DNA from: Flavobacteriales bacterium
GTDB lineage: Bacteria > Bacteroidota > Bacteroidia > Flavobacteriales_F > PHOS-HE28
Length of the DNA: 64,000 bases
Direction of reading: 5' to 3'
Assembly: GCA_016788295.1 (NCBI GenBank)
Contig: JAEUSY010000013.1
Location: forward strand, 1,862 to 65,861
In this document: positions 1-64,000 of the stretch, piece by piece
Layout of the letters: each line of letters begins with the position of its first letter
How positions within the stretch are numbered: position 1 is the stretch's first letter
Position numbers and translations under genes: made by a program
Notes under the pieces: model-generated
What the model was told of the DNA's origin: nothing
Seen by the model: only the letters and a program-made list of their open reading frames with translations
Databases searched by the model: none

Positions 1-340
1 CTTGCGCTTTTGTTCCGTGCTGCCGAACTGCAGGATGTGCCCCGTGCACAGGCTGTTGTGCGCGGCCACGCTCAGGCCCACGCTGCTGCACACCTTGGCC
101 ACTTCAACAATGGTGGTGATGTACTCGAAGTAGCTGAGGCCGGCGCCACCGAATTCCTCGGGCACCAGCACGCCCAACATGCCCGCAGGACCGAAATGCT
201 GTTTCAGGAGATCCACGGGAAGGTGCTGGGCCTCGTCCCAATCCATTACATGCGGACGCAGTTCACGCTCACACAGGTCGCGCACGGCCTGTGCGATCAT
301 CAGCTGGCTTTCGGTCGAAGAGAATTCCATGGGTTCAGTA
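1..340 (-). CDS. Acyl-CoA dehydrogenase, N-terminal portion (gene continues past the window start)
   Basis: Reverse-strand translation gives MEFSSTESQLMIAQAVRDLCERELRPHVMDWDEAQHLPVDLLKQHFGPAGMLGVLVPEEFGGAGLSYFEYITTIVEVAKVCSSVGLSVAAHNS, a typical ACAD N-terminal alpha-domain. Its ATG at 340-338 abuts the apt stop at 335-337. Confidence 0.7.
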
Positions 341-868
341 CTTCAACAAGGTGACAACCTTGGCATTGTATTGTTCAAGACGCTTGAGGCCTTCCAGGAA
401 GGAAAGCTCGATCAGGAAAGAGAAACCGGCGACCGTGCCGCCTTGCATGCGCACGAGCTCGGCCGCGGCCACAGCGGTGCCTCCCGTGGCCAGCAGATCA
501 TCGTGCACCAGCACACGCATACCGGGGCGCACGCTGTCCACGTGCATTTCCACCTCGGCACTGCCGTACTCCAGATCGTACTTGTAGCTCACGGTGCGCC
601 AGGGCAGCTTCCCCTTCTTGCGCACGGTAAGGAAGGGCACGCCCAAAGCCAGCGCCAGTGGCATGCCGAAGAGGAAACCGCGGCTTTCGATACCGGCAAT
701 GGCATCGATCCGGATCCCTACCAGGCGCTCGCGGAAGCCTTCGGTGATGCTCTTACCGAGCGCGGGGTCTTCCAGCACGGGGGTAATATCACGGAACAGA
801 ATGCCCGGCTTGGGGAAATCGGGTACCGCCCGTATAGCGGTCGACAAGCGTTGTTCCAGTTCCGTCAC
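335..868 (-). CDS. apt: Adenine phosphoribosyltransferase
   Basis: 177 aa. PRTase motif VLVHDDLLATGGT. Full-length similarity to Apt (FPKPGILFRDITPVL). Confidence 0.9.
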   Translation of the reverse strand: MTELEQRLSTAIRAVPDFPKPGILFRDITPVLEDPALGKSITEGFRERLVGIRIDAIAGIESRGFLFGMPLALALGVPFLTVRKKGKLPWRTVSYKYDLEYGSAEVEMHVDSVRPGMRVLVHDDLLATGGTAVAAAELVRMQGGTVAGFSFLIELSFLEGLKRLEQYNAKVVTLLKY

Positions 869-1821
869 TCCACCCTGAGATAGGGCGCAAGTTTACGGAA
901 GACCGCCTCATCGATCAGGGCGCAACCCCGAATGTCCGCCACGGTCCGGAAGGGGCCATGCTGCGCGCGATAGGCCATCAGGGCCTTGGCCACCTTCCAC
1001 CCAGCGTACGGATGCGCGGCCAACTGTTCCACTTCGCAGGTATTGATGGGAATACGCACCACCATAAGGGTGTCCAGCACCAATAGCTCGTTCAGTCGGG
1101 CCAAAGCATCAGGCTTATCGCGCAACACGTACACCTCGGCCAACTGCTCCATGGAGCGATACCCGCCCAAGCGATCACGATACTTCACGATGCCGCGAGC
1201 AAAGGCTGGACCGATGCCCGGTAAGGCGATCAGTGCAGTGGTGTCGGATGTGTTCACCTCCAATTTTCGGAACTCCTTCCGTTCATAGCGTTCCTGGTCC
1301 TGCTTGGGGTAGGATGTGCTTGCCGGCCATGTGCGCTGCGGGGCTTGTTCCCGATGTTCGCGTTGGCGCTTGGGCAGGCTGTCGGGCAACAGGATGTACG
1401 CTTCCCACATGGCATAGCGCTCAGGCGTTACCGCGTAGAGCTTGGCCACATCCTTCTTCACGCGGAACCGACCTCCCTTTGCCAGGTAGCGCTCCACTCC
1501 ATCCACTTGGCGATCCGTAAGGCCAAGTGCCAGCCATTCCCGGCGTTCAATGGTGTTCGGGTCGAAGGGAAAAAGGCTGTCGACAGATGCAATTGAGGGT
1601 TGCCCGTGCTCATCGGACCGGGCCACCCATTCACGCATTTCCTCCACATACTTCGGATCGATTTCAGTAAGGTGGAACTGGAACCACTGAACATAGGCCA
1701 CCCTGATGAAAAGGATGGCGACCAGCGCACCCATCAGCTGTATCGCCCCGCTCCGCTCCCCCTTGTGCAGGTGGAACAAGGCCTTCAATTGCTGCACGAA
1801 GGGCGACCGGTCCTTCTTCAT
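865..1821 (-). CDS. ComEA-like helix-hairpin-helix DNA-binding membrane protein
   Basis: N-terminal TM segment. Two HhH-like motifs (LPGIGPAFARGIVKYR and VAKALMAYRAQHGPF). Confidence 0.55.
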   Translation of the reverse strand: MKKDRSPFVQQLKALFHLHKGERSGAIQLMGALVAILFIRVAYVQWFQFHLTEIDPKYVEEMREWVARSDEHGQPSIASVDSLFPFDPNTIERREWLALGLTDRQVDGVERYLAKGGRFRVKKDVAKLYAVTPERYAMWEAYILLPDSLPKRQREHREQAPQRTWPASTSYPKQDQERYERKEFRKLEVNTSDTTALIALPGIGPAFARGIVKYRDRLGGYRSMEQLAEVYVLRDKPDALARLNELLVLDTLMVVRIPINTCEVEQLAAHPYAGWKVAKALMAYRAQHGPFRTVADIRGCALIDEAVFRKLAPYLRVE

Positions 1822-1860
1822 CGCTACCGGATTGAGAGCGGTTCGAGGAGAATGCGGCCT

Positions 1861-1992
1861 TTAGTCGTTCTCGCTGTAGCTGTCGGGCTCGGGCCTGGGC
1901 GGTGTGGTGAGCACCCGGTAGAAGAAATAACCGGTAATGCAGATCACGGTCACCTGCGTGATCACCATGAGGGTCAATGCGGCGTTGTTCAT
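1861..1992 (-). CDS. Small hydrophobic protein (43 aa), translationally coupled to the NSS transporter
   Basis: MNNAALTLMVITQVTVICITGYFFYRVLTTPPRPEPDSYSEND. One predicted TM helix. Its ATG overlaps the transporter TGA stop (ATGA). Confidence 0.4.
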   Translation of the reverse strand: MNNAALTLMVITQVTVICITGYFFYRVLTTPPRPEPDSYSEND

Positions 1993-3668
1993 GCGGCAAC
2001 ACGTTTGGAGGTGGAACGCAACCGGCGTAGACCGGCGAGGTAGACCAAGAGCGAAAGACCAACGAAGGTGAGCAGCAACAGCATGCGCGCCATGTTGGTG
2101 TAGAACAAACGGTCCGTAAGGCGCTCCACATCGGCAGGTGTGGTGGCGGCCGCCAGTTGCTCATGCAGGCCGGAATTCGTGATCGTCTTGATGATCGAAC
2201 TGTTGTCCAAGGTCCAGCCTTGCCCGTTGAACACCCCCTGCAATGCACCGGACCAGTCGTTACCGACCGGGGTGAACAATGCGCCCATGAAGACCAGCAA
2301 CAGCAGCAAGGGGGTGATGTACTTGATGATGAACTTGTAGATGGTGGGCACCTTCAGATCGGAGCCCGACAGCAACTCCTTCCAGCCTTTATCAATACCA
2401 AAGACCCAGGAGAACAAAATGGTCTCCGCCAGTGCGAACACCACCAGTGCCACGGTACCGGCCCAGTAATCGTACTCGTCGAAGACCCCTTGTTGGAAGA
2501 AGATCACTGTGGGCAGGCCGAGCAACAGCACGATGAGGCCGAAGCTCCATGCGCCCTTGTTACGGCCCCAACCGAACTCATCGCGCATGAAGCCCATCCA
2601 TGGTGTGCCCATGGCCAGGCTGCTGGTGATGCCCGCGAAGAAGAGGAGGCCGAACCACATGACACCCGCTGCCGCGCTGAGGAAGGGCCCCCACTTCTCG
2701 AAGAGGAAGGGCATGGTCTGGAATGCCATGCCGAAACCAGCATTGGCCTTCACCCAATCGAGGCCCAGATAACCGGCCGCAATGGGTATCACGATCAGGC
2801 TTCCGAGCACCACTTCAACGAACTCGTTCATGAAGCCCGCGCTCACAGCGTTCAGGGCGATATCGTCCTTGCTGCGCACGTAGGCCGCGTAACAGTGAAT
2901 GGTCCCCATGCCCACGCTGAGCGTGAAGAAGATCTGTCCGGCCGCAGCAAGCCACACCTTTGGGTCGCTCAGGCTGCTGAACTGCGGTGTCCACAGGAAA
3001 TTGAGTCCATCCCAAGCGCTTGCACCCGGCACCTCAGCACTTGCTCCACTGGTGCCCAACGTGATGCCACGCAACGCGAGGAACACGCCGAAGAGGATCA
3101 ACAAGGGCATACCGATCTTGGCCGCGCGCTCTACACCGGCAAGTCCCCGGGAGAGGATCCAGGTATTGAGCAGGAGGCAGAGGATGTAGAACACAATGGC
3201 CTCATGCGGGATACCGGTGTGGCTCACCGATACGTCCACATAATCCGTGAAGAACTTGGCTACCTGTGTCTGCGACAATCCATCGAAGGTGCCGGCAATG
3301 CTGTGCCACACGTAGCTCATGGTCCAACTCTCTATGTAGCAGTAATAGGCCGCTACGGCAATGTTGGTAAAGATGCCGAACACGCCGAAGTACTTCCAGA
3401 AGGCACGCTTGGTCATCGTATCGAGGATGAACGGCGTGCTGTGGTTCCCATTCCGCCCACCGAACCGTCCCATGCTCCATTCGATCCACAACAGTGGAAT
3501 GCCCATGAGCAGGAAACAGACGAGGTAGGGAATGATGAACGCGCCACCGCCGTTGTTCACGGCCTGCACCGGGAACCGCAGGAAATTGCCGAGGCCCACG
3601 GCATTTCCGGCCATGGCCAGAATAAGGCCAACACGAGTGCCCCACGATTCTTTTTGCGCTACGCTCAT
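1989..3668 (-). CDS. Sodium-dependent transporter, neurotransmitter:sodium symporter (NSS/SNF) family
   Basis: Conserved NSS N-terminus WGTRVGLILAMAGNAVGLGNFLRFP. About 12 TM segments. The annotated start is the internal Met (MSVAQKESW); the first 118 aa of ORF 1989..4022 look like non-coding read-through. Confidence 0.85.
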   Translation of the reverse strand: MSVAQKESWGTRVGLILAMAGNAVGLGNFLRFPVQAVNNGGGAFIIPYLVCFLLMGIPLLWIEWSMGRFGGRNGNHSTPFILDTMTKRAFWKYFGVFGIFTNIAVAAYYCYIESWTMSYVWHSIAGTFDGLSQTQVAKFFTDYVDVSVSHTGIPHEAIVFYILCLLLNTWILSRGLAGVERAAKIGMPLLILFGVFLALRGITLGTSGASAEVPGASAWDGLNFLWTPQFSSLSDPKVWLAAAGQIFFTLSVGMGTIHCYAAYVRSKDDIALNAVSAGFMNEFVEVVLGSLIVIPIAAGYLGLDWVKANAGFGMAFQTMPFLFEKWGPFLSAAAGVMWFGLLFFAGITSSLAMGTPWMGFMRDEFGWGRNKGAWSFGLIVLLLGLPTVIFFQQGVFDEYDYWAGTVALVVFALAETILFSWVFGIDKGWKELLSGSDLKVPTIYKFIIKYITPLLLLLVFMGALFTPVGNDWSGALQGVFNGQGWTLDNSSIIKTITNSGLHEQLAAATTPADVERLTDRLFYTNMARMLLLLTFVGLSLLVYLAGLRRLRSTSKRVAA

Positions 3669-3775
3669 CCGTTCTGGTTCAGGCAGGCCAAGATAGAAGC
3701 TTCCACGAATGGCCAATGCGCACGATGCGAATCCGAATAGCGACCGTCCCCAAGTGAATACGTTAGCGATCTGTG

Positions 3776-4678
3776 CTACGTAGTCAGTTGCTTGGCCAGC
3801 ACCGCAAGCCCCTGCTCGAAACCATGGGGCGCGTAGCCCAATTCGCGACGGGCTTTGTCCAGCACGAAGCCGGTGTGTGGCGGACGTTTTGCTGGCTGGC
3901 CCAGTGTATCGCTCTTCACCGGGGTGACCACGGATGTGTCCAAATGGAAGAACGCGCCAACACGCTGAACAAGCTCCAGGATGCTCATGCCATCCGGACC
4001 GGACAAATTGAAAATGCCACAAGCGCCACGCTCAGCAATACGGATACAACCATCGGCCAGGTCCTCGGCCAGGGTGGGCATACGCCATTGATCATCCACC
4101 ACCTTGATCGGCTGGCCATTCTCCAATGCGCTCTTGGCCCAGAGCACCACGTTGCTGCGGCTAAGACCCGGTGCCACACCGTACACGATGATGGTTCGTG
4201 CAATGGCCCATTTCGCGAGCCCGCTGTTCATCACGACATGCTCTGCATCGAGCTTGCTCTGGCCGTAGATACTGAGCGGGGCAGGCACATCCTCTTCCTT
4301 GTAGGGACCTGCAGTTCCATCGAAAATGAAATCGGTGCTGAGGTGAATGAAATGGCTGTTGTGCCGTTCGGCGGCGTTCACCAAGTATTCGGTGGCGACA
4401 ACGTTCTGTAGGCGACAGGCCTCGGGGTCCTGTTCGCAGGCATCCACGTTGGTCATTGCCGCTGTGTGGATCACCACATCTGGCCTCACCTTGTCGAACA
4501 CTGCATCCACCTCGGTCTTGTTGGTGATGTCCATGGCCATGTAGCGCTCGGCTAAGGGCTCGGGGCTGCGATCGGCACCACGTGAAGTGGCGACCAACTC
4601 CACAGATGCATTGTTCCGTAAAGCGGCCACCAACTTCTGGCCCAGCAGGCCGTTGCTACCTGTGATGAGTATCTTCAT
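3776..4678 (-). CDS. rfbD: dTDP-4-dehydrorhamnose reductase
   Basis: MKILITGSNGLLG Rossmann N-terminus. Full-length RmlD/RfbD-like, 300 aa. Confidence 0.88.
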   Translation of the reverse strand: MKILITGSNGLLGQKLVAALRNNASVELVATSRGADRSPEPLAERYMAMDITNKTEVDAVFDKVRPDVVIHTAAMTNVDACEQDPEACRLQNVVATEYLVNAAERHNSHFIHLSTDFIFDGTAGPYKEEDVPAPLSIYGQSKLDAEHVVMNSGLAKWAIARTIIVYGVAPGLSRSNVVLWAKSALENGQPIKVVDDQWRMPTLAEDLADGCIRIAERGACGIFNLSGPDGMSILELVQRVGAFFHLDTSVVTPVKSDTLGQPAKRPPHTGFVLDKARRELGYAPHGFEQGLAVLAKQLTT

Positions 4679-4714
4679 GGGAATGCGAAGAAAGCGCAGG
4701 GTCCGACACCTTTG

Positions 4715-5083
4715 TCACTTTCGGCCCAGCTCGTTGAAATAGCCCTTATTCCCACCCAGGTTGAAAAAGCTGATGAACAGGGCGATGTAGCTGAGGTAGA
4801 ACAGGGACTGCAGAGAGACCACCAGCTTACCAAGGCCCGATATCGGATAGTACTCGCCGAAACCGATGGTGCTGGTGACCATGAAACTCACATAGATGGC
4901 ATCCGTCCAGTGGGACAACGGTTGATTCAAGTAATTGCCGGCCATGTGGATGACCGCAAAGCTGAAGACCACCTCCAAATAGTTGAGGAAGATGAGCAGC
5001 TTGGAGCGCCTGTATGATCTTGGCGAAGGGAAACTGTCCGAAGCAAAGATGAGCGTGGGGATGTAGACAATGGTCTCGGCCAT
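4715..5083 (-). CDS. Two-TM potassium channel (Ion_trans_2-like pore domain)
   Basis: Selectivity-filter-like TSTIGFGEY flanked by two hydrophobic helices. Confidence 0.7.
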   Translation of the reverse strand: MAETIVYIPTLIFASDSFPSPRSYRRSKLLIFLNYLEVVFSFAVIHMAGNYLNQPLSHWTDAIYVSFMVTSTIGFGEYYPISGLGKLVVSLQSLFYLSYIALFISFFNLGGNKGYFNELGRK

Positions 5084-5086
5084 GAG

Positions 5087-5419
5087 TCACATCACCAGGA
5101 ACACCACGAACCCGTTCTGCCACCATCCGAAGTACATCACGAACAACGGGAACAAGGTCTTCAGCACCACGAAGGCCTCAATGGCGAAATCCTGGTATAG
5201 CGGCCCCTTTCGCCAGAACAGGTGTTTGATGTACATGCCCGGAAAAAGGAACTGGCTTACCGCCAACGATAGTCGAACGAGCTTTTCCAGACCGGCGTCC
5301 TCATCGTAGGTATTGTTCCAAATGGCGTGCAGGTTCTCCATGCGCCGTGCAATGGTGGAATGCCGATCACCATCCCGTTGTCCCTTGCCTACAATAAGCT
5401 TTCGGAGCGTGTCACGCAT
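5087..5419 (-). CDS. Membrane protein ORF in the same frame as the downstream K+ channel, separated from it by a single TGA
   Basis: 110 aa with 2-3 hydrophobic helices. A TGA at 5087-5089 is followed by CTC and then the ATG of the channel ORF. This may be the N-terminal part of a longer channel gene. Confidence 0.4.
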   Translation of the reverse strand: MRDTLRKLIVGKGQRDGDRHSTIARRMENLHAIWNNTYDEDAGLEKLVRLSLAVSQFLFPGMYIKHLFWRKGPLYQDFAIEAFVVLKTLFPLFVMYFGWWQNGFVVFLVM

Positions 5420-5500
5420 GGATCCTTCCCGAGGGTTGTGTGGGAAAGGTAGAAGTGCCTTGGTTACTGAAAGGCGACCAACGTCAGTCTCGTTCGGGCC

Positions 5501-5731
5501 TTACAGGTCCCAAACGGTACGGCGCCTGCGGAAGGGCTGCTTGATGCGCTCCTTGTGCTTGAGTACGAACGCCATTACGAGATAGGCCACCAAGTGTACA
5601 CCTGCCGTGATGAAACTTAGGTAGATGAAGCTGAGGCGGACCTCCTCGGTCTTCACATTCAGCTTCTGGGCCCACCATTCGCAAACGCCGAAAGCCTGCT
5701 GCTCAAAATAGGTCTTGATACTGGCGATCAT
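5501..5731 (-). CDS. PspC-domain protein
   Basis: The GVCEWWAQKLNV...VRLSFI pattern followed by a TM helix is typical of the PspC domain. 76 aa. Confidence 0.6.
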   Translation of the reverse strand: MIASIKTYFEQQAFGVCEWWAQKLNVKTEEVRLSFIYLSFITAGVHLVAYLVMAFVLKHKERIKQPFRRRRTVWDL

Positions 5732-5755
5732 GGTCGTTCCTGTTGCGGCTGATGG

Positions 5756-7156
5756 TCAGACGGTCCTTTTGAGCAATTGGTTGCCAATGCCGCAAGATAA
5801 GCAGCGCTTTGCCGAACAGTACGAGTTGCGCAGTTCGATGAGGGCCTGGCCCCGTGCTGCGGAATCGGCCCGCAGACCCAATTCGGCCCAGCCATCAAGT
5901 ACGCGGTTGTGTTCCGCAGGCAATTGCTCCAGCAACGAAATGGCCCGTTCGACAAGCTCTTCGCGGCCTTGCAACCGGCCTAATGCAAATAGAGTGGGCA
6001 CCAAAGCATTGATGATGAGGTGATCGCCCCCTGCCCTGCCCAGCCGCTTGGGACATGGAGCGCTTTCGCGGTCGAACATGAAATGGGTGCTCCAGTACGG
6101 ACCAGCCTCCACATCGAGCAATTGATGCAGCGAACAGACATCCTCTGCCTGCAACAGGTCGGCGAAAGAGCCATCCAACCGCATGAGCAGGCGGGCCAGC
6201 TGGGCAATGCGCACGGTAGGAAAGTTGACCGGACGCATGCGACCGAACTTCCATGCGGCCACGGGTGCGGGGCGCAGATCGTGCAGGCGCACCAGGTGTG
6301 CGTGTTCCGCCTGTAGCGCCCGGGGATGCTCGTCCACGAAATCCACCTGGAGCAGGCCCGCCTGGCCGAAGAGCAGTGACTCCATGCGCAGGGCATCATC
6401 GCGGTAACGCTGAAGGATCCGCAACGGAAGCGCATTGGCCAACATGCCAAAAGGCTCGGCGTTCACCTTCAGACCAAAGGCCCTGCACAGCATGTGGAAC
6501 AAGGTTGCCGAAGGATCACCATCCAACTGGACATACAATTGCTCCACCTCCAATGCCTTCCGCTCCGAGCGTTCGATCAGCACGCGCTCCAGCCAAGTGC
6601 CCGTGAGGCTATGATCAATGCGGCCCAATTGGTTGGCACAGGGCACAAAGCCCTTTCCACGCATCAACGCATGGTGCATGGCGATGCTGTCGGTGCTCAC
6701 GCGCGACATCAGTTCGATGGTGGGCAACACCCTGCCTTGCAACGTGCGTACCTCTACATCGTGCTCATAAACCACATGCAACACCACGTTCTCATAGGCC
6801 GGATCGTACTGATGACCGTGCGCGTTCCATTCGCTACTGCGCAAGTGCACCTCCACGGTACCGGCCCAGAGCTGCCCTCCTATGCGCACCTCCGCACCAG
6901 ATAGGTCGGGACCACTGTTCTGTTGGATACGCCCCGGCCGCAACACTTCCACCTCGCCCCCTGTGGTGGTGCGTAAAGCATGGTGGTCGAAGAGACGCTG
7001 TTCCCATATGTACTGCAAAAGCTCCTCCCCATACGGGAAGCCGGGCTCCAGCAACTGGTCCACCGATCGACGAAGAACCGTTCGATCACGGACAATACGC
7101 AGTTCGGGGTAGGCGGTACGCTGGGCCGGGCTGGAGGCGAGAGCGGTGTTCATCAT
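5756..7156 (-). CDS. DUF2851 family protein
   Basis: Conserved Bacteroidota DUF2851 motifs LLQYIWEQRLF and GPDLSGAEV...VEVHLRSSEWNAHGH...NVVLHVVYEHD. The exact start is uncertain. Confidence 0.65.
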   Translation of the reverse strand: MMNTALASSPAQRTAYPELRIVRDRTVLRRSVDQLLEPGFPYGEELLQYIWEQRLFDHHALRTTTGGEVEVLRPGRIQQNSGPDLSGAEVRIGGQLWAGTVEVHLRSSEWNAHGHQYDPAYENVVLHVVYEHDVEVRTLQGRVLPTIELMSRVSTDSIAMHHALMRGKGFVPCANQLGRIDHSLTGTWLERVLIERSERKALEVEQLYVQLDGDPSATLFHMLCRAFGLKVNAEPFGMLANALPLRILQRYRDDALRMESLLFGQAGLLQVDFVDEHPRALQAEHAHLVRLHDLRPAPVAAWKFGRMRPVNFPTVRIAQLARLLMRLDGSFADLLQAEDVCSLHQLLDVEAGPYWSTHFMFDRESAPCPKRLGRAGGDHLIINALVPTLFALGRLQGREELVERAISLLEQLPAEHNRVLDGWAELGLRADSAARGQALIELRNSYCSAKRCLSCGIGNQLLKRTV

Positions 7157-7234
7157 GGCGGCGCATACTGACGATTATTTCGTCATTCGTGCGACGCATA
7201 ATATATCAACAAGTCCGAGCTTGTACCAACTTCC

Positions 7235-8053
7235 CTAAAAACGTTCGGCCATGGCCTGTTGCAGTTCCATTGCCGCAGTGCGAGCGGCAGGTATGGCCGA
7301 TTCTCCTTTACCGGCATAGAGGATCCCCCTGCTGCTATTGATCAGCAGGCCACCATCTGCGGTCCAGCCGGCATCGAGTACCGCGTTGAGGTCGCCGCCT
7401 TGGGCCCCTACACCGGGTACAAGGAAAAAATGATCGGGAGCTGCCCTGCGCGCCTCAACCAGGGTCTCTGGCCGTGTGGCCCCGACCACGAACATCAATT
7501 CATCAGGCGTGCCCCATTCGGAGCATCGCTCCATCACAACTTCGAACAACCGCTTCCCGCCATCGACCCGGAGGAACTGCAGATCCTCGGCGCCTGCATT
7601 ACTGGTAACGCCCAGCACTATGCCCCACTTGCCGGGGCGCCCCATGAAGGGACTGATGCTATCACGACCCATGTAAGGTGCGAGCGTCACCGCATCCACA
7701 TCCAACCGGTCGAAGAAGGCCTCGGCGTATTTGCGCGCGGTGTTGCCGATATCGCCGCGCTTGGCATCAGCGATGATGAAACAATCGCCCTTGCTGCGAA
7801 TGAAGGCGATGGTGGCCTCAAGGTCCAGCCACCCCTGATCACCAAGGGCCTCGTAGAACGCAAGGTTCAGCTTGTAGGCCACGGCAAGATCATGGGTGAC
7901 CTCAACAATGGCCTCGTTGAAGGCGCGGACCGGGTGACTTTCCCCCTTGAAATGCTCAGGGACCAAGTGTTCCTCGGTATCGAGGCCCACACAAAGCAGG
8001 CTCTTTTTGCGACGGATGGTGGCGACCAGTTCGGTGCGTGTCATGGACCGCAA
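7235..8053 (-). CDS. pyrF: Orotidine 5'-phosphate decarboxylase (long type 2 form)
   Basis: DAKRGDIGNT substrate-binding motif. About 270 aa, consistent with type 2 PyrF. Confidence 0.88.
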   Translation of the reverse strand: MRSMTRTELVATIRRKKSLLCVGLDTEEHLVPEHFKGESHPVRAFNEAIVEVTHDLAVAYKLNLAFYEALGDQGWLDLEATIAFIRSKGDCFIIADAKRGDIGNTARKYAEAFFDRLDVDAVTLAPYMGRDSISPFMGRPGKWGIVLGVTSNAGAEDLQFLRVDGGKRLFEVVMERCSEWGTPDELMFVVGATRPETLVEARRAAPDHFFLVPGVGAQGGDLNAVLDAGWTADGGLLINSSRGILYAGKGESAIPAARTAAMELQQAMAERF

Positions 8054-8138
8054 AGGTCAGACGATCGGCGCAACGACCGGACCGGGTCGGCAATGAATTC
8101 CACTGAACAAGGTGGAGTTCGCGGCTTCTCCCAGTTGA

Positions 8139-9221
8139 TCAGATACCTGCCTCGGCCTTCAGTTTCTCGGTGCGCTCGGCAAGCTGCAGGGCGTCGATCA
8201 TCTCCTGTAGATCGCCGTTCAGGACCTGCGGCAAGTTGTGCACGGTGAACTCGATCCGGTGATCGGTAACGCGGCTTTGCGGGTAATTGTAGGTGCGGAT
8301 CTTGGCGCTGCGGTCGCCGCTGCTCACCTGGCTCTTCCGCTGGGCGGCCACGGCGGCCTCCTGCTCGCGCACCTTATCCTCATACAGCTTGGTGCGCAGC
8401 ATCTGCATGGCCTTCATGCGGTTGCCCAACTGGCTGCGTTCGGTCTGGCACATCACTACCAGCCCCGTGGGGATGTGCGTGAGGCGCACCTTGGTCTCCA
8501 CCTTGTTCACGTTCTGCCCTCCTGCCCCACCGCTGCGCGCGGTCTCCATCTTTACGTCGCTTTCTTTCAACTCCACATCGGTCTCTTCGGCCTCAGGCAG
8601 CACGTTCACGGTGGCGGCACTGGTGTGAATGCGCCCACTGGCCTCGGTGGCCGGCACGCGCTGCACACGATGTACTCCCGCCTCGAACTTCAAAACGCCA
8701 TAGGCCCCTTCGCCGATCACGTTAAAAACCACTTCCTTGTAGCCACCCACGGAGCCCTCGCTCACATCGGCCACTTCCACATTCCACCCGCGGTCTTCAC
8801 AGTAGCGGGTGTACATGCGGTAGAGGTCGCCAGCGAAAAGGCTCGCCTCATCGCCACCGGTACCCGCGCGCACCTCCACCGTACAATTGCGCGCATCGTT
8901 GGGGTCCTTGGGCACCAGCATCAGGCGCACCTCCTCTTCCATTGCCTCAATGGAGCCGCGGCTTGCTTCCTTCTCCGCACGCGCCATCTCCAGCATTTCC
9001 GGGTCGCGCTCGGAACGCAGGATCTCGTCGGCACCAGCCAGATCGTCGTGCAAGCGCTTGAAGCGGAAGAAGACCTGCTCGATGGGCTCCAGGTCGCGGT
9101 ACGAGCGGTTCAGCTCAACGAACCGTTTCTGGTCCGCGATCACCGAAGGGTCCGCGAGCTGCTTGCCGATCTCGGTGCGGCGGTCGTGGAGTGCGGAAAG
9201 CTTGGAAAGGAGGTCTGACAT
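8139..9221 (-). CDS. prfA: Peptide chain release factor 1
   Basis: GGQ motif ([11 protein letters not shown]). RF1-type PAT tripeptide (RVPATE). 360 aa. Confidence 0.9.
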
Positions 9222-9268
9222 GGGAAGGAGAGTCTCTCGCGGAGGCGCGGAGAACGCAGAGGAAATGG

Positions 9269-10438
9269 TCAGTGATAGGTAAAGGTGCCGTGCGGACCGG
9301 TGAGCATCACTTCCTTGACCGGAGCGTCCTCAACCCTGCCGATCACTTTGGCCTCGATACCGAAGGCGGTGGAAATGGCGATGATCTCTGCGGCGCGAGC
9401 GGGTGGCACATAGAACTCCAACCGATGGCCCATGTTGAACACCTTGTACATCTCTTTCCAGTCGGTGCCGCTCATACGCTGAATGGCTTCAAAGAGCGGG
9501 GGAACAGGCAGCATGTCGTCCTTGATGATGCGCAGGCCCTCGACGAAGTGCAGCACCTTGGTCTGAGCTCCACCACTGCAATGCACCATACCGTGGATGT
9601 CCGGCCGCATGGCCTCAAGCACTCGCTTGACCACAGGTGCGTAGGTACGGGTGGGCGAGAGCACGGCCTTGCCATGGTCAAGCGGAGTACCTACCAACGG
9701 TTCAGTGAGGCCCGCTTGTCCGCTGTAGACCAGATCGGCGGGCGTGCCCGGATCGTAGGTCTCGGGGTACTTGGTGGCCAGTTCCTTGGCGAAAACGTCG
9801 TGGCGTGCGCTGGTGAGGCCATTGCTGCCCATGCCCGCATTGTAGGCATTCTCATAGGTGGCCTGCCCATAACTGGCCAAGGCCACGATCACATCGCCGC
9901 CCTTGATACGCGCATTATCGATGACCTCACTACGCTTCATGCGGCAGGTCACCGTGCTGTCCACGATCACGGTGCGCACCAGGTCGCCCACATCAGCGGT
10001 CTCGCCTCCGGTGCTGCGGATGCCGATGCCCAACGCACGCATACGCTCCAGGAAAAGCTCAGTGCCCTCGATCAAGGCGCTTACCACTTCGCCGGGCACG
10101 AGACGCTTGTTGCGACCGATGGTACTGCTCAGGAGAATGTTGTCCGTGGCGCCCACACAGAGCAGGTCGTCCAGGTTCATCACGATGGCGTCCTGCGCAA
10201 TGCCATGCCACACGCTCAGGTCACCGGTCTCTTTCCAGTATGCGTAGGCCAACGAGCTCTTGGTGCCTGCGCCATCGGCGTGCATCACAATGCAATGGTC
10301 CGCACTGCCGGTAAGGTCATCGGCCACCACCTTGCAGAAGGCCTTGGGGAAAAGGCCTTTGTCCAAGGCCGCGATGGCCTTGTGCACATCCTCCTTGCCG
10401 GAGGAGACACCACGCTGGGCGTAACGATCGGAGCTCAT
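9269..10438 (-). CDS. purM: Phosphoribosylformylglycinamidine cyclo-ligase (AIR synthetase)
   Basis: Full PurM similarity ([24 protein letters not shown]). The start is placed at the internal [10 protein letters not shown]; the upstream 35 aa of ORF 9269..10543 are discounted. Confidence 0.88.
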
Positions 10439-10502
10439 GGGGCGAAAAAGAAGAACGAGCATCCACCTGCAGCGGTGAATGCTCGTTCCATAGGGGTTAT
10501 GG

Positions 10503-12512
10503 CTAATTCTTCGGTGCCTGTGGAGCGGCTCCACCGGGCACATAATCCGTTCTCAGCACTTTGAAGTCGGTGCGGCGGTTCCTCTGGTGCGCTGCCTCTT
10601 GCTCCTCCTTCGTCGCCATTTTCTTGATCTGCTCCATTGTCACCACCGGCTCATCAGGACCCATGCCCACTGGCACCATGCGTGCAGGATCAATACCCTT
10701 CTCGACCAGGTAGTTCACGCAGCTCTGGGCACGATTCTGCGAAAGCTCCTTGTTACCGCCTTTGTAGCGGCGGGTCGGACGGGCATCGGTATGCGAGCGG
10801 AGCTCGATCACGATGTTCGGGTTGTCTACGAGGGTCTGGTAAAGGGTCTCCAAGCTGTCCTTGGCTTCCGGGCGAAGGAAGAACTGGTCGACATCATAGA
10901 GGATCTGTGGCAATGCAATGGGCCCTCCAGTAGGCTCAAGGAAATACTCTTTCACGAAGGTGGTGCTCTCGGTGAGGCCCACGGTGGTGATCTGGTCCTT
11001 CACTACGAGATAGCCTTCCTTCTCGGCGATGATGCTGTAGCTCACCCCTTCCTTGATGTAGCGGTCCTTACCGTTCTCAACGAAGCTGAAGCCGCCGTTC
11101 TCATCGGTGATCGCACTGAAGTTGCTACCGTTGGTACCCACCACGCTGATCTTCACGCCGGCCAGCGGGGTGTTGGTCTTCTTGTCGTACGTGGTACCCT
11201 GCAGGGCGAACACCATGTCGGGCATGTAGAAGCGCCAGATATCATCCTGGCCTTTGCCACCGGGACGGTTACTGGTGAAGAAACCCTTGTCGTTCTCACC
11301 ATCGAACACGATGGCGAAATCATCGGAAGCACTGTTCAGCGGGGCCTTCAGGTTCTCCACCTGGCCCCAAGTGTTGTCGCCGGTCTTCTCAGCGCGGAAC
11401 ATGTCCATGCCGCCCATGCCAGCGTGGCCGTTGGAAGCGAAGTAGAGGCTACCATCGAAGCGCACGAAGGGGAAGAGCTCGTCCTTGGACGTGTTCACAT
11501 CGGCACCGAGGTTCACCGGTTGACCAACAGGCTTACCGTCCTTGTCGATCTTCACGACATACAGGTCCTTGCCACCCTTATGACCGGCACCCCGCCAGTT
11601 GGTGGCGAACACCAGTGCGTCCTCGTTGGGGGTTAGGGCCGGATGACCTACAGTAATGGTATCCTCCTTGCCAGGTGCGGGCTTCAGGGCCAGCATCACC
11701 GGCTCGCTGAAGTTGTTGCCCACCTTCTTGCTCACCCAGATGTCGCAGGCGAGGACCTTCTTCTTTTCGGAAGGGCAACGGGTAAAGAACATCAGCGTGC
11801 GCTTCGAGTTGAAGATCGGCGCGCCTTCGTTGCCTTCGGTGTTCACCTCCAGGCCCAGTTTCACGGGTTCGCTCCACTTGCCTTGGCGGTCGCGGGTGCT
11901 GGTGAACAGATCGCTGAACGCATCACCAATAATACCATCGGTGTTCGCGCCAGTTGCTGCAGGGCGGGTGCTGGTGAACACCACTGACTCGTTCTTTTTG
12001 TCAGCGAACGCAGGGGTGAAATCGTAGTTCGGGGTGTTCAGGAGCACCTCGGGATCAACCGAGTAGCGGGTGGGACTGTCCTTCCACTTTTGTGCCATCT
12101 GGCAGGCAGCGATCCCAGCGTCAGCGCGCGCATCGGCAGGCTTCTTCTCCTTGTACTTGTTATAGGCGGCAATGGCATCAGGGTATTTGCCCTGCTGCTT
12201 CAGCATTTCGGCCACGTAGAAGTACGAGATGGGATCGTCGTACTGTGCCTTATTGGCCTTCTCGTACCACACCTGCGCCTGCTGTACATCACCCAGGGCG
12301 CGGTAGCTCTCGGCCACTTTGAAGATAAGCTCGGCCTTGGTGCTGGCCTTCTTCTCCACCGTGTAGGCTTTCTTGTAAAGCTCGATGGCATTGAAGTAGA
12401 AACCCTTGCTGAATGCCTGGTCGGCCTCTTCGGCCAAGCGGCTTTGGGCAAAGGCCGCAGTGGTGAACAACAGGCTTACAAGCAGGCTTCCCAGGATCTT
12501 CCGTGTGATCAT
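10503..12512 (-). CDS. OmpA-family outer membrane protein with N-terminal TPR and TolB-like beta-propeller region
   Basis: Signal peptide. TPR-like N-terminus. Repeated FTS/FAS propeller motifs. C-terminal OmpA domain (ELRSHTDARPTRRYKGGNKELSQNRAQS). Confidence 0.8.
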   Translation of the reverse strand: MITRKILGSLLVSLLFTTAAFAQSRLAEEADQAFSKGFYFNAIELYKKAYTVEKKASTKAELIFKVAESYRALGDVQQAQVWYEKANKAQYDDPISYFYVAEMLKQQGKYPDAIAAYNKYKEKKPADARADAGIAACQMAQKWKDSPTRYSVDPEVLLNTPNYDFTPAFADKKNESVVFTSTRPAATGANTDGIIGDAFSDLFTSTRDRQGKWSEPVKLGLEVNTEGNEGAPIFNSKRTLMFFTRCPSEKKKVLACDIWVSKKVGNNFSEPVMLALKPAPGKEDTITVGHPALTPNEDALVFATNWRGAGHKGGKDLYVVKIDKDGKPVGQPVNLGADVNTSKDELFPFVRFDGSLYFASNGHAGMGGMDMFRAEKTGDNTWGQVENLKAPLNSASDDFAIVFDGENDKGFFTSNRPGGKGQDDIWRFYMPDMVFALQGTTYDKKTNTPLAGVKISVVGTNGSNFSAITDENGGFSFVENGKDRYIKEGVSYSIIAEKEGYLVVKDQITTVGLTESTTFVKEYFLEPTGGPIALPQILYDVDQFFLRPEAKDSLETLYQTLVDNPNIVIELRSHTDARPTRRYKGGNKELSQNRAQSCVNYLVEKGIDPARMVPVGMGPDEPVVTMEQIKKMATKEEQEAAHQRNRRTDFKVLRTDYVPGGAAPQAPKN

Positions 12513-12605
12513 CTCGTTGGATCTAGATCTGTTCCGGTTACTAACGTGGTCCGGGCGAAGATAAGGAGATCCCCCAATGGCGAAAGTCCAACAGTGAATG
12601 AACGG

Positions 12606-12631
12606 AAAAAGGGCCCATTCGGACCCTTTCC
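12606..12631 (-). terminator. Rho-independent terminator downstream of glnN
   Basis: Minus-strand reading AAAGGGTCCGAATGGGCCCTTTTTCC gives a GC-rich 9-bp stem with one mismatch, followed by a T-run. Confidence 0.5.
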
Positions 12632-12653
12632 CCTTGGACGCTCAGAAGACCTA

Positions 12654-14846
<2,193 letters not shown>

Positions 14847-15024
14847 GGAAAAAGTGTGTTTTTCTGGCGCGAAGGTATTTATTCGAAGGGGGTGTTACCA
14901 AAAATGACGCATCATTCTTTACCAACACCCCCTGAAAAATCGGACCACATCACCAAGAAGCTCACAGCAAGCCCATTCATGTCACCACGCATGAGGTCAG
15001 GAGCAGAGATAATTGAAGATGTGA

Positions 15025-15963
15025 TCAGCCGCGCTGAAGTACCAGCACCACAAAGGCCACATAAGCCAGCACCAGCAGGGCTCCTTGCCAGCGACCCACT
15101 TTATCGCCAATGCGCATCAGCGGATAAAGCGCCAGGGAGATGACCAGCATGGCCATGATATCCAGTACGAACCCGGACCGGTCCACATTGATGGGCATCA
15201 CCATGGACGAGATGCCGATGATACCAAGCAGGTTGAAGATGTTGGAGCCGATGAGGTTGCCCAGCGAGATATCGGCCTGTTTGCGCATGGCGGCCAACAG
15301 CGACGTGACCAGTTCGGGCAACGATGTGCCCACCGCCACCACGGTAACGCCAATAAGCTGTTCGCTTACGCCCATTCCGCGGGAGATGCCTACAGCGCCC
15401 TCAACGAACCAATCGGCTCCCTTGGCCAGGCCCAGGATACCGAACACCAACATGAGCAGCGCGCCCCAGAGCGGATACTTGGTGGGCACCTCCACGGATG
15501 TTCCCGACCTGGCCGAAGCACGGCGCGAGGCGATGATCATCCAGGCCACATAGGAGACCAGCAGTAAAAAGAAGAACAGGCCTTCCATGCGCGAGAACTG
15601 ATCGTCGCGAAGGAATACCCAGAACAGGATGGAGACCACCATCATCACCGGCCAGTGGATCCGGCGGGCATCGCGGTCCACCTCAATGGGGAACACCAGT
15701 ACACAAGCGCCAAGGATGAAACTGATGTTCACGATGTTGGAACCCACCACGTTTCCGACCGCAATGGCGGAACTGCCCTTCATGGCCGCGATCAGGCTTA
15801 CAAGCAGTTCAGGCGCGGAAGTCCCCATGGACACCACTGTCAGGCCAACGACCAGCGGCGAGATGCGTGCACGGAACGCGATGTCGACCGCACCGCGGAT
15901 CATCACCTCGGCACCGACCACCAAGGCGACAAGACCACCCAGAGTGAGCAGGATGTCCATCAT
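15025..15963 (-). CDS. Ca2+/Na+ antiporter, CaCA family (YrbG-like)
   Basis: Two alpha-repeat motifs GNVVGSNIVNI and GNLIGSNIFNL. About 10 TM segments. Confidence 0.85.
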   Translation of the reverse strand: MMDILLTLGGLVALVVGAEVMIRGAVDIAFRARISPLVVGLTVVSMGTSAPELLVSLIAAMKGSSAIAVGNVVGSNIVNISFILGACVLVFPIEVDRDARRIHWPVMMVVSILFWVFLRDDQFSRMEGLFFFLLLVSYVAWMIIASRRASARSGTSVEVPTKYPLWGALLMLVFGILGLAKGADWFVEGAVGISRGMGVSEQLIGVTVVAVGTSLPELVTSLLAAMRKQADISLGNLIGSNIFNLLGIIGISSMVMPINVDRSGFVLDIMAMLVISLALYPLMRIGDKVGRWQGALLVLAYVAFVVLVLQRG

Positions 15964-16265
15964 GGCTTCTCGGAGAGTTCATTTCCGGCCGAGGTGGTAG
16001 TTGGCGCGTCCTCGGCTGTTGGCCTCTGCTGCTCGTATTGGTCCTGCAGTGTCCGCCGCTGTTCCTCCACGGTGCGCCGCACATCATTGGCCCCACGCTG
16101 GATCTCCCGCTGCACTTCGTTGCTTGCATCCCGCACCTGGCGCATGGTCCGGCCCAAGGTGCGCGCAATATCCGGGATCCCTTTCGCACCAAAGAACATC
16201 AGCACGAACAAGAGGATGACCATGAGCTCTCCCCCACTGATGTCGAACAATAGAACAATGTGCAT
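15960..16265 (-). CDS. tatA: Twin-arginine translocase TatA/TatE family subunit
   Basis: N-terminal TM helix followed by the amphipathic FGAKGIPDIARTLGR motif. Acidic, low-complexity C-terminus. Confidence 0.75.
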   Translation of the reverse strand: MHIVLLFDISGGELMVILLFVLMFFGAKGIPDIARTLGRTMRQVRDASNEVQREIQRGANDVRRTVEEQRRTLQDQYEQQRPTAEDAPTTTSAGNELSEKP

Positions 16266-16331
16266 GGCCGGGCCAAAAGTAGAAAGTCCTGCCGCGTGGC
16301 AGGACTTTCCAAATAGAACGTGGCTTAGTGC

Positions 16332-19300
16332 TTAGGCCTTGGGTTCCTTCTTGTGCAGGTCGACCACGATGGAACCGGCCACGAACACCGAGGAATAGGT
16401 ACCCACGAGGATACCGATGAGCAGTGCGAACACGAAGCCCTTGATGGCGACACCGCCGAAGAGGAAGATGATGAACAGCACCAGCAAGGTGGTCAACGAT
16501 GTGTTCATGGTACGGCCGAGCGTGGAGTTGATGGCCTTGTTGACCACCACACCGAACTCATCGCGCTTGTGGTCGCGAACGTATTCGCGGATGCGGTCGA
16601 ACACCACCACGGTATCGTTGATGGAGTAACCGATCACGGTGAGAATGGCGGCAATGAAGGCCTCATCGATCTCCAAGGAGAAGGGCATCACCTTGTACAG
16701 CAGCGAGTACAGACCCAGCACCACCAGTGCATCGTGCAACAGTGAGAGCAGGCCGGCCATGCCGTAGCGCCAGTCGCGGAAACGCACTGCGATGTACAGG
16801 AAGATGAGTGCAAGTGCGATGGTCAGTGAAGTGATCGCATTGGTCTTGATGTCATCGCTGATGGTCGCGTCCACTTTGCGCGATTCGGTGATGTCGTAGG
16901 CGTTGTTCAAGGTGGCCAGACCTTCGTTCAAACGGCCATCCACTTTTTCGTCCGTGGCCGTACCTGTCTCGTTGAACAGGTAGTTCGTCGTGATCTTCAC
17001 CTGACGGGCACCACCGTAGGTCTTCACGTTCACGGTGCTCTTCACACCAGCATCATCCACGAAACGGGGCTCCAGTGCAGTACGGACGTCATCCACACGC
17101 ACATCCTCTTTGAACTTCACCACATAGGTGCGACCACCGCTGAAGTCGACGCCCCAGTTGAAGCCTTGGGTGAACATGGAGCCAATGCCTATGGCGATAA
17201 CGATACCGCTCACGACATAGAACATCTTGCGTTTGTTCATGAACTCGTAACGGGCGTTCACGAAGATGTCCTTGCTCCAGTTGTTCCATACCTCGAAGGA
17301 CTTGCCCGCATCCAGACGCCCCGTAATGATGAGGCGCGCCAGGAACAAGGCCGTGAACAATGAGGTAAGGATACCGAGACCCAATGTGGCAGCGAAGCCT
17401 TGTACAGGACCTGAACCGAAGATCAACAGGATCACGGCCACGATCAAGGTGGTGACGTTGGAGTCGATAATGGCAGAGAGGGCGCCCTTGTAACCGAGAT
17501 CCACGGCCGACTTCATCATCTTGCCCGCACGCAATTCCTCGCGGATACGCTCGTAGATCAGCACGTTGGCATCCACGGCCATACCCATGGTGAGCACGAT
17601 ACCGGCGATACCGGGCAACGTAAGCGCGGCTTGGAGCGAAGCGAGCGAACCGATCAGCACGAACAGGTTCACCAACAGGGCCAGATCTGCGACCCACCCT
17701 GCACGAGCGTAATACAGCGCCATGTACACCATGACCAGCAGCAGGGCCACCGCGAAGGAGATCATCCCTTTGCGGATATTGTCCTCACCCAGTGAGGCAC
17801 CCACCACGGTCTCGTCGATGATGCGGGCAGGCGCAGGCAGCGCACCGGCCTTCAGGATGTTCGCAAGGTCCTCCGCCTCTTGGATCTGTTTGTTCAGATC
17901 GCCGGTACCCAGCGTAATGCTGGAGCGACCACCAGCGATCTCGCTCTGTACAATGGGAGCGCTGTACACCAGTTCATCAAGCACGATGGCCACGGCCTTA
18001 CCGATGTTGTCACCGGTCATCACCTTCCAGACCTGGGCGCCTTCGGCGTTCATCTGCATACGCACTTCCACAGAACCCTTCATGTCGAAGTCCTGATCGG
18101 CGCCAACAATAGCGCTACCGTCCAACTTGGGCTTACCTCCGGGAGGAACACGCAATGCGTATAGGTTCAATACCTCCACATCTCCATTGGTTCCGGTCAT
18201 TACCTCGGGCTTTGCGGCCCAAGCCAGCTTCACATCGCCGGGCAGGGAGGTCCGCACCGTCTCCATGCGGAGATATCGGTTAACCTGAGCGGTATCGGCC
18301 ACGCGGGCGCTACCTACCACTGGACCTTGGGCGAGATTGAACCCACCATCACGGGCCGGAGCATAGGCCGGGGTCAGAACAGCGAACAGGGGGTTTTTCT
18401 TGGTGAACTCGGCACGTTCCACCTCCGGGTCCTTTACGGCCGTATCGCCCGCGAGGGTGTCATTCATCGTGCTATCCACCACCGTCGTATCGGTGGCTAC
18501 GGTCGCCAGCGAGTCAGGCTTCGCCGTCACCGTGGTATCCACTGTCGCAGTATCTACGGCGGTGGCAGCTTGGGCCGCATCCGGGTTCAGCAGTGTTCCG
18601 AGACGGGTGTTGGCCTGCTCCAGTTGGGCATACACATCCCGGTTGTCGAAGGTCTCCCAGAACTCCAGGTTCGCCGTGCTCTGCAGCACTTTACGTACGC
18701 GCTCCTTATCCTTCACACCGGGCAGTTCGATCTGGATACGACCGGTGAACTGTTGCTTCTGAATGCTGGGCTGCGCCACGCCGAACTTGTCGATACGGGT
18801 ACGCAGGATACGCTCCGTATTGTTCAGCGCGCTTTCCGCTTCGCGACGCAGGGCATTGAGGTAATCCTCATCCGAGCCCTCACGGTCGAACATATCCTTG
18901 CGATCGGGCGAATAGAAGATGGCGGACAAGGGACCATGCCCCTCCACCTTGGCGAACTCCTCTCCGAAAAGGGTGATGAAATCGGCATCGCTGCTCGTCT
19001 GGCGGGCACGGGCCTTTGCCATGGCGGTAACGAATGCTGGATCAGTGCTGTTCTCGCTCAGGTTCTCGACCAGTTCAGGGATGCTTACCTCCAAGGTCAC
19101 GGCCATGCCGCCCTTCAGGTCAAGACCAAGGTTGATCTCCTTCTCCTTGCATTCGGCGTAGGAGTAGCCCAGTACGGGATACACCTTGTCACCTGCATGT
19201 TCACGGAGGTACTGGTTCTCGTATTGGAGTTCCAGGGCCTGCATGTCCACCTCGGAGCCGCGGCCGAGCGCGGTCAACGAATCGGAAGCGGCCTGGGCCA

Positions 19301-19424
19301 GGACCTTCGCTTCAGCGCTGGCCTTACGCTCCAGACCTGAGGTGAATACGGAGAAGGACAACTGGTAAACACACGCGAGCGCCAACAGGACGGTGAAGAT
19401 CCAAAGCGCGCCTCTATTCTGCAT
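16332..19424 (-). CDS. secDF: Protein translocase subunit SecDF (fused)
   Basis: 1030 aa. SecD N-terminal region plus two 6-TM SecD/SecF modules. The fusion is typical of Bacteroidota. Confidence 0.9.
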   Translation of the reverse strand: MQNRGALWIFTVLLALACVYQLSFSVFTSGLERKASAEAKVLAQAASDSLTALGRGSEVDMQALELQYENQYLREHAGDKVYPVLGYSYAECKEKEINLGLDLKGGMAVTLEVSIPELVENLSENSTDPAFVTAMAKARARQTSSDADFITLFGEEFAKVEGHGPLSAIFYSPDRKDMFDREGSDEDYLNALRREAESALNNTERILRTRIDKFGVAQPSIQKQQFTGRIQIELPGVKDKERVRKVLQSTANLEFWETFDNRDVYAQLEQANTRLGTLLNPDAAQAATAVDTATVDTTVTAKPDSLATVATDTTVVDSTMNDTLAGDTAVKDPEVERAEFTKKNPLFAVLTPAYAPARDGGFNLAQGPVVGSARVADTAQVNRYLRMETVRTSLPGDVKLAWAAKPEVMTGTNGDVEVLNLYALRVPPGGKPKLDGSAIVGADQDFDMKGSVEVRMQMNAEGAQVWKVMTGDNIGKAVAIVLDELVYSAPIVQSEIAGGRSSITLGTGDLNKQIQEAEDLANILKAGALPAPARIIDETVVGASLGEDNIRKGMISFAVALLLVMVYMALYYARAGWVADLALLVNLFVLIGSLASLQAALTLPGIAGIVLTMGMAVDANVLIYERIREELRAGKMMKSAVDLGYKGALSAIIDSNVTTLIVAVILLIFGSGPVQGFAATLGLGILTSLFTALFLARLIITGRLDAGKSFEVWNNWSKDIFVNARYEFMNKRKMFYVVSGIVIAIGIGSMFTQGFNWGVDFSGGRTYVVKFKEDVRVDDVRTALEPRFVDDAGVKSTVNVKTYGGARQVKITTNYLFNETGTATDEKVDGRLNEGLATLNNAYDITESRKVDATISDDIKTNAITSLTIALALIFLYIAVRFRDWRYGMAGLLSLLHDALVVLGLYSLLYKVMPFSLEIDEAFIAAILTVIGYSINDTVVVFDRIREYVRDHKRDEFGVVVNKAINSTLGRTMNTSLTTLLVLFIIFLFGGVAIKGFVFALLIGILVGTYSSVFVAGSIVVDLHKKEPKA

Positions 19425-19565
19425 GACGAAGGGTTTTCAACAAAGAAGGCGGCAAATATAGCGTTGTTGGCCTACCCCCAAAGACCGGGACGCAGATGGC
19501 ACCGGACTATCTTTGAAGCATCGTCCGAAAAGGGTGCTGACAGCCCCGAACCAATCCTGCGCAAC

Positions 19566-21858
19566 CATGACCATGTGCCTATACCAAAGGTCCTCAAGAA
19601 CAGTGCTGCTCGCCGCTTTATTGGCTCCGGCGGTCAACTTGGCCCAATGGGACCTTCAATTCGACCCTACCGTACAGGTCATCAGACAGGAGAACACTCT
19701 TGACCTGGCCTGGGCAGGAGGCTTGAATTCCCCTCAAACGGGGACCATTGACCTTAACGGAGACGGGTTGAAGGACCTGCTCCTTTTTGACCGCATTGGC
19801 AACAAGGTGGTGACCCTCCTTCGCACTAGCGCAACCGGCACACAAGGCTACCAGTTGACCCGCGCCTACGATGATGTGTGGCCGTTCCGGGAACTGCACG
19901 ATTGGGTGTTGCTGCGCGATTATAACTGTGATGGCAAGGAGGACATCTTCAGTTACTCACAGGCCGGCTTTTCAGTGTACAAGAACATCAGCACGTCGGC
20001 CGGTCCTGCCTTTGAACTGGTCTCCTTCCGGGTGAACTCCAACTATGTGTCCCCATCAGGGGCGGGCTCGGTGGCCAACCTGTTCATCTCACAAGTGGAC
20101 CTGCCCGGCATTGCCGACATGGACGGCGATGGCGATATGGACATCCTGACCTTCAGTCTTCTGGGGTCCTATGTGGAATACCATCGCAATCTGAGCATGG
20201 AGTTGTATGGCACTTGTGACAGCCTCAAATACGAGGTCCGCAACAAGTGCTGGGGCTTCTTCACGGAGAACTTCAACAACAACTCCGTTGCGTTGAACAC
20301 CCCTTGCAACTTCAACGTACCAAATCCCGAGATCGGCCTTGAACCCGGTGGGGTTGCACGCTCAACTGATAACGAAGGAAGGCCTAAAGCGCATGCGGGC
20401 AGCACCCTTACCCAACTGGACCTGAACGGCGACGGCCTTATGGACCTGCTGCTTGGCGACATATCCTACCAGAACGTTGTGGGCCTTTACAATGGAGGCT
20501 CGGCCGCACAAAGCCTGATGACCGTTGAGGACACGCTGTTCCCCAGCTACAATACCAGCGTGGACCTTCCCTTGTTCCCTGCAACTTTCTTCGTGGACCT
20601 GGACAACGATGGTAACCGCGATCTGCTCGTGAGCCCGAACGCCACATCGCTCACCCAGAACTACCGGAGCATGTGGTACTACAGGAACACTGCCACGGAT
20701 GCGGCACCCTACTTCGAAAAACAGAGCGAGGACCTTTTCCAATCGCGCATGATCGAACTGGGAGAAGGCGCCTATCCGGTTCCTTTCGACCACAATGGCG
20801 ATGGCCTCATGGACCTAGTGGTCTCCAACCATGGATACTACACTCCGGGCGATCTTTACGTTGGTAAAATGGCGCTTTTCCAGAACATTGGGACCGCCAC
20901 CGCACCATCGTTCCAACAAGTAACGGACGACTATATGAACCTGTCCACCAGCGGCATCGGCTGGAGCATGTATCCTGCATTTGGCGATCTGGATGGTGAT
21001 GGTGACAAGGACCTGCTGATCGGCGACCTGCAAGGACGCTTACACTTTTACAGGAATACGGCAACCGGGGCTGTTGCCCAATTCCAGTTGGTTCTACCCA
21101 ACGTAACGGATGCCACCGGTGCCGTGATCGATGTAGGACAATTCGCCACCCCGCAATTGGAAGACATGAACAATGACCAGTTGCTGGACCTGGTGATCGG
21201 CGAACGGAACGGCAACCTGAATCTCTATATCAATACAGGTTCCGTATCGGCCCCGGTGTGGACGCTGCAGAGCGAGACCTTGGGTGGTGTGCAAGTAGCC
21301 GAATGGTGGAACGTGACCGGTCATGCAGTGCCCGTGATATTCCGGAACACACTCGGCGAGCGGGAACTGCTTTGCGGTTCTGAATCAGGCTGGCTGTACC
21401 ACTACGTGAACGTTGAGAGCAACATCGGCGGAACATGGACCTTGGCCGACAGCACCTTCCTTGGGTTGTACGATGGCCCCAGAAGCGCTCCCTGCCTCTA
21501 TGACTTCACTGGTGATGGAGAACTGGACCTGATCGTTGGCAACTACCGCGGTGGCCTTAGCTTCTGGCGCAGCGATGAGGTACAAACAACCCTTGAAAAC
21601 AATATCCCGCGCCCCAGTTTTCTGCTCACCCCGAACCCGTCCACCGATATGGTGACCATTCAGATCAGTGACGCCATTCCACCCTCGCCTTGGACCCTGA
21701 TGGATGCAGTGGGCCGTATCGTAATGACAGGCAGAACACAAGGCCAGCGGACCACCTTGGACATCAGTGGAATAAGCGAAGGCAGTTACGTGCTCTGGCT
21801 TGACCTGCCCACGGGCCGCGCAACAGAGCGCCTGATACATGCGATCGGCAGAAAGTAG
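19566..21858 (+). CDS. FG-GAP/VCBS-repeat protein with T9SS type-A C-terminal sorting domain
   Basis: Signal peptide at MTMCLYQ...AQ. Repeated DxDGDGxxD(L/I) FG-GAP-like motifs. C-terminus LLTPNPSTDMVTIQ...GSYVLWLDL...IGRK matches the Por_Secre_tail pattern. Confidence 0.75.
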
Positions 21859-21877
21859 ACCAGCCTACAAGAAAGAA

Positions 21878-21912
21878 GGGCCGCGTTCTCAACGAACGCG
21901 GCCCTTTTGCTT
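21878..21912 (+). terminator. Bidirectional Rho-independent terminator between the convergent FG-GAP gene and mdh
   Basis: GGGCCGCGTTC-tcaac-GAACGCGGCCC followed by TTTTGCTT. Confidence 0.6.
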
Positions 21913-21938
21913 GATGAATGTTCTTGTCCTGCGTGAGA

Positions 21939-22877
21939 TCAGGCGCCAACGCTCATATTGTCGAGCACGTCCATGACCTCCTTCACCGCCTTGGCGCTGG
22001 CCTTCACCAGTTCCATTTCCTCCGCAGTGAGCTGAAGCTCGATGATGCGCTCAACACCCTTTCGGCCCAGGATCACAGGAGCACCCATGTAGATGTCCTT
22101 CAGACCATATTCGCCTTGCAGCCAAACACAGCAGGGGAACACGCGCTTCTGGTCACGCACAATGGCCTCCACCATTTGTGCTGCGGCCGTACCGGGAGCA
22201 TACCAAGCACTGGTACCCAGCAGGTTCACGATCTCGCCGCCACCCTTCTTGGTGCGTTCCACGATCGCATCCAGTTTCTCCTTGGAGATGAGTTCCGTTA
22301 CGGGGATGCCGCCAACGGTGGTGTAGCGAGGCAGGGGTACCATGGTATCACCATGCCCGCCCATGAGCACGGCCTGGATATCCTTGGGGCTCACGTTCAG
22401 TGCTTCGGCCAGGAAGGCGCGGTAGCGGGCGGTATCGAGGATACCGGCCATACCGAACACACGCTGGCTGGGGAGCTTGCTGTTGATGTACGAGCAGTAG
22501 GTCATCACATCGAGCGGGTTGCTCACGATGATGATGATCGCGTCCGGAGAGTGCTTCACCACGTTCTCGGTCACGCTCTTCACGATGGCTGCATTGGTCG
22601 CGATCAGATCATCGCGGCTCATGCCGGGCTTGCGGGGCAGGCCACTGGTGATCACCACCACATCGCTTCCGGCGGTCTTGGTATAGTCGTTCGTCGAGCC
22701 TGTGAGGCGCGAATCGAAGAGATTGATGGGCGAGGTCTGCCAGATATCGAGCGCCTTGCCTTCGGCAAAACCTTCCTTGATGTCCAGGAGGACCACTTCG
22801 TTGGCCAGTTCCCAACGGGCCACGGCATCGGCGCACGTAGCGCCAACGTTACCGGCCCCTACCACAGTGACTTTCAT
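21939..22877 (-). CDS. mdh: Malate dehydrogenase (NAD-dependent, LDH-like family)
   Basis: MKVTVVGAGNVG Rossmann start. Catalytic region IVSNPLDVMT...GGHGDTMVP. Confidence 0.9.
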   Translation of the reverse strand: MKVTVVGAGNVGATCADAVARWELANEVVLLDIKEGFAEGKALDIWQTSPINLFDSRLTGSTNDYTKTAGSDVVVITSGLPRKPGMSRDDLIATNAAIVKSVTENVVKHSPDAIIIIVSNPLDVMTYCSYINSKLPSQRVFGMAGILDTARYRAFLAEALNVSPKDIQAVLMGGHGDTMVPLPRYTTVGGIPVTELISKEKLDAIVERTKKGGGEIVNLLGTSAWYAPGTAAAQMVEAIVRDQKRVFPCCVWLQGEYGLKDIYMGAPVILGRKGVERIIELQLTAEEMELVKASAKAVKEVMDVLDNMSVGA

Positions 22878-23037
22878 TGCTTTACGCAGGTTGTAAGATT
22901 GTTGTTCGAAGAAAGCGGGCACGAAAGTAAGCGATCCCCAAGGCCCGTACCTGACGATCGTTAACGGCGGGGCCCGGAAGAGAATTCTCGAACTCCGGAG
23001 GCATCCTTTTCAACCGCTTTTCGTCAATTGGACGGAC

Positions 23038-23712
23038 ATGGCTATCTTGACGGCTCCCAAACAACGCCCAGTGGTCTCCGATCCTGCATCCGGCCCTGCT
23101 TCCCCGCGCCTCACCCTTTCTTGGGTGAACACCGATGCGGCAGAACAGGTCTACGCCCCGCTGATCGATGGCTGTACGGCTGGCGACCGGCGTTCACAGC
23201 GCAGGGTGTATGAGCTGTTCTATGGCAAGATGATGGCCGTGTGCATGCGCTACACCAAGAACACCGACCAAGCGAAGGATATCCTCCAGGACGGGTTCAT
23301 CAAGGTGTTCGCCAGCATGGAGAAATTCAATCGTGCGGGCTCCTTCGAGGGCTGGATCCGCCGGATCGTGGTGAACACGGCCATAGACCATTTCCGTCGC
23401 TCCAAGAACGCCTATCTGCTTCTTGGTGAGGAACGTAGCATTGAGGACTTCGGTGACCAGGATGAGGAGGACGTGATCGCTGATGAGGAGGGGGATGAGG
23501 AATGGGAGGTACGACCAGCGGACGTGATCAACGCCATGCAGAAGTTGACACCGGCGTACCGCACCGTGTTCAACCTCTATGTGTTCGAGGAACTTACACA
23601 CCAGGAGATCGCCAATATGCTCGGCATCAACGTGGGTACTTCCAAGAGCAATCTTGCCAAAGCGAAACATAATCTGAAGAAGTTGCTTACAAAGGGGCAA
23701 AAGCTCCGCTAA
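23038..23712 (+). CDS. RNA polymerase sigma-70 factor, ECF subfamily
   Basis: Region 2 (ELFYGKMMAVCMRYTKNTDQAKDILQDGFIKVF) and region 4 (YRTVFNLYVFEELTHQEIANMLGINVGTSKSNL). Confidence 0.85.
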   Translation: MAILTAPKQRPVVSDPASGPASPRLTLSWVNTDAAEQVYAPLIDGCTAGDRRSQRRVYELFYGKMMAVCMRYTKNTDQAKDILQDGFIKVFASMEKFNRAGSFEGWIRRIVVNTAIDHFRRSKNAYLLLGEERSIEDFGDQDEEDVIADEEGDEEWEVRPADVINAMQKLTPAYRTVFNLYVFEELTHQEIANMLGINVGTSKSNLAKAKHNLKKLLTKGQKLR

Positions 23713-23716
23713 CGGC

Positions 23717-24988
23717 ATGACGAACATGAAGGGATACGATCCATTCGAGCACTCCATCCGGGAGTCGTTGGGGTCCTATGAGGTCCCCTATAACTCTGCG
23801 GATTGGACGCAGCTCGAGCGCCGGATGGACCAAGGGGGGGGCACAGGACGGTCACTATCCGCCGGTCTCATCGCGTTGCTCTTCGGTGGCACCTTGGCAG
23901 CTGGCAGTGCACTTTGGCTTATGCTGCAGACCTCACCATCGGTTGAGGCGGACCATTCCGATGAGCCGACACTGGCCGAGGTAGTTGAAAGAGGTGAGGC
24001 TCTCGGCACCTCGGAAGTAACTATGACCGATGGTTCCGAGCAGGACCTTGATGCAGAGCGAACATCCGCAGTGTCGCCAAACGCGGTATCAACAGGTCAT
24101 ACTAGCGCAGGCAGCTTCGCCCAACGGGCAAACGCTGGCGTACAAAGCGAAAACAACGGACAACCCTCGAACACTTCGACCGAGCGCCCAACCCCCCCGG
24201 TCAATAAGGAAGTTGCCATCCGGCCCAGCATTACTTCCGGCTGCCCTGGCACCACAGTGAACTTTGACGCTCAGAACCTTCCCGAAGGCGGCATTTATCT
24301 CTGGAACTTCGGAGATGGATCATTCTCGAATAAGCCATCCCCCAGCCATACGTTCTCTAAATCAGGTGTTTTCGAGGTCATGTTATCCCACTCATCCATG
24401 GGTGGTGGTAACATCTCCAACAAACCAGCTTCCGACCGGATCGTTATACACGAGGTCCCCGAAGCCTCTTTCAACACCCTGAAGCAGGAATACGACAATA
24501 CGGTGCCCTCGGTACATTTTGAGAACCGTAGCGTGGGTGCCAAGAGCTACACGTGGGACTTTGGTGATGGCACCACATCCAGCACACCGCACCCGGACCA
24601 TGTTTACAAACAAAAGGGCGCCTACCATGTGATCCTTACAGTGACCAATGCCAACGGTTGTTCGGACCGCACTGAACGCACTGTACGCATTGATGAGGAT
24701 TATAACCTACTGGCACCCAATACGTTTTCCCCAAACAATGACGGCGTGGAGGACACCTTCATGCCTGAAGCGCTGAAGTCTCTGGGCGTGAAGTTCAACT
24801 TGACCATACATGACCCACGTACTGGGCTGCTCGTTTTCGAATCCACCGATGCCCAGCGCACATGGAATGGACGCATGGGCGGCAAGGGCGAGTTATGTGC
24901 ACCTGGAGAATACGTGTGGATGGTAGAGATGAAGGACGGCGAAAAGCTGGGCGGGACCTACAACGGTAATGTAAGCTTGGTCCGGTGA
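23717..24988 (+). CDS. Anti-sigma-like single-pass membrane protein with extracytoplasmic PKD domain and T9SS type-B (gliding-motility-associated) C-terminal domain
   Basis: Starts 5 bp after the sigma gene. About 45-aa cytoplasmic N-terminus, then a TM helix (LIALLFGGTLAAGSALWLML). PKD motif (YTWDFGDGTTSSTPHPDHVY). C-terminal LAPNTFSPNNDGVEDTF...GEYVWMVEM...VSLVR. Confidence 0.6.
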   Translation: MTNMKGYDPFEHSIRESLGSYEVPYNSADWTQLERRMDQGGGTGRSLSAGLIALLFGGTLAAGSALWLMLQTSPSVEADHSDEPTLAEVVERGEALGTSEVTMTDGSEQDLDAERTSAVSPNAVSTGHTSAGSFAQRANAGVQSENNGQPSNTSTERPTPPVNKEVAIRPSITSGCPGTTVNFDAQNLPEGGIYLWNFGDGSFSNKPSPSHTFSKSGVFEVMLSHSSMGGGNISNKPASDRIVIHEVPEASFNTLKQEYDNTVPSVHFENRSVGAKSYTWDFGDGTTSSTPHPDHVYKQKGAYHVILTVTNANGCSDRTERTVRIDEDYNLLAPNTFSPNNDGVEDTFMPEALKSLGVKFNLTIHDPRTGLLVFESTDAQRTWNGRMGGKGELCAPGEYVWMVEMKDGEKLGGTYNGNVSLVR

Positions 24989-25010
24989 CTGTTGACAAAC
25001 GCACCTCGTT

Positions 25011-25046
25011 AATGAGCCCGGCCCCAGCCGGGCTCATTATTTTTGT
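25011..25046 (+). terminator. Rho-independent terminator
   Basis: AATGAGCCCGGC-ccca-GCCGGGCTCATT followed by ATTTTTG. Confidence 0.65.
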
Positions 25047-25184
25047 CATCAGGCAACCAAAACAGTCGCCGATCCATCATTCTTCCACGCGAGCTTTCCA
25101 GTGGGAGCGTGACTCCTCTCCAGGGTCTTGTTCCTAACTTGACAATTACGCACAGTCCTTCCTTCCAAGCGATCGATCTATCTC

Positions 25185-28100
25185 ATGATCAGCAACTTGC
25201 ACAACTTCATCCGGCTGGCTACCCTGTGCTTGGCATGTGTCTTGAGCACGCCCCAGGTCACCTATGCCCAACAGTTCAGCATAACTGCAGGTAGTATCAC
25301 CACTTGCGCAGGAGTTCTTGAGGATAGTGGTGGTCCTGCGGGGCAATACGGCAACGGGGAAAATTACACGGCCGTGATCTGTCCGGACATCCCCGGAGAT
25401 GGCATCTCCCTGCTCTGGGCCGTGTTCAACCTGAGCAATACCGGCCCCAATCCTGTGGACCGCATACGGATCTGGGATGGCAATTCCACGGCAGAGACTT
25501 TTCTTGGCGAATACACAGGAACGGCATTGCAGGGCTTGATCGTTTCCGCCACCACCTTTAACAGTTCAGGTTGCCTTACTGTACAGTTCATTTCGAATGC
25601 GAACGGGGTTGGCGACTTTGCCGCTGCCATTACGTGCTTCACTCCGTGCGAGCGTCCAGTGGCGGTCGCTACCATGACCGAGGCAAGTCCAGCATTGGTA
25701 TGCATTGGCGAGACCATTGATTTCGATGGCATGGCGTCCTATGCGGCGGCAGGCTTCAATATCGTTTCCTACACATGGGATTTCGATGACGGTACTACGG
25801 ATAACTCTCCGGTCACATCGCACGCTTACTACGAACCAGGTGAATACATTGTCCAGTTGAACCTGATCGATGACAACGATTGTGTGAATGCCAACGTGGT
25901 GGACCTTCAGATCTTGGTGAGCACGACGCCGATATTTGCCGGAACCACGGAAAGTCTGGAAGTCTGTTTGGGGTCGACCGTTGACCTTACCGGGGTCGCC
26001 GTTCCTGTAACGTGGACAGGCATTCCAGAAGCGAACTTTGGGAACGGGGTATACTTGCCCGATGACGTGGGCACACCATTTTCAAGCGAGCTGACCTTTG
26101 CTCAATTCGAACCTGGCCAGACGCTCACGAATGTGAATGACCTGCTTTCCATATGCATCAGCATGGAGCATTCATTCATGGGTGATCTGGTGCTCTCCGT
26201 TACGTGCCCGAGTGGACAGGTCATCATTCTGCACCAGCAAGGCGGAGGAGGAACCTACATAGGTGGCGCCAACGATGGTGATGGGAATACGAATCCTGTT
26301 CCCGGCACGTGCTGGGATTACTGTTGGTCGCCGACCGCCACCTTGGGTACATGGGTGCAAAGTGCAGCCTTCGGCACCTCCCCGAACGTGATGCAGGGAG
26401 GTACTCCGCCCAACAATGCCCTTATTCCCGGCACATACACCTCTCTACAACCTTGGAGCAACTTGGCAGGTTGTCCGCTCAATGGCACATGGACATTCAC
26501 CTCGCTGGATCTTTGGGGCGCGGACAATGGGTTCCTCTGCAACTGGTCGCTCAACTTCAACCCTGGCATCATTCCGGATGTCACACAATTCACTCCGGAC
26601 CTCGGCTTGAGCACGTTGGATTCGACCTATTGGATCGGACCCTACGGAACGCCTGACCCGAACAACCCGACCGAGCTCAGCTTCACGCCGGACCTGCCCG
26701 GTTCGTATAACTACACCTACCTGGTAACGGACAATTTCGGCTGTACTTACGACACTACCATTACCGTGACGGTGGCGGAACAAATGGTGATCGATGCCGG
26801 ACCGGACATTATCCTTTGCAATGACCCGCTACCCATGGCCGGCCAGATCGTGGCCAACGGGCCTCCGACCAACTGCACCTGGGTATTACAACTCCTGGAA
26901 ACGTTCGGGGATTCATGGAACGGAGGGGCAACATTGGCTGTCATCATTGATGGGGCACAAACCAATTATTCCATCTCTACGAACGGCACACTTCAGCAAT
27001 CGATAAACCTTAGTGTTTCCACAGGGTCATCGATCATTCTACAGTACACAGCAGGAACGATCTTCAATGGCGAGAACTCCTTCCGTCTGTATGACGACCT
27101 TGGTAACATTGTCTATCAATCGCCTCAAGGTCCTCCCACAGGTGTGGCTTGGTCCGGTACGATCTCTTGTGACGGTGGCACCTCACCAACTGTATGGGAA
27201 TGGTCGCCGACCGGAGGCCTCGACGATCCTTCCGATCCGTTGACCAATGTTTTCACGACCCAATCCACATGGTACGTTCTCACAGCCTATCCTGCTGGCA
27301 ATCCGCAGTGTGCCGTTGTGGACAGCGTGAACGTTAGCCCCGACCCATCGATCAACGCCGGACAGAGCAATGCACTGATCATCTGCGCCAGCGAACCCGT
27401 TTTCCTGATGACCGACTCTCTATTAGGCACACCCGATCTGGGTGGCGTATGGACGGATGCGGCCGGCAACGTTATGCCCGACACGTTCGATCCGGACAAT
27501 GGCGTTACCGGGGTATACACCTACACTGTAACGAGCGCTGCGGGCTGCCAAGCCACCTCGACCTTGGACATTACAGTGATACCCGCCGACGACCCGACCT
27601 GTTGCGGTGTAGTGGATGCTGGTCTGCCTGCCTTCTCCTGCAACCTATCCATCGCACTAAGCGCTACTCCCGGCAATACAGGTGTCGGAAACTGGGTTGG
27701 ACCTGTTGGGGCCATTTTCGCTGATGCCTTCGCCACACAGACCACGGTAAGTGTGCAGCCTGGCATGGGCGGTTCGCACTGGTTCTATTGGGTCGAGGAC
27801 GATGGAGCGTTCTGCTACCTGATCGACAGCGTGCAGATGACCTTCACCGACACGATCATCATTTCCTTCACCCACACGGACGCCATCTGCTTCACTTACT
27901 GTGATGGCACAGCGCAATCCACCATTACCGGAGGGAATGCAGCCGCGGGGTTCAATTATACCTGGAGCAACGGCTCGAACGGAGTTAACGTGGATGCCGT
28001 GACCGGCCTATGCGCGGGCACCTACACACTGACCGTGACAGACGACAATGGATGCACTGGTTCCAATACCGTTGTGATCAACGAACCGATCCTACTGGAG

Positions 28101-28865
28101 ATCGATTCGCTTGCCACACAACCGGTCACGTGCTCAGGTGATTGCGACGGTCAAGTGGAGGTCTATGATCCAGAGGCGGTCTGGTACAGCTACGACGACG
28201 GTGCCACATGGACGAATTCCTCGGTGCTTGTTGATGCTTGCGAAGGCATTTACCCGATCCGCATCCGGAATGCCGCTGATTGCATTGGCACAGGAGCGAT
28301 CGCCGTGACAGGCCCTCCTCCAGTCGTTGCTGCGTTCGAGTGGGCACCCATTCCCGCCGACGTGAACGACCCCACGATCTACTTCAATACCACCTCGACC
28401 GGTTCAGACCATTACTACTGGGATATTGCCGGACTAACAAGCAGTACACTACCGAACCCCTCCTACACCTTCAACAACAAGGAACCGGGTGTTTACAACG
28501 TTTGCTTGACCGCTTTCAACTTCAATGAATGCCCGGATACGATCTGCCACGACATCATTATTGACGATGTGCTTTTCGTGTACATCCCGAACTCCTTTAC
28601 TCCGGACGGCGATGGGCTTAACGAGGTTTGGGGCATGAGCACCAATATCCCCGCGATCACCAATTTTGAGATGTACGTGTTCGACCGTTGGGGACAGGTG
28701 GTGTACAACACGAACAACCCTTACGCGACCGGCTTCTGGAATGGAGCTTACCAAAACAGCGGCTCCGTGCTGAAGAGCGATGTTTACGCTTATCGGATCA
28801 CGTATGAGATAGCGGCGACATTGGTTCGCAAGGAACTCATGGGCCATGTGACACTCTTGAAGTAA
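25185..28865 (+). CDS. Giant secreted adhesin-like protein (paralog 1): CUB-like N-domain, PKD, proprotein-convertase P-domain, FGDGWNGG module, SprB-like Cys repeats, PKD, T9SS type-B CTD
   Basis: Signal peptide. CUB-like CxGxL...ICP...I.DG pattern. P-domain ICISMEHSFMGDLVLSVTCPSGQ. SprB-like repeat CDGTAQSTITGGNAAAGFNYTWSNG. C-terminal FVYIPNSFTPDGDGLNEVW...GHVTLLK. Confidence 0.8.
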   Translation: MISNLHNFIRLATLCLACVLSTPQVTYAQQFSITAGSITTCAGVLEDSGGPAGQYGNGENYTAVICPDIPGDGISLLWAVFNLSNTGPNPVDRIRIWDGNSTAETFLGEYTGTALQGLIVSATTFNSSGCLTVQFISNANGVGDFAAAITCFTPCERPVAVATMTEASPALVCIGETIDFDGMASYAAAGFNIVSYTWDFDDGTTDNSPVTSHAYYEPGEYIVQLNLIDDNDCVNANVVDLQILVSTTPIFAGTTESLEVCLGSTVDLTGVAVPVTWTGIPEANFGNGVYLPDDVGTPFSSELTFAQFEPGQTLTNVNDLLSICISMEHSFMGDLVLSVTCPSGQVIILHQQGGGGTYIGGANDGDGNTNPVPGTCWDYCWSPTATLGTWVQSAAFGTSPNVMQGGTPPNNALIPGTYTSLQPWSNLAGCPLNGTWTFTSLDLWGADNGFLCNWSLNFNPGIIPDVTQFTPDLGLSTLDSTYWIGPYGTPDPNNPTELSFTPDLPGSYNYTYLVTDNFGCTYDTTITVTVAEQMVIDAGPDIILCNDPLPMAGQIVANGPPTNCTWVLQLLETFGDSWNGGATLAVIIDGAQTNYSISTNGTLQQSINLSVSTGSSIILQYTAGTIFNGENSFRLYDDLGNIVYQSPQGPPTGVAWSGTISCDGGTSPTVWEWSPTGGLDDPSDPLTNVFTTQSTWYVLTAYPAGNPQCAVVDSVNVSPDPSINAGQSNALIICASEPVFLMTDSLLGTPDLGGVWTDAAGNVMPDTFDPDNGVTGVYTYTVTSAAGCQATSTLDITVIPADDPTCCGVVDAGLPAFSCNLSIALSATPGNTGVGNWVGPVGAIFADAFATQTTVSVQPGMGGSHWFYWVEDDGAFCYLIDSVQMTFTDTIIISFTHTDAICFTYCDGTAQSTITGGNAAAGFNYTWSNGSNGVNVDAVTGLCAGTYTLTVTDDNGCTGSNTVVINEPILLEIDSLATQPVTCSGDCDGQVEVYDPEAVWYSYDDGATWTNSSVLVDACEGIYPIRIRNAADCIGTGAIAVTGPPPVVAAFEWAPIPADVNDPTIYFNTTSTGSDHYYWDIAGLTSSTLPNPSYTFNNKEPGVYNVCLTAFNFNECPDTICHDIIIDDVLFVYIPNSFTPDGDGLNEVWGMSTNIPAITNFEMYVFDRWGQVVYNTNNPYATGFWNGAYQNSGSVLKSDVYAYRITYEIAATLVRKELMGHVTLLK

Positions 28866-28883
28866 GTCCAAAAACCCTTAACA

Positions 28884-28917
28884 AGAGCGGCGACCACTGG
28901 TCGCCGCTCTTGTTTCC
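28884..28917 (+). terminator. Rho-independent terminator
   Basis: AGAGCGGCGACC-act-GGTCGCCGCTCT followed by TGTTTCC. Confidence 0.65.
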
Positions 28918-29077
28918 GACCGTTTGGGCGTTCAACAGCTGGCCCTTTGATGGCGGAAGGAAAGGTGTACTTGTCCGATCTTTGACAGTGGTCAAATAAG
29001 GATCAGTGCGCACAATGAACAGCCAGGGAACTTTTCACGGCGTTCGTGCGTCATCATCCCGACCGCACCGCTCAACC

Positions 29078-32000
29078 ATGATGCCGACCTCCCATTTCGT
29101 GTATAGGTTCACTCGCTTTGTCTCTTTGATGCTCGCTTTGGCTTGGTTCACACTGGCCCAAGCCCAAGTGATCCACAACATTGCCGATGGTAACCTTAAC
29201 GCATGCGATGGTGCCATTGTGGATAGCGGCGGGGAAGGTGGGCCCGGCTACGGCAACAACGAGAGCCATACTGCCACGATTTGCCCGGGCACACCCGGCG
29301 AAGGGGTCAGCCTCAACTTCATCATGTTCAACCTGAGCACTGCCGGGCCAGCACCATTGGACCAGCTCACGGTCTTCGATGGCGACAACACTGGAGCACC
29401 GGTGATCGGCACCTACACAGGCACTGAACTACAGGGACAGATCGTCTTTGCATCAGCGACCAACCCAACAGGTTGCCTCACTTTGTTCTTCACTTCCAAC
29501 GACAACGGAACGGGTACGTTCGCGGCTTCCATCACGTGCTACACACCATGTATTCCGCCTGATGCGGTGGCACAAATGAGCGAGCCTGCACCCGCCTTGG
29601 TCTGCGTAGGTGAGGACGTTACGTTCGACTGTAGTGCATCAACCGCGGCTGCAGGCTTCAACATCGTTAGCCGGGTCTGGGACTTCAATGATGGCACAAC
29701 AGATGAGGGCGCCGTGGTGCAACACAACTTCTCAGAACCGGGCGACTACCTGGTACAGTTGACGTTGACGGATGATAACGGCTGCACAAATACCAACCTC
29801 GTGGACCTGCTGGTGCTTGTTGGCACCACGCCGCTGTTCAACGGCACTACGCCAAGCCTGACCGTTTGTGAAGGAGCCACGGTAGACCTAACGGGTATTG
29901 TGACACCGGTGATGTGGACAGGCATTCCCGAGATCGATTTCGGTGACGGGGTATATCTCCCGGATAATGTGGGAAGCACGTTCACAAGCCAAGTAAGCAA
30001 CACCTATTTCTCTCCTGGAGCAACGCTGACCAACGTGAATGACCTTTTGTCCATTTGTGTGGACATGGAGCATTCGTTCATGGGCGACCTTGTCATCAAT
30101 CTCACCTGCCCCAACGGACAAAGCGTCGTGCTGCACCAACAAGGTGGAGGAGGCACCTTCCTGGGAGGCGCGAACGATGGGGATGACAACAACCCGCAGC
30201 CTGGGACCTGTTGGAACTATTGCTGGGCACCCAATGCGCCCAACGGCACCTGGGTACAATCGGTCGGTGCAGGACTGACCATGCCTTCTGGCACTGGCGG
30301 CAACGCTTTGCAACCAGGCACCTACTCCAGCGTTGGTAGCATGAACAACCTGCTCGGCTGCCCGCTGAACGGTACATGGACCATCGCCTTCACCGACCTC
30401 TGGGGCATAGACAACGGTTTCCTCTGTGCTTGGAACATGGACTTCAGCCCATCGCTCTATCCTGACCTGGTCCAGTTCACTCCCGTGCCCGGTTACAGTA
30501 CCACGGACTCCATGTACTGGTCCGGCCCGAACGTGGTGATCAACCCGGCCGACCCGCTTACAGGCTCGGTGACAGTGAACGATCCCGGCGTGTTCAACTA
30601 CACGTTCAACGTAACGGACAATTTCGGGTGTGTGTACGACACCACGATCACGATCACAGTGACGAATGCTCCGGTCGTAGAGGCCACCATGACCTTGGGT
30701 GCGGGCTGTAGTGATCCCGCCCAATTGGACGCGACCATCGTGGCATTCCCCCCTCCCCCGCCGCCATGCAACTACACGCTCACACTTTACGACTCGTTCG
30801 GTGATGGATGGAACGGGGGTGCGAACGTGCAGGTAGTGATCAACGGTGTGGCAACGACCTACTCGCTTCCACCCGGCGGGAACTCAGCATCGTATCCCAT
30901 TAGTGTGCAGACCGGAGCTACTATCTCGCTCGTATTCACGGCCGGGAACATTTGGAACAACGAGAACTCGCTGGCCCTTTTCAGCTATTCCGGAGCCACA
31001 TTGTACACGTCACCGGCCGGCCCTCCCACATCCACGCTTTGGACAGGAACCGGCAACTGCGGCCCGAACAGTGGACCCGTGGTGTATGCATGGACCCCGG
31101 CCGCTGGCGTTGTCTCCCCAACAAGCGCAAGTACCCTCACACAGATCACTCAGCCCACGGAATTCGTGGTGACCATACACCCACCTGGCCAGCCGTGGTG
31201 CAACACCACGGATACCGTTCTAGTGGCGCCTCCCTCATTCCTTGAAAGCGACAGTATCGTTACGCATGTGCTCTGCAACGGCGGGGACGGTTCGATCGAG
31301 ATCATCAATACTGGCCTTGGCGGCCCATGGAACTACCTCTGGACGAACGACCAGGGCGCAACTGTAAGTCAGGTGAACGGCGCTTTCGGGAATACACTTA
31401 CTGCTCCTGCTGGAACGTATACGGTGATCGTGACAGAAGGCGGGCCTGCGGCTAATGGATGTGCGGATACCCTAACGACCTCCATAACGGAACCAGAACT
31501 GCTGTTGTGGGACGTGCTGCCAGTTGATACCACGATCTGCCTCACCGGCATTGCCCAACTTGCTGCCACCACCACCGGCGGTACTGGCAACATCACCATA
31601 GTGTGGACTCCGGGCCTCGTGGGTAGCGGCCCCCACAACGTCAGCCCCGCGAACACCACAACGTACGCCCTGCAGGCCACTGACGCCAACGGTTGTGTCA
31701 TCGGTGGTGAGCAGGTCACCGTGACCGTGCTTCCTGCATTATCATACCTCCCGCTACAACCCGATGCGGAGTGCTTCGGTATTCCGGTGGATTACTTCGC
31801 GGTTGGTGTAAGCGGCGGTGATGGCGCCTACCAGTACGATTGGGGGCAGGGCCCACAACCGAGCCCCACAGCAACTTTCACATTGCCAGTTACCGGTACT
31901 GTTTGCATGACCTTGAGCGACGGCTGCGAAACACCACCGTTGACCACCTGTGCAACACTGGAGATATTGCAGACACCGCCCTTAGAACTGGTGGCCGACA

Positions 32001-32770
32001 CGGTGTTCGGATGCGCACCTTTTACGGTGGGCTTTGCACTAACGGACACAACAGGTGGAGCACAAGTGCGATGGTCATTCGGTCATGGACCTTCCGTGCA
32101 AGCACCACCGAACACCATACACGTGTATAATGTGGCCGGCAACTATACAGTGGGGGTTGAGGTGACCTGGCCGAACGGCTGCATTACGGACACGAGCATC
32201 GCACAAATGATCCGGGTGATCTCCGTGCCTATCGCGAGCATGACCTACAGCCCACGCCCGCCCACAGTGAATAATTCAGAGGTGCAGTTCCAGGATACGT
32301 CCATACCCAATGCGGTCTCATGGTTCTGGGATTTTGATGAGCTGGGTACCAGCACAGAGCAGGATCCCGTGGTGGAATTCCCCAACGAAACGAGTGGTGT
32401 TTACCCCGTGCTTTTCGCGGTTGCCAATGAACTGGGATGCTCCGACACGTTGCGCACTTTGGTCGAGGTGCAGGACGAGTTCCTTGTTTGGGTGCCGAAC
32501 ACCTTTACACCGAACGATGACGCACATAACCAGACCTTCTTCATCAGCGGGAATGACATCGCCACAGACGAGTTCGAACTGATCATCTTCGACCGCTGGG
32601 GACATGAGGTGTTCAACACTACCGATCCATACCTGGCATGGAACGGCACCCACATGAACAAAGGAGGAGAGATACTTCCCACCGGCATCTATAATTGGCG
32701 CTTGAGCGTACGATCACAGTCCACACAAAAGGAAAAGATCATCTACGGTCATGTGAACCTGCTGAAGTGA
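29078..32770 (+). CDS. Giant secreted adhesin-like protein (paralog 2), same architecture as 25185..28865
   Basis: Signal peptide MMPTSHFVYRFTRFVSLMLALAWFTLAQA. The CUB-like domain, P-domain (ICVDMEHSFMGDLVINLTCPNGQ), FGDGWNGGANVQVVINGV module and type-B CTD (LVWVPNTFTPNDDAHNQTF...GHVNLLK) are collinear with paralog 1. Confidence 0.8.
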   Translation: MMPTSHFVYRFTRFVSLMLALAWFTLAQAQVIHNIADGNLNACDGAIVDSGGEGGPGYGNNESHTATICPGTPGEGVSLNFIMFNLSTAGPAPLDQLTVFDGDNTGAPVIGTYTGTELQGQIVFASATNPTGCLTLFFTSNDNGTGTFAASITCYTPCIPPDAVAQMSEPAPALVCVGEDVTFDCSASTAAAGFNIVSRVWDFNDGTTDEGAVVQHNFSEPGDYLVQLTLTDDNGCTNTNLVDLLVLVGTTPLFNGTTPSLTVCEGATVDLTGIVTPVMWTGIPEIDFGDGVYLPDNVGSTFTSQVSNTYFSPGATLTNVNDLLSICVDMEHSFMGDLVINLTCPNGQSVVLHQQGGGGTFLGGANDGDDNNPQPGTCWNYCWAPNAPNGTWVQSVGAGLTMPSGTGGNALQPGTYSSVGSMNNLLGCPLNGTWTIAFTDLWGIDNGFLCAWNMDFSPSLYPDLVQFTPVPGYSTTDSMYWSGPNVVINPADPLTGSVTVNDPGVFNYTFNVTDNFGCVYDTTITITVTNAPVVEATMTLGAGCSDPAQLDATIVAFPPPPPPCNYTLTLYDSFGDGWNGGANVQVVINGVATTYSLPPGGNSASYPISVQTGATISLVFTAGNIWNNENSLALFSYSGATLYTSPAGPPTSTLWTGTGNCGPNSGPVVYAWTPAAGVVSPTSASTLTQITQPTEFVVTIHPPGQPWCNTTDTVLVAPPSFLESDSIVTHVLCNGGDGSIEIINTGLGGPWNYLWTNDQGATVSQVNGAFGNTLTAPAGTYTVIVTEGGPAANGCADTLTTSITEPELLLWDVLPVDTTICLTGIAQLAATTTGGTGNITIVWTPGLVGSGPHNVSPANTTTYALQATDANGCVIGGEQVTVTVLPALSYLPLQPDAECFGIPVDYFAVGVSGGDGAYQYDWGQGPQPSPTATFTLPVTGTVCMTLSDGCETPPLTTCATLEILQTPPLELVADTVFGCAPFTVGFALTDTTGGAQVRWSFGHGPSVQAPPNTIHVYNVAGNYTVGVEVTWPNGCITDTSIAQMIRVISVPIASMTYSPRPPTVNNSEVQFQDTSIPNAVSWFWDFDELGTSTEQDPVVEFPNETSGVYPVLFAVANELGCSDTLRTLVEVQDEFLVWVPNTFTPNDDAHNQTFFISGNDIATDEFELIIFDRWGHEVFNTTDPYLAWNGTHMNKGGEILPTGIYNWRLSVRSQSTQKEKIIYGHVNLLK

Positions 32771-32789
32771 CCGGCTCGATCTTCATTGC

Positions 32790-32830
32790 GAAGGGCTGAT
32801 GGCGATCCATCGGCCCTTTTGCTTTTCGCA
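32790..32830 (+). terminator. Putative Rho-independent terminator
   Basis: AAGGGCTGATGG-cgat-CCATCGGCCCTT followed by TTGCTTTTCGC. The stem is imperfect. Confidence 0.45.
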
Positions 32831-33032
32831 TCCATTGGCTTGTTCGTGGGTGATAATCAGACGTTCGTCCAAAACACGACCGCAAAGGCGCCTAATATCC
32901 GCAAGGCTGCTATTTTCATCGCTGAACCACCCGAACGATCGTCCTTAAGGGGGTCGTCGAGAACCAACACGCAGCATGCCCCTGCGCTGGACAATATTCT
33001 TGGAACGGATATCAAGCTTGGGCTTGACCCGC

Positions 33033-36000
33033 ATGGTGGTGGCCATGCTGATCGTGCTGCTTACATCGGGCGTTGTTAACGGCCAGGCCTATTCCATTTT
33101 CAACGGGACCACCAACGCATGTACAGGGGCATTCCTTGATAGTGGCGGACAAGGAGCGAGCGGCTACGGAAACAACGAGAACTACACCTACACCATTTGT
33201 CCCGATGTTCCCGGTGGTGCCATTTCGCTGAGCTTCCTCACATTCAACCTGAGCACTGCCGGAGCCGCGCCGATCGACTTCATGACGATCTATGATGGCA
33301 ACACCACGGCAGCACCACAGTTGGTCAATTGGACAGGCACGACAGGCCAGGGACAGGTCGTGAGCGCAAGCGGGGGCAATCCAACGGGTTGCCTCACCAT
33401 TGTGTTCCGAAGCAACAACACTGGTACAGGCGTCTTTGCAGCCACTATTACCTGTTACCAGCCCTGCAGCCGCCCCACGGCAGCAGCCACCCATGGCGCC
33501 ACCAACCCGCAACGCATCTGTCCGGGAGAAAGCGTCACGTTCAACAGTTCGGCGAGCACTGCGGCAGCGGGAAATAGCATCGCCAACCGACGTTGGGACT
33601 TCGGTGATGGCACTATCCTGAACAACGCGCCGGCCAATGTGAGCCATACCTATGCGCAGCCCGGAGGCTACATGGCGCAACTGACCGTGTTCGACAACAA
33701 CGGTTGCGCGAGCACCAACCAAGTTGACCTGCTTGTGCTCGTTGGCACGCAACCCACTTTCAACGGGACCGGCGGCACGCTGACCGGCTGCGTTGGTGAA
33801 ACATTGTGTTTGAACGGCGCAGTGCAAGGAACCTCTTGGACCGAGTCACCCAACCCCAACCTCGGCAGTGGTGTATTCCTGCCGGACATCGTGGGCGAGT
33901 GCTTCGAGAGCACCATCACCTACGATCAATTCCCTCCTGGGGCCACACTTACCAATGTTAATGGGCTGCTCTCCATTTGCATGGACATGGAGCACTCGTT
34001 CATGGGCGACCTCATCATCAACATCATCAGCCCTACCGGACAGACCGTTACCATGCACCAACAAGGCGGCGGCGGAACTTTCCTGGGAGTACCCGTTGAC
34101 AATGACCTGACGCCGAACGCGCAAGGCACTTGTTGGAACTATTGCTGGAGCCCAACGGCAACGAACGGCACATGGGCTGACAACGCCACTGGCACACTAC
34201 CGGCAGGAACGTATGAGAGCCTCAACCCGCTTTCCGGACTCGTCGGATCACAGCTTAATGGCACTTGGACCATACAGGTGTGCGACATGTGGGCGTCGGA
34301 CAACGGCTTTATCTGCAACTGGAACATCGACTTCAACCCCTCTTTGTTCGATGACCTGATCGAGTTCACACCGGTGTACGGCGCGCTATGTGACAGCAGC
34401 TACTGGACCGGGCCGAACATCACCGGCCAGACCGCGAACTGCAACCAGGCGTGCGTGACCCCGCCCGCACCAGGGAACTACAACTACGTATACCACGTCA
34501 CCGACAACTTCGGATGCACTTACGACACGACGTTGACGGTGAACATCATTCCTGGCCCGCAAGTGAACGCCGGACCCGATGCAAGCACCTGCAACACGCC
34601 CGTGCAATTGGGCGCAACGATCACGAGTGGCGGCTTCCCCACCACCTGCACCTACACGCTCACGTTGTACGATTCCTTCGGCGATGGATGGACGGGGCTC
34701 TTCGGCGGATCGAACGGATCCAGCGTGACCATCACCGTGAACGGCACGCCTTCATCATGGACACTACCGACCGGATCGCAGGGCAGCACAACGATCACAG
34801 TAGCCACAGGGAGCACCATTCAATTGAGCTACACAGCTGGCAGCTTGTACAATGGTGAACAATCGTTCACGCTGTTCAACAGTACCGGCGGAGTGGTTTA
34901 CGCATCGCCCACTGGCCCTGGTGGAGGCGTGGCCTGGAATGGCGCGGCCAACTGTCCGGGTGGCGGTTTCGTCTACAGCTGGTCGCCTGCTGCGGGGTTG
35001 AACAACCCGAACATCGCTGACCCGACGGCAACGGTCAGCGGGACCACGCAATACTGTGTAACGGTCTACCAGGTCGGTCATCCATCGTGCACGAGCACGG
35101 ATTGCATGACCATTACGGTGGACAACCAGGTGGATCCCGGCACCAATACCAATGTGGCCGCATGCAGCAACGGGGGAGCGATCACACTGTTCGCGCAACT
35201 GGGCGGCACACCAACGGCAGGTGGCACATGGACGGCTCCTGGAGGCGGAGCGCACAGTGGATCCTTTCAACCGGGGGTGGATCCACCAGGTGTGTACACA
35301 TATACCGTTGGTGGTGCAGGTGCCTGTGGCGCGCCGCAAAGCAGTACAGTGAATGTTACTGTGAACCCCTTGCCGAACGCGGGCACTTCATCGAGCATGG
35401 CAGCATGCAGTACCGATGCCACGCAATCGATGTTCGCACTGCTCGGCGGCGGTGCACAAGCAGGTGGCACATGGAACGGACCATCGCCAGTGGTAGGTGG
35501 GAACTACAACCCGGCCACCATGAACCCCGGTGTTTACACCTATACGGTGAACGGAACGGCGCCGTGCCCGAATTCGACGGCCACCGTAACAGTAACGGAG
35601 AACGCTCCACCGAACGCAGGCAACGATGCAAGCATTACGCTTTGCAACACAAGTGCGCCCGTAGTGTTGGTAACCCAACTTGGTGGAAGCCCCAGCGGCA
35701 CTGGAACATGGACCGCCCCTGGTGGTGGCACCGTTAGTGGTGGCCTTGACCCCGCAGTGGACCCATCCGGTGTATACACCTATAACGTGGACGGTACGGC
35801 ACCCTGTCCGAATGATCTGGCCACGCTGACCGTTGCGATAAACCCAGCCCCGAACGCGGGAACTCCCGGAGCGATCACGCTCTGTTCTTCTGATGCACCG
35901 GCCTCGCTCTTCGCACAACTCGGCGGAACACCTGATGTCGGCGGCACGTGGAGCGGGCCTTCACCAGTTGTAGGTGGTATGATCGATCCGGCGACGATGA

Positions 36001-39000
36001 ACGCCGGTGTTTACACCTACACGGTGAACGGCGTTGCGCCTTGTCCGAGCGAGAGCGCGACAGTGACGGTGACGATCAACACACCGCCTGTGCCAGGTAC
36101 GCCCGGCGCCATCACGCTGTGTTCATCGGATGCACCAGCATCGCTGCTCGCACAACTCGGTGGAACGCCTGATGCGGGAGGCACGTGGAGCGGGCCTTCA
36201 CCAGTTATTGGCGGCATGATCGACCCCGCGACGATGAACGCCGGTGTTTACACCTACACGGTGAACGGCGTTGCGCCTTGTCCGAGCGAGACCGCGACTG
36301 TGACGGTGACGATCAACACGCCGCCAGATCCAGGTACGCCCGGCGCGATCACACTGTGTTCTTCGGATGCACCGGCATCGCTCTTCGCACAACTCGGCGG
36401 AACGCCCGATGCAGGAGGTACATGGAGCGGGCCTTCGCCTGTGATCGGTGGCATGATCGATCCGGCGACGATGAACGCCGGTGTTTACACCTACACGGTG
36501 AACGGCGTTGCGCCTTGTCCGAGTGAGAGCGCGACAGTGACGGTGACGATCAACACGCCGCCAGATCCAGGCACACCCGGCGCGATCACGCTGTGTTCTT
36601 CGGATGCACCGGCATCGCTCTTCGCGCAACTCGGCGGAACGCCCGATGCAGGAGGAACATGGAGCGGGCCTTCACTAGTTGTAGGCGGCATGATCGACCC
36701 CGCGACAATGAGTGCGGGCGTGTATACCTACACGGTTGACGGTGTGGCGCCGTGCCCGAGTGAGAGCGCGACAGTGACGGTGACGATCAACACACCGCCA
36801 GATCCAGGCACACCCGGCGCGATCACGCTGTGTTCATCGGATGCACCGGCTTCGCTCTTCGCGCAACTCGGCGGAACGCCCGATGCAGGAGGTACATGGA
36901 GCGGGCCTTCTCCAGTTGTAGGTGGCATGATCGATCCTGCGACGATGGACGCCGGTGTTTACACCTACACGGTGAGCGGCGTTGCGCCTTGTCCGAGCGA
37001 GAGCGCGACAGTGACGGTGACGATCAACACACCGCCAGATCCAGGTACGCCCGGCGCGATCACACTGTGTTCTTCGGATGCACCGGCATCGCTCTTCGCA
37101 CAACTCGGCGGAACACCTGATGTCGGCGGCACGTGGAGCGGGCCTTCACCAGTTGTAGGCGGCATGATCGATCCTGCGACGATGGACGCCGGTGTTTACA
37201 CCTAAACGGTGATCGGCGTTGCGCCTTGTCCGAGCGAGAGCGCGACAGTGACGGTGACGATCAACACGCCGCCAGATCCAGGTACGCCCGGCGCGATCAC
37301 GCTATGTTCTTCGGATGCACCGGCATCGCTCTTCGCACAACTCGGCGGAACACCTGATGTCGGCGGCACGTGGAGCGGGCCTTCACCAGTTGTAGGTGGT
37401 ATGATCGATCCGGCGACGATGAACGCCGGTGTTTACACCTACACGGTGAACGGCGTTGCGCCATGTCCGAGCGAGAGCGCGACAGTGACGGTGACGATCA
37501 ACACACCGCCAGATCCAGGCACACCCGGCGCGATCACACTTTGTTCTTCGGATGCACCGGCATCGCTCTTCGCACAACTCGGCGGAACGCCTGATGCAGG
37601 AGGTACATGGAGCGGGCCTTCACCAGTTTCTGGAGGCATAATCGATCCGGCGACGATGAACGCCGGTGTTTACACCTACACGGTGAACGGCGTTGCGCCT
37701 TGTCCAAGTGAGAGCGCGACAGTGACGGTAACGATCAACACGCCGCCTGTGCCAGGTACACCCAGCGCTATCACGCTATGTTCTTCGGATGCATCGGCAT
37801 CGCTCATTGCACAACTCGGCGGAACGCCTGATGTCGGCGGCACATGGAGCGGGCCTTCACCAGTTGTAGGCGGCATGATCGATCCGGCGACGATGAACGC
37901 CGGTGTTTACACCTACACGGTGAACGGCGTTGCACCGTGTCCGAGTGAGACCGCGACAGTGACGGTGACGATCAACACGCCGCCAGATCCAGGCACACCC
38001 GGCGCGATAACGCTGTGTTCTTCGGATGCACCGGCATCGCTCTTCGCACAACTCGGTGGAACCCCTGATTCGGGTGGTACATGGAGCGGGCCTTCTTCAG
38101 TTGTAGGTGGCATGATCGATCCGGCGACAATGAGCGCGGGGATATACACCTACACGGTGGCTGGACTTGCACCATGCATGAGCGCGTCATCCACCGTCAG
38201 CATCACCATCAACACGCCATCGAACGCGGGCAACAATGGCAGTCTAACACTTTGCACGACCAGTACGGCCACATCGCTCTTCGATCAATTGGGAGGCAGT
38301 CCTCAAGCTGGCGGGACATGGAGCGGACCGAGCACTGTAACCGGCGGCATGATAGACCCGGCGACAATGAACGCGGGCAACTACATCTACATGGTGGCAG
38401 GGACTGCACCATGCCCCGACGTCGCCGCAACAGTGGCGATCGCGATCAATTCAATGCCCAACGCGGGGATCGATGGCGGCCTTACGCTCTGTTCATCGAG
38501 CCCGGCCACAACATTGATCAGCGGCTTGAACGGCACACCGGACAGTGGAGGCAACTGGACAGCACCCGGCGGTGGCGCATCGAACGGCACCTTCACTCCG
38601 GGAGTGAGCGTGACCGGCATCTATACCTACACGGTGAACGGCATAGCTCCGTGCCCTGCCGTTTCCGCGACCGTGGATGTGAACGTGGTAACGAACCCGA
38701 ATGCGGGCCTGCCCGGAAGTGTTACGCTGTGCGCTACTGATGCGGCGACCCTGCTCTTCGCGCAGCTTGGCGGAACGCCCGATGCTGGTGGCGTATGGAG
38801 CGGACCGAGCGCGGTGGTCGGCGGTTTGTACGACCCGGCCACGATGAACCCCGGCGTGTACACCTACACCATCGCTGTTCCTCCGCCGTGCGTGAACGCC
38901 AGCAGCACAGTGACCATCACCGAGATCGCACCGCCCAACGCTGGTACCGACGGCGCGCTCACCATGTGCATCAGCAGTCCGGCAACATCGCTGTTCGCGC

Positions 39001-42000
39001 AGCTTGTTGGTGGTGCACAAGCCGGTGGAACGTGGAGCGGACCTTCTCCTGTCGTAGGAGGAATGTTCAACCCAGCGACGATGACGGCGGGTGTGTACAC
39101 CTACACCGTGAGCGGTACCGCGCCCTGCCCTGCTGATCAAGCGCAAGTGACGGTGAGCGTGGTGGCCGCACCGAACGCTGGTACTCCGGGAAATGCAACG
39201 CTTTGCGCAACTGACAATGTCCTCAACCTCTTCGCGCAGCTTGGCGGAACGCCCGATGCTGGTGGCGCATGGAGCGGACCGAGCGCGGTGGTCGGCGGTT
39301 TGTACGACCCGGCCACGATGAACCCCGGCGTGTACACCTATACCATCACTGTTCCTCCGCCGTGCGTGAACGCCAGCAGTACAGTGACCATCACCGAGAT
39401 CGCACCGCCCAACGCGGGCAACGATGGCGCGCTCACCTTGTGCATCAGCAGTCCGGCAACATCGCTGTTCGCACAGCTTGGTGGTGGTGCACAAGCAGGT
39501 GGAACGTGGAGCGGACCTTCTCCTGTCGTAGGAGGAATGTTCAACCCAGCGACGATGACGGCGGGTGTGTACACCTACACCGTGAGCGGTAACGCGCCCT
39601 GCCCTGCTGATCAAGCGCAAGTGACGGTGAGCGTGGTGGCCGCACCGAACGCTGGTACTCCGGGAAATGCAACGCTTTGCGCCACTGACAATGTCCTCAA
39701 CCTCTTCGCGCAGCTTGGCGGAACGCCCGATGCTGGTGGCGCATGGAGCGGACCAAGTGCAGTGGTCGGCGGTTTGTACGACCCGGCCACGATGAACCCC
39801 GGCGTGTACACCTACACCATCACTGTTCCTCCGCCGTGCGTGAACGCCAGCAGCACAGTGACCATCACCGAGATCGCACCACCCAACGCAGGCACCGACG
39901 GCGCGATCACCTTGTGCATCAGCAGTCCTGCGACCTCGCTGTTCGCGCAGCTTGGTGGTGGTGCACAAGCCGGTGGAACGTGGAGCGGACCTTCTCCTGT
40001 CGTTGGTGGCATGTTCGATCCAGCGAACATGACCGCCGGTGTATACACCTACACAGTGAACGGAACATCGCCCTGCCCCAACGACCAGAGCATCGTGACA
40101 GTGACCGTGGTAAGCGAGCCAGACCCCGGTGGCCCCGGCTTCCTGACGATCTGCGCAACGGATGCGCCCGATGACCTCTTCAGTTACATAGAAGGCACAC
40201 CGGACCAAGGTGGCCAATGGACAACGCCAAGCGGCACAACGACCTCCGGCGTGTTCGATCCGGCTACCATGGCGTCGGGCGTATACACCTACACCATCAA
40301 CGTGCCTCCGCCTTGCGTCAGCGTGAGCAGTACGGTTACCGTGGATGTGATCACTGCACCGAACGCGGGACTGGATGGCGCAGCTATGCTCTGCCTCACT
40401 GGCGCTCCGCTCGATCTCTTCACTACGTTAGGCGGATCACCTGATGCCGGTGGGACCTGGACCACGAGCTCTGGCTTGCCGTTCAGCAGTACGTTCGACC
40501 CCGCGGTGCATTCTCCCGGCGTGTACAACTACACGGTGAACGGCATTGCGCCATGCCCAGCGGATGTTGCGAGCGTGACCATCGCGGTTACCCAACTGCC
40601 GTATGCAGGGAACGACGCGATCCTGAACCTCTGCGTTGTTGGTGATGCGGTCGATCTTTTCGGCGCATTGGGCGACGCGGATATCGGCGGCACTTGGAGC
40701 GGACCCGGTGGTGCTTCAGCAGGTGTGTTCACGCCGGGCAACAGCATTGCTGGTAACTACACCTACACCGTTGCTGGCTCGCCCCCCTGCCCGTCCGCAT
40801 CAGCCACTGTTACGGTGAACGTCTTGAGCAACGCCGACGCAGGAGGCGATGGCGGCACCACCTTGTGCGGAAGTGATGACCCATTGTCGCTCTTCGATCT
40901 GCTGCAAGGAAGCCCCGACGCAGGCGGCACATGGTTCGCTCCCGGCGGCTCCACAATGAACGGCATATTCAACCCGGCCAACAGCGCTCCGGGCGTGTAT
41001 ACCTACATCCTCTACGTACCTGCGCCATGCCAGAACGACACGGCACAAGTGGTCATGAGCGTTGTGGCCCCCGTGAGCGCAGGCACCAACGGAAACGCGA
41101 CCCTGTGCTCCAACGATTCTCCCGTCGCGCTCTTCAACTTGCTGAACGGCGCGCCGGACCTTGGTGGTTCCTGGACCGCACCGAACGGCGGCCCATCGGA
41201 AGGCAGCTTTGATCCAGGTGTTGACATGACCGGTGGCTATGTGTACACCGTCTACGCCATCGCACCTTGCACCGACCAAAGCGCCACCATAGCGCTGGGC
41301 GTGAACCCATTGCCCGATGCAGGCACCAATGGATCTGCCACGCTCTGTCCTGAAGCAGCGCCCATTTCGCTCTTTGCGCTGTTGGGTGGTTCGCCCATGC
41401 CCGGGGGCACATGGACCGGCCCCAACGGACAGCCGAGCAACGGCATCTTCGATCCGGCCAGCAGCCCACAAGGTGCATACACCTACACTGTTACCGGTTT
41501 GGCCCCGTGCCCGAACGCGATCGCCAGTTCAACGGCCACAGTATACCTCATCGCTCCGCCCAATGCAGGCCCCGATGCGGTATCCTGCACACTGGAGTTC
41601 ACGCTGAACGCCACGGGCAACTGGGCCAGCGGCACGTGGAGCGCAGCAGCCGGCATCACCTTCGGCGACAGCAATTCGCCGACGAGCACCGTTACAGCTA
41701 CCAGTGGCGGCGCATACACCTTCACATGGAGCGTGACCAGCAACGATGGCTGCGCGACGCAGGACCAGGTGACCATCACCTTCACCGATGCGATCGTGCC
41801 TGTTGTCGCCACCACCGATGCCATATGCAACAGTGCATGCGACGGTACGGCCAGTGTGCAGGCAACGGGCGGCAACGGCACCTACAGTTATGCTTGGTCC
41901 AACGGGATCGCAGGCAACACGCAAACGGCATCGAGCATCTGCGCGGGATCGTACACAGTGACCGTGCTTGATGTGAACAACTGCTCGGCAGCTGCGCCCT

Positions 42001-42788
42001 TCACCATTGGCGAACCCGTGGCACTGGTGATCGATGCCATCACTGCGGTGAACGAGACCTGCCCCGGAAGTTGCGATGGTACCATCACCATCTCCGACCC
42101 GCAGGGCGCACAATACAGCATCAATGGTGGAAGCAGCTACCAAGCGGGCGCCTCCTTTGCCAGCCTTTGCCCAGGCCAGTATGCGATCGTGATGATGGAT
42201 GGGAACGGGTGCACGGCCTCCGGGATCGCAACCATCACATCACCCGCACCCGTTACAGCCTTCTTCACGGTATCCCCGGACAGCCTTATCGCCAGCGATC
42301 CGGAAGCGCAGTTCAACAATCTTTCGAGCCCCAATGCCACGGCCTATAGCTGGGACTTTGCCGGGCTCGGCAGCAGCACGGCCACATCGCCCACCTACTC
42401 TTTCCCCGGCGTGCTGGGCGGCATTTACACCGTGTGCCTCACCGCCACCGATGCCAACGGCTGCCCCGATACCTACTGCGCCCCGGTGCAGGTCTTCGAT
42501 GCGCTGCTGGTGCACGTGGCCAATGTGTTCACGCCCAACCACGATGGCATCAACGAAGGCTTCGCGCCGGTGTTCAACATGGACTGGGCCGTGAGCGATT
42601 ACGAGTTCCTCATCTTCAACCGTTGGGGCGAACTGCTGTACGAGACCCATGTCGTGGACGAGAAGTGGAACGGCATACACGGTGGTGGTACGGTCGAGAC
42701 CGAAGTGTTCGTATGGAAGCTGCGTTGCCGCGACAAGCTCACCCGAAAGTGGATCGAGCGCATCGGGCATGTGACGGTGCTGAAGTGA
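33033..42788 (+). CDS. Giant secreted adhesin-like protein (paralog 3, about 3250 aa) with about 27 tandem 79-aa repeats and T9SS type-B CTD; reading frame interrupted by one TAA at 37203-37205
   Basis: Signal peptide MVVAMLIVLLTSGVVNGQA. CUB-like and P-domain (ICMDMEHSFMGDLIINIISPTGQ) as in paralogs 1 and 2. About 27 repeat units of the form C..D....LF..LGG.P..GGTW..P.....G..DP.....GVYTYTV.G..PCP. SprB-like repeats at 41.8-42.2 kb. CTD LLVHVANVFTPNHDGINEGF...GHVTVLK. ORFs 32976..37205 and 37209..42788 are in the same frame and differ from a continuous ORF only by TAC to TAA. Confidence 0.7.
35859..38228 (+). repeat. Ten near-identical 237-bp direct tandem repeats (coding, 79 aa each) inside the giant gene
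   Basis: The unit beginning GGTACGCCCGGCGCGATCAC...GATCAACACACCGCCAGATCCA recurs with only a few substitutions per copy at 35859, 36096, 36333 and so on, up to 37992. Confidence 0.85.
38650..40070 (+). repeat. Higher-order 474-bp (two-unit) near-identical tandem repeat, about 3 copies, inside the giant gene
   Basis: Identical peptide blocks (...PPPCVNASSTVTITEIAPPNAG... alternating with ...APCPADQAQVTVSVVAAPNAG...) recur with a 474-bp period. Spurious minus-strand ORFs 38864..39100, 39338..39574 and 39812..40048 are near-identical, which reflects the same repeat. Confidence 0.75.
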
Positions 42789-42816
42789 GCACTGATCAAG
42801 CACTCTGTCGCGTTTA

Positions 42817-43272
42817 TTGCAAACTGTGCTTTATCGGATGCGTATTCTCTATTTCTCCTGGGCTCTGTGGGGTCCTCTGTTCATAAGTGCGCAACCGAAC
42901 ACCACCTACGGCCCATACTACGGATGGCGTTGTGGGATAGTTGGCGCACCACCACTGCTTCGGCATATGATAGAAGAGGTCATAGCCACACGGGATACCG
43001 CAGTAATTTTCATGTGGTTGAGAGACAGCGGTCTGGTTCGGCAAGCATATGCCGCAGAGGCGATCATCCGGACCCAAAAGGCAGGCGTGGTGCTTCCAGA
43101 CTGGTCGACAATAAAAGCTAGAGATCTTCGGAGGTCAAGAACTCCAGTGATGGCTTGTAGAGGTTGTCACATGGGGTTGATCCCACTGAACAAGATCATG
43201 CGTCTCTGTCTCAAGCAAGCCAAACACGCTCGAGGAGGCCGCTCAAGCAGGAACAATGACCATCTGTTCTGA
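42817..43272 (+). CDS. Hypothetical small secreted protein, low confidence
   Basis: ORF with a possible signal peptide (MRILYFSWALWGPLFISAQ) in a lower-GC intergenic island. No recognisable domain. Confidence 0.3.
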   Translation: MQTVLYRMRILYFSWALWGPLFISAQPNTTYGPYYGWRCGIVGAPPLLRHMIEEVIATRDTAVIFMWLRDSGLVRQAYAAEAIIRTQKAGVVLPDWSTIKARDLRRSRTPVMACRGCHMGLIPLNKIMRLCLKQAKHARGGRSSRNNDHLF

Positions 43273-43278
43273 AAGAGA

Positions 43279-43302
43279 AAGCCCGGCTCATCGCCGGGCT
43301 TC
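43279..43302 (-). terminator. Hairpin downstream of gyrB (possible bidirectional terminator)
   Basis: AAGCCCGGC-tcatc-GCCGGGCTT. A T-rich tract follows on the minus strand (TCTCTTTC). Confidence 0.45.
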
Positions 43303-43340
43303 CCATTCCTATACCACAAACGCAAGCTGCTCGTGGCGTC

Positions 43341-45320
<1,980 letters not shown>

Positions 45321-45474
45321 TCAGGTCGGTTCGCCCTCCCGTTCCGAAAGGGCTTGCGAAGATACCCGATCCACCCCGGTCCACAGGGTCTTTTTCCCAA
45401 CAATGACGCGGGCTTTGTTGATAATTAACAGTGCCACTGATGAGCAGTATCCGGCACATGGTCGAAGCGCTTGG

Positions 45475-46152
45475 TCAGACCGCTTCGGCAGGCCCCCTTC
45501 CAAGCAACTTGACCAATGCGGTAACATGCGCCCAGAGGACCGCTGGGACCAGTATGGCAGGCAAAAGCACCCAAGGCGCAGAGATGACCAGCACGTTCGG
45601 CTGGTCGAAAGCGAAGCGCTGAACAGAGGAAGGAATGCTAAGTACGGCGGTCATAACAACGTTGACCAGGGTTAAAATGCCGATAGAATTCCAGACAACA
45701 AGGACCCAACGGCACGGCTTACGCGCCGAAAGTGACCATGCTAACAGGAATGCAGCGCTGAGTCCGATGAGAATATCGAAGTTGTGCCCGCTGTAGGTCA
45801 TACTGCGAGGTACCATCCCTTCACGATATGCTTCATGTAACACAAGTTCCACCGGTACCCGAAGGATATGAATAGCAGTAAGAGCGACCATATCGGATCG
45901 GTACAGCCAACGTCTCCCGAGGGGCCATACAATGAAAAGAAGGATACACAGCAAGGCCGGTGCCAGCAAGGCGATCTGAGGCGGGGGGAATGACGTTGTG
46001 TTCTGGTAGAAACCAATTTCCGCTAAGATCAAGTGTACTCCGCCTAGCGTGACCAATACCAGTGGAAGCCGCCAACTGTCCGTCGCCCGAGCCGTCCAGA
46101 ACAAGCACCACACAACTGCAAACCCGAAAAGCAGGTAGCTTGCTGCGCTCAT
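45475..46152 (-). CDS. Hypothetical integral membrane protein (about 6 TM segments)
   Basis: Hydrophobic helices throughout. No recognisable motif. Confidence 0.5.
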   Translation of the reverse strand: MSAASYLLFGFAVVWCLFWTARATDSWRLPLVLVTLGGVHLILAEIGFYQNTTSFPPPQIALLAPALLCILLFIVWPLGRRWLYRSDMVALTAIHILRVPVELVLHEAYREGMVPRSMTYSGHNFDILIGLSAAFLLAWSLSARKPCRWVLVVWNSIGILTLVNVVMTAVLSIPSSVQRFAFDQPNVLVISAPWVLLPAILVPAVLWAHVTALVKLLGRGPAEAV

Positions 46153-46171
46153 AAGCGTTAACCTCTTTCGG

Positions 46172-47884
46172 TCAGAAGGCGTACGTGGCCCCGCCCATCA
46201 ACAGCGAACGCTGCACCGGGTGCTTGTACCAGCGCTCATACTTGCTGGCGCTGAGGTTGCTGAGGTCCATGAACAGACTGAGGCGCTTGTTGTAACGGTA
46301 CTCGATACCCAGGTACAGGTCGAGGAAACCGTCCAGGTCAACCTGCTGTACAGGGTCCACGAGCTCTCCGTTCTCCAAGGGGCCGGCCACCCGGTAGGCC
46401 GGGCGCTTGCCCAGGAACTGGGCCTCGGCCTTCAGGATCAGCTTGCTGCGCATATCGTACCGCGCCATGAAGGAAAGTGCGTAGGGGGGTAGGTTCCACG
46501 CCTCCTGCTGCACTTTGGTGGCGTAGGAGTACACGTCCAACCGGGCGGTAAGCGACAATTGCTCGCTCTTGCGGTAGTTCAGTTCGCCGCTCAGGTCCAG
46601 GACATCCACCTCGTCATAAACCACGTCCATGCGGTCTCCGAAGGGCTTGTTGGGCACGCTCACGTAAAGCGGCATGTCCTCTGTGCGACGCTTGCTCACA
46701 CGCACATCGAAGCCCAGGTCGCTGCTGAAGCTGCCGCGCAGACCGGCATAGGCATCGTACATTTTACTGGAGTTGCGCAGACGCGGGGCCCCGGTAAGCC
46801 AGGGGTTCTCGCGCGTGAGGCTGCGGAAGCTGTTCCGTTGGCGCTCGCCCTCCAGACCCACATAAGGCACCAGGATGTTGTCGAACAGGCTGTAGTGCGC
46901 GTACACCTTGGGGAAGAAGTGGAAGGTGGTCTCGCCCTGCGAATCGATGTACATGCCTGCACCAACGCGGATCATGTACGGCGCTTTCCCGGTGCTTACC
47001 ATGGGCGTAAGGCCGATCAGCGTTCCGTTCTGCCTGAACTCGCCCAAGGCATCGCCCAGGTTGCCCAGGTAAGCGTTGTTATCGATCAGCAGATCGCCGC
47101 TGTAGGTCTCGCTGCCCTCGGTCTTGCTCACCGTGGCGTTCACACGCATGTTGGTCTCGCGGCTCTTGCTGAGGTTGCTGTAGCTATGCACTTCCAAGGC
47201 CACATCGTGCGCAATCTTTGAACTGTCGGTGTACAGGCTGCGCAAGCGGCCCGCGAAACCCAGGTCGTTGTAGATCTGTTTGCGGTAGTCCTCCGGCGCT
47301 TCAAGGGCGTTCAGGGCATCCTCAATGCTATCGTTGCTGGCATAGCCGTAGTAGTTGATCCGGCGACGGTCGTAGATGAACCTTCCCGATGCCTCGTGGT
47401 CCGGCAGGAAGTGCTTGTAGAACGCATCCACGTTATTGTAGCCGTAATCGCTGGGCCCCACGTCGTCCAAGCCACCGTTACTGCTGAAGTGCTTCAGGTG
47501 AAGGCCGAACCCGTTCTTGCGCGACCGGGTCTGGTCGTAATAGAGCTCCCCGAGCGGGGTGGTGTACAGACCGAAGCCTGCTTTCACATAGCCCTTGTAC
47601 AGCCGCGATTGCGGTGACATTACGCTCAGCTTGGCGGGAGCTATGCTGTCCACCTTGGCCGGGATCTCCGCCTTGGTCGGCAACAGTTCGTAGCGCACCG
47701 GCAGCTCGGGCAGAATGGTATCAATGGGCTCTGGGCGCAGATCGATCTTCGTTGCGTCCTTCAAGGTGGGGCTGTAGATGCCCTGTACCACGTACTCGTT
47801 ACCGGGGGTGGTCACCTGGGCCGAAGCGACCGCGGACAAGAGGCCCGCGGCCAGGATGAGGATGTTCTTCTTCATGGCGTTCAC
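46172..47884 (-). CDS. Putative outer-membrane beta-barrel protein
   Basis: Signal peptide MKKNILILAAGLLSAVASAQ. Alternating amphipathic beta-strand pattern. C-terminal aromatic residue (…GGATYAF). Confidence 0.55.
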   Translation of the reverse strand: MNAMKKNILILAAGLLSAVASAQVTTPGNEYVVQGIYSPTLKDATKIDLRPEPIDTILPELPVRYELLPTKAEIPAKVDSIAPAKLSVMSPQSRLYKGYVKAGFGLYTTPLGELYYDQTRSRKNGFGLHLKHFSSNGGLDDVGPSDYGYNNVDAFYKHFLPDHEASGRFIYDRRRINYYGYASNDSIEDALNALEAPEDYRKQIYNDLGFAGRLRSLYTDSSKIAHDVALEVHSYSNLSKSRETNMRVNATVSKTEGSETYSGDLLIDNNAYLGNLGDALGEFRQNGTLIGLTPMVSTGKAPYMIRVGAGMYIDSQGETTFHFFPKVYAHYSLFDNILVPYVGLEGERQRNSFRSLTRENPWLTGAPRLRNSSKMYDAYAGLRGSFSSDLGFDVRVSKRRTEDMPLYVSVPNKPFGDRMDVVYDEVDVLDLSGELNYRKSEQLSLTARLDVYSYATKVQQEAWNLPPYALSFMARYDMRSKLILKAEAQFLGKRPAYRVAGPLENGELVDPVQQVDLDGFLDLYLGIEYRYNKRLSLFMDLSNLSASKYERWYKHPVQRSLLMGGATYAF

Positions 47885-50800
47885 TGGCCGTTGGTGTTAT
47901 CCGGAACGGGCACGATCAGTTCCTCTTGTGGTGCCGGGGTGATCTGCTGTATTTCGCTGGCGTTGATCGCTTCCAGCCGTTGGCGTGCCTGCGCCACCAG
48001 GTCGGGTTCCTGGCAGTGGTCGATCACGCTCTGCAAGGTGGCCTTGGCCTGGAAACGGTCGTTCAATTGCACGTACACATCACCAAGCAGGATGAATGCG
48101 CGTGCCTTCCAGTGGTCATAGCTGGGATAACGCTTCACCAGATCGAAGACCTCCGTTTCGGCCTTGCGGAACTGGCCCTGCAGGTGGCGCACGTAGGCCA
48201 TGTAGTATTTGGCCTCTGCCCCATAGGCATTGGTGCTTCCCGCGCTGATCGCCTTGAACTTGGTGTAGGCCCCTTCGGTGTCGTTGCGTGCCAGCAGTCC
48301 GTTGGCAACCAGAAGGCCTGCCTCGGAACGCATGTCAGCCGTGGCACTGCTGTTGGCGGCCACCTTTTCGGCAGCTACCGCGGCCTCTTCGGCACGGCCC
48401 AGTTCCTTCAGGCAACGCATGGCGCCCACCTGTGCCTTCAACGTGTTCTGCGGCGTACTGGCATAGGTCTCCAGCTTGCGGAAGTGGTCCAAGGCCCCCT
48501 CCCACCGTTTATCCCGGAACAGGATGTCGCTGGCACCGAAGAGGGCATTCTCCATGAAGTCGAGCCCATTGCGCTGGACCACGGCCTCCAGATCGGGCAG
48601 GGCCTGGTCGTACTGTCCGGCGCGGTAGTGACAGTCGCCGCGATAGAACAAGGCATTCAGCGCATAGGCCCCGTTGGGATACTTGTTCAGGTAGTCGCCG
48701 AACGCCCCAATGGCTTGCGGACACTTCTCGTCGAAGTAGAGCTTCTCTGCACTGCGGTAGTACTTCTCGTCCAGGTCCAGCGTGGAGGGGTCCACGAACT
48801 TCAGCCCCCTCACGTAGGCCTCGTATTCGCTCACACGGCCTTGTTCCACGTAGATGCTTTCCAGGCCTGCCAACGCATCACGCGACCCGTCCATCGTCGG
48901 ATACTCAGCAACAATGGCCTTGAAGCCCGCAATGGCCTGGTCCACCCGGCCCTGACGCTTGTGGATGAGCGCCATTTGCAGCATGGCCTGGCGAACGTGC
49001 GGGCTTTTTGCATGCTGTGTGGTCACCTGCTCGTAGTAGCGCATGGCCTCGGCATCGTTCTCCAGGTTGATGTAGGTCTCACCCAGTTGGAACTTGGCAT
49101 CAGCGGCGTAGCGCGAATCAGGCTTTTCGGCGAGCAGCGCTTTCAGCGTGGTGATCTTCTCGTTGAACTGGCGCTGCAGGCCCTGGCAAACGCCTTTCTG
49201 GTACATGGCGTAATCGCGATCGGGCGATCCAGTGCGCATGGCATCATCGTACCACTTCACGGCCTGCGCATTGTCCTTCATCACGAAGTAGCAATCACCC
49301 ACACGCAGCATGGCATCGGCGCGTTGGCGCGATTCGCCCTTCCTGGCCCCAACATACCTGCGGAACGCCGTTGCGGCCTCGTCGTACTGCTTCAGCTTGA
49401 AGAAGGTGTAGCCCATGCCATAGCCGGCCTGTTCGTACAGTTCCGTGCTGTAGGCACCCGGCGAATTACGGAGGTCGTCGTACTTGCGTAGTGCGGCCGG
49501 CAGGTCGTTCTGGCCGTAGTAGCTCTCGGCCATCCAGAAGTGGGCACGGGCGTTCACCTGCTGGTTCACGGGGTATTTCAGCGCCCGCTCGAAGAACAGT
49601 GCGGCATCGGCGTACTTGCGGCCTTCATACAGTTCCACACCACGGTCGTAGGCCAGTTTCTGGTAGGCCTCGCGCAGGCGCAGGTCCTTGTTCTTGATCT
49701 CGTCCAGCGCGGCCAAGGCGTCCTCGTAGTTCTTGGTGCGCAGGTACACGTTCAGCAGGAACTCATAGGCCTCGTCCTTGCGCGGGGTATCGGGGTAGGT
49801 GCGCAGGTAGTTGCGCAGGGCGTTGATAGCCTCGTGGTAGGGGTCGAAGCTCAGCTCGTAGCTCAGCTTGGCGTAGTTGAAGAGCGCGTCCTCCTTGACT
49901 TTCGGGTCCTTGCCAATGTCGAAGGCCCGCTTGAAGGCATTGCGGGCGTAGTTCTTCTCGTTCAGCTTCAGGTAGCAGTCGGCCATGTGGTAGGTGGCCA
50001 GTTGCGCAATGCTGTCCTCTCCGGTGGCCACCAGGTTGAACTCGGCCAAGGCCTTGGTGCAATCGCCGGTGCGGTAGTAGGTGTAGCCCAGGATGTAGCG
50101 ATCACCGCGCTCAACACCCACTCGCTGTGCGCTCTTTTGCAGGTAGGGCAGTGCTTCGGCATAGTTGCCGCGCCGGTAGTTGGCCTCGCCCGCAAGGCGA
50201 TTGATCTCGTTGATGCGCTTGGTGCCCGAGGGGTCTTCGAGCAGGGGCTTCACGTAGTCGTTCAGCTCATCGTACTTGCCCTGCAGGAAGAGGACCTCGG
50301 CGATGTAGATAGGCACCACCTTCCCGAAGTTCTCATCCTTCTCCAGTGCGCGGAACCCGGTGAGCGCCGTTTCGTAATGGCCACGCTCGTAGTGGATGTG
50401 CGAAGCGTAGTACTTCGACGGCACGGCATAGGGCCCGGTCCCGTTCTGCACCTCAGCGAACTCGCCCAAGGCGCGATCGGGGTCCTGCTCCTGGAAGAAC
50501 GCATAGCCGCGCTTGAAGCGGTATTCCTCCAGGTCCGAGGGCGAAAGGCTGAAACGGTCCACCTGATCGCTCCAGGCCAGGGCATCCTTCCATCTCTTCT
50601 GCGAGAAGGTGTGCTTGAACAGCTCGAACCGCACGGCGCCCACGTGCAGGTCCTCAGGGTGCTCGGCAATGAAGGTGAGCAAGCGGTAACCGGCGTCATC
50701 GTTGAACAAGCGCACAGCACAGAGGGCGCTGTAGAACTCGGCCTCCACGCGTGTGGGATCATTGCGGTCGCTGATGCGCGCCACCACTTGCGCCAGTTCA

Positions 50801-51000
50801 TACTGGGCGGCGCCGTATTTGGCCTTGCTGAACAGGTCCATGGCGTTGGCCATGTCGGCGTTGCGGTGCTCGTAGTGGGCGGGGCGCTGGGCCAGCACAC
50901 CCGTGAAGAGCAGCAGGGCCATGGGCAGGGCCAGCAGCACGCGTTGGTGCATCATCGGAAAAGGGGTCTTCATCAAGTGGTCAAAGTTCTTGGGGGCCAT
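47881..51000 (-). CDS. Large tetratricopeptide-repeat (TPR) protein
   Basis: 1039 aa with a signal peptide. More than 15 TPR-like 34-aa units with the W-LG-Y/A-G-Y-A-F pattern throughout. Confidence 0.75.
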   Translation of the reverse strand: MAPKNFDHLMKTPFPMMHQRVLLALPMALLLFTGVLAQRPAHYEHRNADMANAMDLFSKAKYGAAQYELAQVVARISDRNDPTRVEAEFYSALCAVRLFNDDAGYRLLTFIAEHPEDLHVGAVRFELFKHTFSQKRWKDALAWSDQVDRFSLSPSDLEEYRFKRGYAFFQEQDPDRALGEFAEVQNGTGPYAVPSKYYASHIHYERGHYETALTGFRALEKDENFGKVVPIYIAEVLFLQGKYDELNDYVKPLLEDPSGTKRINEINRLAGEANYRRGNYAEALPYLQKSAQRVGVERGDRYILGYTYYRTGDCTKALAEFNLVATGEDSIAQLATYHMADCYLKLNEKNYARNAFKRAFDIGKDPKVKEDALFNYAKLSYELSFDPYHEAINALRNYLRTYPDTPRKDEAYEFLLNVYLRTKNYEDALAALDEIKNKDLRLREAYQKLAYDRGVELYEGRKYADAALFFERALKYPVNQQVNARAHFWMAESYYGQNDLPAALRKYDDLRNSPGAYSTELYEQAGYGMGYTFFKLKQYDEAATAFRRYVGARKGESRQRADAMLRVGDCYFVMKDNAQAVKWYDDAMRTGSPDRDYAMYQKGVCQGLQRQFNEKITTLKALLAEKPDSRYAADAKFQLGETYINLENDAEAMRYYEQVTTQHAKSPHVRQAMLQMALIHKRQGRVDQAIAGFKAIVAEYPTMDGSRDALAGLESIYVEQGRVSEYEAYVRGLKFVDPSTLDLDEKYYRSAEKLYFDEKCPQAIGAFGDYLNKYPNGAYALNALFYRGDCHYRAGQYDQALPDLEAVVQRNGLDFMENALFGASDILFRDKRWEGALDHFRKLETYASTPQNTLKAQVGAMRCLKELGRAEEAAVAAEKVAANSSATADMRSEAGLLVANGLLARNDTEGAYTKFKAISAGSTNAYGAEAKYYMAYVRHLQGQFRKAETEVFDLVKRYPSYDHWKARAFILLGDVYVQLNDRFQAKATLQSVIDHCQEPDLVAQARQRLEAINASEIQQITPAPQEELIVPVPDNTNGQ

Positions 51001-51166
51001 GGCCGGGGGCCGGTGGCTGGCGGTCTACTTATCCACGCGCGCGTGTTCACCTGGCGCAGGGCGGGCGGAAGCACACCAGCACCGTGCCGAAGTCGATAAC
51101 GCGGGCCATCCTTCGGGAATTATGACCTTTGGACCGAGGCGCACCGGAAGCGCGTTGTAACGGACC

Positions 51167-51856
<690 letters not shown>

Positions 51857-51887
51857 GTTGAAGTTGGCGAGTGCGGCTCGTCAGATA

Positions 51888-53051
51888 TCAGCCCAACAAC
51901 TCCACGATCCGCTCGGCATTACGGCGGTTGCTGAAGCGCTGCTCCAGCACTTCGGCGCGGCGTTCCAAGGCCTGTCCGTTGGCGGGCTTGCCCATGCAGG
52001 CCAGTATGCTCGTGCGCATGCCCTCGGGATCATCGTGCACATGGCACAGTTCGGCCAGTCCGGTGCCTTCCACCATGGGCGTGTTGCACACCACATGGCG
52101 GCCTGCGAACAGGCAGAGCAACAACTTCAACTTGATGCCCGTGGCCTGGAAGGAGGGCAACACGTTCACCTGTGCTTCGCGCACCAGGCGATGTATCTCT
52201 TCCGTATCGATGTTCTCACGCAGTTGCACGTTGGCGGTGCGGGCCACCTCGCGGCGCAGTTCGCTGCTGGCATCGCTACCGGCGATCACCAACCTCACCG
52301 GCAGGCCCTTGAAGACCTTGCGGACCAGGAAGAGCGCCGCCTGGTCGTTCTCCGGAACACCCAGCGCGCCATGGTAAAAGGCGAAATCGCCCAAGCCACT
52401 GGGCACGGCCACCTGGTCCATGGCATGGAAGGCCGGGATGTGCACCACATGGTGAAAGTGCGAGCCGAAATAGGCCTCGTCCTTGGGCGAAATGGCCAGC
52501 ACGTGATCGGCCTCGGCCAGCACAGGCTCGAAGCGTTGCAGTTTGTGCGCCTCGTTGATGAAGTAGGTGCGCCGGAACGTGCTGGTGGCGGCCTTCGCCA
52601 AAGCGCCGTAGTAATCGTGCTCCACATTGTGGGCACGCACCAACCGAGTGCGTCCGTGCAACCGCGGATCGCCAAGGGCATAACAACAGTGCAGGCCCTC
52701 GAACAGGATCGGATGGTCGTCCTTCAAGAGCCGTTCCATCATCGGCTCGCTGCGGCGGCTCACCACCACATAGGGCAGGCTGTTCAGTAGCTGCAACTTC
52801 CCCGTGCGGCGCGGGTAGTAGTGAACGCTGGCGCATAGGGCCTCCAGGTCCTTGGCCTTGGGGCGGCCATATTGGAAACAGTGTAGGTGCACCTTCACGC
52901 CCAGGTCGGCCAGGGCCTTCACCTTGTAGTACACATCGATCACCCCGCCATAGCTGGGCGGCGAAGGGACATCGAAGCTGACGATATGCAGGTGGCGATC
53001 AACCAATGCTCTGGAACAGGGCCGATAGCACGGCCTTTTCGCGCTCGCCAT
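51888..53051 (-). CDS. Glycosyltransferase (GT-B fold)
   Basis: GT-B family organisation. C-terminal region ...VRLVIAGSD... The true start is probably internal, near 53006 (TTG or GTG), and overlaps the stop of the upstream glycosyltransferase gene. Confidence 0.7.
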   Translation of the reverse strand: MASAKRPCYRPCSRALVDRHLHIVSFDVPSPPSYGGVIDVYYKVKALADLGVKVHLHCFQYGRPKAKDLEALCASVHYYPRRTGKLQLLNSLPYVVVSRRSEPMMERLLKDDHPILFEGLHCCYALGDPRLHGRTRLVRAHNVEHDYYGALAKAATSTFRRTYFINEAHKLQRFEPVLAEADHVLAISPKDEAYFGSHFHHVVHIPAFHAMDQVAVPSGLGDFAFYHGALGVPENDQAALFLVRKVFKGLPVRLVIAGSDASSELRREVARTANVQLRENIDTEEIHRLVREAQVNVLPSFQATGIKLKLLLCLFAGRHVVCNTPMVEGTGLAELCHVHDDPEGMRTSILACMGKPANGQALERRAEVLEQRFSNRRNAERIVELLG

Positions 53052-54108
53052 CCAGCGAAGCGGCCGCGAAAATAGCGTTTTGGCGCAGGGCCTTCCGACG
53101 TTCGGGATCGGCCTGCAGTGCCCTTACCTCGGCGGCAATGCGCGCGGGATCTGGCGCAGGCAGCACCACCCCGGCATCAAAACGCCGAACAATGCCCGCC
53201 ACTTCGGGCAGGTCGGTGACCAGCGCGGGAATGTGTGCCCGGAAATAATCGAACAGCTTGTTGGGCAGGCTGTAGCGGTAGTTCAGGTTGGTGTCCTTGT
53301 CCAGCGACAACCCCAGATCGGCGTTGCGCGTGTACTGCATCATGCGCTCGTAGGGCATGCGGGGCAACAGGCGCACGCGGTCCTGCAGTCCGTGCTCGTT
53401 CACCAAACGCTCCAGCACAGGCCACGCATCGCCACCACCCACCAGCAAGAGCAGGCTGTCGGGCAGTTCGCGCATGGCCAGCACCGCCTCTTCCGCCCCG
53501 CGTTGCACATTGATGCCACTGCCCTGCAGGATCAGCAGGAAGCGGTCGGCAGGCAGGTCCAGTTCGGTGCGCGAAGGCAAGGGACCGAGCTCTCGGTGCA
53601 TTGGGATGTTGCGCACCACGGTGATAGCGTTACCGTAGCGTTGCCGGTATTCTCGCGCAATGCTGTCGTTCACGGTGATCACGTGCCGCAGCTTCGGGAA
53701 GATCCACCGCTCGATTGCTAGCCAGACGCGGCGCACGGCGCGCCCCTGTAGTTCGGGCACCTCGGTGAAGAACTCGTGGCTGTCGTACACCAGTTCGGCC
53801 TTGGTCCTGCGCATTGCAAGGTGGGCCGCGAGCAGGGTGTCCAGGTCATTGGCCACCACCAGGTCGGCGTGTTGGCGTAGTAGCAGGAAGAACAGGCGGA
53901 GATTGTATTCCGCATAGAACAACGCTCCCTTGCGGAACCACAACTTCATGCGGAGCGTGCCATAGGGCCTTTGCAGCGGAAGGCTTCCCGGCAGTTCACG
54001 CCCCACCAGCAGCACCTCCCACCCCAGCTCGCGCAATACCGCGCAGGTGCGGTGTACCCGGTTGTCGGTACTGAGGTCGTTGGTGACACAGACTATGGCG
54101 CGGTGCAT
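52999..54108 (-). CDS. Glycosyltransferase family 4 / group 1
   Basis: N-terminal MHRAIVCVTNDLSTDNRVHRT. C-terminal GT1 core (LLLVGGGDAWPVLE...LPNKLFDYFRAHIPALVTDLPE). Confidence 0.8.
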   Translation of the reverse strand: MHRAIVCVTNDLSTDNRVHRTCAVLRELGWEVLLVGRELPGSLPLQRPYGTLRMKLWFRKGALFYAEYNLRLFFLLLRQHADLVVANDLDTLLAAHLAMRRTKAELVYDSHEFFTEVPELQGRAVRRVWLAIERWIFPKLRHVITVNDSIAREYRQRYGNAITVVRNIPMHRELGPLPSRTELDLPADRFLLILQGSGINVQRGAEEAVLAMRELPDSLLLLVGGGDAWPVLERLVNEHGLQDRVRLLPRMPYERMMQYTRNADLGLSLDKDTNLNYRYSLPNKLFDYFRAHIPALVTDLPEVAGIVRRFDAGVVLPAPDPARIAAEVRALQADPERRKALRQNAIFAAASLDGEREKAVLSALFQSIG

Positions 54109-54179
54109 GGCTATCCTCGTGCTGCTGTGTACAAGACACGGCGGCGGGCGGTGAAAGTACAGGACGGCTGCCGGTAAAC

Positions 54180-55220
54180 TTGCCCCGCACGACCATGGCC
54201 ATGCACATCATCCGGAACGCCGACCTTCATCCGTTCAACACCTTCGGCGTGCATGCACAGGCCGATGCGCTGGCACGTTTCAGCGATGTGGACCAACTAC
54301 GCACGCTACTGGCCGCGCCAGAATTGGCAGGCATGCCGCGCCTGTTCCTGGGTGGTGGCAGCAACGTGCTGTTCACCCGAAACTGGCCGGGCGTGGTGCT
54401 GCTGAACGAGATCCCCGGCATCGCCATGGAAGCGGAGGATGAGCACCATGTACTGGTGAAGGCCGGTGCGGGTGTACCCTGGCACCAGTTCGTGCTGCAT
54501 TGTGTGGACCATGGCTGGGGTGGCGTGGAGAACCTGAGCCTGATCCCCGGCAAGGTGGGCGCTGCGCCCATGCAGAACATCGGGGCCTACGGCGTGGAGA
54601 TAAAGGACTCCTTCCATTCACTGGAAGCCTTGCGCATCAGCGATGGCACGATGGTCACCTTTGATCGAGAGGCCTGCCACTTCGGCTACCGCGAGAGCTT
54701 CTTCAAGTGCGAAGGGCGCGATCGGTTCGTGATCCTGTCGGTCACGTTCAAGCTGAACAAAGCGCCGCATGTGCTGAACACGAGCTACGGCAACATCCAG
54801 CAGGAACTGGACCGACAGGGCATTTCCACGCCCACCATCAAGGACGTCAGCAATGCCGTGATCGCCATTCGCCGCAGCAAACTACCCGACCCGGCCGTAT
54901 TGGGGAATGCAGGCAGCTTCTTCAAGAATCCCGTTGTGCCCGCTGAATTGGCGGAAAGATTGAAAGAGATGCATCCGGACATGCCCTCCTACCCGGCGGG
55001 TGATGGCCAGGTGAAGCTGGCCGCGGGCTGGCTGATCGAACATGCCGGCTGGAAAGGACACCGCGCCGACCACCACGGCGTACACGACAAACAAGCGTTG
55101 GTGCTGGTGAACCACGGCGGCGCCACCGGGCAGGCCATTTACGTCCTGAGCGAACAGGTGCTCCGCAGCGTACACGAGCGGTTCGGGGTGGAACTGGAGC
55201 GAGAGGTGAACATCCTCTGA
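54180..55220 (+). CDS. murB: UDP-N-acetylenolpyruvoylglucosamine reductase
   Basis: FAD-binding N-terminus (RLFLGGGSNVLF). MurB C-terminal domain. 346 aa. Confidence 0.9.
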   Translation: MPRTTMAMHIIRNADLHPFNTFGVHAQADALARFSDVDQLRTLLAAPELAGMPRLFLGGGSNVLFTRNWPGVVLLNEIPGIAMEAEDEHHVLVKAGAGVPWHQFVLHCVDHGWGGVENLSLIPGKVGAAPMQNIGAYGVEIKDSFHSLEALRISDGTMVTFDREACHFGYRESFFKCEGRDRFVILSVTFKLNKAPHVLNTSYGNIQQELDRQGISTPTIKDVSNAVIAIRRSKLPDPAVLGNAGSFFKNPVVPAELAERLKEMHPDMPSYPAGDGQVKLAAGWLIEHAGWKGHRADHHGVHDKQALVLVNHGGATGQAIYVLSEQVLRSVHERFGVELEREVNIL

Positions 55221-55257
55221 TCCGCCGGGGAACGGCATTCCAAGGAACAAGGCGATC

Positions 55258-56388
55258 GTGCGCATGGGCGAGCACTTCCGTGGGGAAGCGATGCCGATAT
55301 TCGCCAGCATGTCGTGGACACGTACCGCACCGCTCCTTCTCTGCGCCGTGGTGGCCTTGAACGCCTGCCGCAAAGATGCCAGCAGCGATACCGACCAGAC
55401 AGGCGGACCCACAGGCCCCACGCCGCTCACGCTGCAAGTGCCCTCGTGGTCGGTGGATACAGCGCATGCGCTGAACCTGCCCTACGATAATCCGCTAACG
55501 GTGGAGGGCGTTGCGCTGGGCCGCAAATTGTTCTACGAAAAAGCACTATCGAACGACTTCAGCATGTCGTGTGCCACCTGCCACAGGCAGGAGAACGCCT
55601 TCAGCGACCCGCGGCAATTCTCAGTGGGCACCGATGGCAGCCTGGGACGCAGGCAGGGCATGGCCATCATCAACACGGCCTGGGACCACTTTTTTTTCTG
55701 GGATGCACGCGCGTTCAGCCTCGAACTACAAGCCTTTGGACCGGTGAGCAACCCCATTGAAATGGCGAACAGCTGGCCGGTGGTGGTGCAGCGCCTGCAG
55801 CAGCATCCGGAATATCCGGAATTGTTCCGAAGAGCCTTCGGCAGCGCCACCATCGACAGCCTGCACGTGGCCTACGCCCTGGCGCAGTTCGAGCGGACCT
55901 TGATCTCCTTGAACTCCCGCTTCGACCGTTACTACTACGGAGGCGATGCCACCGCATTGACCGAAGAAGAGGTCCGCGGCAAGGACCTCTTCTTCGGCAG
56001 GGCACACTGCGACAACTGCCACATGCTGCCGCTGTTCCTGGACCACGGCGTGCGCAACATCGGCCTCCCACCCGGACCCGACCAAGGGCTGGCTGAAGTA
56101 TCGGGCATTTCCGACCACCGCGGACGGTTCAAGACAACGACATTGCGCAACATTGAAGTGACAGCGCCTTACATGCACGATGGCCGCTTCGCCACGCTGG
56201 AGGAAGTGGTGGACTTCTACGCCGATGACGTGGTACTGACCACGTCCAACCTGGACCCGCACATGTTCCCGTGGGTGAATGACGAAGTACACCTCAGCGC
56301 GCAGGACCGTCTTGACCTGGTGGCCTTCCTGAAGACCCTGACCGACGAAGGTTTCCTGAACAACCCGGCCTTCAGTGAGCCCCAGTGA
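55258..56388 (+). CDS. Di-heme cytochrome c peroxidase (lipoprotein)
   Basis: Lipobox LNAC. Two heme-binding CxxCH motifs (CATCH, CDNCH). Conserved CCP/MauG-family spacing and PHF/W region. Confidence 0.85.
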   Translation: MRMGEHFRGEAMPIFASMSWTRTAPLLLCAVVALNACRKDASSDTDQTGGPTGPTPLTLQVPSWSVDTAHALNLPYDNPLTVEGVALGRKLFYEKALSNDFSMSCATCHRQENAFSDPRQFSVGTDGSLGRRQGMAIINTAWDHFFFWDARAFSLELQAFGPVSNPIEMANSWPVVVQRLQQHPEYPELFRRAFGSATIDSLHVAYALAQFERTLISLNSRFDRYYYGGDATALTEEEVRGKDLFFGRAHCDNCHMLPLFLDHGVRNIGLPPGPDQGLAEVSGISDHRGRFKTTTLRNIEVTAPYMHDGRFATLEEVVDFYADDVVLTTSNLDPHMFPWVNDEVHLSAQDRLDLVAFLKTLTDEGFLNNPAFSEPQ

Positions 56389-56447
56389 GCAAGAGACCAC
56401 TTCCAACGCTTTCGATCATATTCGCAACCCATATCCCGGACCGCTTC

Positions 56448-58634
56448 ATGTTGCGCATCATCCATCGCCTGCTGTTCTCTGCACTGCTGCTGATCACCCT
56501 TCCGCTGGCCGCACAGCAACAACTGCTGTTGCGCGATGCCGTGCTGAAAGCGGGCACCGACCTGGCCCCGGACCGCATGCGCGGCCTGCAATGGATAAAA
56601 GATGCGGCCAACTACAGCTATGTGACCAAGGAGAACGTGCTGATGCGCGGCGCCCTCGGTAAATCGATGGACGGCCCCATCACCGACCTGACCAAGCTGA
56701 ACAAACAATTCCCCGATAGCGCCCAACTGAAAGCATTTCCCGCGATCACATGGGCCGATGCCACGCACTTCCGCTTCATGCACATGCAACGGCTGTATGC
56801 GTACGACACCGGCGATGGCACAGTGAAGCCACTGACGGTGCTTGTGAGCGGCACGGAGAACGAGGATGTGGAACCGAACACGGGCGCCATTGCCTTTACC
56901 AAAGACAACGACCTCTACATCAAACGGCCCGGCGTGGGCAAGAACCTGCCAACGCGCATCACAACGGATGGCAGCGACGGGATCGTGAACGGGCATAGCG
57001 TGCACCGCCAGGAATATGGCATCACCAAGGGCACCTTCTGGAGCCCGAAAGGCAACCTGCTCGCCTACTACCGCATGGACGAAAGCATGGTAACGCCCTA
57101 CCAACTGGAGGACATCAGCACCCGGCCGAGCACTTTCAACAAGATCCGCTACCCCATGGCCGGGCAGAACAGCCACCACGTGACCGTGGGCGTGCACGAC
57201 CTGCAAACTGGCAATACCGTGGTGCTGAAGACCGACGGTGCCGCGGACGATTACCTCACCAACATCAGCTGGAGCGCCGATGAACGGTATGTGCATGTGG
57301 TACACTTGGACCGCAAGACCGAGAACCTGCGGCTGGTGCGCTACGATGCGCGCACAGGAGCAGCACTGGGCACCTTGCTCACCGAGCATGACGCCAAATA
57401 CCTGGAACCCGAACACCCGGCCCTGTTCCTAAAGAGCCGTCCGGAACAATACCTGTGGATAAGTGACCGCAACGGCTGGGACCACGTGTACCTCTACGAT
57501 GCGAAGAAAGGCCTGGTGCGCCAGCTGACCGATGGTGCTTGGAACGTGAAAGGGTTCATTGGACTGGACCCGCAGGAAGGAACTCTTTACCTGGAAGGCA
57601 CGGGCACCATTGTACCCGGCAACCCGGTGGGCGCCACTGAAACGCACCTCTACCGCGTGGAGCTGGCCAGCCGCAAGACCCAACGCCTCACCACCGAACC
57701 AGGGACACACCACGGCATGCTGAGCTACGATGGCACGGTGCTGATCGACAACTGGAGCAGCACCACCGTACCGGGCCGGATCGAGCTGCGCGATGCACGT
57801 ACTGGAGCCACCACCAAGACCCTGCTGAACTCGCGCGATCCGCTGAGCGGCTACACCGTGGGCACCATCGAGACCCTGAACATCCTGGGCGAGAACGGTG
57901 ACCGCTTGGTCGCACGCATGATCAAGCCGAGCAACTTCAACGAGAAACAGAAATATCCCGTGCTGATCTACGTATACAACGGTCCGCACGTGCAGTTGAT
58001 CACCAACTCCTTCCTGTCCGGAGCATCTCATTGGATGCTGGAAGCCGCAGAGCGCGGATACATCGTGTGGACCGTGGACGGGCATGGCAGCGGCAACCGG
58101 GGCAAGGCCTTTGAACAGGCCATCCATCGCCAACTGGGCATCACAGAGGTGAAGGACCAGATGCGTGGTGTGGAATTCCTGAAGAGCCTGCCCTATGTGG
58201 ACGGAGACCGGATCGCGGTGCACGGCTGGAGCTTCGGCGGCCACATGACCACCGCCATGCTCACGCGCCATCCCGGCGTGTTCAAAGTGGGTGTGGCCGG
58301 CGGCCCGGTCATGGATTGGGGCCTCTACGAAGTGATGTACACCGAACGCTACATGGACACCCCGGCCGAGAACGCCGATGGCTATGCGGCCACCGCACTG
58401 CCTCCCATGGCTGATAAACTGCAGGATGATCTTCTACTGATCACCGGCGGCGCCGATGATGTGGTGCTACCCCAGCACAGCCTGTCATTCATCAAGGCAT
58501 GCGTGGCGAAGAACATCCCCGTGGATTTCTTCGACTACCCCGGCCATGGTCACAATGTGCGTGGCAAGGACCGGCTGCACCTCATGGAGAAAGTATTGCG
58601 CTATATCGATGCGCGCATGCTTCCCCAACGATGA
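56448..58634 (+). CDS. S9 family peptidase, dipeptidyl-peptidase IV-like
   Basis: Signal peptide MLRIIHRLLFSALLLITLPLAAQ. DPP-IV beta-propeller region. Catalytic GWSFGG, and the D/H region (ITGGADDVV, GHGHN). Confidence 0.85.
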   Translation: MLRIIHRLLFSALLLITLPLAAQQQLLLRDAVLKAGTDLAPDRMRGLQWIKDAANYSYVTKENVLMRGALGKSMDGPITDLTKLNKQFPDSAQLKAFPAITWADATHFRFMHMQRLYAYDTGDGTVKPLTVLVSGTENEDVEPNTGAIAFTKDNDLYIKRPGVGKNLPTRITTDGSDGIVNGHSVHRQEYGITKGTFWSPKGNLLAYYRMDESMVTPYQLEDISTRPSTFNKIRYPMAGQNSHHVTVGVHDLQTGNTVVLKTDGAADDYLTNISWSADERYVHVVHLDRKTENLRLVRYDARTGAALGTLLTEHDAKYLEPEHPALFLKSRPEQYLWISDRNGWDHVYLYDAKKGLVRQLTDGAWNVKGFIGLDPQEGTLYLEGTGTIVPGNPVGATETHLYRVELASRKTQRLTTEPGTHHGMLSYDGTVLIDNWSSTTVPGRIELRDARTGATTKTLLNSRDPLSGYTVGTIETLNILGENGDRLVARMIKPSNFNEKQKYPVLIYVYNGPHVQLITNSFLSGASHWMLEAAERGYIVWTVDGHGSGNRGKAFEQAIHRQLGITEVKDQMRGVEFLKSLPYVDGDRIAVHGWSFGGHMTTAMLTRHPGVFKVGVAGGPVMDWGLYEVMYTERYMDTPAENADGYAATALPPMADKLQDDLLLITGGADDVVLPQHSLSFIKACVAKNIPVDFFDYPGHGHNVRGKDRLHLMEKVLRYIDARMLPQR

Positions 58635-58675
58635 CACGACTGATCAAAACACGAACTCAAACACTCCCTACGTAC

Positions 58676-59296
58676 ATGAAACAACTCGTTACTCTTCTTT
58701 TCTGCGTGCCCTTCCTGGCACAGGCCCAAGTGATCCACAACGTGCAGGTGGGCGGCAGCACCGCGGGTGGAACCCCTCCGTTCTACAACCCACAGAACCT
58801 CACCATCAGCGTGGGCGATATCGTGCGCTGGACGAACACTTCGGGCACGCACAACGTGAACGGCAACACGTCGTTGTTCCCCGCCAATCCACAGAGCTTC
58901 AGCTCAGGCAATCCGCAGAGCGGTGGATGGACCTTCGAGTTCACCTTCACCATTGCCGGTGTGTACAACTACCATTGCACCCAACAAGGGCACTCGGCCA
59001 CGCAGTTCGGCAGCATCACCGTCCTTAACCCTACTGTTGTCGAAGAGAATTCACAGACCGAGGACATCCTGCTCTTCCCTGTGCCTGCCAATGACCAACT
59101 GACCGTGCTCTTCGGCACCCAACGTGTGGACCGCGCTGAGCTGATCGCACTGGATGGACGCACCATGCTTTCGGTGAACACCGCCGGCACCGACCGCGCC
59201 GTGCTGGCCACAAGCGCGCTCTCCTCCGGCCACTACATGCTGCGTCTCTACACGGCTGAAGGGACGATGATCAGCCGCGCGTTCTACAAGGACTAA
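58676..59296 (+). CDS. Cupredoxin-like (blue-copper) protein with T9SS type-A C-terminal sorting domain
   Basis: Signal peptide MKQLVTLLFCVPFLAQA. Cupredoxin-like ligand region GTHNV...YNYHCTQQGH. C-terminus ILLFPVPANDQLTVLF...SGHYMLRLYTAEG matches Por_Secre_tail. Confidence 0.65.
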   Translation: MKQLVTLLFCVPFLAQAQVIHNVQVGGSTAGGTPPFYNPQNLTISVGDIVRWTNTSGTHNVNGNTSLFPANPQSFSSGNPQSGGWTFEFTFTIAGVYNYHCTQQGHSATQFGSITVLNPTVVEENSQTEDILLFPVPANDQLTVLFGTQRVDRAELIALDGRTMLSVNTAGTDRAVLATSALSSGHYMLRLYTAEGTMISRAFYKD

Positions 59297-59300
59297 GGGC

Positions 59301-60515
59301 TCAGGGTGTACGCACTACCCGCACCACCTCGCGGTGGCCGGGGCGATCGAGCACCACGGCGTAGGTGCCGGGTGCCACACCCTCCAACGGAATGCGGAAG
59401 GCCTGCTTGCCCGGTGCGAGCAGGCCTTCGTGCATCAGGGCCACTTCGTGACCAAGTGCATCAACAAGGGCGATGCGGACACGGTTGTGTTCAGTGGTCT
59501 CCACCCAGAGCGTGCTGCTGGCTTCCGTTGGGTTGGGATAGGCCGATAGCCTGAACAGGGGCGCGATGGTCATCTGCTCCACACCTTGCGGGACCTCCAC
59601 AGGCACGGCCAATGTGGCCAATCCGCCAACAGCCAGCTTGGCCAGCTTCTCGAAATACGGCACATCGAAATATTCCACCCTGTCGTTCGGCGTGTGATAG
59701 TAGGGATTACCATCGTTGCCGAAATCCTCGATCACCAGAACGGCACCATAGCCCTCGTTCCAAAAGGAGGCATGGTCGCTGTAGGTGGCGCCGGGGTTGG
59801 TCAGCACCAGGTCCAGATCAATGTCGTAGTGGGCTTTCACAGCAAACAGCGTATCGCCGATCTCAAAGGAGTTGCCCACGGGACGCACGTGCACACGGGC
59901 CCGTTTATCGCCATTACCATCCCATGCGATGGCATCCATATTGATCACACCCCTTAATAGCTCGTCATTGCTGGCAAGACCTGCTGCCTGATAGGCACTT
60001 CCAACAAGGCCCTGCTCCTCCTCATCCCAAAGCGCGAAAATGATGGTGTGCTCGAACTGAACATCGTGCAGTACACGGGCGGCCTCCAACAAAGCGGCCA
60101 CTCCGCTCCCATTGTCATCTGCCGCAGGGGCGGCTACATTGCCACCGGGCATGGCATCGTAGTGCGCACCAAGGATCATGGGGTACGCACCCGGCACGGT
60201 GCCCGGCTTCGTGACCAGGATGTTCTTTCCGGAACTGCTCCACATTTGAACCGTGGGCGTGTAGCCGAACTGGGTAAGCTTGCGCTCAAGCCAGGCCTGT
60301 GACAAGGCATTGCCTGCGTTGTTCTTGTGCCGGCTCACTATGGTCTCAGGACCAGCGCCAAGATCGATAGGCACCTCGCCTGTGAGCTCGTTGACGTACA
60401 CCATCATCGAGTCGATGCGCATGGCATCGAGCACGGCCTGCACAACGGGGTTCTGGGCAGAGACCGCCAATACGGTCGACAACGAAATACCGAGGGCGGC
60501 AGCACGGAGCATCAT
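59301..60515 (-). CDS. M28 family Zn-aminopeptidase with T9SS type-A C-terminal sorting domain
   Basis: Signal peptide. M28 metal-binding motifs (GAHYDAMPG, DDNGSGVAALLE, WDEEEQGLVGS, YHTPNDR). C-terminus RLSAYPNPTEASSTLWV...PGTYAVVL. Confidence 0.8.
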   Translation of the reverse strand: MMLRAAALGISLSTVLAVSAQNPVVQAVLDAMRIDSMMVYVNELTGEVPIDLGAGPETIVSRHKNNAGNALSQAWLERKLTQFGYTPTVQMWSSSGKNILVTKPGTVPGAYPMILGAHYDAMPGGNVAAPAADDNGSGVAALLEAARVLHDVQFEHTIIFALWDEEEQGLVGSAYQAAGLASNDELLRGVINMDAIAWDGNGDKRARVHVRPVGNSFEIGDTLFAVKAHYDIDLDLVLTNPGATYSDHASFWNEGYGAVLVIEDFGNDGNPYYHTPNDRVEYFDVPYFEKLAKLAVGGLATLAVPVEVPQGVEQMTIAPLFRLSAYPNPTEASSTLWVETTEHNRVRIALVDALGHEVALMHEGLLAPGKQAFRIPLEGVAPGTYAVVLDRPGHREVVRVVRTP

Positions 60516-60554
60516 GCCTCAAATGTAGCCAAGCGCCCGTGGCACCGCAGTACC

Positions 60555-62549
60555 CTAAAGCACCACCACCCGCTCCACGAAGTTGCGCGATGCAGTGCGC
60601 ACTACCACCAGATACGTGGCACTTCGCTGGGGCAAGGTCATCTGCCAGTTGCGCGCACCGCTGGGTACGTACTTGGCCACGGATGCACCCTTCATATCGA
60701 ACACCTCGATACCAGTAATGCGGTCGCTAATGCCTTCTATCCGCAATTGGCCATCACGTACCGGGTTCGGGAAGATCCGCACACCCAGTTCGCGCAGGTC
60801 ATCAATATTCACCGACAGGTCCGTGAGCTCCACTTCCTTCACCAGTACCGGAGTGCCATCCGCAGCTTCGAACATGGTGCGGAACGCATCGATCTCAGGC
60901 GTGTTGAACGCGAACATTTCCTCCATCCAGCGCGGCGGTGCACTTTGGTACCACACCTTGGCGGTAATGGTGATCAGTCCCGTGTAGCCGTTCATGGGTA
61001 CCTGGTAGTGAACGATGTCGGTGCCACTTCCCTCGGTGCCGTTGACATAACGGTTGAAATCAACATCGGTACCCGGCACACCAGCGATCACCGTGGTATC
61101 GTAGCTCAGGTGGCTGGTGGAGAAACCCAATGGGGCCAGACGATTATCCTTCAGCGGGGTCTTGGCGCGCTCCAACACGGTGGTCTTGTTGTTGTTCACA
61201 TCGCCCATCACCATTTCATAGATCTGCGCCTGATCGGGCGATGTGATCACATCGTGGTGCGGCTCCCAGTCCTCGTCATGGCCCACCACCTCGTACGTTG
61301 GGTCCCAATTGCCACTGCGGAAGAGCGTATTTCCCGCCGCATCGCGGACATGCAGTTCAACGAACGCACGCCGAGCCGGATAGCCCGATGGGAATTTGTG
61401 ACCGGCCAGGTTGGTCAGCTGCACATCAATGGAAGCGAGATCGGCGGAACGGTCCACCACGGTGGCATCCAATAACAAGGTGTTCTGCTGAAGCAACTGC
61501 TCGGTCCAGGTAATGGAGCTGTCGAACTGGGCACTGGTGGCTTTAAGGCCCAAGGCCGTGCTGTTCTGCTGCAACAGTTTCAGCATGAAGCTGTTTCCCC
61601 CTACCATTTGGTGCAGCCCATATGGCGAACGATGGAAATCCGGGTTCGTCACCAGGAAGTCGTACAAGGCACTAATGGCGATGCCTTCATAGAGGCGCGG
61701 CATGTGACACCCCTGGCAAGTCACGCCGTTCTCGGGATCAGCATCCGTGTTGAAAGAGGAATTGAGCCACTCATGATAGGTGGCCTGTTCCACGAAGTGA
61801 TCACCGGTAAGGTTGCCTTCCAGATCGGCGGTCTCGGTGATCAATGTGTGGCAGCCCGCACACAGGCCGGCCCGTGTAACGTGCGCACCATACACGGGAT
61901 CATATCCGACAAAATTCGACATGGGCGCACCGAACAGGTTCTCTGCATCGTAGGGTCCATAGACCACGTTGTTCGTATCGAACTTCAGTGCTCCGGAGAA
62001 GATCAGCCCTGCACTGTCGGCCCCTTGCATGTGGCACGCCAGGCAGCTCACACCATCGAGCGCCAAGGGGTCCTGCTCCATTTCGGCAATGCTGTAGTGC
62101 CCGCCGTTGCTCAGGAACTTGTCATAACGGCCCAAGGGAGCATGACACGAGGTGCACTTGTCCTCCAGCCCGGCCTGATGCCCTGGGTTCACGGACACCT
62201 CATGACTCACTTTGGCGCGCCAGAAGGGATCCTTGGCCGAATTACCCATCATTGATGAGCGCCATTGGTCGGCGGGGTTCACATCGACACCCGCTGCAGT
62301 GCGGTTCGCGTAGGGGAAGGTCTCGTCCTTTCCATGGCAGCCGCTACAGTTCCCACTTGCCACGAAAAAGTTATTGGTCCCGATCGGCAGATCAAGTCCT
62401 GCTCCACGGAACTCCTCCAGTTCCTGTGCGCTGTGGTAGGCATGCGCATTGGGCACACGACCATTGGTCCAAGCAACAAAAAGCCCCACGGTACCAAGCA
62501 CTCCGAAGAGAATGGCGGCCTTGGAAGCGAGCGTAAAAGACTTCAACAT
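60555..62549 (-). CDS. Pentaheme c-type cytochrome with T9SS type-A C-terminal sorting domain
   Basis: Start placed at MLKSFTLASKAAILFGVLG (signal/TM segment), coordinate good to about 1 nt. The upstream 179 aa of ORF 60555..63086 are read-through into the neighbouring gene. Five CxxCH motifs (CSGCH, CTSCH, CLACH, CAGCH, CQGCH). C-terminus RIFPNPVRDGQLRIEGI...TYLVVV. Confidence 0.75.
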   Translation of the reverse strand: MLKSFTLASKAAILFGVLGTVGLFVAWTNGRVPNAHAYHSAQELEEFRGAGLDLPIGTNNFFVASGNCSGCHGKDETFPYANRTAAGVDVNPADQWRSSMMGNSAKDPFWRAKVSHEVSVNPGHQAGLEDKCTSCHAPLGRYDKFLSNGGHYSIAEMEQDPLALDGVSCLACHMQGADSAGLIFSGALKFDTNNVVYGPYDAENLFGAPMSNFVGYDPVYGAHVTRAGLCAGCHTLITETADLEGNLTGDHFVEQATYHEWLNSSFNTDADPENGVTCQGCHMPRLYEGIAISALYDFLVTNPDFHRSPYGLHQMVGGNSFMLKLLQQNSTALGLKATSAQFDSSITWTEQLLQQNTLLLDATVVDRSADLASIDVQLTNLAGHKFPSGYPARRAFVELHVRDAAGNTLFRSGNWDPTYEVVGHDEDWEPHHDVITSPDQAQIYEMVMGDVNNNKTTVLERAKTPLKDNRLAPLGFSTSHLSYDTTVIAGVPGTDVDFNRYVNGTEGSGTDIVHYQVPMNGYTGLITITAKVWYQSAPPRWMEEMFAFNTPEIDAFRTMFEAADGTPVLVKEVELTDLSVNIDDLRELGVRIFPNPVRDGQLRIEGISDRITGIEVFDMKGASVAKYVPSGARNWQMTLPQRSATYLVVVRTASRNFVERVVVL

Positions 62550-62691
62550 GGGATCTACTTGCAGGTTGCCCGCAATGTACAGCAAGCGGTAACAGCGCTG
62601 CTGACCAACATCAGCGACATCCTCGCAACCCCGGAACAAAAAAGACCCGACCGAGGTTCGGCCGGGTCTTTCAACTTGATTCTTTAAAGGC

Positions 62692-63258
62692 CTAGCTGCC
62701 GCGCTGGGCGCTCTTGCGCATGGTGGCCGCCTTGGGCTTCGATCCAACGGCTGCCTTGGGCGCAGCGGCCTTCTTGGCCACGGCATCAGAGGCGGCCTTC
62801 TTCGGCGCACCTTCCTTGGCGGCCTTGGGCTTGCCCTTGGACTTATCCTCTGCTTCGGCAGGCTCTTCGGCCTTGGCGGCCAACAGACCGGCCTTCTGCA
62901 ATTGCTCGTACCAGCCAAAGAGTTTGCGCACATCGCTGGGGTAGATCCGCTCGCGATCATGTTCGGGCAGCACTTGGCCAAGTTTGGCGAAGAGTTCATC
63001 CACTGTTGCCGTTCTGGCATCCAGGCTCGGGCCACCCTTCTCCAGTTCGAAGAGCCCTTCGAGCACTTTCGACAAAGGCACATCATCGCCCGTGGTGAAC
63101 ATGCTGATCTCGTCCAACGCGCTCACACGAACGCTGGCGTGCACAGGCGTGCGCTTGCCATCAAGGAGCGATTCCACGATCAGTGCTTGGCGGCCTTGGG
63201 CCACAACTCGGTGCAGACCCTGGCGGCCTGCAATGGTGATGATCTTACTGATGTCCAT
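62692..63258 (-). CDS. DUF5606 family protein with Lys/Ala-rich histone-H1-like C-terminal tail
   Basis: N-terminus MDISKIITIAGRQGLHRVVAQGRQALIVESLLDGKRTPV matches the Bacteroidota DUF5606 pattern. The C-terminal 60 aa are KKAA/PKAA repeats. Confidence 0.7.
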   Translation of the reverse strand: MDISKIITIAGRQGLHRVVAQGRQALIVESLLDGKRTPVHASVRVSALDEISMFTTGDDVPLSKVLEGLFELEKGGPSLDARTATVDELFAKLGQVLPEHDRERIYPSDVRKLFGWYEQLQKAGLLAAKAEEPAEAEDKSKGKPKAAKEGAPKKAASDAVAKKAAAPKAAVGSKPKAATMRKSAQRGS

Positions 63259-63296
63259 TCGAAAGGTTCGGTGGTCAAAGCTAACACACGGGCCGA

Positions 63297-64000
63297 TCAG
63301 GTCTTCTGTTTCCGCTTGCGTGCCGCCGGAAAGAGGATGTTGTTCAGGATCAACCGGTATCCGGCCGAGTTGGGATGCAGGCTCAGGTCGGTGGGCGGAT
63401 CGCCTACCATGTGCTGATAGTCCTCCGGGTCGTGGCCCCCAAAAAAGGTCCACTGGCCCAGGCCGAACTCACCATGGATGTATTTCACAGTGCCCTGCGC
63501 CTTGTTCTCGCCCATCACCGTTACGCCGGGTTTCACCAGGCTTTTACGGAATGCCGTGGTCTGGCCCATGAAACCACGCACCACCTGCTCATGGCTTTGG
63601 CACAGCATGGTGGGCACGATGTCCCACTTCGCGCTGAAATCGAACAGCGTGAAGAAGTCGCGCATCTGCCCGATGTTGGCATGCAGATCCGTCGCATCGA
63701 TGTTGCTGAACTCGTACACATTGGGGTCGGTCACCAAGCGGAAATCACGGAAGGCGAACGTTCGCCCGAAGTCGATGTGCTGCTGTGCCGCGGGATCAAT
63801 GGGGTCGTGATCGAACTCGGGGGTGCAGATGTCCACACCTTCGGCGGCCAAGGCAATGTCATAACTGTCCGTACCTGAGCACATGGTGAAGAGGTAACCG
63901 CCACCGGCCACGTAATCGCGGATCTTCAAGGCAACGGCCAGTTTCATCTGGCTCACCTTCGCGAAACCCAGCGACGCGGCCATAGCCTCGCTTTCGCGCA
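63297..64000 (-). CDS. Hypothetical protein, C-terminal part (gene continues past the window end)
   Basis: ORF open to the window edge. No confident family assignment. Possibly a class-I amidotransferase-like fold (GGGYLFTMCSG); this is only a guess. Confidence 0.35.
   Translation of the reverse strand, partial: RESEAMAASLGFAKVSQMKLAVALKIRDYVAGGGYLFTMCSGTDSYDIALAAEGVDICTPEFDHDPIDPAAQQHIDFGRTFAFRDFRLVTDPNVYEFSNIDATDLHANIGQMRDFFTLFDFSAKWDIVPTMLCQSHEQVVRGFMGQTTAFRKSLVKPGVTVMGENKAQGTVKYIHGEFGLGQWTFFGGHDPEDYQHMVGDPPTDLSLHPNSAGYRLILNNILFPAARKRKQKT

Follow-up and report, generated by a model that had tools for sequence, protein, structure and literature searches.

The window (the whole 64,000-nucleotide stretch of Flavobacteriales DNA analysed here) encodes an ECF sigma factor followed directly by a single-pass membrane protein whose extracytoplasmic part appears to be a small T9SS type-B cargo module. 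We think it quite possible, though we stop short of calling it probable, that this partner is the cognate anti-sigma factor and that the pair acts as a secretion checkpoint of the FlgM/BtrA kind. The arrangement of the locus suggests that the pair may link production of the giant surface proteins encoded downstream to the working of their export machine. No description of such a sigma/partner system was found in the searchable literature, and every source labels the members of the family no more specifically than 'PKD domain-containing', 'porin family' or 'hypothetical'.

The sigma factor, its promoter and its conserved partner

The original prediction of a sigma factor at 23038..23712 with a partner at 23717..24988 (both on the forward strand) was confirmed for both ORFs and for the sigma domains: the 224-residue product of the first gene (length as called) matches Pfam Sigma70_r2 (6.8e-16) and Sigma70_r4_2 (4.1e-14) as well as the ECF superfamily model TIGR02937 (102.2 bits against a cutoff of 42.9), and has orthologs in 39 loci. 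The Pfam/NCBIfam domain search returned no match to region 3 or 1.1, and the predicted protein has the domain content by which ECF (group 4) sigma-70 factors are defined. NCBIfam places it in no named or characterised ECF subgroup, with every equivalog or subfamily model scoring below its own cutoff (for example TIGR02985 with 91 against 126 and sigma_PG0214 with 80 against 130). The true start of the sigma gene may be GTG at 23125 instead of the called ATG, because residues 1–29 display flat codon-position variability and the -10 box is found about 12 nt before that ATG. This box belongs to an ECF-type promoter 5' of sigma (22997..23028, forward strand; GGAGGCATCCTTTTCAACCGCTTTTCGTCAAT), which is composed of the -35 element AGGCATCC, a 15-nt spacer and the -10 element CGTC at 23022–23025 and which forms, in close-clade loci, a conserved block about 41 nt ahead of the sigma start. 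The pattern GGCA[A/T]CC-N14/15-CGTC was matched by regular expression in 27 of 40 loci, and a PWM trained on the sigma sites only detected it in essentially all loci, with the site in the window scoring 29.9 bits. The promoter ahead of sigma is of the autoregulatory type: two blocks, a CGT-type -10 and a position about 40 nt upstream of sigma, which together with a co-encoded single-pass regulator is the arrangement that marks an ECF system.

The partner gene (23717..24988, forward strand) encodes a putative anti-sigma factor of 423 aa with a T9SS type-B cargo module; the protein is identical to MBL7981075.1, annotated as 'PKD domain-containing protein'. The two genes adjoin as originally described; 4 bases lie between the sigma stop codon (TAA, 23710–23712) and the partner ATG at 23717. 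Synteny in related genomes proved to be conserved, with a sigma ortholog directly upstream of the partner, and often overlapping it, in 39 of 39 testable loci: 33 of 33 loci in which the N-terminal module was detected (gap of -8 to +22 nt) and 6 more divergent ones. The loci are phylogenetically related and fall into two clades that diverged deeply, partner identity dropping to ~27%. The pairing of sigma and partner is not due to chance. By the usual genomic criterion (used in PMC7826278), a conserved single-pass protein encoded at position +1 of an ECF sigma gene marks a cognate anti-sigma factor.

The part of the partner that may contact sigma is a cytoplasmic module of 33 residues (23738..23836, forward strand; residues 8–40; family consensus FDQAIREKLENYEVPYNPADWELMEARLD), for which two short helices are predicted. 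The N-terminal 36 residues of the partner are strongly conserved, with F10, E11, E22, P24, Y25, N26, S27, D29, W30 and E34 invariant across 18 homologs, and an HMM of the 33-residue motif identified 317 copies in 118 proteins, 1 to 8 in tandem and 0 after the TM helix. Repeats in such number, up to 8 in tandem, are not usual in an anti-sigma domain, which counts against the anti-sigma reading. The similarity to an anti-sigma N-domain that had been expected was not found: the module gave no Pfam or NCBIfam match even at E<=10, corresponds to no known anti-sigma domain and has no PDB relative. When all PDB sequences were searched with a profile, nothing but de novo designed TIM barrels came up, and these were rejected as a chance match to a motif repeated four times. 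Class I anti-sigma domains (ASD-I / zf-HC2, RseA_N, RskA) are defined by a cytoplasmic helical bundle of ~80–90 residues (three-helix bundle plus fourth helix); the partner has only ~45 cytoplasmic residues and matches none of these models. It is only from synteny, namely the conserved overlapping gene pairs in three architectures, that we infer sigma binding by the module.

These architectures were revealed by an exhaustive search with partner residues 1–75: the module occurs in three ECF-paired architectures, together with PKD and a type-B CTD, with a PorP/SprF barrel or with another OM beta-barrel, 14 of the latter proteins being weakly PorT/SprT-like. The genes of all four sister-type proteins examined (P0286, P0291, P0335 and P0339) directly follow an ECF sigma gene; three of these sigmas were compared with that of the window and are 42–55% identical to it. 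At one PorP/SprF locus (L087), the same promoter motif lies upstream, and a gene for a small type-B-CTD lipoprotein comes next. Both sides of the CTD-shuttle interaction thus occur as fusions to the module, and the presence of a PorP/SprF barrel in place of the CTD in sister systems strengthens the link to the T9SS. Since the same module is joined to the CTD and to the shuttle, these fusions point to CTD-shuttle contact as the sensed event, which is the step that research on type-B secretion now seeks to define. All carriers found stem from MAGs or metagenomes of uncultured Flavobacteriales or other Bacteroidota, with no cultured host among them; the family is abundant in uncultured Flavobacteriales from freshwater, marine and wastewater sources.

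The same data bear on a different role for the partner, which might be no anti-sigma factor at all: it could be a tether or adhesin accessory that spans the envelope and is co-expressed under sigma control, for instance one that positions or anchors type-B cargo, with the repeats binding a target other than sigma. The module's lack of homology to any anti-sigma domain, its up to eight tandem copies, atypical for sigma binding, and the terminator that marks the 3' end of the sigma-partner operon would all fit such an accessory. However, the conservation of a single-pass protein at position +1, overlapping an autoregulated ECF sigma gene, in three architectures and in all examined loci speaks against it, and we regard this explanation as very improbable.

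Topology of the partner and its type-B CTD

The partner is laid out as a conserved cytoplasmic N-terminus of ~45 aa, one TM helix, a disordered linker of ~100 aa, two PKD domains and a type-B CTD. The TM helix (23858..23926, forward strand; residues 48–70) carries a conserved central Gly-Gly (G57, G58), of which G58 is invariant in the homolog alignment, and it is the sole hydrophobic segment (~residues 48–70; mean Kyte-Doolittle value of 1.89 over 40 orthologs). For the same 40 orthologs, K/R flanking the segment amount to 2.55 before and 0.85 after it. The AF2 model comprises helices 9–17 and 27–39 (both short and predicted at low pLDDT), the TM helix 48–70, a disordered stretch 71–162, two PKD sandwiches modelled with confidence and, at the C-terminus, a beta domain. 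Hydropathy, positive-inside bias and AF2 agree with the short cytoplasmic N-terminus and single TM helix that had been proposed, and these predictions support an N-in/C-out signal-anchor topology, not that of a cargo with cleaved signal peptide. A cleavable signal peptide is stated for all T9SS effectors (PMC12618676); a cleavable N-terminal Sec signal peptide is absent from the partner, where the 45-residue conserved N-region and a hydrophobic helix of 23 residues occur without a conserved AxA. Were translation to begin at the internal M37, the product would be plain cargo with an ordinary Sec signal peptide; this was rejected because residues 8–36 are strongly conserved and M37 is not. Liberation of the cargo part by signal peptidase was also rejected, as the homolog alignment contains no conserved AxA site near the TM end.

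The periplasmic linker (23927..24211, forward strand; residues 71–165) is rich in A/T/P/S/V/E, is modelled at a pLDDT of ~35 and measures 102 ± 9.6 aa in 158 family members, and its sequence drifts: a constant length with drifting sequence is as expected for a periplasm-spanning tether. The kinds of domain predicted outside the membrane, PKD followed by a type-B CTD, were found, whilst the single PKD domain became two (24212..24691, forward strand; ~residues 166–246 and 250–325), with PKD_4 matching two stretches of the partner (1e-28) and AF2 modelling the domains at a pLDDT of 84–93. Foldseek on the AF2 model gave PKD matches at a TM score of 0.83 and returned only generic PKD/Ig tandems (GhpA fragments, PrtV PKD), there being no solved type-B CTD for comparison.

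The C-terminus (24704..24985, forward strand; residues 330–423) is, judged by its sequence, a genuine type-B CTD. CHU_C (PF13585) scored 45.1 bits over residues 333–410 against a gathering cutoff of 27, so that the predicted CTD held for this model, but TIGR04131, the model first named for it, fell slightly short (32.1 bits against a cutoff of 35) with a match that runs to the last residue; among module-bearing relatives, 18 of 78 match TIGR04131. As anticipated, the CTD is like those on the three giant proteins encoded downstream (the third split by an in-frame TAA): the last 100 residues of the partner align with theirs end to end and block by block, and the extreme C-terminus is among the best-conserved partner regions. 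The organism possesses T9SS parts and cargo, i.e. a PorE-like gene and type-A CTD proteins. Neither the window nor the conserved neighbourhood of the pair contains a PorP/SprF-like shuttle gene; orphan type-B cargo is already known.

An unlikely reading of these domains is that of a conventional ligand-sensing anti-sigma factor, in which the two PKD domains would sense a periplasmic or envelope cue, the CTD-like beta-sandwich would be a relic of descent from cargo and the T9SS would be uninvolved. PKD and Ig-like domains are common as sensor or binding modules, and the generic fold matches, the TIGR04131 score under its cutoff and the lack of an adjoining PorP/SprF gene would be in keeping with such a sensor. 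It accounts poorly for the retention of all CTD blocks, with the extreme C-terminus ranking with the best-conserved regions of the family, and for a linker length conserved as for an envelope-spanning tether; moreover, if the type-B pathway had no role, one could hardly account for PorP/SprF barrels that carry the same module beside mini type-B cargo.

The giant genes and their promoter-like sites

The sigma-partner operon ends in an intrinsic-terminator-like hairpin with T-run (25010..25045, forward strand; tail TATTTTTG) that is built on a 13-bp stem with 8 GC pairs; a hairpin occupies the equivalent place in other loci, with a stem sequence that differs in each. Its tail is also compatible with TAnnTTTG, the sigma-A -7 box of Bacteroidetes (consensus used: PMC9723704). 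Behind it, an ECF-type promoter-like site lies 5' of giant1 (25049..25081, forward strand; TCAGGCAACCAAAACAGTCGCCGATCCATCATT): a AGGCAACC-N16-(G)CATCAT block is conserved there within otherwise unalignable intergenic DNA, and the PWM yielded 9.7 bits in the window and 13–17.6 bits at orthologous positions. The site is a weak match here, with CATC instead of CGTC as its -10 at 25075–25078, and a sigma-A-like TAnnTTTG box is located just upstream; both points count against the checkpoint reading. The gene itself (giant1, 25185..28865, forward strand) encodes a predicted secreted protein of 1226 aa with signal peptide, PKD, P-domain and type-B CTD, and giant1 homologs come after the partner gene in most loci.

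A further ECF-type promoter-like site, for giant2 (29023..29055, forward strand; CCAGGGAACTTTTCACGGCGTTCGTGCGTCATC), has its CGTC at 29049–29052 and scored 15.8 bits by PWM; L002 (16.3 bits) and L003 (15.8 bits) have the same site in the orthologous place. Called from GTG 29006, giant2 (29078..32770, forward strand; type-B CTD) likely starts at the Met at 29078, because the promoter-like site falls inside the called ORF and M25 yields a normal signal peptide. The third gene, giant3 (32976..42788, forward strand; ~3270 codons; type-B CTD), contains one in-frame TAA at 37203–37205 and is hence divided into ORF pieces 32976–37205, without the CTD, and 37209–42788, with it.

The promoter sites of the giant genes emerged only from cross-locus footprinting together with the PWM: the exact pattern GGCATCC-N-CGTC recovered the sigma site only, and a scan with 2 mismatches stayed at chance level. 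Nine of 17 non-sigma PWM matches scoring at least 14.5 bits lie inside giant-upstream zones, which make up 0.62% of the DNA (binomial P ~3e-16, over phylogenetically related loci), and further matches were found ahead of giant homologs in loci without a sigma-partner pair. The proposed tie between sigma and the adjacent cargo genes gains computational support from the ECF-type sites before giant1, giant2 and giant homologs in other genomes, but part of the distant clade departs from it: in several loci there the first giant has only a sigma-A-type (housekeeping-type) promoter, which counts against such a tie.

The nature of this candidate regulon also bears on a reading that uses the same hardware with the opposite sign, a secretion-failure (quality-control) sensor. 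The CTD module would be stable when exported or docked; upon a block of the type-B route it would accumulate in the periplasm and be degraded, leading to intramembrane proteolysis and release of sigma. RseA/DegS sense unassembled OMPs, and the sister proteins with a C-terminal OM beta-barrel would fit a 'self-reporting' assembly sensor of this logic; helix-destabilising features such as a TM Gly-Gly are found in site-2 protease substrates, and the conserved Gly-Gly in the TM helix of the partner is a feature of that type. However, the predicted regulon consists of more type-B cargo, the induction of which upon export failure would be counter-productive, and no chaperone or protease gene with the promoter motif was found in the DNA examined; we hold a failure sensor to be distinctly unlikely.

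Proposed mechanism and comparison with known systems

The secretion checkpoint that we prefer builds on computed features (gene pairing, topology, CTD identity, promoter motifs and sister architectures) and adds to them T9SS engagement of the partner CTD and a sigma release step, both of which we infer. The partner would insert N-in/C-out in the inner membrane and its 33-residue two-helix cytoplasmic module would keep sigma at the membrane, with the disordered linker of ~100 residues allowing PKD-PKD-CTD to reach the outer-membrane T9SS. There, the type-B route (SprA translocon plus PorP/SprF-type shuttle) would engage, pull or export the CTD module, upon which the tether would be cleaved or extracted and sigma released. 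Free sigma would transcribe its own operon, replenishing the anti-sigma factor, as well as the neighbouring genes for giant type-B-CTD surface proteins: with sigma freed by CTD engagement or export, a functioning secretion route would act as the licence for making very large cargo. That secretion success is what frees sigma is a guess from the logic of the regulon. Cargo tethered to the inner membrane would have to be cut, as it would otherwise block the translocon; this counts against the checkpoint reading, as do the cleavable signal peptide of all described T9SS effectors, the TIGR04131 score slightly under its cutoff, the absence of a PorP/SprF gene from the window and the module's failure to match any Pfam or NCBIfam model or solved anti-sigma domain. 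The model also raises the question of how the T9SS translocon would deal with a cargo that remains anchored in the inner membrane.

More tentatively still, Bacteroidota may have an unrecognised class of envelope-spanning anti-sigma factors that physically couple the T9SS type-B cargo-shuttle step to ECF sigma factors, the parts of which would be a new 33-residue cytoplasmic sigma-binding repeat, a TM helix, a tether of periplasm length and an OM-directed end module (type-B CTD, PorP/SprF shuttle barrel or PorT-like barrel). If true, this would give the type IX system its first FlgM-like secretion checkpoint, one that governs giant adhesin-like cargo. [quoted passage not shown]

FecR-type signalling, to which the original prediction had loosely likened the pair, shares with it a single-pass inner-membrane regulator of an ECF sigma factor and a signal from the outer membrane. 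The analogy was not sustained: there is no FecR (PF04773) or DUF4974 in the partner or its neighbours and no TonB-dependent transducer, and contact with the outer membrane would go through the partner's own CTD, so that FlgM, BtrA and PorA-PorXY-SigP are closer. The class II anti-sigma domain (CnrY, NepR) is a two-helix clamp (PMC6101532), and the very short cytoplasmic part of the partner, with two predicted helices and a single TM, would give a CnrY-like layout; the module has, however, no detectable sequence similarity to class II, for which repeats of up to 8x are not known. With ordinary type-B cargo (SprB-like adhesins with PorP/SprF shuttles) the partner has in common the CTD blocks, PKD/Ig before the CTD and a gene beside giant type-B cargo. 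It differs in exhibiting a conserved cytoplasmic N-terminus of 45 residues and an uncleaved signal-anchor in place of a cleavable Sec peptide, in being small (423 aa) and always ECF-sigma-paired, and in having no adjacent shuttle gene.

The proposed logic is like that of FlgM/sigma-28 and of Bordetella BtrA(BspR)/BtrS, where the sigma inhibitor bears an export signal and its removal by export turns on the machine's substrate genes; BtrA is a T3SS-exported anti-ECF-sigma factor, BtrS also being an ECF sigma (PMC7498569). FlgM and BtrA are soluble in the cytoplasm and leave it in a single export step through a type III system, whereas the partner would be anchored in the inner membrane and follow a two-step route, Sec then T9SS; only its periplasmic part can meet the outer-membrane T9SS, so that cleavage or extraction would be needed, and there is no sequence relationship between them. 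In Porphyromonas gingivalis, PorA, a CTD protein, passes its signal through PorXY to the ECF sigma SigP (PMC7712824; see also PMC12152298), and in F. psychrophilum ECF-type CGT promoters drive T9SS genes (PMC9723704). The likeness to PorA-PorXY-SigP lies in a T9SS CTD-bearing protein that informs an ECF sigma factor controlling T9SS-related genes. PorA, however, is secreted as a protein of its own, has a normal signal peptide and acts via the two-component PorY/PorX, and SigP has no such anti-sigma factor; unlike PorA, the partner would combine the CTD and the putative sigma-holding part on one polypeptide.

The sigma factor gene and its partner

The reading frames of the original prediction proved correct on the plus strand: the sigma gene occupies 23038–23712 and the partner gene 23717–24988, with four bases between the sigma stop and the partner start. 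The 224 aa sigma protein is an ECF sigma factor by both Pfam (Sigma70_r2, 6.8e-16; Sigma70_r4_2, 4.1e-14) and TIGR02937 (102 bits, cutoff 42.9), whilst none of the curated ECF subgroup models scored over its cutoff: judged by sequence, it is an ECF factor in every testable respect, yet lies outside any named subgroup. Its residues 1–29 (MAILTAP…RLTLSWVN, 23038–23124) exhibit almost flat codon-position variability (0.46/0.42/0.55) compared to the sigma core (0.14/0.07/0.38), and only ~12 nt separate the promoter -10 box from the called ATG; either the mRNA would be leaderless or the true start would be the GTG at 23125.

The pair sits between mdh (minus strand) and three giant genes, with gyrB beyond. 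A synteny scan using one genome per GTDB species provided 80 loci, and the pair proved to be conserved: a sigma ortholog lies directly upstream in 33/33 loci with a phmmer-detected N-terminal module (gap -8 to +22 nt), and the pair is likewise present in six further, more divergent loci. Giant homologs come after the partner in nearly every locus of sufficient length, both in the close clade (SecDF, FG-GAP and mdh upstream) and in the distant clade (other upstream genes). Further carriers of 405–455 aa with unchanged partner architecture come from a large marine Crocinitomicaceae clade. In otherwise diverged distant-clade loci (L025–L034, L042, L043), CTTAACCAAAAC is kept across the partner stop codon.

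The partner (423 aa) has the same sequence as MBL7981075.1, a Flavobacteriales MAG protein annotated merely as 'PKD domain-containing protein'. The PKD part is present (1e-28), although as two domains and not the single one originally claimed. A type-B CTD was detected at the C-terminus by CHU_C/PF13585 (45.1 bits, cutoff 27); the TIGR04131 match reached 32.1 bits, short of its cutoff of 35. The latter score would fit a conventional sensor that uses its PKD domains and retains the CTD as a vestige, but this appears unlikely beside the comparison with the giants: as predicted, the CTD is the same as theirs, with the last 100 residues aligning along their whole length with all three and sharing the blocks PN.F(S/T)PN.DG, L.I.D..G..VF, WNG, G.Y.W and a terminal G.V.L.[KR].

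The single TM helix also held: across 40 orthologs, a single hydrophobic segment starts near residue 49 (mean Kyte-Doolittle 1.89), with 2.55 K/R in the preceding 15 residues and 0.85 after. Such a pattern is typical of a signal-anchor with N-in/C-out orientation, and no conserved AxA site was found after this segment. In 18 full-length homologs (52–79% identity), F10, E11, E22, P24, Y25, N26, S27, D29, W30 and E34 are invariant. An internal start at M37, which would give an ordinary signal peptide, was rejected, as residues 8–36 are among the best conserved and position 37 varies. The AF2 model, built with the 18-sequence alignment, exhibits short helices at 9–17 and 27–39, the TM helix at 48–70, a disordered stretch at 71–162 (pLDDT ~35), both PKD domains as confidently modelled sandwiches (pLDDT 84–93) and a C-terminal beta domain of lower confidence. 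The linker is 102 +/- 9.6 residues long in 158 family members, not conserved in sequence, rich in A/T/P/S/V/E and devoid of Trp and Cys. The best structural matches of the modelled PKD-PKD region are fragments of GhpA (9flw and others), the 'grappling hook' of Aureispira and itself a giant protein secreted by T9SS, a hint that the giants next to the pair may form surface filaments of broadly that kind.

Sister proteins sharing the N-terminal module

Similarity of the partner N-terminus to anti-sigma N-domains was not borne out: the 33-residue cytoplasmic module is not a class I ASD, and matched neither curated families nor solved structures. An exhaustive phmmer search with residues 1–75 against 1.84 billion representatives returned 109 matches, ~60 of which lie beyond the partner family, being proteins of 470–810 aa in which 2–8 tandem copies of the motif precede a single TM helix, and a long low-complexity linker leads on to an outer-membrane beta-barrel at the C-terminus. 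The motif HMM (consensus FDQAIREKLENYEVPYNPADWELMEARLD, period 33 residues) located 317 copies in 118 proteins, with none after the TM helix. A survey of 78 module-bearing proteins detected PF13568 in 35, PKD in 24 (18 also with CHU_C) and PorP_SprF in 3; NCBIfam gave 14 weak PorT/SprT and 3 strong PorP-family matches (1e-26). The barrel sister family (P0286, P0291, P0293 etc.; L081–L086) is annotated 'porin family protein' or 'hypothetical', its barrels being PF13568 and some weakly PorT/SprT-like; an inner-membrane anchor and an outer-membrane barrel in one protein is itself a topological oddity.

The four sister-type genes examined (P0286, P0291, P0335 and P0339) all lie directly after an ECF sigma gene, usually overlapping it, and the three sigmas compared are 42–55% identical to that of the window. 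Given the missing N-domain match, the partner could be an envelope tether and not an anti-sigma factor; beside the recurrent pairing with sigma genes we regard this as highly improbable, and the partner is probably the cognate anti-sigma factor. In case of the PorP/SprF-type relatives (P0335, P0339, P0341), 4–5 motif copies are followed by TM helix, linker and PorP/SprF barrel. The three-gene unit of locus L087 (5424–8540, NCBI GCA_023251075.1) comprises an ECF sigma gene preceded by the promoter motif known from the window's sigma (here GCAACC-N15-CGTCTTA, 20.6 bits), a module-PorP/SprF gene and, overlapping it, the gene of a 214-aa lipoprotein that carries a type-B CTD. One ECF clade thus uses a single cytoplasmic module joined to any of three ends directed to the outer membrane. 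For F. johnsoniae, a type-B cargo-shuttle interaction has been described (PMC12618676) whose two partners correspond to two of these end types; this provides independent support for the module as the putative sigma-facing part and the type-B pathway as what would be monitored.

Promoters and the candidate regulon

Footprinting revealed a predicted ECF-type promoter ~41 nt before the sigma start (22997–23028: AGGCATCC, 15 nt, CGTC), with GGCAACC-N14/15-CGTCTAA at the equivalent place in the distant clade. This two-block motif has the shape of an ECF promoter, and in F. psychrophilum T9SS genes are transcribed from comparable promoters with a CGT -10 (PMC9723704). A terminator-like hairpin and T-run lies 3' of the partner gene (25010–25045); other loci have such a hairpin at the equivalent position, each time with another stem sequence, so that sigma and partner appear to be a two-gene operon. 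Past the terminator, a promoter-like site upstream of giant1 (25049–25081) is conserved in otherwise unalignable DNA as AGGCAACC-N16-(G)CATCAT.

A PWM was built from the sigma-upstream sites of other loci alone and scanned over 2.4 Mb with a threshold of at least 14.5 bits. Giant-upstream zones, 0.62% of the sequence, contained 9/17 non-sigma matches (binomial P ~3e-16, though the loci are related), among them 29023–29055 of the window, at the start of giant2. Several remaining matches precede giant CTD proteins in loci without the sigma pair (L046, L070), and others precede a conserved secreted protein of ~139 aa located after the giants in the distant clade (L029, 12186–12605; L033, 16765–17181; sites of 16–19 bits), which may be another regulon member. 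At 9.7 bits, the giant1 site of the window matches weakly. The T-run after the hairpin (25038–25045; equivalents in L002–L014) consistently reads TAnTTTTG, the Bacteroidetes sigma-A -7 consensus TAnnTTTG, and this end of the terminator may also serve giant1 as part of a housekeeping promoter; the first giant in several distant-clade loci has a sigma-A-type promoter only. Overall, we consider it likely that sigma drives the neighbouring giants.

The giants encode secreted proteins with the common type-B CTD, as predicted, although the third gene is split: giant1 spans 25185–28865, giant2 29006–32770 as called, and giant3 32976–37205 plus 37209–42788 in the same frame, with a single TAA (37203–37205) between. 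The giant3 junction reads …DAGVYT*TVIGVAPC…, and the joined halves would give one type-B-CTD protein of ~3270 aa; the stop could reflect a pseudogene, a sequencing error or programmed readthrough. For giant2, a promoter-like site of at least 14.5 bits (29023–29055) lies inside the called frame, and translation from Met 29078 yields a normal signal peptide (MMPTSHFVYRFTRFVSLMLALAWFTLAQA|QV), so that the GTG start at 29006 is probably wrong and Met 29078 likelier.

The organism has a T9SS, as indicated by a PorE-like T9SS/OmpA-family gene (10503–12512, minus strand; NF052230, 518.7 bits, cutoff 600) together with type-A CTD cargo: an FG-GAP repeat protein (19513–21858, plus strand) and an 843-aa protein (60555–63086, minus strand) with the type-A CTD as sole match in its NCBIfam scan. 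A 1039-aa TPR protein (47881–51000, minus strand) weakly resembles PorW/SprE (78.6 bits, cutoff 250). Close-clade loci keep the FG-GAP gene together with SecDF and mdh upstream of sigma, and it carries no ECF-type motif.

A possible secretion checkpoint and known systems

Gene pairing and topology are computed, as are the identity of the CTD, the promoter motifs and the sister architectures; from these we infer sigma binding, T9SS engagement and a release step with its sign. The two-helix module of the N-in anchored partner would hold sigma, whilst the ~100-residue tether would allow the PKD-PKD-CTD part to reach the outer-membrane T9SS. As originally proposed, engagement would free sigma: the type-B route would engage or export this part, the tether would be cleaved or extracted, and released sigma would transcribe its own operon and the giant type-B cargo genes. 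Ongoing secretion would consume the inhibitor; in a stalled system it would build up and turn expression off. This complete statement, from binding through engagement and release to regulon, is a tentative one, to which we give slightly less than an even chance. The identical device with opposite sign would be a sensor of secretion failure; the parts described would serve it equally, and we hold it to be decidedly unlikely.

The partner carries the CTD of ordinary T9SS type-B cargo, but is not to be classed as such, since it lacks a cleavable signal peptide and an adjacent shuttle. It is not FecR-like, contrary to the analogy first drawn, and resembles class II anti-sigma factors (two-helix clamp; PMC6101532) in gross shape only. 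Full-text literature searches on anti-sigma factors with T9SS, type-B CTD, PorP/SprF or beta-barrel did not yield a description of such proteins, and public annotations of family members never give anti-sigma. In function, FlgM, BtrA and the PorA-PorXY-SigP circuit (PMC7712824) come closest, the proposed logic being alike to that of FlgM and Bordetella BtrA/BtrS (PMC7498569) in that the inhibitor would be consumed by secretion. We rate the pair as a putative case of secretion-coupled sigma/anti-sigma control, a known kind of system, with an undescribed anti-sigma-like module.

Follow-up and report, generated by a model that had tools for sequence, protein, structure and literature searches.

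Three syntenic paralogs with a CUB/P-domain head and a type-B CTD beside an ECF sigma gene in uncultured Flavobacteriales

A conserved chromosomal locus between mdh and gyrB of an uncultured Flavobacteriales lineage carries three large genes in tandem, and it raises the question of what kind of proteins they encode and what these proteins are likely to do. We analyzed the locus within a window of 64,000 nucleotides (GCA_016788295.1 JAEUSY010000013.1:1862-65861), the whole stretch of DNA to which all positions below refer (Table 1). ORF calls and pairwise comparison showed the three paralogous same-strand genes to lie where the original prediction, made from the DNA alone, had placed them. Domain searches also supported the collinear architecture of modular T9SS cargo with type-B CTDs: each protein is laid out as a putative signal peptide, a head, a stalk and a type-B CTD, and the head runs in the order CUB, PKD, P-domain jelly-roll, Ig-like domain and FGDGWNGG beta-sandwich. 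Just 5' of the triad lie two genes, one for an ECF sigma factor and one for a membrane-anchored type-B-CTD protein (p423); its other neighbors are a small ORF and gyrB. With a probability of roughly 0.6, we read the triad as sigma-regulated binding proteins displayed through the T9SS, in which a shared head is carried on stalks of differing length. The architecture had been thought uncommon, and this holds for the literature searched but not for sequence databases, where genomic relatives number at least 471 and protein clusters at least 478; the triad is of a known kind, ordinary for its phylum.

Table 1 Features of the triad locus, in window positions or in residues of the protein concerned.
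Feature	Position	Strand	Size or residues	Remarks
Probable PorE-family T9SS component	10503..12512	-		NF052230 518.7 bits, E 2e-155, cut-off 600; Pfam OmpA + PD40
ECF-type promoter-like motif, sigma gene	23000..23025	+		GGCATCC-N15-CGTC, 38 nt 5' of ATG
ECF sigma-70 family factor	23038..23712	+	224 aa	Pfam Sigma70_r2 and r4_2; TIGR02937 102 bits vs 42.9
p423	23717..24988	+	423 aa	starts 4 nt past sigma stop
Terminator-like hairpin 3' of p423	25010..25039	+	13-bp stem	followed by T run
ECF-type promoter-like motif, gene 1	25052..25078	+		GGCAACC-N16-CATC
Gene 1	25185..28865	+	1226 aa	ORF and domain calls
Gene 1 putative signal peptide			aa 1-29	
Gene 1 CUB-like domain	25272..25658	+	aa 30-158	family profile vs PDB; Pfam CUB below cut-off
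Gene 1 PKD			aa 167-237	
Gene 1 P-domain region	26046..26564	+	aa ~288-460	PF01483 above cut-off
Gene 1 Ig/PKD-like domain			aa ~475-535	
Gene 1 FGDGWNGG beta-sandwich	26820..27176	+	aa 546-664	uncurated domain, AF2 model
Gene 1 single 79-aa Ig-like repeat			aa 726-801	
Gene 1 SprB-type Cys-rich repeats			aa ~895-1000	about two
Gene 1 degenerate PKD				between SprB-type repeats and CTD
Gene 1 type-B CTD			aa 1134-1226	
Hairpin 3' of gene 1	28880..28914	.	16-bp stem	
ECF-type promoter-like motif, gene 2	29027..29053	+		GGAAC-N17-CGTCA, read directly
Gene 2	29078..32770	+	1230 aa	from ATG 29078
Gene 2 CUB-like domain	29171-29560	+		profile level
Gene 2 P-domain region	29948-30451	+		PF01483 above cut-off
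Gene 2 FGDGWNGG module	30710-31066	+		
Hairpin 3' of gene 2	32790..32819	+	13-bp stem	followed by T-rich tail
Conserved elements 5' of gene 3	32845..32919	+		CGTGG-N16-CGTC (32845-32869), CTATTTTCA (32910-32919)
Gene 3 N-terminal ORF	32976..37205	+	1409 aa	putative signal peptide, head, first 79-aa repeats; ends at TAA
Gene 3 CUB-like domain	33087-33476	+		profile level
Gene 3 P-domain region	33870-34340	+		PF01483 above cut-off
Gene 3 FGDGWNGG module	34593-34961	+		
27 tandem 79-aa (237-bp) Ig-like repeats	35139..41552	+	aa 722-2859	residues of read-through gene 3 protein
In-frame TAA (TAC->TAA)	37203..37205	+		inside one 79-aa repeat copy
Gene 3 C-terminal ORF	37209..42788	+	1859 aa	remaining repeats, two SprB-type repeats, PKD, type-B CTD (~42513-42788)

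Composition of the shared head and gene boundaries

The CUB-like domain at the N-terminus falls short of the Pfam cut-off (PF00431, 21.4 bits) in gene 2 (20.0), gene 3 (16.7) and gene 1 (16.1 for the domain alone), although the relatives P0057, P0082 and P0090 do pass it. A profile of 39 CUB-like sequences nevertheless matched solved CUB domains in the PDB, namely those of cubilin (1.2e-18), neuropilin-2 (4.6e-10) and PCPE-1 (7e-10) and, more weakly, neuropilin-1 (2e-6) and TSG-6 (2.5e-4), which supports the predicted assignment, at profile level, as essentially right. The domain is thus homologous at profile level to those of the metazoan CUB proteins (cubilin, neuropilins, PCPE-1 and tolloid), with the four-Cys pattern, while the canonical Ca-binding residues are, by eye, not all kept. 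The first PKD domain had been predicted as well, and PKD_4 indeed matches strongly, above the curated Pfam cut-off, in all three proteins; the second PKD is above threshold in genes 2 and 3 but below it in gene 1.

As for the predicted P-domain, the P_proprotein model (PF01483, cut-off 21) scored 27.6, 37.7 and 34.8 bits in genes 1, 2 and 3, and it was matched nearly over its full length in genes 2 and 3; this call too seems essentially right. The family profile A4 matched no solved P-domain chain in the PDB and found a structure for the PKD-like tail only (KIAA0319L, 6e-6); it is the Pfam score by which the putative P-domain is identified. The triad shares this family match with the proprotein convertases, but a convertase proper is ruled out, as no subtilisin/kexin S8 catalytic domain precedes the P-domain. 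Domain searches of the triad proteins found no S8 or other peptidase and no other catalytic family, and the head is fully covered by non-catalytic modules. Unlike the metazoan CUB proteins and the proprotein convertases, the triad has neither an astacin nor a subtilisin S8 protease domain, and its P-domain stands alone. The FGDGWNGG module, left unassigned at first, proved to be a real and conserved domain that occurs, often in tandem, in 3,454 protein cluster representatives. It has no Pfam or PDB match; the AF2 model is a confident beta-sandwich of 8 strands (pLDDT 89.5), whose weak PDB neighbors include CBM35 and C2-type sandwiches.

The length given for gene 1 was borne out, and the gene is 100% identical to an independent Logan contig. 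Gene 2 had been given 1254 aa, the product of a mechanical ORF that opens at GTG 29006. The downstream ATG is the likely start because the conserved promoter-like motif of this gene falls within the GTG extension. Gene 2 has the head seen in gene 1, three PKD matches and a type-B CTD. A terminator hairpin of its own had been proposed for each gene, and this is the case for genes 1 and 2 but not for gene 3; the next hairpin after gene 3 (~43281-43300) lies past the small ORF, which is unconserved, and is oriented as a gyrB terminator.

Stalk repeats, age of the paralogs and the stop in gene 3

The stalks had been described as Cys-rich SprB-like repeats. About two such repeats per protein are present, all of them marginal: PF13573 (cut-off 28) scored 16.7-18.5 and 21.1 bits in genes 1 and 2 and 28.5 in gene 3, so that at most one match, in gene 3, reaches the threshold. 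The bulk of gene 3, however, is a distinct 79-aa unit, present in one copy in gene 1, in none in gene 2 and in 27 in gene 3. The unit has no Pfam match, contains two invariant Cys and is Ig-like in its AF2 model (pLDDT 81). Similarity between copies is highest at 35859-38228, and 474-bp double units form a sub-array at 38754-40078. Differences between copies fall mostly at the third codon position (662/822), and among codon differences 574 are synonymous versus 164 non-synonymous.

The triad had been taken for a recent local expansion, but pairwise identity among the paralogs is only 41-50%, and yet each paralog has its own ortholog (42-92% identity, reaching 89-92% at best) in dozens of species-level Flavobacteriales MAGs, with the gene order kept. 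Judged from these identities and this synteny, the triplication is ancient and the copies are not recent. The number of 79-aa repeats is also kept within each orthogroup: one in gene 1 types, zero in gene 2 types and at least 22-25 in gene 3 types.

Gene 3 had been read as one protein of about 3250 aa, overlooking an in-frame TAA that divides it into two ORFs of the same frame. The upstream ORF has no CTD, and no signal peptide heads the downstream ORF; as assembled, gene 3 cannot give a secretable full-length protein. The stop differs by one TAC->TAA change from nine sister repeat copies, which have TAC at the equivalent position. 3' of it, the frame of gene 3 has no stop in 1859 codons, while the two alternative frames contain 91 and 23. 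The stop site is contained in no independent assembly, and the independent Logan contig ends at 35933, short of the TAA. The TAA has two possible origins, a null allele that arose very recently and a consensus error within the repeat array; the second is equally plausible because the stop sits in near-identical repeats that break short-read assemblies. We put the possibility that gene 3 is a pseudogene by this stop, with the locus decaying in this strain, at slightly less than even. The incompleteness of both halves speaks for it, as does the A that follows the TAA, since TAA followed by A is a strong stop context. On the other hand, decay would so far have left a single substitution in an otherwise wholly open frame, with a strong synonymous bias among the repeats; the corresponding region of the closest relative (L001) is uninterrupted, and the orthologs of gene 3 are open for at least 2720 aa.

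Secretion, anchoring and possible roles

The predicted type-B CTD is present in all three proteins, with TIGR04131 at 49.7, 39.8 and 36.5 bits (cut-off 35) and CHU_C (PF13585) at 58.7, 58.6 and 45.2 bits (cut-off 27) in genes 1, 2 and 3, and their sequences line up with the canonical type-B motifs. The putative signal peptides, judged by eye, combine an n-region of positive charge with a hydrophobic core and have sites of the A-x-A type (TYA-QQ, AQA-QV and VNG-QA). The window also encodes a type-A-CTD FG-GAP protein and a probable PorE-family component, the score of which is under the NF052230 cut-off; the latter would serve as context for a T9SS in this genome, whose core gld/por genes lie outside the window. 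Type-B cargo often, though not always, has a cognate porP/sprF-like gene directly downstream. No porP/sprF-like gene was found beside the four type-B-CTD genes or among the window ORFs scanned, and the triad proteins would have to be "orphan" substrates. Orphan type-B substrates are known in F. johnsoniae (PMC12618676), where Fjoh_1123, Fjoh_1720 as well as Fjoh_4934 have the shuttle Fjoh_1677 in common, and the type-B substrates studied so far remain bound to PorP/SprF-type partners (PMC9143113). The anchoring that we suggest for the triad is modeled on these two reports. Like the Fjoh orphans, the triad genes lack a linked porP/sprF, and several substrates could share one unlinked shuttle; outside the CTD, the two groups have no sequence relationship.

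The original prediction likened the triad to mobile adhesins of the SprB/RemA type; T9SS cargo, most likely at the cell surface, is supported, whereas the gliding role is not established. In RemA the CTD is of type A rather than type B. The nearer comparison is with SprB of F. johnsoniae, an SprF-anchored gliding adhesin that resembles the triad in its type-B CTD (TIGR04131), its repetitive body of Ig-like/Cys-rich make-up, its Sec signal peptide (putative in the triad) and its presumed display at the cell surface. If the triad proteins were likewise taken up by the gliding track and driven over the cell surface so that the cell moves, the large and repetitive gene 3 and the few SprB-type Cys-rich repeats would fit, and some database relatives are named "gliding motility-associated C-terminal domain" proteins. 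That name, however, refers to the CTD and not to a tested function, and beyond the CTD the likeness consists of those two or so marginal repeats. Nothing relates the head (CUB, PKD, P-domain and the new beta-sandwich) to SprB, which is five times the size of genes 1 and 2 (6,497 aa versus ~1,200 aa), and a scan of the window ORFs showed no sprF-like gene adjacent or downstream and no sprC/sprD-like genes or sprCD operon nearby. In F. johnsoniae itself, motility adhesins make up only part of the type-B substrates (PMC12618676), and we consider a gliding role of the triad unlikely.

Less likely again are two other roles. One is a rigid multimeric appendage that catches particles or cells, formed by gene 3, perhaps together with genes 1 and 2, and bearing the CUB/P-domain head at the tip, as in the T9SS grappling-hook protein GhpA of Aureispira, whose stem domains have been solved (PDB 9flu, 9flp and others; bioRxiv 10.1101/2024.01.29.577165). 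GhpA shares with the triad the design of a distal binding head, a long Ig-like stem that uses disulfides, in keeping with the two invariant Cys of the 79-aa repeat, and a C-terminal sorting domain. Its stem fragments are also the best Foldseek/PDB matches of the repeat (9flu_A with E 0.09, TM 0.48 and 29% identity, and four more within the top 11), but these scores are not significant. In addition, the tip of GhpA is antigen I/II-like and bears no relation to the triad head, PorP and PorE homologs lie directly downstream of ghpA whereas the PorE gene here is 20 kb off and unlinked, and GhpA itself forms heptamers. The other role, which we rate no higher, is that of released, non-anchored factors, e.g. 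carbohydrate- or protein-binding accessories for polymer foraging. The missing linked PorP-like gene among the window ORFs scanned would agree with release, as would the beta-sandwich and jelly-roll modules of the head, which are typical of CBM-like binding domains, the CBM35 and C2-type neighbors of the FGDGWNGG module, and the relatives P0090 and P0109, which pair the same head with a type-A CTD. Yet the type-B substrates studied stay on their partners (PMC9143113), the head has no accompanying enzyme domain, no PUL-like neighborhood was seen among the window ORFs scanned, and the conserved long stalks fit cell-attached display best.

For the cell-attached binding proteins that we favor, we infer the following course. 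Sec would export the protein to the periplasm, the CTD would direct it through the T9SS translocon, and an outer-membrane partner of the PorP/SprF type, the gene of which would lie elsewhere in the genome, would hold it on the cell surface. The shared head would then bind a ligand, probably a glycan or a protein surface. Its distance from the membrane would be fixed at three values by the stalk, which has no 79-aa repeat in gene 2, one in gene 1 and about 27 in gene 3.

The sigma gene, p423 and promoter-like motifs

The sigma gene is syntenic with the triad in ~45 loci. Three ECF-type motif matches occur in the window, versus 0.71 expected, and the sigma gene and gene 1 share the bipartite consensus GGCA(T/A)CC-N15-16-C(G/A)TC. 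The motif of the sigma gene is present in 40/46 orthologous loci (shuffle mean ~0.5). Before gene 1, GGCAAC and an RTCA element stand a fixed distance apart in 35/43 sigma-linked loci, and the strict motif in 23/43 (<1 in shuffles); before gene 2, a relaxed motif is found in 8/24 loci (0.3 in shuffles). Shuffle means for the three motifs were at most ~1 locus (0.2-1.07), and all three lie in otherwise unconserved spacers. The sigma-p423 operon, gene 1 and probably gene 2 would be transcribed from these ECF-type promoters, so that the local sigma factor likely controls them.

The p423 protein begins with a short conserved cytoplasmic N-terminal segment and a single TM helix, from which a variable linker leads to two PKD domains and a type-B CTD. 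In its 47 orthologs a conserved FE..P.NSADW motif precedes the TM helix. Profile searches matched its N-terminus to no family, including the recognized anti-sigma families; p423 is a candidate anti-sigma or sensor partner of the sigma factor. A similar tie of an ECF sigma factor to T9SS biology and a CTD-bearing protein exists in the PorXY-SigP/PorA system of P. gingivalis (PMC7712824). Unlike in that system, the sigma gene here directly precedes a gene for a TM-anchored type-B-CTD protein and cargo genes with matching promoter-like motifs, no two-component system was seen at the triad locus, and the proposed sigma-cargo link comes from the motifs. It is a long shot, but sigma and p423 may even form a secretion-sensing switch, in which p423 would be anchored in the inner membrane with its type-B CTD on the periplasmic end, and the T9SS, by engaging or removing this CTD, would free sigma. 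Sigma would then turn on surface receptors in three tiers that carry the same CUB/P-domain head at heights of about 0, 1 and 27 Ig repeats, and the FGDGWNGG beta-sandwich would represent a new family of ligand-binding domains that is widespread in surface proteins of Bacteroidota.

Upstream of gene 3, where the sigma-type motif is absent, the conserved elements are unlike the motif of the sigma gene and gene 1: TTCGTC is present in 22/33 loci, TATTTT in 24/33 and the bipartite form in 7/33.

Composition and age of the triad

The three paralogous large genes are best read as T9SS type-B cargo genes that are conserved together. All three proteins exceeded the curated cut-offs of PKD, P_proprotein, CHU_C and TIGR04131, and the last two confirm the type-B CTD that had been assigned to each of them. 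The predicted P-domain is supported by its Pfam scores (27.6, 37.7 and 34.8 bits in the three proteins against a cut-off of 21); no P-domain was found when a family profile of this region was compared with PDB chains. The N-terminal domain stayed below the Pfam cut-off for CUB (16-20 bits against 21.4), but its profile, built from 39 sequences, matched the solved CUB domains of cubilin (1.2e-18), neuropilin-2 (4.6e-10), PCPE-1 (7e-10) and TSG-6 (2.5e-4), and the four-cysteine pattern of CUB is present, so that the "CUB-like" call of the original prediction is supported. Domain-library scans found no peptidase or other catalytic family in the triad proteins, and thus they are not convertase or tolloid analogues. 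Members of the head family are plentiful in sequence databases, where they bear generic names (for example "PKD domain-containing protein"), while a literature search for T9SS cargo with CUB or P-domains returned nothing relevant and no description of the triad family. Two related proteins, P0090 and P0109, carry the same head with a type-A CTD (PF18962) in place of type B, showing that the CTD class was swapped within the head family; in P0090 the CUB-like domain is doubled in tandem.

Features of the cluster and its surroundings (window positions)
Feature	Position	Strand	Remark
PorE-family T9SS component (TPR/PD40 + OmpA-like)	10503-12512	-	518.7 bits against NCBIfam cut-off 600
FG-GAP/VCBS-repeat protein, type-A T9SS CTD	19513-21858	+	synteny with the cluster kept in most of the related loci
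Motif before sigma gene	23000-23025	+	GGCATCC-N15-CGTC, 38 nt before ATG; 40/46 loci
ECF sigma gene	23038-23712	+	directly upstream of gene 1 region
p423 (423-aa TM-anchored protein)	pair with sigma gene 23038-24988	+	begins 4 nt past sigma stop
Motif before gene 1	25052-25078	+	GGCAAC(C)-N15/16-(C)ATCA, right after p423 terminator
Gene 1	25185-28865	+	1226 aa
Motif before gene 2	29027-29053	+	GGAAC-N17-CGTCA; relaxed form in 8/24 loci
Gene 2	listed from GTG 29006 (1254 aa); likely start ATG 29078	+	1230 aa
Gene 3	32976-37205, 37209-42788	+	1409 aa, then 1859 aa, same frame; TAA 37203-37205 between
FGDGWNGG module (genes 1, 2, 3)	26820-27176, 30710-31066, 34593-34961	+	aa 546-664 in gene 1

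The triad had been regarded as a recent local expansion, which is refuted by comparison of orthologs, synteny and repeat counts across related genomes. At least 471 relatives were found in a scan with one genome per species; the 75 loci kept are all from MAG-titled records, mostly named Flavobacteriales, Bacteroidota or Bacteroidetes. The roughly 20 sufficiently long loci have the three heads in the same order, each closest to its positional counterpart (50-89% identity for gene 1 types, 42-92% for gene 2 types and 53-90% for gene 3 types). Between the paralogs themselves, full-length identity is 41% for genes 1 and 2, and the heads are 45-50% identical. The neighbourhood of secDF, the type-A-CTD FG-GAP protein, mdh, the ECF sigma gene, p423 and the triad is conserved in about 40 loci, with gyrB beyond the triad in both loci that extend to that point.

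Repeat content is likewise kept. Most of gene 3 consists of a 79-aa repeat in 27 tandem copies (aa 722-2859); a single copy is present in gene 1 and none in gene 2. The same holds per orthogroup: one in gene 1 orthologs, none in gene 2 orthologs and many in gene 3 orthologs (at least 25 in locus L037 and 22 or more in L027, with the frame still open where each locus ends). Orthologs at each position together with conserved repeat content indicate that the triplication and the long gene 3 stalk are ancestral. The 79-aa repeat has no match in Pfam, and its model is an Ig-like sandwich (pLDDT 81). Many genomes also have an additional paralog that resembles gene 1 (~53% identity) and lies apart from the sigma-linked cluster (L044-L054 and similar loci); in L057 this paralog contains the 79-aa repeat 11 times.

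The stop in gene 3 and other gene boundaries

Gene 3 had been read as a single gene of about 3250 aa, but as assembled it consists of two same-frame ORFs, the TAA between them having been read through. In this form the N-terminal product has no CTD and the C-terminal product no signal peptide. The stop is a single TAC to TAA change in one of ten near-alike repeat copies, the codon being TAC in all nine others. Nine of these copies share 85-96% pairwise DNA identity; third codon positions account for 662 of the 822 pairwise differences, and of the codon differences 574 are synonymous and 164 non-synonymous. Past the TAA, 1859 codons contain no stop in frame, whereas the two alternative frames have 91 and 23. 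The synonymous bias and the open frame argue that purifying selection acted on gene 3 until very recently, or still does.

The equivalent region of the closest relative, L001, is read through with no stop. Window positions 22638-35933 are matched at 100% identity by a separate Logan assembly (SRR12425352), which ends 70 bp inside the array, so that the TAA is known from the source assembly alone. Gene 3 orthologs end at about 1,000-1,490 aa in seven loci (L006, L007, L008, L031, L041, L064 and L072), most of them on contigs with "tig" names, while others continue without a stop past 2,700 aa. The short orthologs may reflect either genuine truncation or frameshifts that assembly introduced in the repeats, and the same doubt applies to the TAA in the window; giant repeat genes in assemblies may hold unverified stops.

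A conserved promoter-like motif lies inside the extension of gene 2 that begins at the listed GTG; this start was ruled out for that reason, and the downstream ATG is most likely the true one. Each gene had been predicted to end in its own hairpin, which is right for genes 1 and 2 and not for gene 3, since the nearest hairpin past it (~43281-43300) has the orientation of a terminator for gyrB, which is convergent with gene 3. The interval before gyrB contains a small ORF (42817-43272, +) of about 144 aa from ATG 42840 with a signal-peptide-like start; it has no family match and no tblastn match in two related loci reaching gyrB, and may not be a real gene.

A sigma factor, p423 and promoter-like motifs

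The sigma/p423 pair is kept in about 45 species-level loci. The p423 product begins with a short conserved N-terminus and a single TM helix, which are followed by a variable linker, two PKD domains and a type-B CTD. The presence of such a TM-anchored protein with a T9SS sorting signal beside a sigma factor points to a possible connection of secretion with regulation. A word-index search with its 75-aa N-terminus gave no match, and a literature search for T9SS-linked anti-sigma factors of this kind found nothing relevant.

Spacers were compared across orthologous loci, with shuffled sequences as controls. Upstream of gene 1, GGCAAC is present in 35 of the 43 sigma-linked loci, and the strict form in 23 of the 43. 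For all the motifs, shuffled controls gave about one locus per set at most (means 0.2-1.07). The matching bipartite ECF-type motifs support, without proving it, that the local sigma factor controls genes 1 and 2. The elements conserved upstream of gene 3 are unlike the motifs before the sigma gene and genes 1 and 2. An ATCAAG k-mer taken at first as lying upstream of gene 2 belongs to the last codons of gene 1 (…LIK*) and was rejected as a motif, and the third match of a window-wide scan for the promoter motif (5759-5785, -) lies inside a DUF2851 gene and was taken as chance.

Possible roles, the uncurated module and the surroundings

The architecture is consistent with a single non-catalytic, binding-type head that would be displayed on three fixed stalk lengths, with the ECF sigma factor probably regulating this cargo. 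Surface anchoring, a ligand and a role for height are inferred from this layout and the precedents of SprB, GhpA and PG1035. A role in motility like that of SprB is possible and less supported: the SprB-like repeats of the original prediction proved marginal, one match in gene 3 reaching the threshold and the others scoring 16.7-21.1 bits against 28. A multimeric appendage like that formed by GhpA, the T9SS grappling-hook protein, is also possible with less support; GhpA stem fragments are the solved structures nearest to the 79-aa repeat, at a non-significant level (E 0.09, TM 0.48). Release of the triad proteins as binding proteins is a further possibility, again less supported than surface display. 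The locus is a concrete, conserved candidate for attachment to particles or polymers, with one head, three stalk lengths and an apparently dedicated ECF sigma factor. Uncultured Flavobacteriales of this clade are recurrent in MAGs whose isolate names point to activated sludge and lakes as sources. The triad enlarges the catalogue of type-B cargo and does not overturn current views of T9SS; the more interesting leads are the sigma/p423 pair with its matching promoters and an uncurated beta-sandwich domain, the FGDGWNGG module.

The isolated module had no Pfam match at E up to 10, NCBIfam found nothing over this region in the whole triad proteins, and a profile search of PDB sequences gave no match. 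It is modelled with confidence as an eight-strand beta-sandwich with two invariant cysteines (pLDDT 89.5) and no significant Foldseek neighbour in the PDB (best E 0.01, TM at most 0.45). A threshold of E≤1e-3 gave matches in 3,454 cluster representatives and the stricter E≤1e-10 in 1,178, often in tandem (2-13 copies per protein). Shorter members of the triad head family miss the module. Ten bearing proteins were scanned: four have a type-A CTD, and others fn3, Ig_7 or MopE-type motifs; the source records name such proteins only "hypothetical protein". The module is a widespread, uncurated domain and a candidate for a new curated family.

The window is otherwise ordinary chromosome, with GS-III, prfA, pyrF, murB, gyrB and mdh. 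In F. johnsoniae, porP/sprF-like genes usually follow type-B substrates, and orphan substrates share an unlinked shuttle (PMC12618676, PMC9143113). No porP/sprF-like gene was found among the window ORFs scanned, and the PorE-family gene, 12.7 kb upstream of the cluster, is unlinked to any porP-like gene. The malate/lactate dehydrogenase gene (21939-22922, -) is 82-97% identical in related loci, and an ORF of 348 aa at 21918-22964 (+) was discarded as its antisense artefact. Farther downstream are a di-haem cytochrome c peroxidase gene (55258-56388, +) and, about 4 kb beyond it, a gene (60555-63086, -) whose large product has weak matches to multi-haem families (cytochrome c7, MtrC/MtrF-like), all below threshold.

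Follow-up and report, generated by a model that had tools for sequence, protein, structure and literature searches.

A giant predicted T9SS type B surface protein with a 27-unit Ig-like repeat array and a lineage-specific central block in an uncultured Flavobacteriales bacterium

The tandem array of ~79-residue repeats found in the window (the whole stretch of DNA that was analyzed, 64,000 nucleotides) belongs to a giant, probably secreted surface protein of a familiar kind, encoded by an uncultured Flavobacteriales bacterium. We consider it highly probable that this protein is a T9SS-exported stalk of 27 Ig-like domains, the center of which was amplified in a lineage-specific manner and has since undergone slow concerted evolution.

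Results and discussion

Gene layout, predicted secretion, and neighborhood

The features of the gene are as follows.
32976..42788, plus strand, whole frame of the giant surface protein (3,271 codons, with one internal TAA and the terminal stop counted)
32976..33083, plus strand, probable Sec signal peptide (...LTRMVVAMLIVLLTSGVVNG↓QA), read from the translation
33084..35126, plus strand, non-repetitive N-terminal head (weak CUB-like region, PKD, P-domain)
33498..33725, plus strand, PKD domain in the head
33978..34334, plus strand, proprotein-convertase P-domain in the head
35127..41546, plus strand, 27-unit repeat array (units of 78–80 aa, single frame)
41598..42473, plus strand, C-terminal accessory modules
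41598..41780, plus strand, K319L-like PKD
41808..41906, plus strand, SprB repeat
42279..42473, plus strand, PKD_4
42513..42785, plus strand, T9SS type B C-terminal sorting domain (CTD; CHU_C, TIGR04131)

An alternative start at 33033 was chosen by the gene caller on the Logan contig L001. The hydrophobic N terminus with its VNG↓QA-type site is probably a Sec signal peptide, and no catalytic domain was found in the N-terminal head. At the extreme C terminus, CHU_C (PF13585) scored 45.2 bits against a cutoff of 27, and TIGR04131 (NCBIfam) scored 36.5 bits against a cutoff of 35. Both scores lie above the curated cutoffs for the type B CTD of T9SS cargo. Export would proceed through Sec and then through T9SS via this domain, and the domain content of the protein suggests that it stays attached to the outer membrane. 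In the surface protein of ~3,270 residues, the 27 Ig-like domains of ~79 residues would form a rod-like stalk holding the CUB-like/PKD/P-domain head ~0.1 μm off the cell, as estimated from the domain count and the dimensions of GhpA (described below). We infer both the surface anchoring and the function of the head from sequence.

Upstream of the gene lie an ECF sigma factor and three smaller paralogues.
23038..23712, plus strand, ECF sigma factor
23717..24988, plus strand, smaller T9SS type B paralogue
25185..28865, plus strand, smaller T9SS type B paralogue
29006..32770, plus strand, smaller T9SS type B paralogue

The two large paralogues (25185..28865 and 29006..32770) carry a PKD/P-domain head, with a weak CUB-like match in the latter as well, and a lone copy of the 79-aa unit is present at 27354..27578 in one upstream paralogue. 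A PorP/SprF-like partner beside a type B cargo gene is common but not universal. Among the ORFs searched for such a partner (the downstream ORF 42817..43272 and the neighbors 21918..22964, 45475..46152, and 46172..47884), none had an NCBIfam match at E ≤ 0.01, and the last three had no Pfam match at E ≤ 0.001. The next gene is gyrB, on the opposite strand. A PorE-family gene within the window scored 518.7 bits, under the cutoff of 600; several further proteins with type A or type B CTDs are encoded in the window, and the core T9SS genes lie outside it. Unit-rich homologues also carry CHU_C and are named "gliding motility-associated C-terminal domain-containing" or "T9SS type B sorting domain-containing" proteins.

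The protein resembles T9SS type B cargo such as SprB of Flavobacterium johnsoniae in its giant size, putative N-terminal signal peptide, long runs of Ig-like, PKD, or SprB repeats, and CHU_C/TIGR04131 domain. It differs in having a single SprB repeat at threshold, in the bulk of its length being a 79-aa unit outside Pfam, and in that no PorP/SprF-like gene was found beside it. The likeness to SprB-type cargo implies no gliding role.

Organization of the array and fold of the unit

The initial annotation of about 27 tandem 79-aa repeats at 35130..41530 was borne out, with the array placed at 35127..41546. The period of the 27 units is 234–243 nt (78–81 codons between successive anchors), mostly 237 nt, and a search with the family HMM recovers 27 complete units and no more, at E values of 1e-26 to 1e-33 per unit. 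The repeat motif read at first sight also holds, with ten invariant positions (G6, C14, G28, G34, W36, P49, G55, Y57, Y59, and C67). The array is organized as follows.
35127..35843, plus strand, units 1–3, old and diverged; positional orthologues of units 1–3 in the orthologous contigs L002, L003, and L004
35844..38213, plus strand, units 4–13, homogeneous block of ten 237-nt units, monophyletic relative to the units of the orthologue
38214..38690, plus strand, units 14–15, diverged single units
38691..40112, plus strand, units 16–21, three copies of a 474-nt two-unit (A/B) super-repeat
40116..41546, plus strand, units 22–27, old and diverged

A homogeneous block of ten consecutive 237-bp units thus exists as first described, but its earlier register (35859..38228) was off by 15 nt. 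TRF reported a period of 237 with 9.7 copies, a score of 3603, and 90% matches over 35865..38159. The super-repeat in units 16–21, which was overlooked in the first reading, has identities of 86–97% among the A copies and 83–96% among the B copies, versus ~57% between A and B.

AF2 models of a single unit (pLDDT 79) and of three units (pLDDT 87, with the same strand pattern in each) are all-β. In Foldseek searches against the PDB, the top match of the single unit was 9flw_A (E 0.02, a weak value; probability 0.96; 34% identity), and that of three units was 9flp_A (E 9.6e-8), followed by titin I67–I69. Both top matches are GhpA of Aureispira sp. CCB-QB1 (structures 9flp, 9fls, 9flu–9fly, and 9g8b), a T9SS substrate with a stem of 52 Ig-like repeats that contain conserved cysteines (bioRxiv 10.1101/2024.01.29.577165). 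The models and the matches to GhpA and titin Ig arrays agree with the adhesin-type Ig-like unit suggested initially. The HYR resemblance proposed alongside it found no counterpart: HYR (PF02494) was absent from the full protein (E ≤ 0.01), from 17 window units (E ≤ 10), and from 75 diverse family units (E ≤ 1), and no Pfam model of any kind matched the 17 window units tested even at E ≤ 10.

No window unit matched the PKD models PF00801, PF18911, and PF22352 at the gathering score or at E ≤ 10. Five of the 75 diverse family units matched PF22352 (best E 1.4e-5), a broad unit profile searched against the PDB found the PKD domains of KIAA0319L (E 4.6e-6), and hhalign aligned the unit with the window's own PKD domains over 67 columns (probability 81%, E 1.2e-5), superposing the Trp and the G-x-Y-x-[YV] strand. 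There is thus a detectable remote relationship, and the unit probably adopts a PKD-like Ig fold. It shares with the PKD and K319L-like PKD domains (PF00801, PF18911, and PF22352) the Ig-like β-sandwich and similarity at the profile level, and bona fide PKD domains flank the array; unlike them, it lacks WDFGDG and has its own signature of two Cys 53 residues apart, LGG.P..GG.W, and G.Y.Y.V. Ig_7 (PF19081) had no match in the window protein; P0013 and P0021, two relatives, have three Ig_7 stretches each, and the one with the highest score directly precedes the CTD.

Divergence within the block and history of the array

The description of the ten units as almost base-for-base identical was overstated, and near-identity is found at the protein level. 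Units 4–12 share 82–96% DNA identity and 89–97% protein identity, and unit 13 is 76–82% identical to them in DNA. Third codon positions account for 51 of the 68 variable columns among the block units, for which the mean dS is 0.44 (range 0.12–0.92) and dN/dS is ~0.1, indicating strong purifying selection on each Ig-like domain. Every unit is distinct from all others, and even the youngest pair of neighbors has diverged at 10 of 237 nt. The longest exact run is 137 nt between any two units and 92 nt between adjacent ones. One well-supported gene-conversion tract joins units 4 and 10: over the final 177 nt of unit 4, only one base separates the two (permutation global p 0.0075). Because of the mean dS and the predominance of third-position differences, the block is not the very recent expansion that had been proposed, and the absence of identical units together with the distance of the closest adjacent pair indicates that no duplication was fixed recently. 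What stands of the earlier proposal of expansion with concerted evolution is a lineage-specific amplification with some exchange among units, but the process appears slow and the expansion is not fresh.

In the neighbor-joining tree, window units 1–3, 22, and 24–27 each pair with the orthologue unit at the same position; units 22 and 24–27 each have one partner in L004, and unit 23 has none there. Units 4–13, 16/18/20, and 17/19/21 each form a genome-specific clade. Unit 4 is 82–93% identical to its sister units, versus 79% to its positional counterpart in L002, and dS between the window and L002 is 1.0–1.4, compared with 0.12–0.92 among block units. Full-length units number 7 in the orthologue P0083, 13 in P0022, and 27 in the window; L004 has ~22 (an estimate from gene length, as frameshifts mask several units) and holds a 97%-identical 474-nt super-repeat. 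The unit family is present in at least 4,712 protein clusters (50% identity), with up to 31 units per protein, and members with 29–31 diverged units have identical lengths in 4–51 independent contigs.

These data show the central block as a lineage-specific amplification and the edge units 1–3 and 22–27 as a conserved scaffold. The old, diverged edge units were kept position by position with the orthologues, and the center was amplified separately in each lineage via unequal recombination, here yielding ten single units and three two-unit copies. The copies then diverged, chiefly through synonymous changes, while purifying selection acted on every domain and gene conversion took place occasionally. 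The overall mode is slow concerted evolution rather than fresh expansion.

In-frame stop codon in unit 9

One codon of the block, overlooked in the first reading, interrupts the frame.
37203..37205, plus strand, in-frame TAA in the conserved YTYTV motif of unit 9 (TAC in all nine sister units)

Taken at face value, the TAC-to-TAA change inactivates the gene in this assembly, and this strain may not produce the full-length protein. The array might then be the decaying remnant of a pseudogene, with the stop real and fixed and the protein lost; we regard this as the most serious alternative, though somewhat improbable. The TAA splits the frame into ORFs of 1,409 and 1,859 aa, and the window sequence is otherwise very accurate, with 0 mismatches in 18,365 nt against independent short-read contigs (SRR12425352 and DRR438521) and a contig from SRR12425353 likewise identical across the overlapping sequence. 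However, independent contigs leave a single portion of the window uncovered, namely the repeat block. The A of the stop codon is found in no sister unit and therefore cannot stem from reads mis-mapped from other units, but an AAC-to-ATC change, also unique to unit 9, lies 8 nt downstream, and two unique substitutions so close together could be a local consensus error. The TAA also stands alone in disabling the gene over 9.8 kb; beyond it, 1,859 codons are open, and the units are under strong purifying selection. The inactivation is therefore expected to be very recent or polymorphic, if it is not an error.

Copy number, assembly behavior, and the GhpA comparison

The slow concerted evolution preferred here has to be weighed against a stalk of the Periscope type, in which, in keeping with the copy-number variation suggested initially, RecA-mediated unequal crossing-over makes the copy number differ between cells and strains today and tunes the projection of the head, a concept established for other surface proteins (PMC8201768). 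Exact runs of 60–137 nt between units are sufficient for homologous recombination, the conversion tract joins units 4 and 10, the central units cluster by genome and vary in number from species to species, and the super-repeat of L004 represents a younger amplification elsewhere in the gene family. Like Periscope proteins, the window protein also has its head at the far end, a stalk made of globular domains in tandem, and similar repeats in a block at which short-read assembly fails. In Periscope proteins, however, the DNA identity of the repeats is typically near 100% (PMC8201768), whereas the window block has 76–96%, with mostly synonymous differences and no exact run beyond 137 nt. The lack of identical units, the 10-nt minimum between adjacent units, and the mean dS also weigh against such ongoing variation, as do the relatives with 29–31 diverged units, which are fixed in length over 4–51 independent contigs. 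Searches for same-species contigs turned up none that spans the array, and the differences in unit number that were seen are between species. We regard a currently hypervariable stalk as unlikely.

More speculative still is a recombination-tunable device in which the number of block units sets the reach of the head and the TAA of unit 9 is a reversible off-state, which we consider a long shot. The sister units all carry TAC and match the flanks of unit 9 exactly for as much as 92 nt, and the units are in-frame 237-nt modules; one gene conversion, or one unequal crossover deleting unit 9, would therefore restore the full length. If true, an environmental T9SS surface protein composed of domains from an unmodeled PKD-like family would undergo both on/off and length variation through recombination within its own gene.

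That the array is prone to assembly collapse, as predicted initially, is evident from the contigs. L001, L002, and L003 all stop within the first block unit, and related MAGs hold contigs of 366–395 nt (P0151, P0153, P0155, and P0156); of these, the sequence of P0156 (370 nt) was inspected and consists of a single collapsed unit and an overlap. The block itself could be an artefact, its unit number, order, or sequence resulting from mis-assembly or strain mixing, given that short-read assemblies of both its own and related genomes break exactly at its edge, that relatives yield collapsed one-unit contigs, and that the spanning orthologue L004 has several frameshifts in its block. Nevertheless, each unit is marked by an individual set of mostly synonymous differences and all 27 units stay in frame, which is not expected from random errors or collapse, and independent data agree with the flanks at 100%. 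An artefact is therefore quite improbable.

It is very unlikely that several copies of the protein bundle side by side, in the manner of the heptameric hollow stem of GhpA, into a rigid hollow grappling hook for prey or particles, a GhpA-like multimeric appendage rather than a single-chain stalk: both the single unit and the three-unit model match GhpA fragments best in structure and both proteins are giant T9SS substrates with tandem Ig-like stalks and conserved cysteines, but neither phmmer nor hmmsearch against the PDB sequences detected GhpA chains, the window protein is about half as long (~3,270 versus 5,898 aa, 27 versus 52 repeats) with a different head, no ghpB/ghpC-like (PorP/PorE) homologues were found downstream, and titin-type single-chain Ig arrays match nearly as well.

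Implications

In environmental Bacteroidota, the principal surface appendages, used for gliding, adhesion, and prey capture, are giant T9SS type B proteins, most of which are annotated by the C-terminal tag alone. Our understanding of this class of system is unchanged by the locus, which offers a clean example of how a stalk evolves, with conserved edges, a lineage-specific center, purifying selection on each domain, and occasional conversion. It also carries a warning for metagenomics, as the block ends short-read contigs, yields collapsed one-unit contigs, and breaks frames in long-read MAGs. Finally, it draws attention to a large family of PKD-like domains of ~79 aa with two cysteines, which current Pfam models miss and whose nearest solved relative is the stem of the GhpA grappling hook.

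Gene architecture and genomic context

On the + strand, 32976..42788 stays in a single frame throughout its 3,271 codons, apart from one internal stop. By inspection, the N-terminus resembles a Sec signal peptide. Pfam and NCBIfam models placed a weak CUB-like region, a PKD domain, and a proprotein-convertase P-domain in the N-terminal part of the frame, and a K319L-like PKD domain, one SprB repeat, and PKD_4 after the repeat array. The C-terminal T9SS type B sorting domain (CTD; CHU_C / TIGR04131) exceeds both curated cutoffs, and the 27-unit stretch had no Pfam or NCBIfam match. Searches of Pfam and of PDB sequences matched nothing in the "TLTLYDSFGDGWTG..." segment of the head at 34400..35100 (+), between the P-domain and the array; this unassigned segment belongs to the putative binding head.

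Features of the locus and its surroundings
23038..42788 (+), ECF sigma factor gene, then four consecutive T9SS type B CTD genes
27354..27578 (+), single isolated 79-aa unit in the paralogue at 25185..28865 (HMM E 3.9e-22)
35127..41546 (+), repeat array of 27 units, boundaries set from motif anchors
35844..38213 (+), homogeneous block of units 4-13, by DNA identity
37203..37205 (+), in-frame TAA in unit 9 (TAC in 9/9 sister units)
10503..12512 (-), PorE-family T9SS/OmpA-like protein (518.7 bits, below the cutoff of 600)
47881..51000 (-), 1,038-aa TPR protein with weak PorW/SprE similarity (78.6 bits, cutoff 250)
44932..50000, region matched with 100% identity by Logan contigs L080-L082

The products of the four type B CTD genes have 423, 1226, 1254, and ~3270 aa. 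A PKD/P-domain head is common to the three largest, two of which also gave the weak CUB-like match. The nearest genomes are MAGs of uncultured Flavobacteriales, to which the N-terminal region is 91%, 76%, and 72% identical. The locus of the orthologue L004 (72% identity), which lies on a 218-kb contig spanning its own array, is syntenic but has one fewer ~1250-aa paralogue; the isolated unit of the paralogue is kept there at the equivalent position (8223). Downstream of the giant gene, gyrB lies on the opposite strand, and no PorP/SprF-like partner gene was found among the ORFs adjoining the giant gene. Further T9SS cargo genes occur elsewhere in the window, and the PorE-family and PorW/SprE-like genes fit a T9SS-bearing genome, although they are not a proof of it.

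Extent and composition of the array

The array, its extent, and its motif were confirmed as initially described. Anchoring on the G-x-Y-x-Y-x-V motif gave 27 units with a spacing of 78-80 codons, and the family HMM, run on the six-frame translation of the window, matched exactly 27 array units (E 1e-26 to 1e-33 each) and, weakly, the PKD domain directly after the array. Ten residues, including C14, C67, W36, and Y57/Y59, are invariant across 17 representative units. Tandem Repeats Finder detected a 237-nt period at 35865..38159 (9.7 copies, 90% matches, score 3603) and a 474-nt period at 38754..40078 (2.8 copies, 94% matches). In units 16-21 a two-unit super-repeat occurs three times, and its youngest pairs are 96-97.5% identical (dS ~0.09-0.10). 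Long antisense ORFs overlap the array at 38493..40217 (-; 574 aa), 40800..41471 (-), and 35388..35918 (-); in-frame repeats rich in GC probably give rise to such ORFs as a by-product, and they were discounted.

Age and evolution of the homogeneous block

The initial annotation regarded the ten block units as near-identical in DNA and as the product of a very recent expansion or of ongoing concerted evolution. The DNA identity among units 4-12 is 82-96%, and unit 13 shares 76-82% with them, so the units are not near-identical; protein identity is higher, at 89-97%, and the initial annotation probably took its view of identity from the protein pattern. Third codon positions account for 51 of the 68 variable columns in units 4-12. 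Nei-Gojobori estimates gave a mean dS of 0.44 (range 0.12-0.97 across units 4-13) and a mean dN of 0.05 (dN/dS ~0.04-0.2). Because of dS values of 0.12-0.92 and the codon-position bias of the differences, a very recent expansion is rejected.

In the neighbour-joining tree built from all units, the partner of each of window units 1-3, 22, and 24-27 is the orthologue unit of the same position, whereas units 4-13 form one clade, sister to the block of L004 itself, which is a 474-nt A/B super-repeat with 97% identity. Units 16/18/20 and units 17/19/21 each form a genome-specific clade. Unit 4 shares 82-93% identity with its sister units, as compared with 79% with its positional counterpart in L002, an orthologue contig of a sister species (91% aa identity) covering, like L003, the first units only. 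The dS between the window and L002 is ~1.0-1.4, and that within the block is 0.44. The tree, the unit-4 identities, and the dS comparison together indicate that the central block goes back to a common ancestor later than the split from the nearest species sampled, yet is old by within-species standards.

The alternative offered in the same annotation, concerted evolution, survives in a slow form. Differences between units are clustered. Units 4 and 10 share the longest exact run, 137 nt, and among adjacent units the longest is 92 nt (units 9 and 10). In the four-gamete test, 52 of 105 pairs were incompatible, which is weak evidence for recombination among units since recurrent mutation can produce such a result at dS ~0.4. 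A permutation test on run lengths was therefore used in its place. The last 177 nt of units 4 and 10 differ by one base, and this tract is the only globally significant one (pairwise p 0.0005, global p 0.0075), indicating one or more recent conversion events between units across a distance of 1.4 kb.

Orthologues in other species differ in unit number: the protein P0083 has 7 full-length units, P0022 has 13, and L004 has ~22, a figure derived from gene length, against 27 in the window's array. By contrast, other family members with 29-31 well-diverged units keep one length across many independent assemblies (four for the length of 3,023 aa and six for that of 2,844 aa), and one such sequence was found exactly on 51 contigs. 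Homogeneous blocks also occur elsewhere in the family (18 of 28 units in P0001 and 10 of 19 detected units in P0005). The history of the array is a lineage-specific central amplification accompanied by slow concerted evolution.

Assembly behavior and copy number

Failure of short-read assembly at the array, as had been predicted, was observed. The Logan short-read contig L001 (SRR12425352) matches 13,296 nt of the window (22638..35933) with 100% identity and breaks off 90 nt past the start of unit 4, and the orthologue contigs L002 and L003 also end within their first block unit. Both flanks are 100% identical to Logan contigs, amounting to 18,365 nt across SRR12425352 and DRR438521, and an overlapping contig from a third run, SRR12425353, is likewise 100% identical; the same clone thus occurs in several public runs. 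This short-read concordance covers the flanks, and the count of ten units inside the block is as assembled.

Related Flavobacteriales MAGs contain short partial contigs of 366-395 nt (P0151, P0153, P0155, and P0156). P0156 (370 nt), which was read in sequence, has the same unit sequence at both ends, as expected of a single unit collapsed with an overlap; for the other three, contig size was the criterion. A contig-less fragment, P0163, has a wrap-around pattern like that of P0156. The one-unit collapse of P0156 implies that some relatives have truly identical units. L004, the sole array-spanning orthologue contig, contains several frame changes in its most homogeneous block (13900..15000), and many relatives from long-read MAGs are represented by a series of ORF fragments of 60-135 aa, for example, IPO56_01485/01495/01500. 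Repeat blocks of this unit family are commonly broken in assemblies.

Exact-protein look-ups for the same strain returned nothing for gyrB (two starts), the first-half ORF, or the paralogue at 29006, and those that matched gave only short Logan contigs ending at or outside the block. No array-spanning contig of the same species was found: a metagenome scan with the C-terminal region returned relatives of <=83% identity on contigs that start beside the array, and the best identity in a protein search with the C-terminus was 69%. As to variation in copy number, exact runs of 60-137 nt between units provide a substrate for unequal recombination. No two units of the array are identical and their synonymous divergence is substantial, which argues against frequent recent duplications of units; unit deletions would leave no trace of that kind.

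In-frame stop codon in unit 9

A third correction to the initial annotation, besides those of the identity and age of the units and of the HYR resemblance, is that the gene frame is interrupted by a stop codon in the assembly. Unit 9 reads ...GTT TAC ACC TAA ACG GTG ATC..., and the context of base 37205 is GAC...TA?ACGGTGATC. The TAA splits the gene into a 1,409-aa ORF with the signal peptide and without the CTD and a 1,859-aa ORF with the CTD and without the signal peptide, and it is the sole disabling change in 9.8 kb. A second change unique to unit 9, AAC to ATC at 37211, lies 8 nt downstream and creates GATC. The A is missing from all sister units, so it could not have been imported via mis-mapped reads. 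A metagenome DNA-pattern scan with the unit-9 context carrying TAM gave no match. The TAA may be a genuine nonsense mutation of recent date, a polymorphic site, or an error in the consensus.

Unit family and predicted fold

The resemblance to HYR suggested initially is not supported, because no window unit matched any Pfam family even at E<=10; the profile evidence favors a PKD-like family instead. A further candidate, Ig_7 (PF19081), was rejected: in relatives, its best-scoring stretch directly precedes the CTD, outside the body of the repeat array. When 1.84 billion representative proteins were searched with hmmsearch, the unit family was found in 4,712 of them at E<=1e-3 and in 912 at E<=1e-30; a protein can carry as many as 31 units, and those examined end in CHU_C. 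Unit-rich homologues are named [quoted passage not shown] or "T9SS type B sorting domain-containing protein." Flavobacterium orientale (WP_188360909) is one culturable relative with a member of the family.

Against PDB sequences, a profile of window units only returned noise, and a broader profile was thus needed to reach PKD domains. A diverse 75-unit alignment, drawn from 1,673 units in 148 family proteins, reached the PKD domains of KIAA0319L (E 4.6e-6) and also All3314 (E 1.2e-4), and 5 of the 75 units matched Pfam K319L-like_PKD. Alignment of the unit with the window's own PKD domains by hhalign (probability 81%, E 1.2e-5, 67 columns) superposes the Trp, the G-x-Y strand, and the C-terminal Cys.

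The AlphaFold2 model of one unit is all-beta (pLDDT 79), and that of three units (pLDDT 87) has an identical strand pattern in each unit. The top PDB matches in Foldseek were fragments of GhpA, 9flw_A for one unit (E 0.02, prob 0.96, 34% identity) and 9flp_A for three units (E 9.6e-8), followed by titin and other tandem Ig arrays. These models and matches bear out the Ig-like character proposed initially. Together with the profile links, they identify the unit as an Ig-like, remotely PKD-related domain missed by current Pfam, and the array is predicted most likely to form a rod-like stalk.

GhpA forms the heptameric grappling hook of Aureispira; the protein is a substrate of the T9SS, and its stem consists of 52 disulfide-stabilized Ig-like repeats (bioRxiv 10.1101/2024.01.29.577165). 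HMMER detected no sequence similarity of the unit to GhpA; the likeness, in which the predicted unit structure best matches fragments of the GhpA stem, is structural only. The array is real and well delimited but of an ordinary kind, namely a stalk of repeats in a giant surface protein of the T9SS type B class. What is new, to a modest degree, is the unmodelled domain family and the structural link of this family, as predicted, to the GhpA stem.

Follow-up and report, generated by a model that had tools for sequence, protein, structure and literature searches.

A stand-alone, T9SS-tagged pentahaem c-type cytochrome from a Flavobacteriales bacterium and its possible role as an extracellular electron-relay module

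In the low-potential pentahaem cytochrome c552 (LPC) of Thermochromatium tepidum (PDB 5ZE8), a soluble protein with no known function and a length of about 435 amino acids, an N-terminal helical domain with five CxxCH motifs is followed by an Ig-like beta-sandwich. A cap-and-stem architecture is likewise found in MccSep/ExtKL (GSU2937-2936; PDB 9WT8), a Geobacter multihaem selenoprotein polysulfide reductase that is a periplasmic homotetramer. MtrC, OmcA and MtrF of Shewanella are outer-surface decahaem cytochromes with a four-domain staggered-cross architecture; these are lipoproteins exported by the T2SS and have an MtrAB-type conduit. A further group of secreted cytochromes draws electrons from extracellular sugar dehydrogenases, or is fused with them, and hands the electrons on to external acceptors: the c-type cytochrome domain of Cellvibrio Cbp2D is an extracellular module feeding polysaccharide oxidoreductases (PMC8981238), and a fungal PQQ pyranose dehydrogenase has a cytochrome domain (PMC5960967).

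The 64,000-nucleotide stretch of Flavobacteriales DNA analysed here (the window) encodes on its minus strand, at 60555..62549, a pentahaem c-type cytochrome of 664 amino acids with a T9SS type-A C-terminal sorting domain (CTD), as judged from the open reading frame, profile matches and an AlphaFold model (pLDDT 92.3). Residues 1-37 (MLKSFTLASKAAILFGVLGTVGLFVAWTNGRVPNAHA; 62439..62549) are a predicted Sec signal peptide, called by eye as were all N-terminal signal peptides at this locus; the homologs have similarly hydrophobic N-termini. The model and the sequence then delimit an alpha-helical five-haem domain (aa 55-356; 61482..62387), whose five haem-binding motifs, CSGCH (62334-62348), CTSCH (62142-62156), CLACH (62031-62045), CAGCH (61848-61862) and CQGCH (61704-61718), are invariant in 68 aligned homologs. 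It is followed by an Ig-like beta-sandwich with a family-specific extension (aa 357-577; 60819..61481), holding the loop GHKFPSGYPARR (61368-61403) that is invariant in the family alignment, and by the CTD (aa 591-664; 60558..60779), which was placed by TIGR04183 and a fold match. All these features are on the minus strand.

The protein belongs to a very large, unnamed and uncharacterised family of extracytoplasmic pentahaem c-type cytochromes (3115 matches with E <= 0.001; at least 596 species-level matches), built from a five-haem helical cap, an Ig-like stem and a beta extension particular to the family that adds roughly 100-150 amino acids. Its Bacteroidota members bear a type-A CTD. By both sequence and structure its top PDB match is c552 (family profile, E=4.5e-12; Foldseek with the model, E=5.7e-17, TM 0.70), at 16% identity. 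Inspection by eye showed that the two have the motifs W-x3-M-[H/M], H-x-M-G-G and H-x-x-P-[ST]-G-x-P in common, but the window cytochrome has Met101 where c552 has His, carries an invariant H431 in the additional beta structure, has an invariant E254-Q255 motif of its own and ends in a CTD, which c552 lacks.

MccSep is matched by the same family profile (E=1.7e-8), with an hhalign probability of 96% across the haem 3-5 region. The invariant loop GHKFPSGYPARR, with GHKFPSGYP, aligns with the MccSep Ig-domain loop bearing the catalytic Sec (NHAGHSIPDG-U-PT) and with PHAMPTGAPFRN of c552. The position of Sec325 itself is Tyr390 in the window cytochrome and Y (35), F (22) or I (8) across the 68 family sequences, and no conserved residue corresponds to Cys239, the haem-2 ligand of MccSep, which aligns to the variable position 251. 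The ExtKL model NF040886 matches 65 of 68 family members, every one under its cut-off (24.7 for the window cytochrome, cut-off 250). Whereas MccSep is periplasmic and occurs in Desulfobacterota and Nitrospirota, the window cytochrome carries a secretion tag and comes from Bacteroidota. With both the haem-ligating Cys239 and Sec325 missing, the polysulfide-reductase mechanism of MccSep is ruled out for it.

The CTD scores 31.5 bits against TIGR04183 (cut-off 23), so that the tag proposed for this protein in the first-pass annotation stands; we regard the type-A CTDs of the cytochrome and of a neighbouring cupredoxin as real. Since the CTD is real, it is reasonable to infer, as that annotation did, that the T9SS delivers the cytochrome to the cell surface or into the medium, and the protein is probably displayed outside the cell. 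The reading we favour, with moderate confidence, is that it is a stand-alone, T9SS-tagged surface module that accepts or relays electrons for extracytoplasmic redox enzymes, and that the genes here make up no redox operon. The following steps, from haem loading and export to the final location, are inferred, as is the direction in which electrons flow. The protein would be exported by Sec and have its haems attached in the periplasm, and the folded holo-protein would be translocated by the T9SS; the CTD would then be removed and the protein anchored at the surface or released. Outside the cell, small reductants or extracytoplasmic redox enzymes would supply it with electrons, which it would relay to an external acceptor.

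The relay role is suggested by gene fusions, because in some members the family core is joined to a PQQ sugar dehydrogenase or a class-I cytochrome c domain. GSDH is fused to the core in Phycisphaerae (P0183/P0404, on at least 22 contigs), a GSDH-discoidin-core fusion also occurs (P0227/P0413), and a third type joins the core to a class-I cytochrome c domain (P0210). The layout of P0183 and P0227, a dehydrogenase (with a carbohydrate-binding-type domain in the latter) plus a cytochrome, matches that of Cbp2D and the fungal enzyme. These are functional analogues only, with unrelated folds and haem types (mono-haem c or haem b versus five haems c), and the link to Cbp2D-like modules is drawn from rare fusions in other phyla: PQQ-dehydrogenase fusions were seen in 2 of 150 representatives and in none from Bacteroidota. 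A GSDH gene lies near the cytochrome gene in 1 of 82 Bacteroidota loci, and neither an LPMO nor a PQQ dehydrogenase is encoded near the cytochrome gene in the window. An extracellular redox role is plausible.

Could the protein be an enzyme in its own right? Across phyla 38 columns are invariant, among them those of E254, Q255, R393 and R470, which are charged or polar, and at least 90% of sequences keep K385, R394, K467 and D468; within the five-haem domain, E254, Q255, E260, W261 and S264 are family-specific invariants. Such conservation of non-haem residues seems too strong for a simple electron wire, and an enzyme active site would fit at least as well. A tentative alternative to the relay is thus a surface or secreted multihaem enzyme that reduces or oxidises a small extracellular substrate, probably of an anionic or peroxide type. 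For five haems there are four conserved candidate distal ligands, M101 and H313 in the five-haem domain and H384 and H431 (both invariant) in the Ig-like region, the three His being the only invariant ones outside the motifs; one haem may therefore be open and catalytic. By homology with the active-site haem of MccSep this would be haem 2, whose distal site would be open or labile, with Glu254-Gln255, K385, R393 and R394 lining it. Consistent with this, E254-Q255 is an insertion adjoining the site that Cys239, a haem ligand, occupies in MccSep, and Met210, which has a Met counterpart in MccSep, is probably no ligand, the available description of MccSep reporting no Met-ligated haem. MccSep also provides a proven enzyme among the relatives of this fold (bioRxiv 10.1101/2025.11.18.688581), and the core is joined in one case (P0202) to TauE, which belongs to an anion exporter family, while in another (L085) a TauE gene overlaps the core gene. 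However, the argument for an open site is a purely sequence-based one, the Sec-equivalent position accepts Y, F or I and so is not catalytic, and c552, the nearest solved relative, has no known activity.

The first-pass annotation had instead seen a functional redox cluster, and its gene and domain calls for the cytochrome, cupredoxin, M28 peptidase and di-haem cytochrome c peroxidase all proved correct, and the gene coordinates were confirmed on re-checking the translations. The genes fall into two transcription units that converge, with 4 bp between their stop codons. On the plus strand are the di-haem cytochrome c peroxidase (CCP)/MauG-family lipoprotein (55258..56388), a DPP-IV/S9 peptidase (56385..58634) and the cupredoxin (58676..59296); on the minus strand the M28 aminopeptidase gene (59301..60515) follows the cytochrome gene at a distance of 39 bp, so that the cupredoxin is outside their operon. 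Between the cytochrome gene and the DUF5606 gene upstream is an intrinsic terminator (62635..62668, minus strand), predicted from folding energy, with a 15-bp GC-rich stem and a U-run (-26.3 kcal/mol, z=-3.6; none of 200 shuffles folded as well); because of this strong terminator the cytochrome gene appears to open its own transcription unit. Cupredoxin, M28, DPP-IV and CCP genes adjoin it only where cytochrome identity reaches 57% or more, and several of these loci already lack the cupredoxin or CCP; CCP is missing from L012, L014, L016, L017, L019 and every distant locus, and not one of the four is present in any of 65 Bacteroidota loci with a cytochrome of at most 51% identity. No neighbour family is shared by more than 16 of 82 cytochrome loci, and gene contexts in other phyla are heterogeneous. 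Given the unconserved neighbours, the varied contexts and the terminator, the cytochrome is a stand-alone gene beside which cupredoxin and CCP are lineage-specific neighbours only. The point of interest at this locus is the cytochrome alone, not a gene cluster.

These data make it unlikely that cupredoxin, cytochrome and CCP work together as a T9SS-delivered module, whether for Fe/Mn redox chemistry or for respiratory extracellular electron transfer (EET), tempting as three adjacent CTD genes, two of them for redox proteins, may be. The likeness to MtrC, OmcA and MtrF is conceptual, all being multihaem c-type cytochromes destined for the outer face of Gram-negative cells, with a marginal match to MtrC domains II/IV (PF22113, 32.7 bits, cut-off 30). 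Against it, the window protein has five haems rather than ten, lacks the staggered-cross architecture, scores 24.7 against TIGR03507 (cut-off 209) and has a T9SS CTD instead of a T2SS lipoprotein signal; no NrfA or HAO family model matched it at E <= 0.01, and neither the window nor the regions flanking the cytochrome gene in 82 related loci yielded a porin-cytochrome conduit or a periplasmic multihaem partner. A role as an Mtr/Omc-type respiratory conduit component is accordingly rejected. In favour of an EET module, secreted Bacteroidota multihaem cytochromes in wastewater MAGs have been flagged as possible EET proteins (PMC11495043), and PtdA, a reported c552 homolog, adjoins a porin in marine MAGs (bioRxiv 10.1101/2023.11.21.568154). 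Against it, the cupredoxin family is small (about 119 database matches), much narrower than that of the cytochrome. The cytochrome is carried by Flavobacteriales and Saprospiraceae MAGs, and these groups are mainly aerobic heterotrophs, which also counts against an EET module. The annotation's further proposal of respiratory electron transfer to metals is thus unsupported.

Least likely is that the cytochrome is an ordinary periplasmic protein like MccSep, 97% of whose homologs are predicted to be periplasmic, with a spurious or non-functional CTD (its PF18962 score, 19.7 bits, is under the cut-off of 27), for besides passing TIGR04183 the C-terminal 75 residues of the model superpose on the RemA CTD in the T9SS translocon (8GL6_D, TM 0.80, rmsd 1.9 A; 8GL8_D, TM 0.80) and match the HBP35 cargo protein in Foldseek, for most of the top 80 Bacteroidota loci the homology match reaches query residues 662-664 and so spans the CTD, and in many members outside Bacteroidota a lipobox replaces the CTD, the two never occurring together among 129 full-length five-haem cluster representatives (CTD 34, lipobox 42, both 0).

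As for the neighbours, the cupredoxin (206 amino acids) passes the cut-offs of both PF00127 (33.2 bits) and TIGR04183 (30.5 bits; CTD at 59072-59293, plus strand). Alignment to plastocyanin and amicyanin assigns it the type-1 copper ligands H59, C101 and H106 with an axial Gln110, all kept in 10 orthologs. The M28 peptidase (404 amino acids; PF04389, E=4.8e-31) had also been credited with a CTD, but its tail (about 59304-59540, minus strand) scores 21.6 against TIGR04183, under the cut-off of 23 (E=1.6e-4); with the typical features YPNP...GTY...VVRVVR, this CTD is probable, not proven. CCP, with a lipobox-like ALNAC and a pair of CxxCH motifs, matches PF03150 (E=1.8e-54) and scores 273 against TIGR04039, under the cut-off of 363. 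The DPP-IV/S9 peptidase matches PF00930 (E=2.4e-73) and PF00326 (E=7e-49). The host genome is rich in T9SS cargo, and the locus can be seen as two units that carry three T9SS cargo genes by chance.

Every gene listed in the first-pass annotation was recovered by an ORF map and family scans. On the plus strand lie a di-haem lipoprotein of the CCP/MauG family (55258-56388, 376 aa), a DPP-IV/S9 peptidase (56385-58634, 749 aa) and a cupredoxin (58676-59296, 206 aa); on the minus strand, running towards them, lie an M28 peptidase (59301-60515, 404 aa) and the pentahaem cytochrome (60555-62549, 664 aa). Translation verified the coordinates and the presence of exactly five CxxCH motifs in the cytochrome. 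The stop codons of the cupredoxin and M28 genes are 4 bp apart, and 39 bp separate the M28 and cytochrome genes. A strong intrinsic terminator (62635-62668, minus strand; -26.3 kcal/mol, z = -3.6) follows the DUF5606/DUF6852 gene and parts it from the cytochrome gene. It was located by reading and folding the sequence, having been overlooked by the consensus scan. A sigma-70 promoter scan was uninformative, as is expected in Bacteroidota.

Which of these genes carry T9SS C-terminal sorting domains (CTDs)? Type-A CTDs had been attributed to the cupredoxin, the M28 peptidase and the cytochrome, and the attribution holds for two of the three. Both the cytochrome (31.5 bits) and the cupredoxin (30.5 bits) clear the NCBIfam type-A model TIGR04183 (cut-off 23); the M28 peptidase falls narrowly short (21.6 bits, E = 1.6e-4). 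With the Pfam model, PF18962, the three proteins all score below the cut-off of 27 (26.7, 19.8 and 19.7, the last of these for the cytochrome). An AlphaFold2 model of the cytochrome was built from a 68-sequence alignment (pLDDT 92.3, pTM 0.84). Its residues 591-664 superpose on the CTD of RemA as bound in the T9SS translocon of Flavobacterium (8GL6_D and 8GL8_D; TM 0.80, rmsd 1.8-1.9 A), and the modelled CTD also matches HBP35 (5Y1A), a T9SS cargo protein of P. gingivalis. The cytochrome CTD is real. The N-terminus of the protein is hydrophobic with an AHA motif (by inspection by eye only). Five more genes in the window encode predicted T9SS cargo with type-A or type-B CTDs, which implies a T9SS in this genome. 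Such cargo abounds in the window: at 23717-42788 lies a run of large PKD/P-domain/SprB-repeat proteins bearing type-B (CHU_C) CTDs, and at 19513-21858 an FG-GAP protein whose CTD is of type A. Three adjacent CTD genes are therefore nothing unusual in this genome.

The cupredoxin is, by its ligand set, a putative type-1 (blue) copper protein. The ligands are H59, C101 and H106, with Gln110 opposite the axial Met of plastocyanin in the alignment, and the set is kept in 10 orthologs. Gln110 makes the predicted site stellacyanin-like, with a C-x4-H-x3-Q motif kept in the same 10 orthologs. The family is small (119 matches), its members are all CTD-bearing proteins of about 206 aa, and every source name given is that of a Flavobacteriales or Bacteroidota MAG.

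Do the cytochrome and its neighbours form a redox gene cluster, as had been proposed? The window cupredoxin, M28, DPP-IV, CCP, MurB and DUF5606 proteins were compared by tblastn with 84 related cytochrome-carrying loci. They adjoin the cytochrome only where it is at least 57% identical to that of the window (loci L001-L019), and none was found in any of the 65 loci whose cytochrome is at most 51% identical. Even among L001-L019 the cupredoxin is absent from L012-L016 and L019, and the CCP gene from L012, L014, L016, L017 and L019. When the ORFs flanking the cytochrome by up to 6 kb were all clustered de novo at 82 loci, no neighbour family turned up in more than 16. The sole recurrent neighbour of a non-housekeeping kind is an FG-GAP/ASPIC-UnbV T9SS cargo protein with a type-A CTD (14 of 82 loci; for example L034, 2321-5044); the window's own FG-GAP protein lies 38 kb from the cytochrome. 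Eight loci of more distant relatives, including Deferrisomatales and Anaerolineales, showed no shared redox partner. The cytochrome family itself is broad, with 3115 matches at E <= 0.001 among 8000 candidates scored, at least 596 matches in a peptide scan of GTDB species genomes, and 2770 clusters at 50% identity in an exhaustive search. Because the cupredoxin family is far narrower than this and the neighbours are lost in distant loci, the cupredoxin and the cytochrome cannot be obligate partners. A conserved operon was rejected on the tblastn distribution, and the convergent strands, the terminator and the restriction of the neighbours to close relatives together speak against a redox gene cluster. 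The arrangement is lineage-specific synteny, an accident of gene order. The cytochrome gene merits experimental work; for the hypothesis of a cluster there is no support.

Two smaller points concern gene neighbours. In two phyla an aminopeptidase gene lies directly beside the cytochrome gene on the same strand: M28 downstream in the Flavobacteriales lineage (window 59301-60515) and M29 upstream in Anaerolineales (L090-L092, about 4800-5975). This repeated adjacency is probably coincidence. Relatives can also have two tandem CCP/MauG paralogs (L001, 16132-18322; L003, 16151-18268), where the window has one.

All the closest relatives of the cytochrome come from uncultured Bacteroidota MAGs, Flavobacteriales first and then Saprospiraceae and Lewinellaceae; the nearest (JBEICT010000047.1) is 89% identical. 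The Pfam and NCBIfam matches of the window cytochrome are weak and generically multihaem. PF22113 (MtrC domains II/IV) is passed marginally (32.7 bits against a cut-off of 30), and the score is 24.7 bits both with TIGR03507 (OmcA/MtrC, cut-off 209.3) and with NF040886 (ExtKL equivalog, cut-off 250). The latter model matches 65 of 68 family members, all below cut-off. Membership of the MtrC/OmcA decahaem group was rejected because there are five CxxCH motifs, not ten, and because of the TIGR03507 score. NrfA and HAO were rejected as well: no model of either family matched the cytochrome at E <= 0.01, none of 150 family representatives has a CxxCK motif, and the PDB matches with NrfA chains, at E about 6e-5 or weaker, are marginal and cover only short CxxCH stretches. 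The first-pass annotation had proposed a comparison with MtrA, OmcA and HAO, and model scores and haem count decide it in the negative.

A profile of 68 family members finds two relatives of solved structure, the low-potential pentahaem cytochrome c552 of Thermochromatium tepidum (5ZE8, E = 4.5e-12) and MccSep/ExtKL, the multihaem selenoprotein polysulfide reductase of Geobacter (9WT8, E = 1.7e-8). Foldseek with the cytochrome model ranks 5ZE8 first (E = 5.7e-17). In common with both, the cytochrome has its five CxxCH motifs in a helical domain and, after it, an Ig-like domain with an H-x-x-P-x-G-x-P loop. In MccSep a helical cap with five haems is joined to an Ig-like stem; His122 and Cys239 ligate haem 2, and the catalytic Sec325 is carried by a D-G-U-P loop of the Ig domain (bioRxiv 10.1101/2025.11.18.688581). 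In the alignment the counterpart of this Sec loop is the best-conserved motif of the window family, G383-H384-K-F-P387-S-G-Y390-P391-A-R393-R394, but the Sec position is Tyr390 in the cytochrome and Tyr, Phe or Ile in 35, 22 and 8, respectively, of the 68 family members. Cys239 aligns, in a segment of low-confidence alignment, with position 251, which is His in the cytochrome and varies in the family (T, E or H); beside it an invariant pair, E254-Q255, forms an insertion. With both catalytic residues absent and NF040886 far under its cut-off, a polysulfide reductase of the MccSep type was rejected. As far as the alignments go, the family has the MccSep fold but not MccSep chemistry.

The haem ligands also appear to differ. 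Invariant in the 68 sequences are three non-motif histidines (H313, H384 and H431) and M210, and M101 is found in 64. Aligned by eye, the family motif W-R-S-S-M-M101 corresponds to W-K-G-S-M-H in c552 and W-E-Q-S-I-H74 in MccSep (HMMER aligned this segment otherwise), which suggests a His to Met swap at one probable distal haem ligand, M101. No haem of MccSep is reported to be Met-ligated (bioRxiv 10.1101/2025.11.18.688581), and because M210 has a Met counterpart in that protein it is probably not a ligand. The conserved candidate distal ligands thus appear to number four for five haems.

How are members of this family placed in the cell? Among 129 full-length five-haem representatives, 34 have a CTD, 42 have a lipobox and none has both, so the family is extracytoplasmic and tethered to membrane or surface. 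From these signals the CTD appears to be used by the Bacteroidota members and a lipid anchor by many others. Named members outside Bacteroidota belong to Chloroflexota/Anaerolineales, Deferrisomatales and Phycisphaerae, and their annotation goes no further than hypothetical protein or multihaem cytochrome. A c552/MccSep-like fold and a type-A CTD are each known; their pairing is new. So are the alternation of CTD and lipoprotein signals within one family and the sub-family itself, which is distinct and very large, lacks the MccSep catalytic residues, and is marked by invariant motifs of its own and by an additional beta domain.

The strongest functional clue comes from fusions with the cytochrome core. 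In Phycisphaerae the core is fused to GSDH, a sugar dehydrogenase of the PQQ type (representatives P0183 and P0404; 9 cluster members, at least 22 contigs; locus L093, 8001-10826). In another lineage a GSDH, an F5/8-type-C (discoidin) domain and the core are joined (P0227 and P0413; L094, 8001-11429), a layout that recalls fungal dehydrogenase-cytochrome-CBM enzymes. Since GSDH, a redox enzyme that depends on an external acceptor for its electrons, is here part of the same protein as the core, the arrangement indicates that the core would accept electrons and relay them extracytoplasmically. Its likeness to the fungal PQQ pyranose dehydrogenase with a cytochrome domain (PMC5960967) and to the LPMO-reducing cytochrome domain of Cellvibrio Cbp2D (PMC8981238) is by analogy only. 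Elsewhere the core is fused to a class-I cytochrome c domain (P0210) or a TauE/SafE anion-exporter domain (P0202). At locus L085 (7153-9761) a TauE/SafE gene and the start of the core gene share 4 nt, and just upstream lies a gene in which a metallo-beta-lactamase fold (Lactamase_B) is fused to rhodanese. The TauE fusion and overlap and the rhodanese neighbour make a sulfur link possible for part of the family.

We consider it most likely, at about even odds, that the cytochrome pre-protein would be exported by Sec, acquire five haems in the periplasm, be translocated in folded form by the T9SS and lose its CTD, to be anchored at the surface or released. Outside the cell it would be an electron acceptor or relay from extracytoplasmic reductants or dehydrogenases to an external acceptor. 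Rather less probable, and not exclusive of such a relay, is a surface enzyme with an open haem. In its favour, charged residues are unusually strongly conserved, the candidate distal ligands are fewer than the haems, and the family is kin to MccSep. We also propose, as a speculation, that in Flavobacteriales and Saprospiraceae the T9SS-displayed cytochrome is the centre of an extracellular redox chain unwired from the respiratory chain and fed by secreted dehydrogenases, for instance PQQ sugar dehydrogenases. Electrons might then pass to Fe(III), to quinones or humics, to copper enzymes such as LPMOs, or to the cupredoxin secreted alongside. The module for extracellular electron transfer suggested by the first-pass annotation, read as a respiratory one, seems improbable. 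The window scan found no conduit and no CxxCH gene besides CCP and the cytochrome, and with no conserved neighbour in 82 loci there is no MtrAB-like porin-cytochrome association. Least probable of all, given the TIGR04183 score and the RemA-like fold, is a periplasmic protein with a spurious CTD.

In the literature library searched, no paper was found to link the T9SS with multihaem cytochromes; a wastewater MAG survey describes secreted multihaem cytochromes in Bacteroidota, with the T9SS unmentioned (PMC11495043). Were the protein exported as a holo-cytochrome, the T9SS would be capable of bringing redox proteins with covalently bound haem to the cell surface, and Flavobacteriales and Saprospiraceae MAGs, including those from activated sludge and lakes, would have a conserved extracellular redox protein with a bearing on iron, humic-substance and polysaccharide turnover. 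If the extracellular redox chain proposed above is real, bacteria would have a multihaem counterpart to the fungal CDH/PDH cytochrome system, and it would be the first route of extracellular electron transfer to depend on the T9SS. In any case a large sister family to c552 and the newly described MccSep is now defined, a concrete target for structural biologists, with testable marks: a probable haem ligand changed from His to Met, neither the Cys nor the Sec retained, and the invariant Glu-Gln pair.

The window is ordinary chromosome, with gyrB, secDF, a type III glutamine synthetase, RF-1, pyrF, mdh, murB and glycosyltransferases. The PKD/P-domain/SprB-repeat proteins form a tandem array of five on the plus strand (423, 1226, 1254, 1409 and 1859 aa), with an ECF sigma factor gene (23038-23712) just upstream. 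Four of the five have type-B signals; the 1409-aa ORF (32976-37205) has no CTD match and the 1859-aa ORF begins 4 nt after it. The pair may represent a single adhesin gene, of about 3270 aa, that is split or misassembled. Between gyrB and the gene for a 1039-aa TPR protein sit two minus-strand ORFs (45475-46152, 225 aa; 46172-47884, 570 aa) whose GC3 is coding-like and which match no Pfam family. Finally, a minus-strand ORF that runs off the window end (63297-63983), also with no Pfam match, corresponds to a 431-aa protein in L001 (7962-9257); its predicted product is unusually conserved, at 79-96% identity in related loci against about 50-70% for neighbouring genes.
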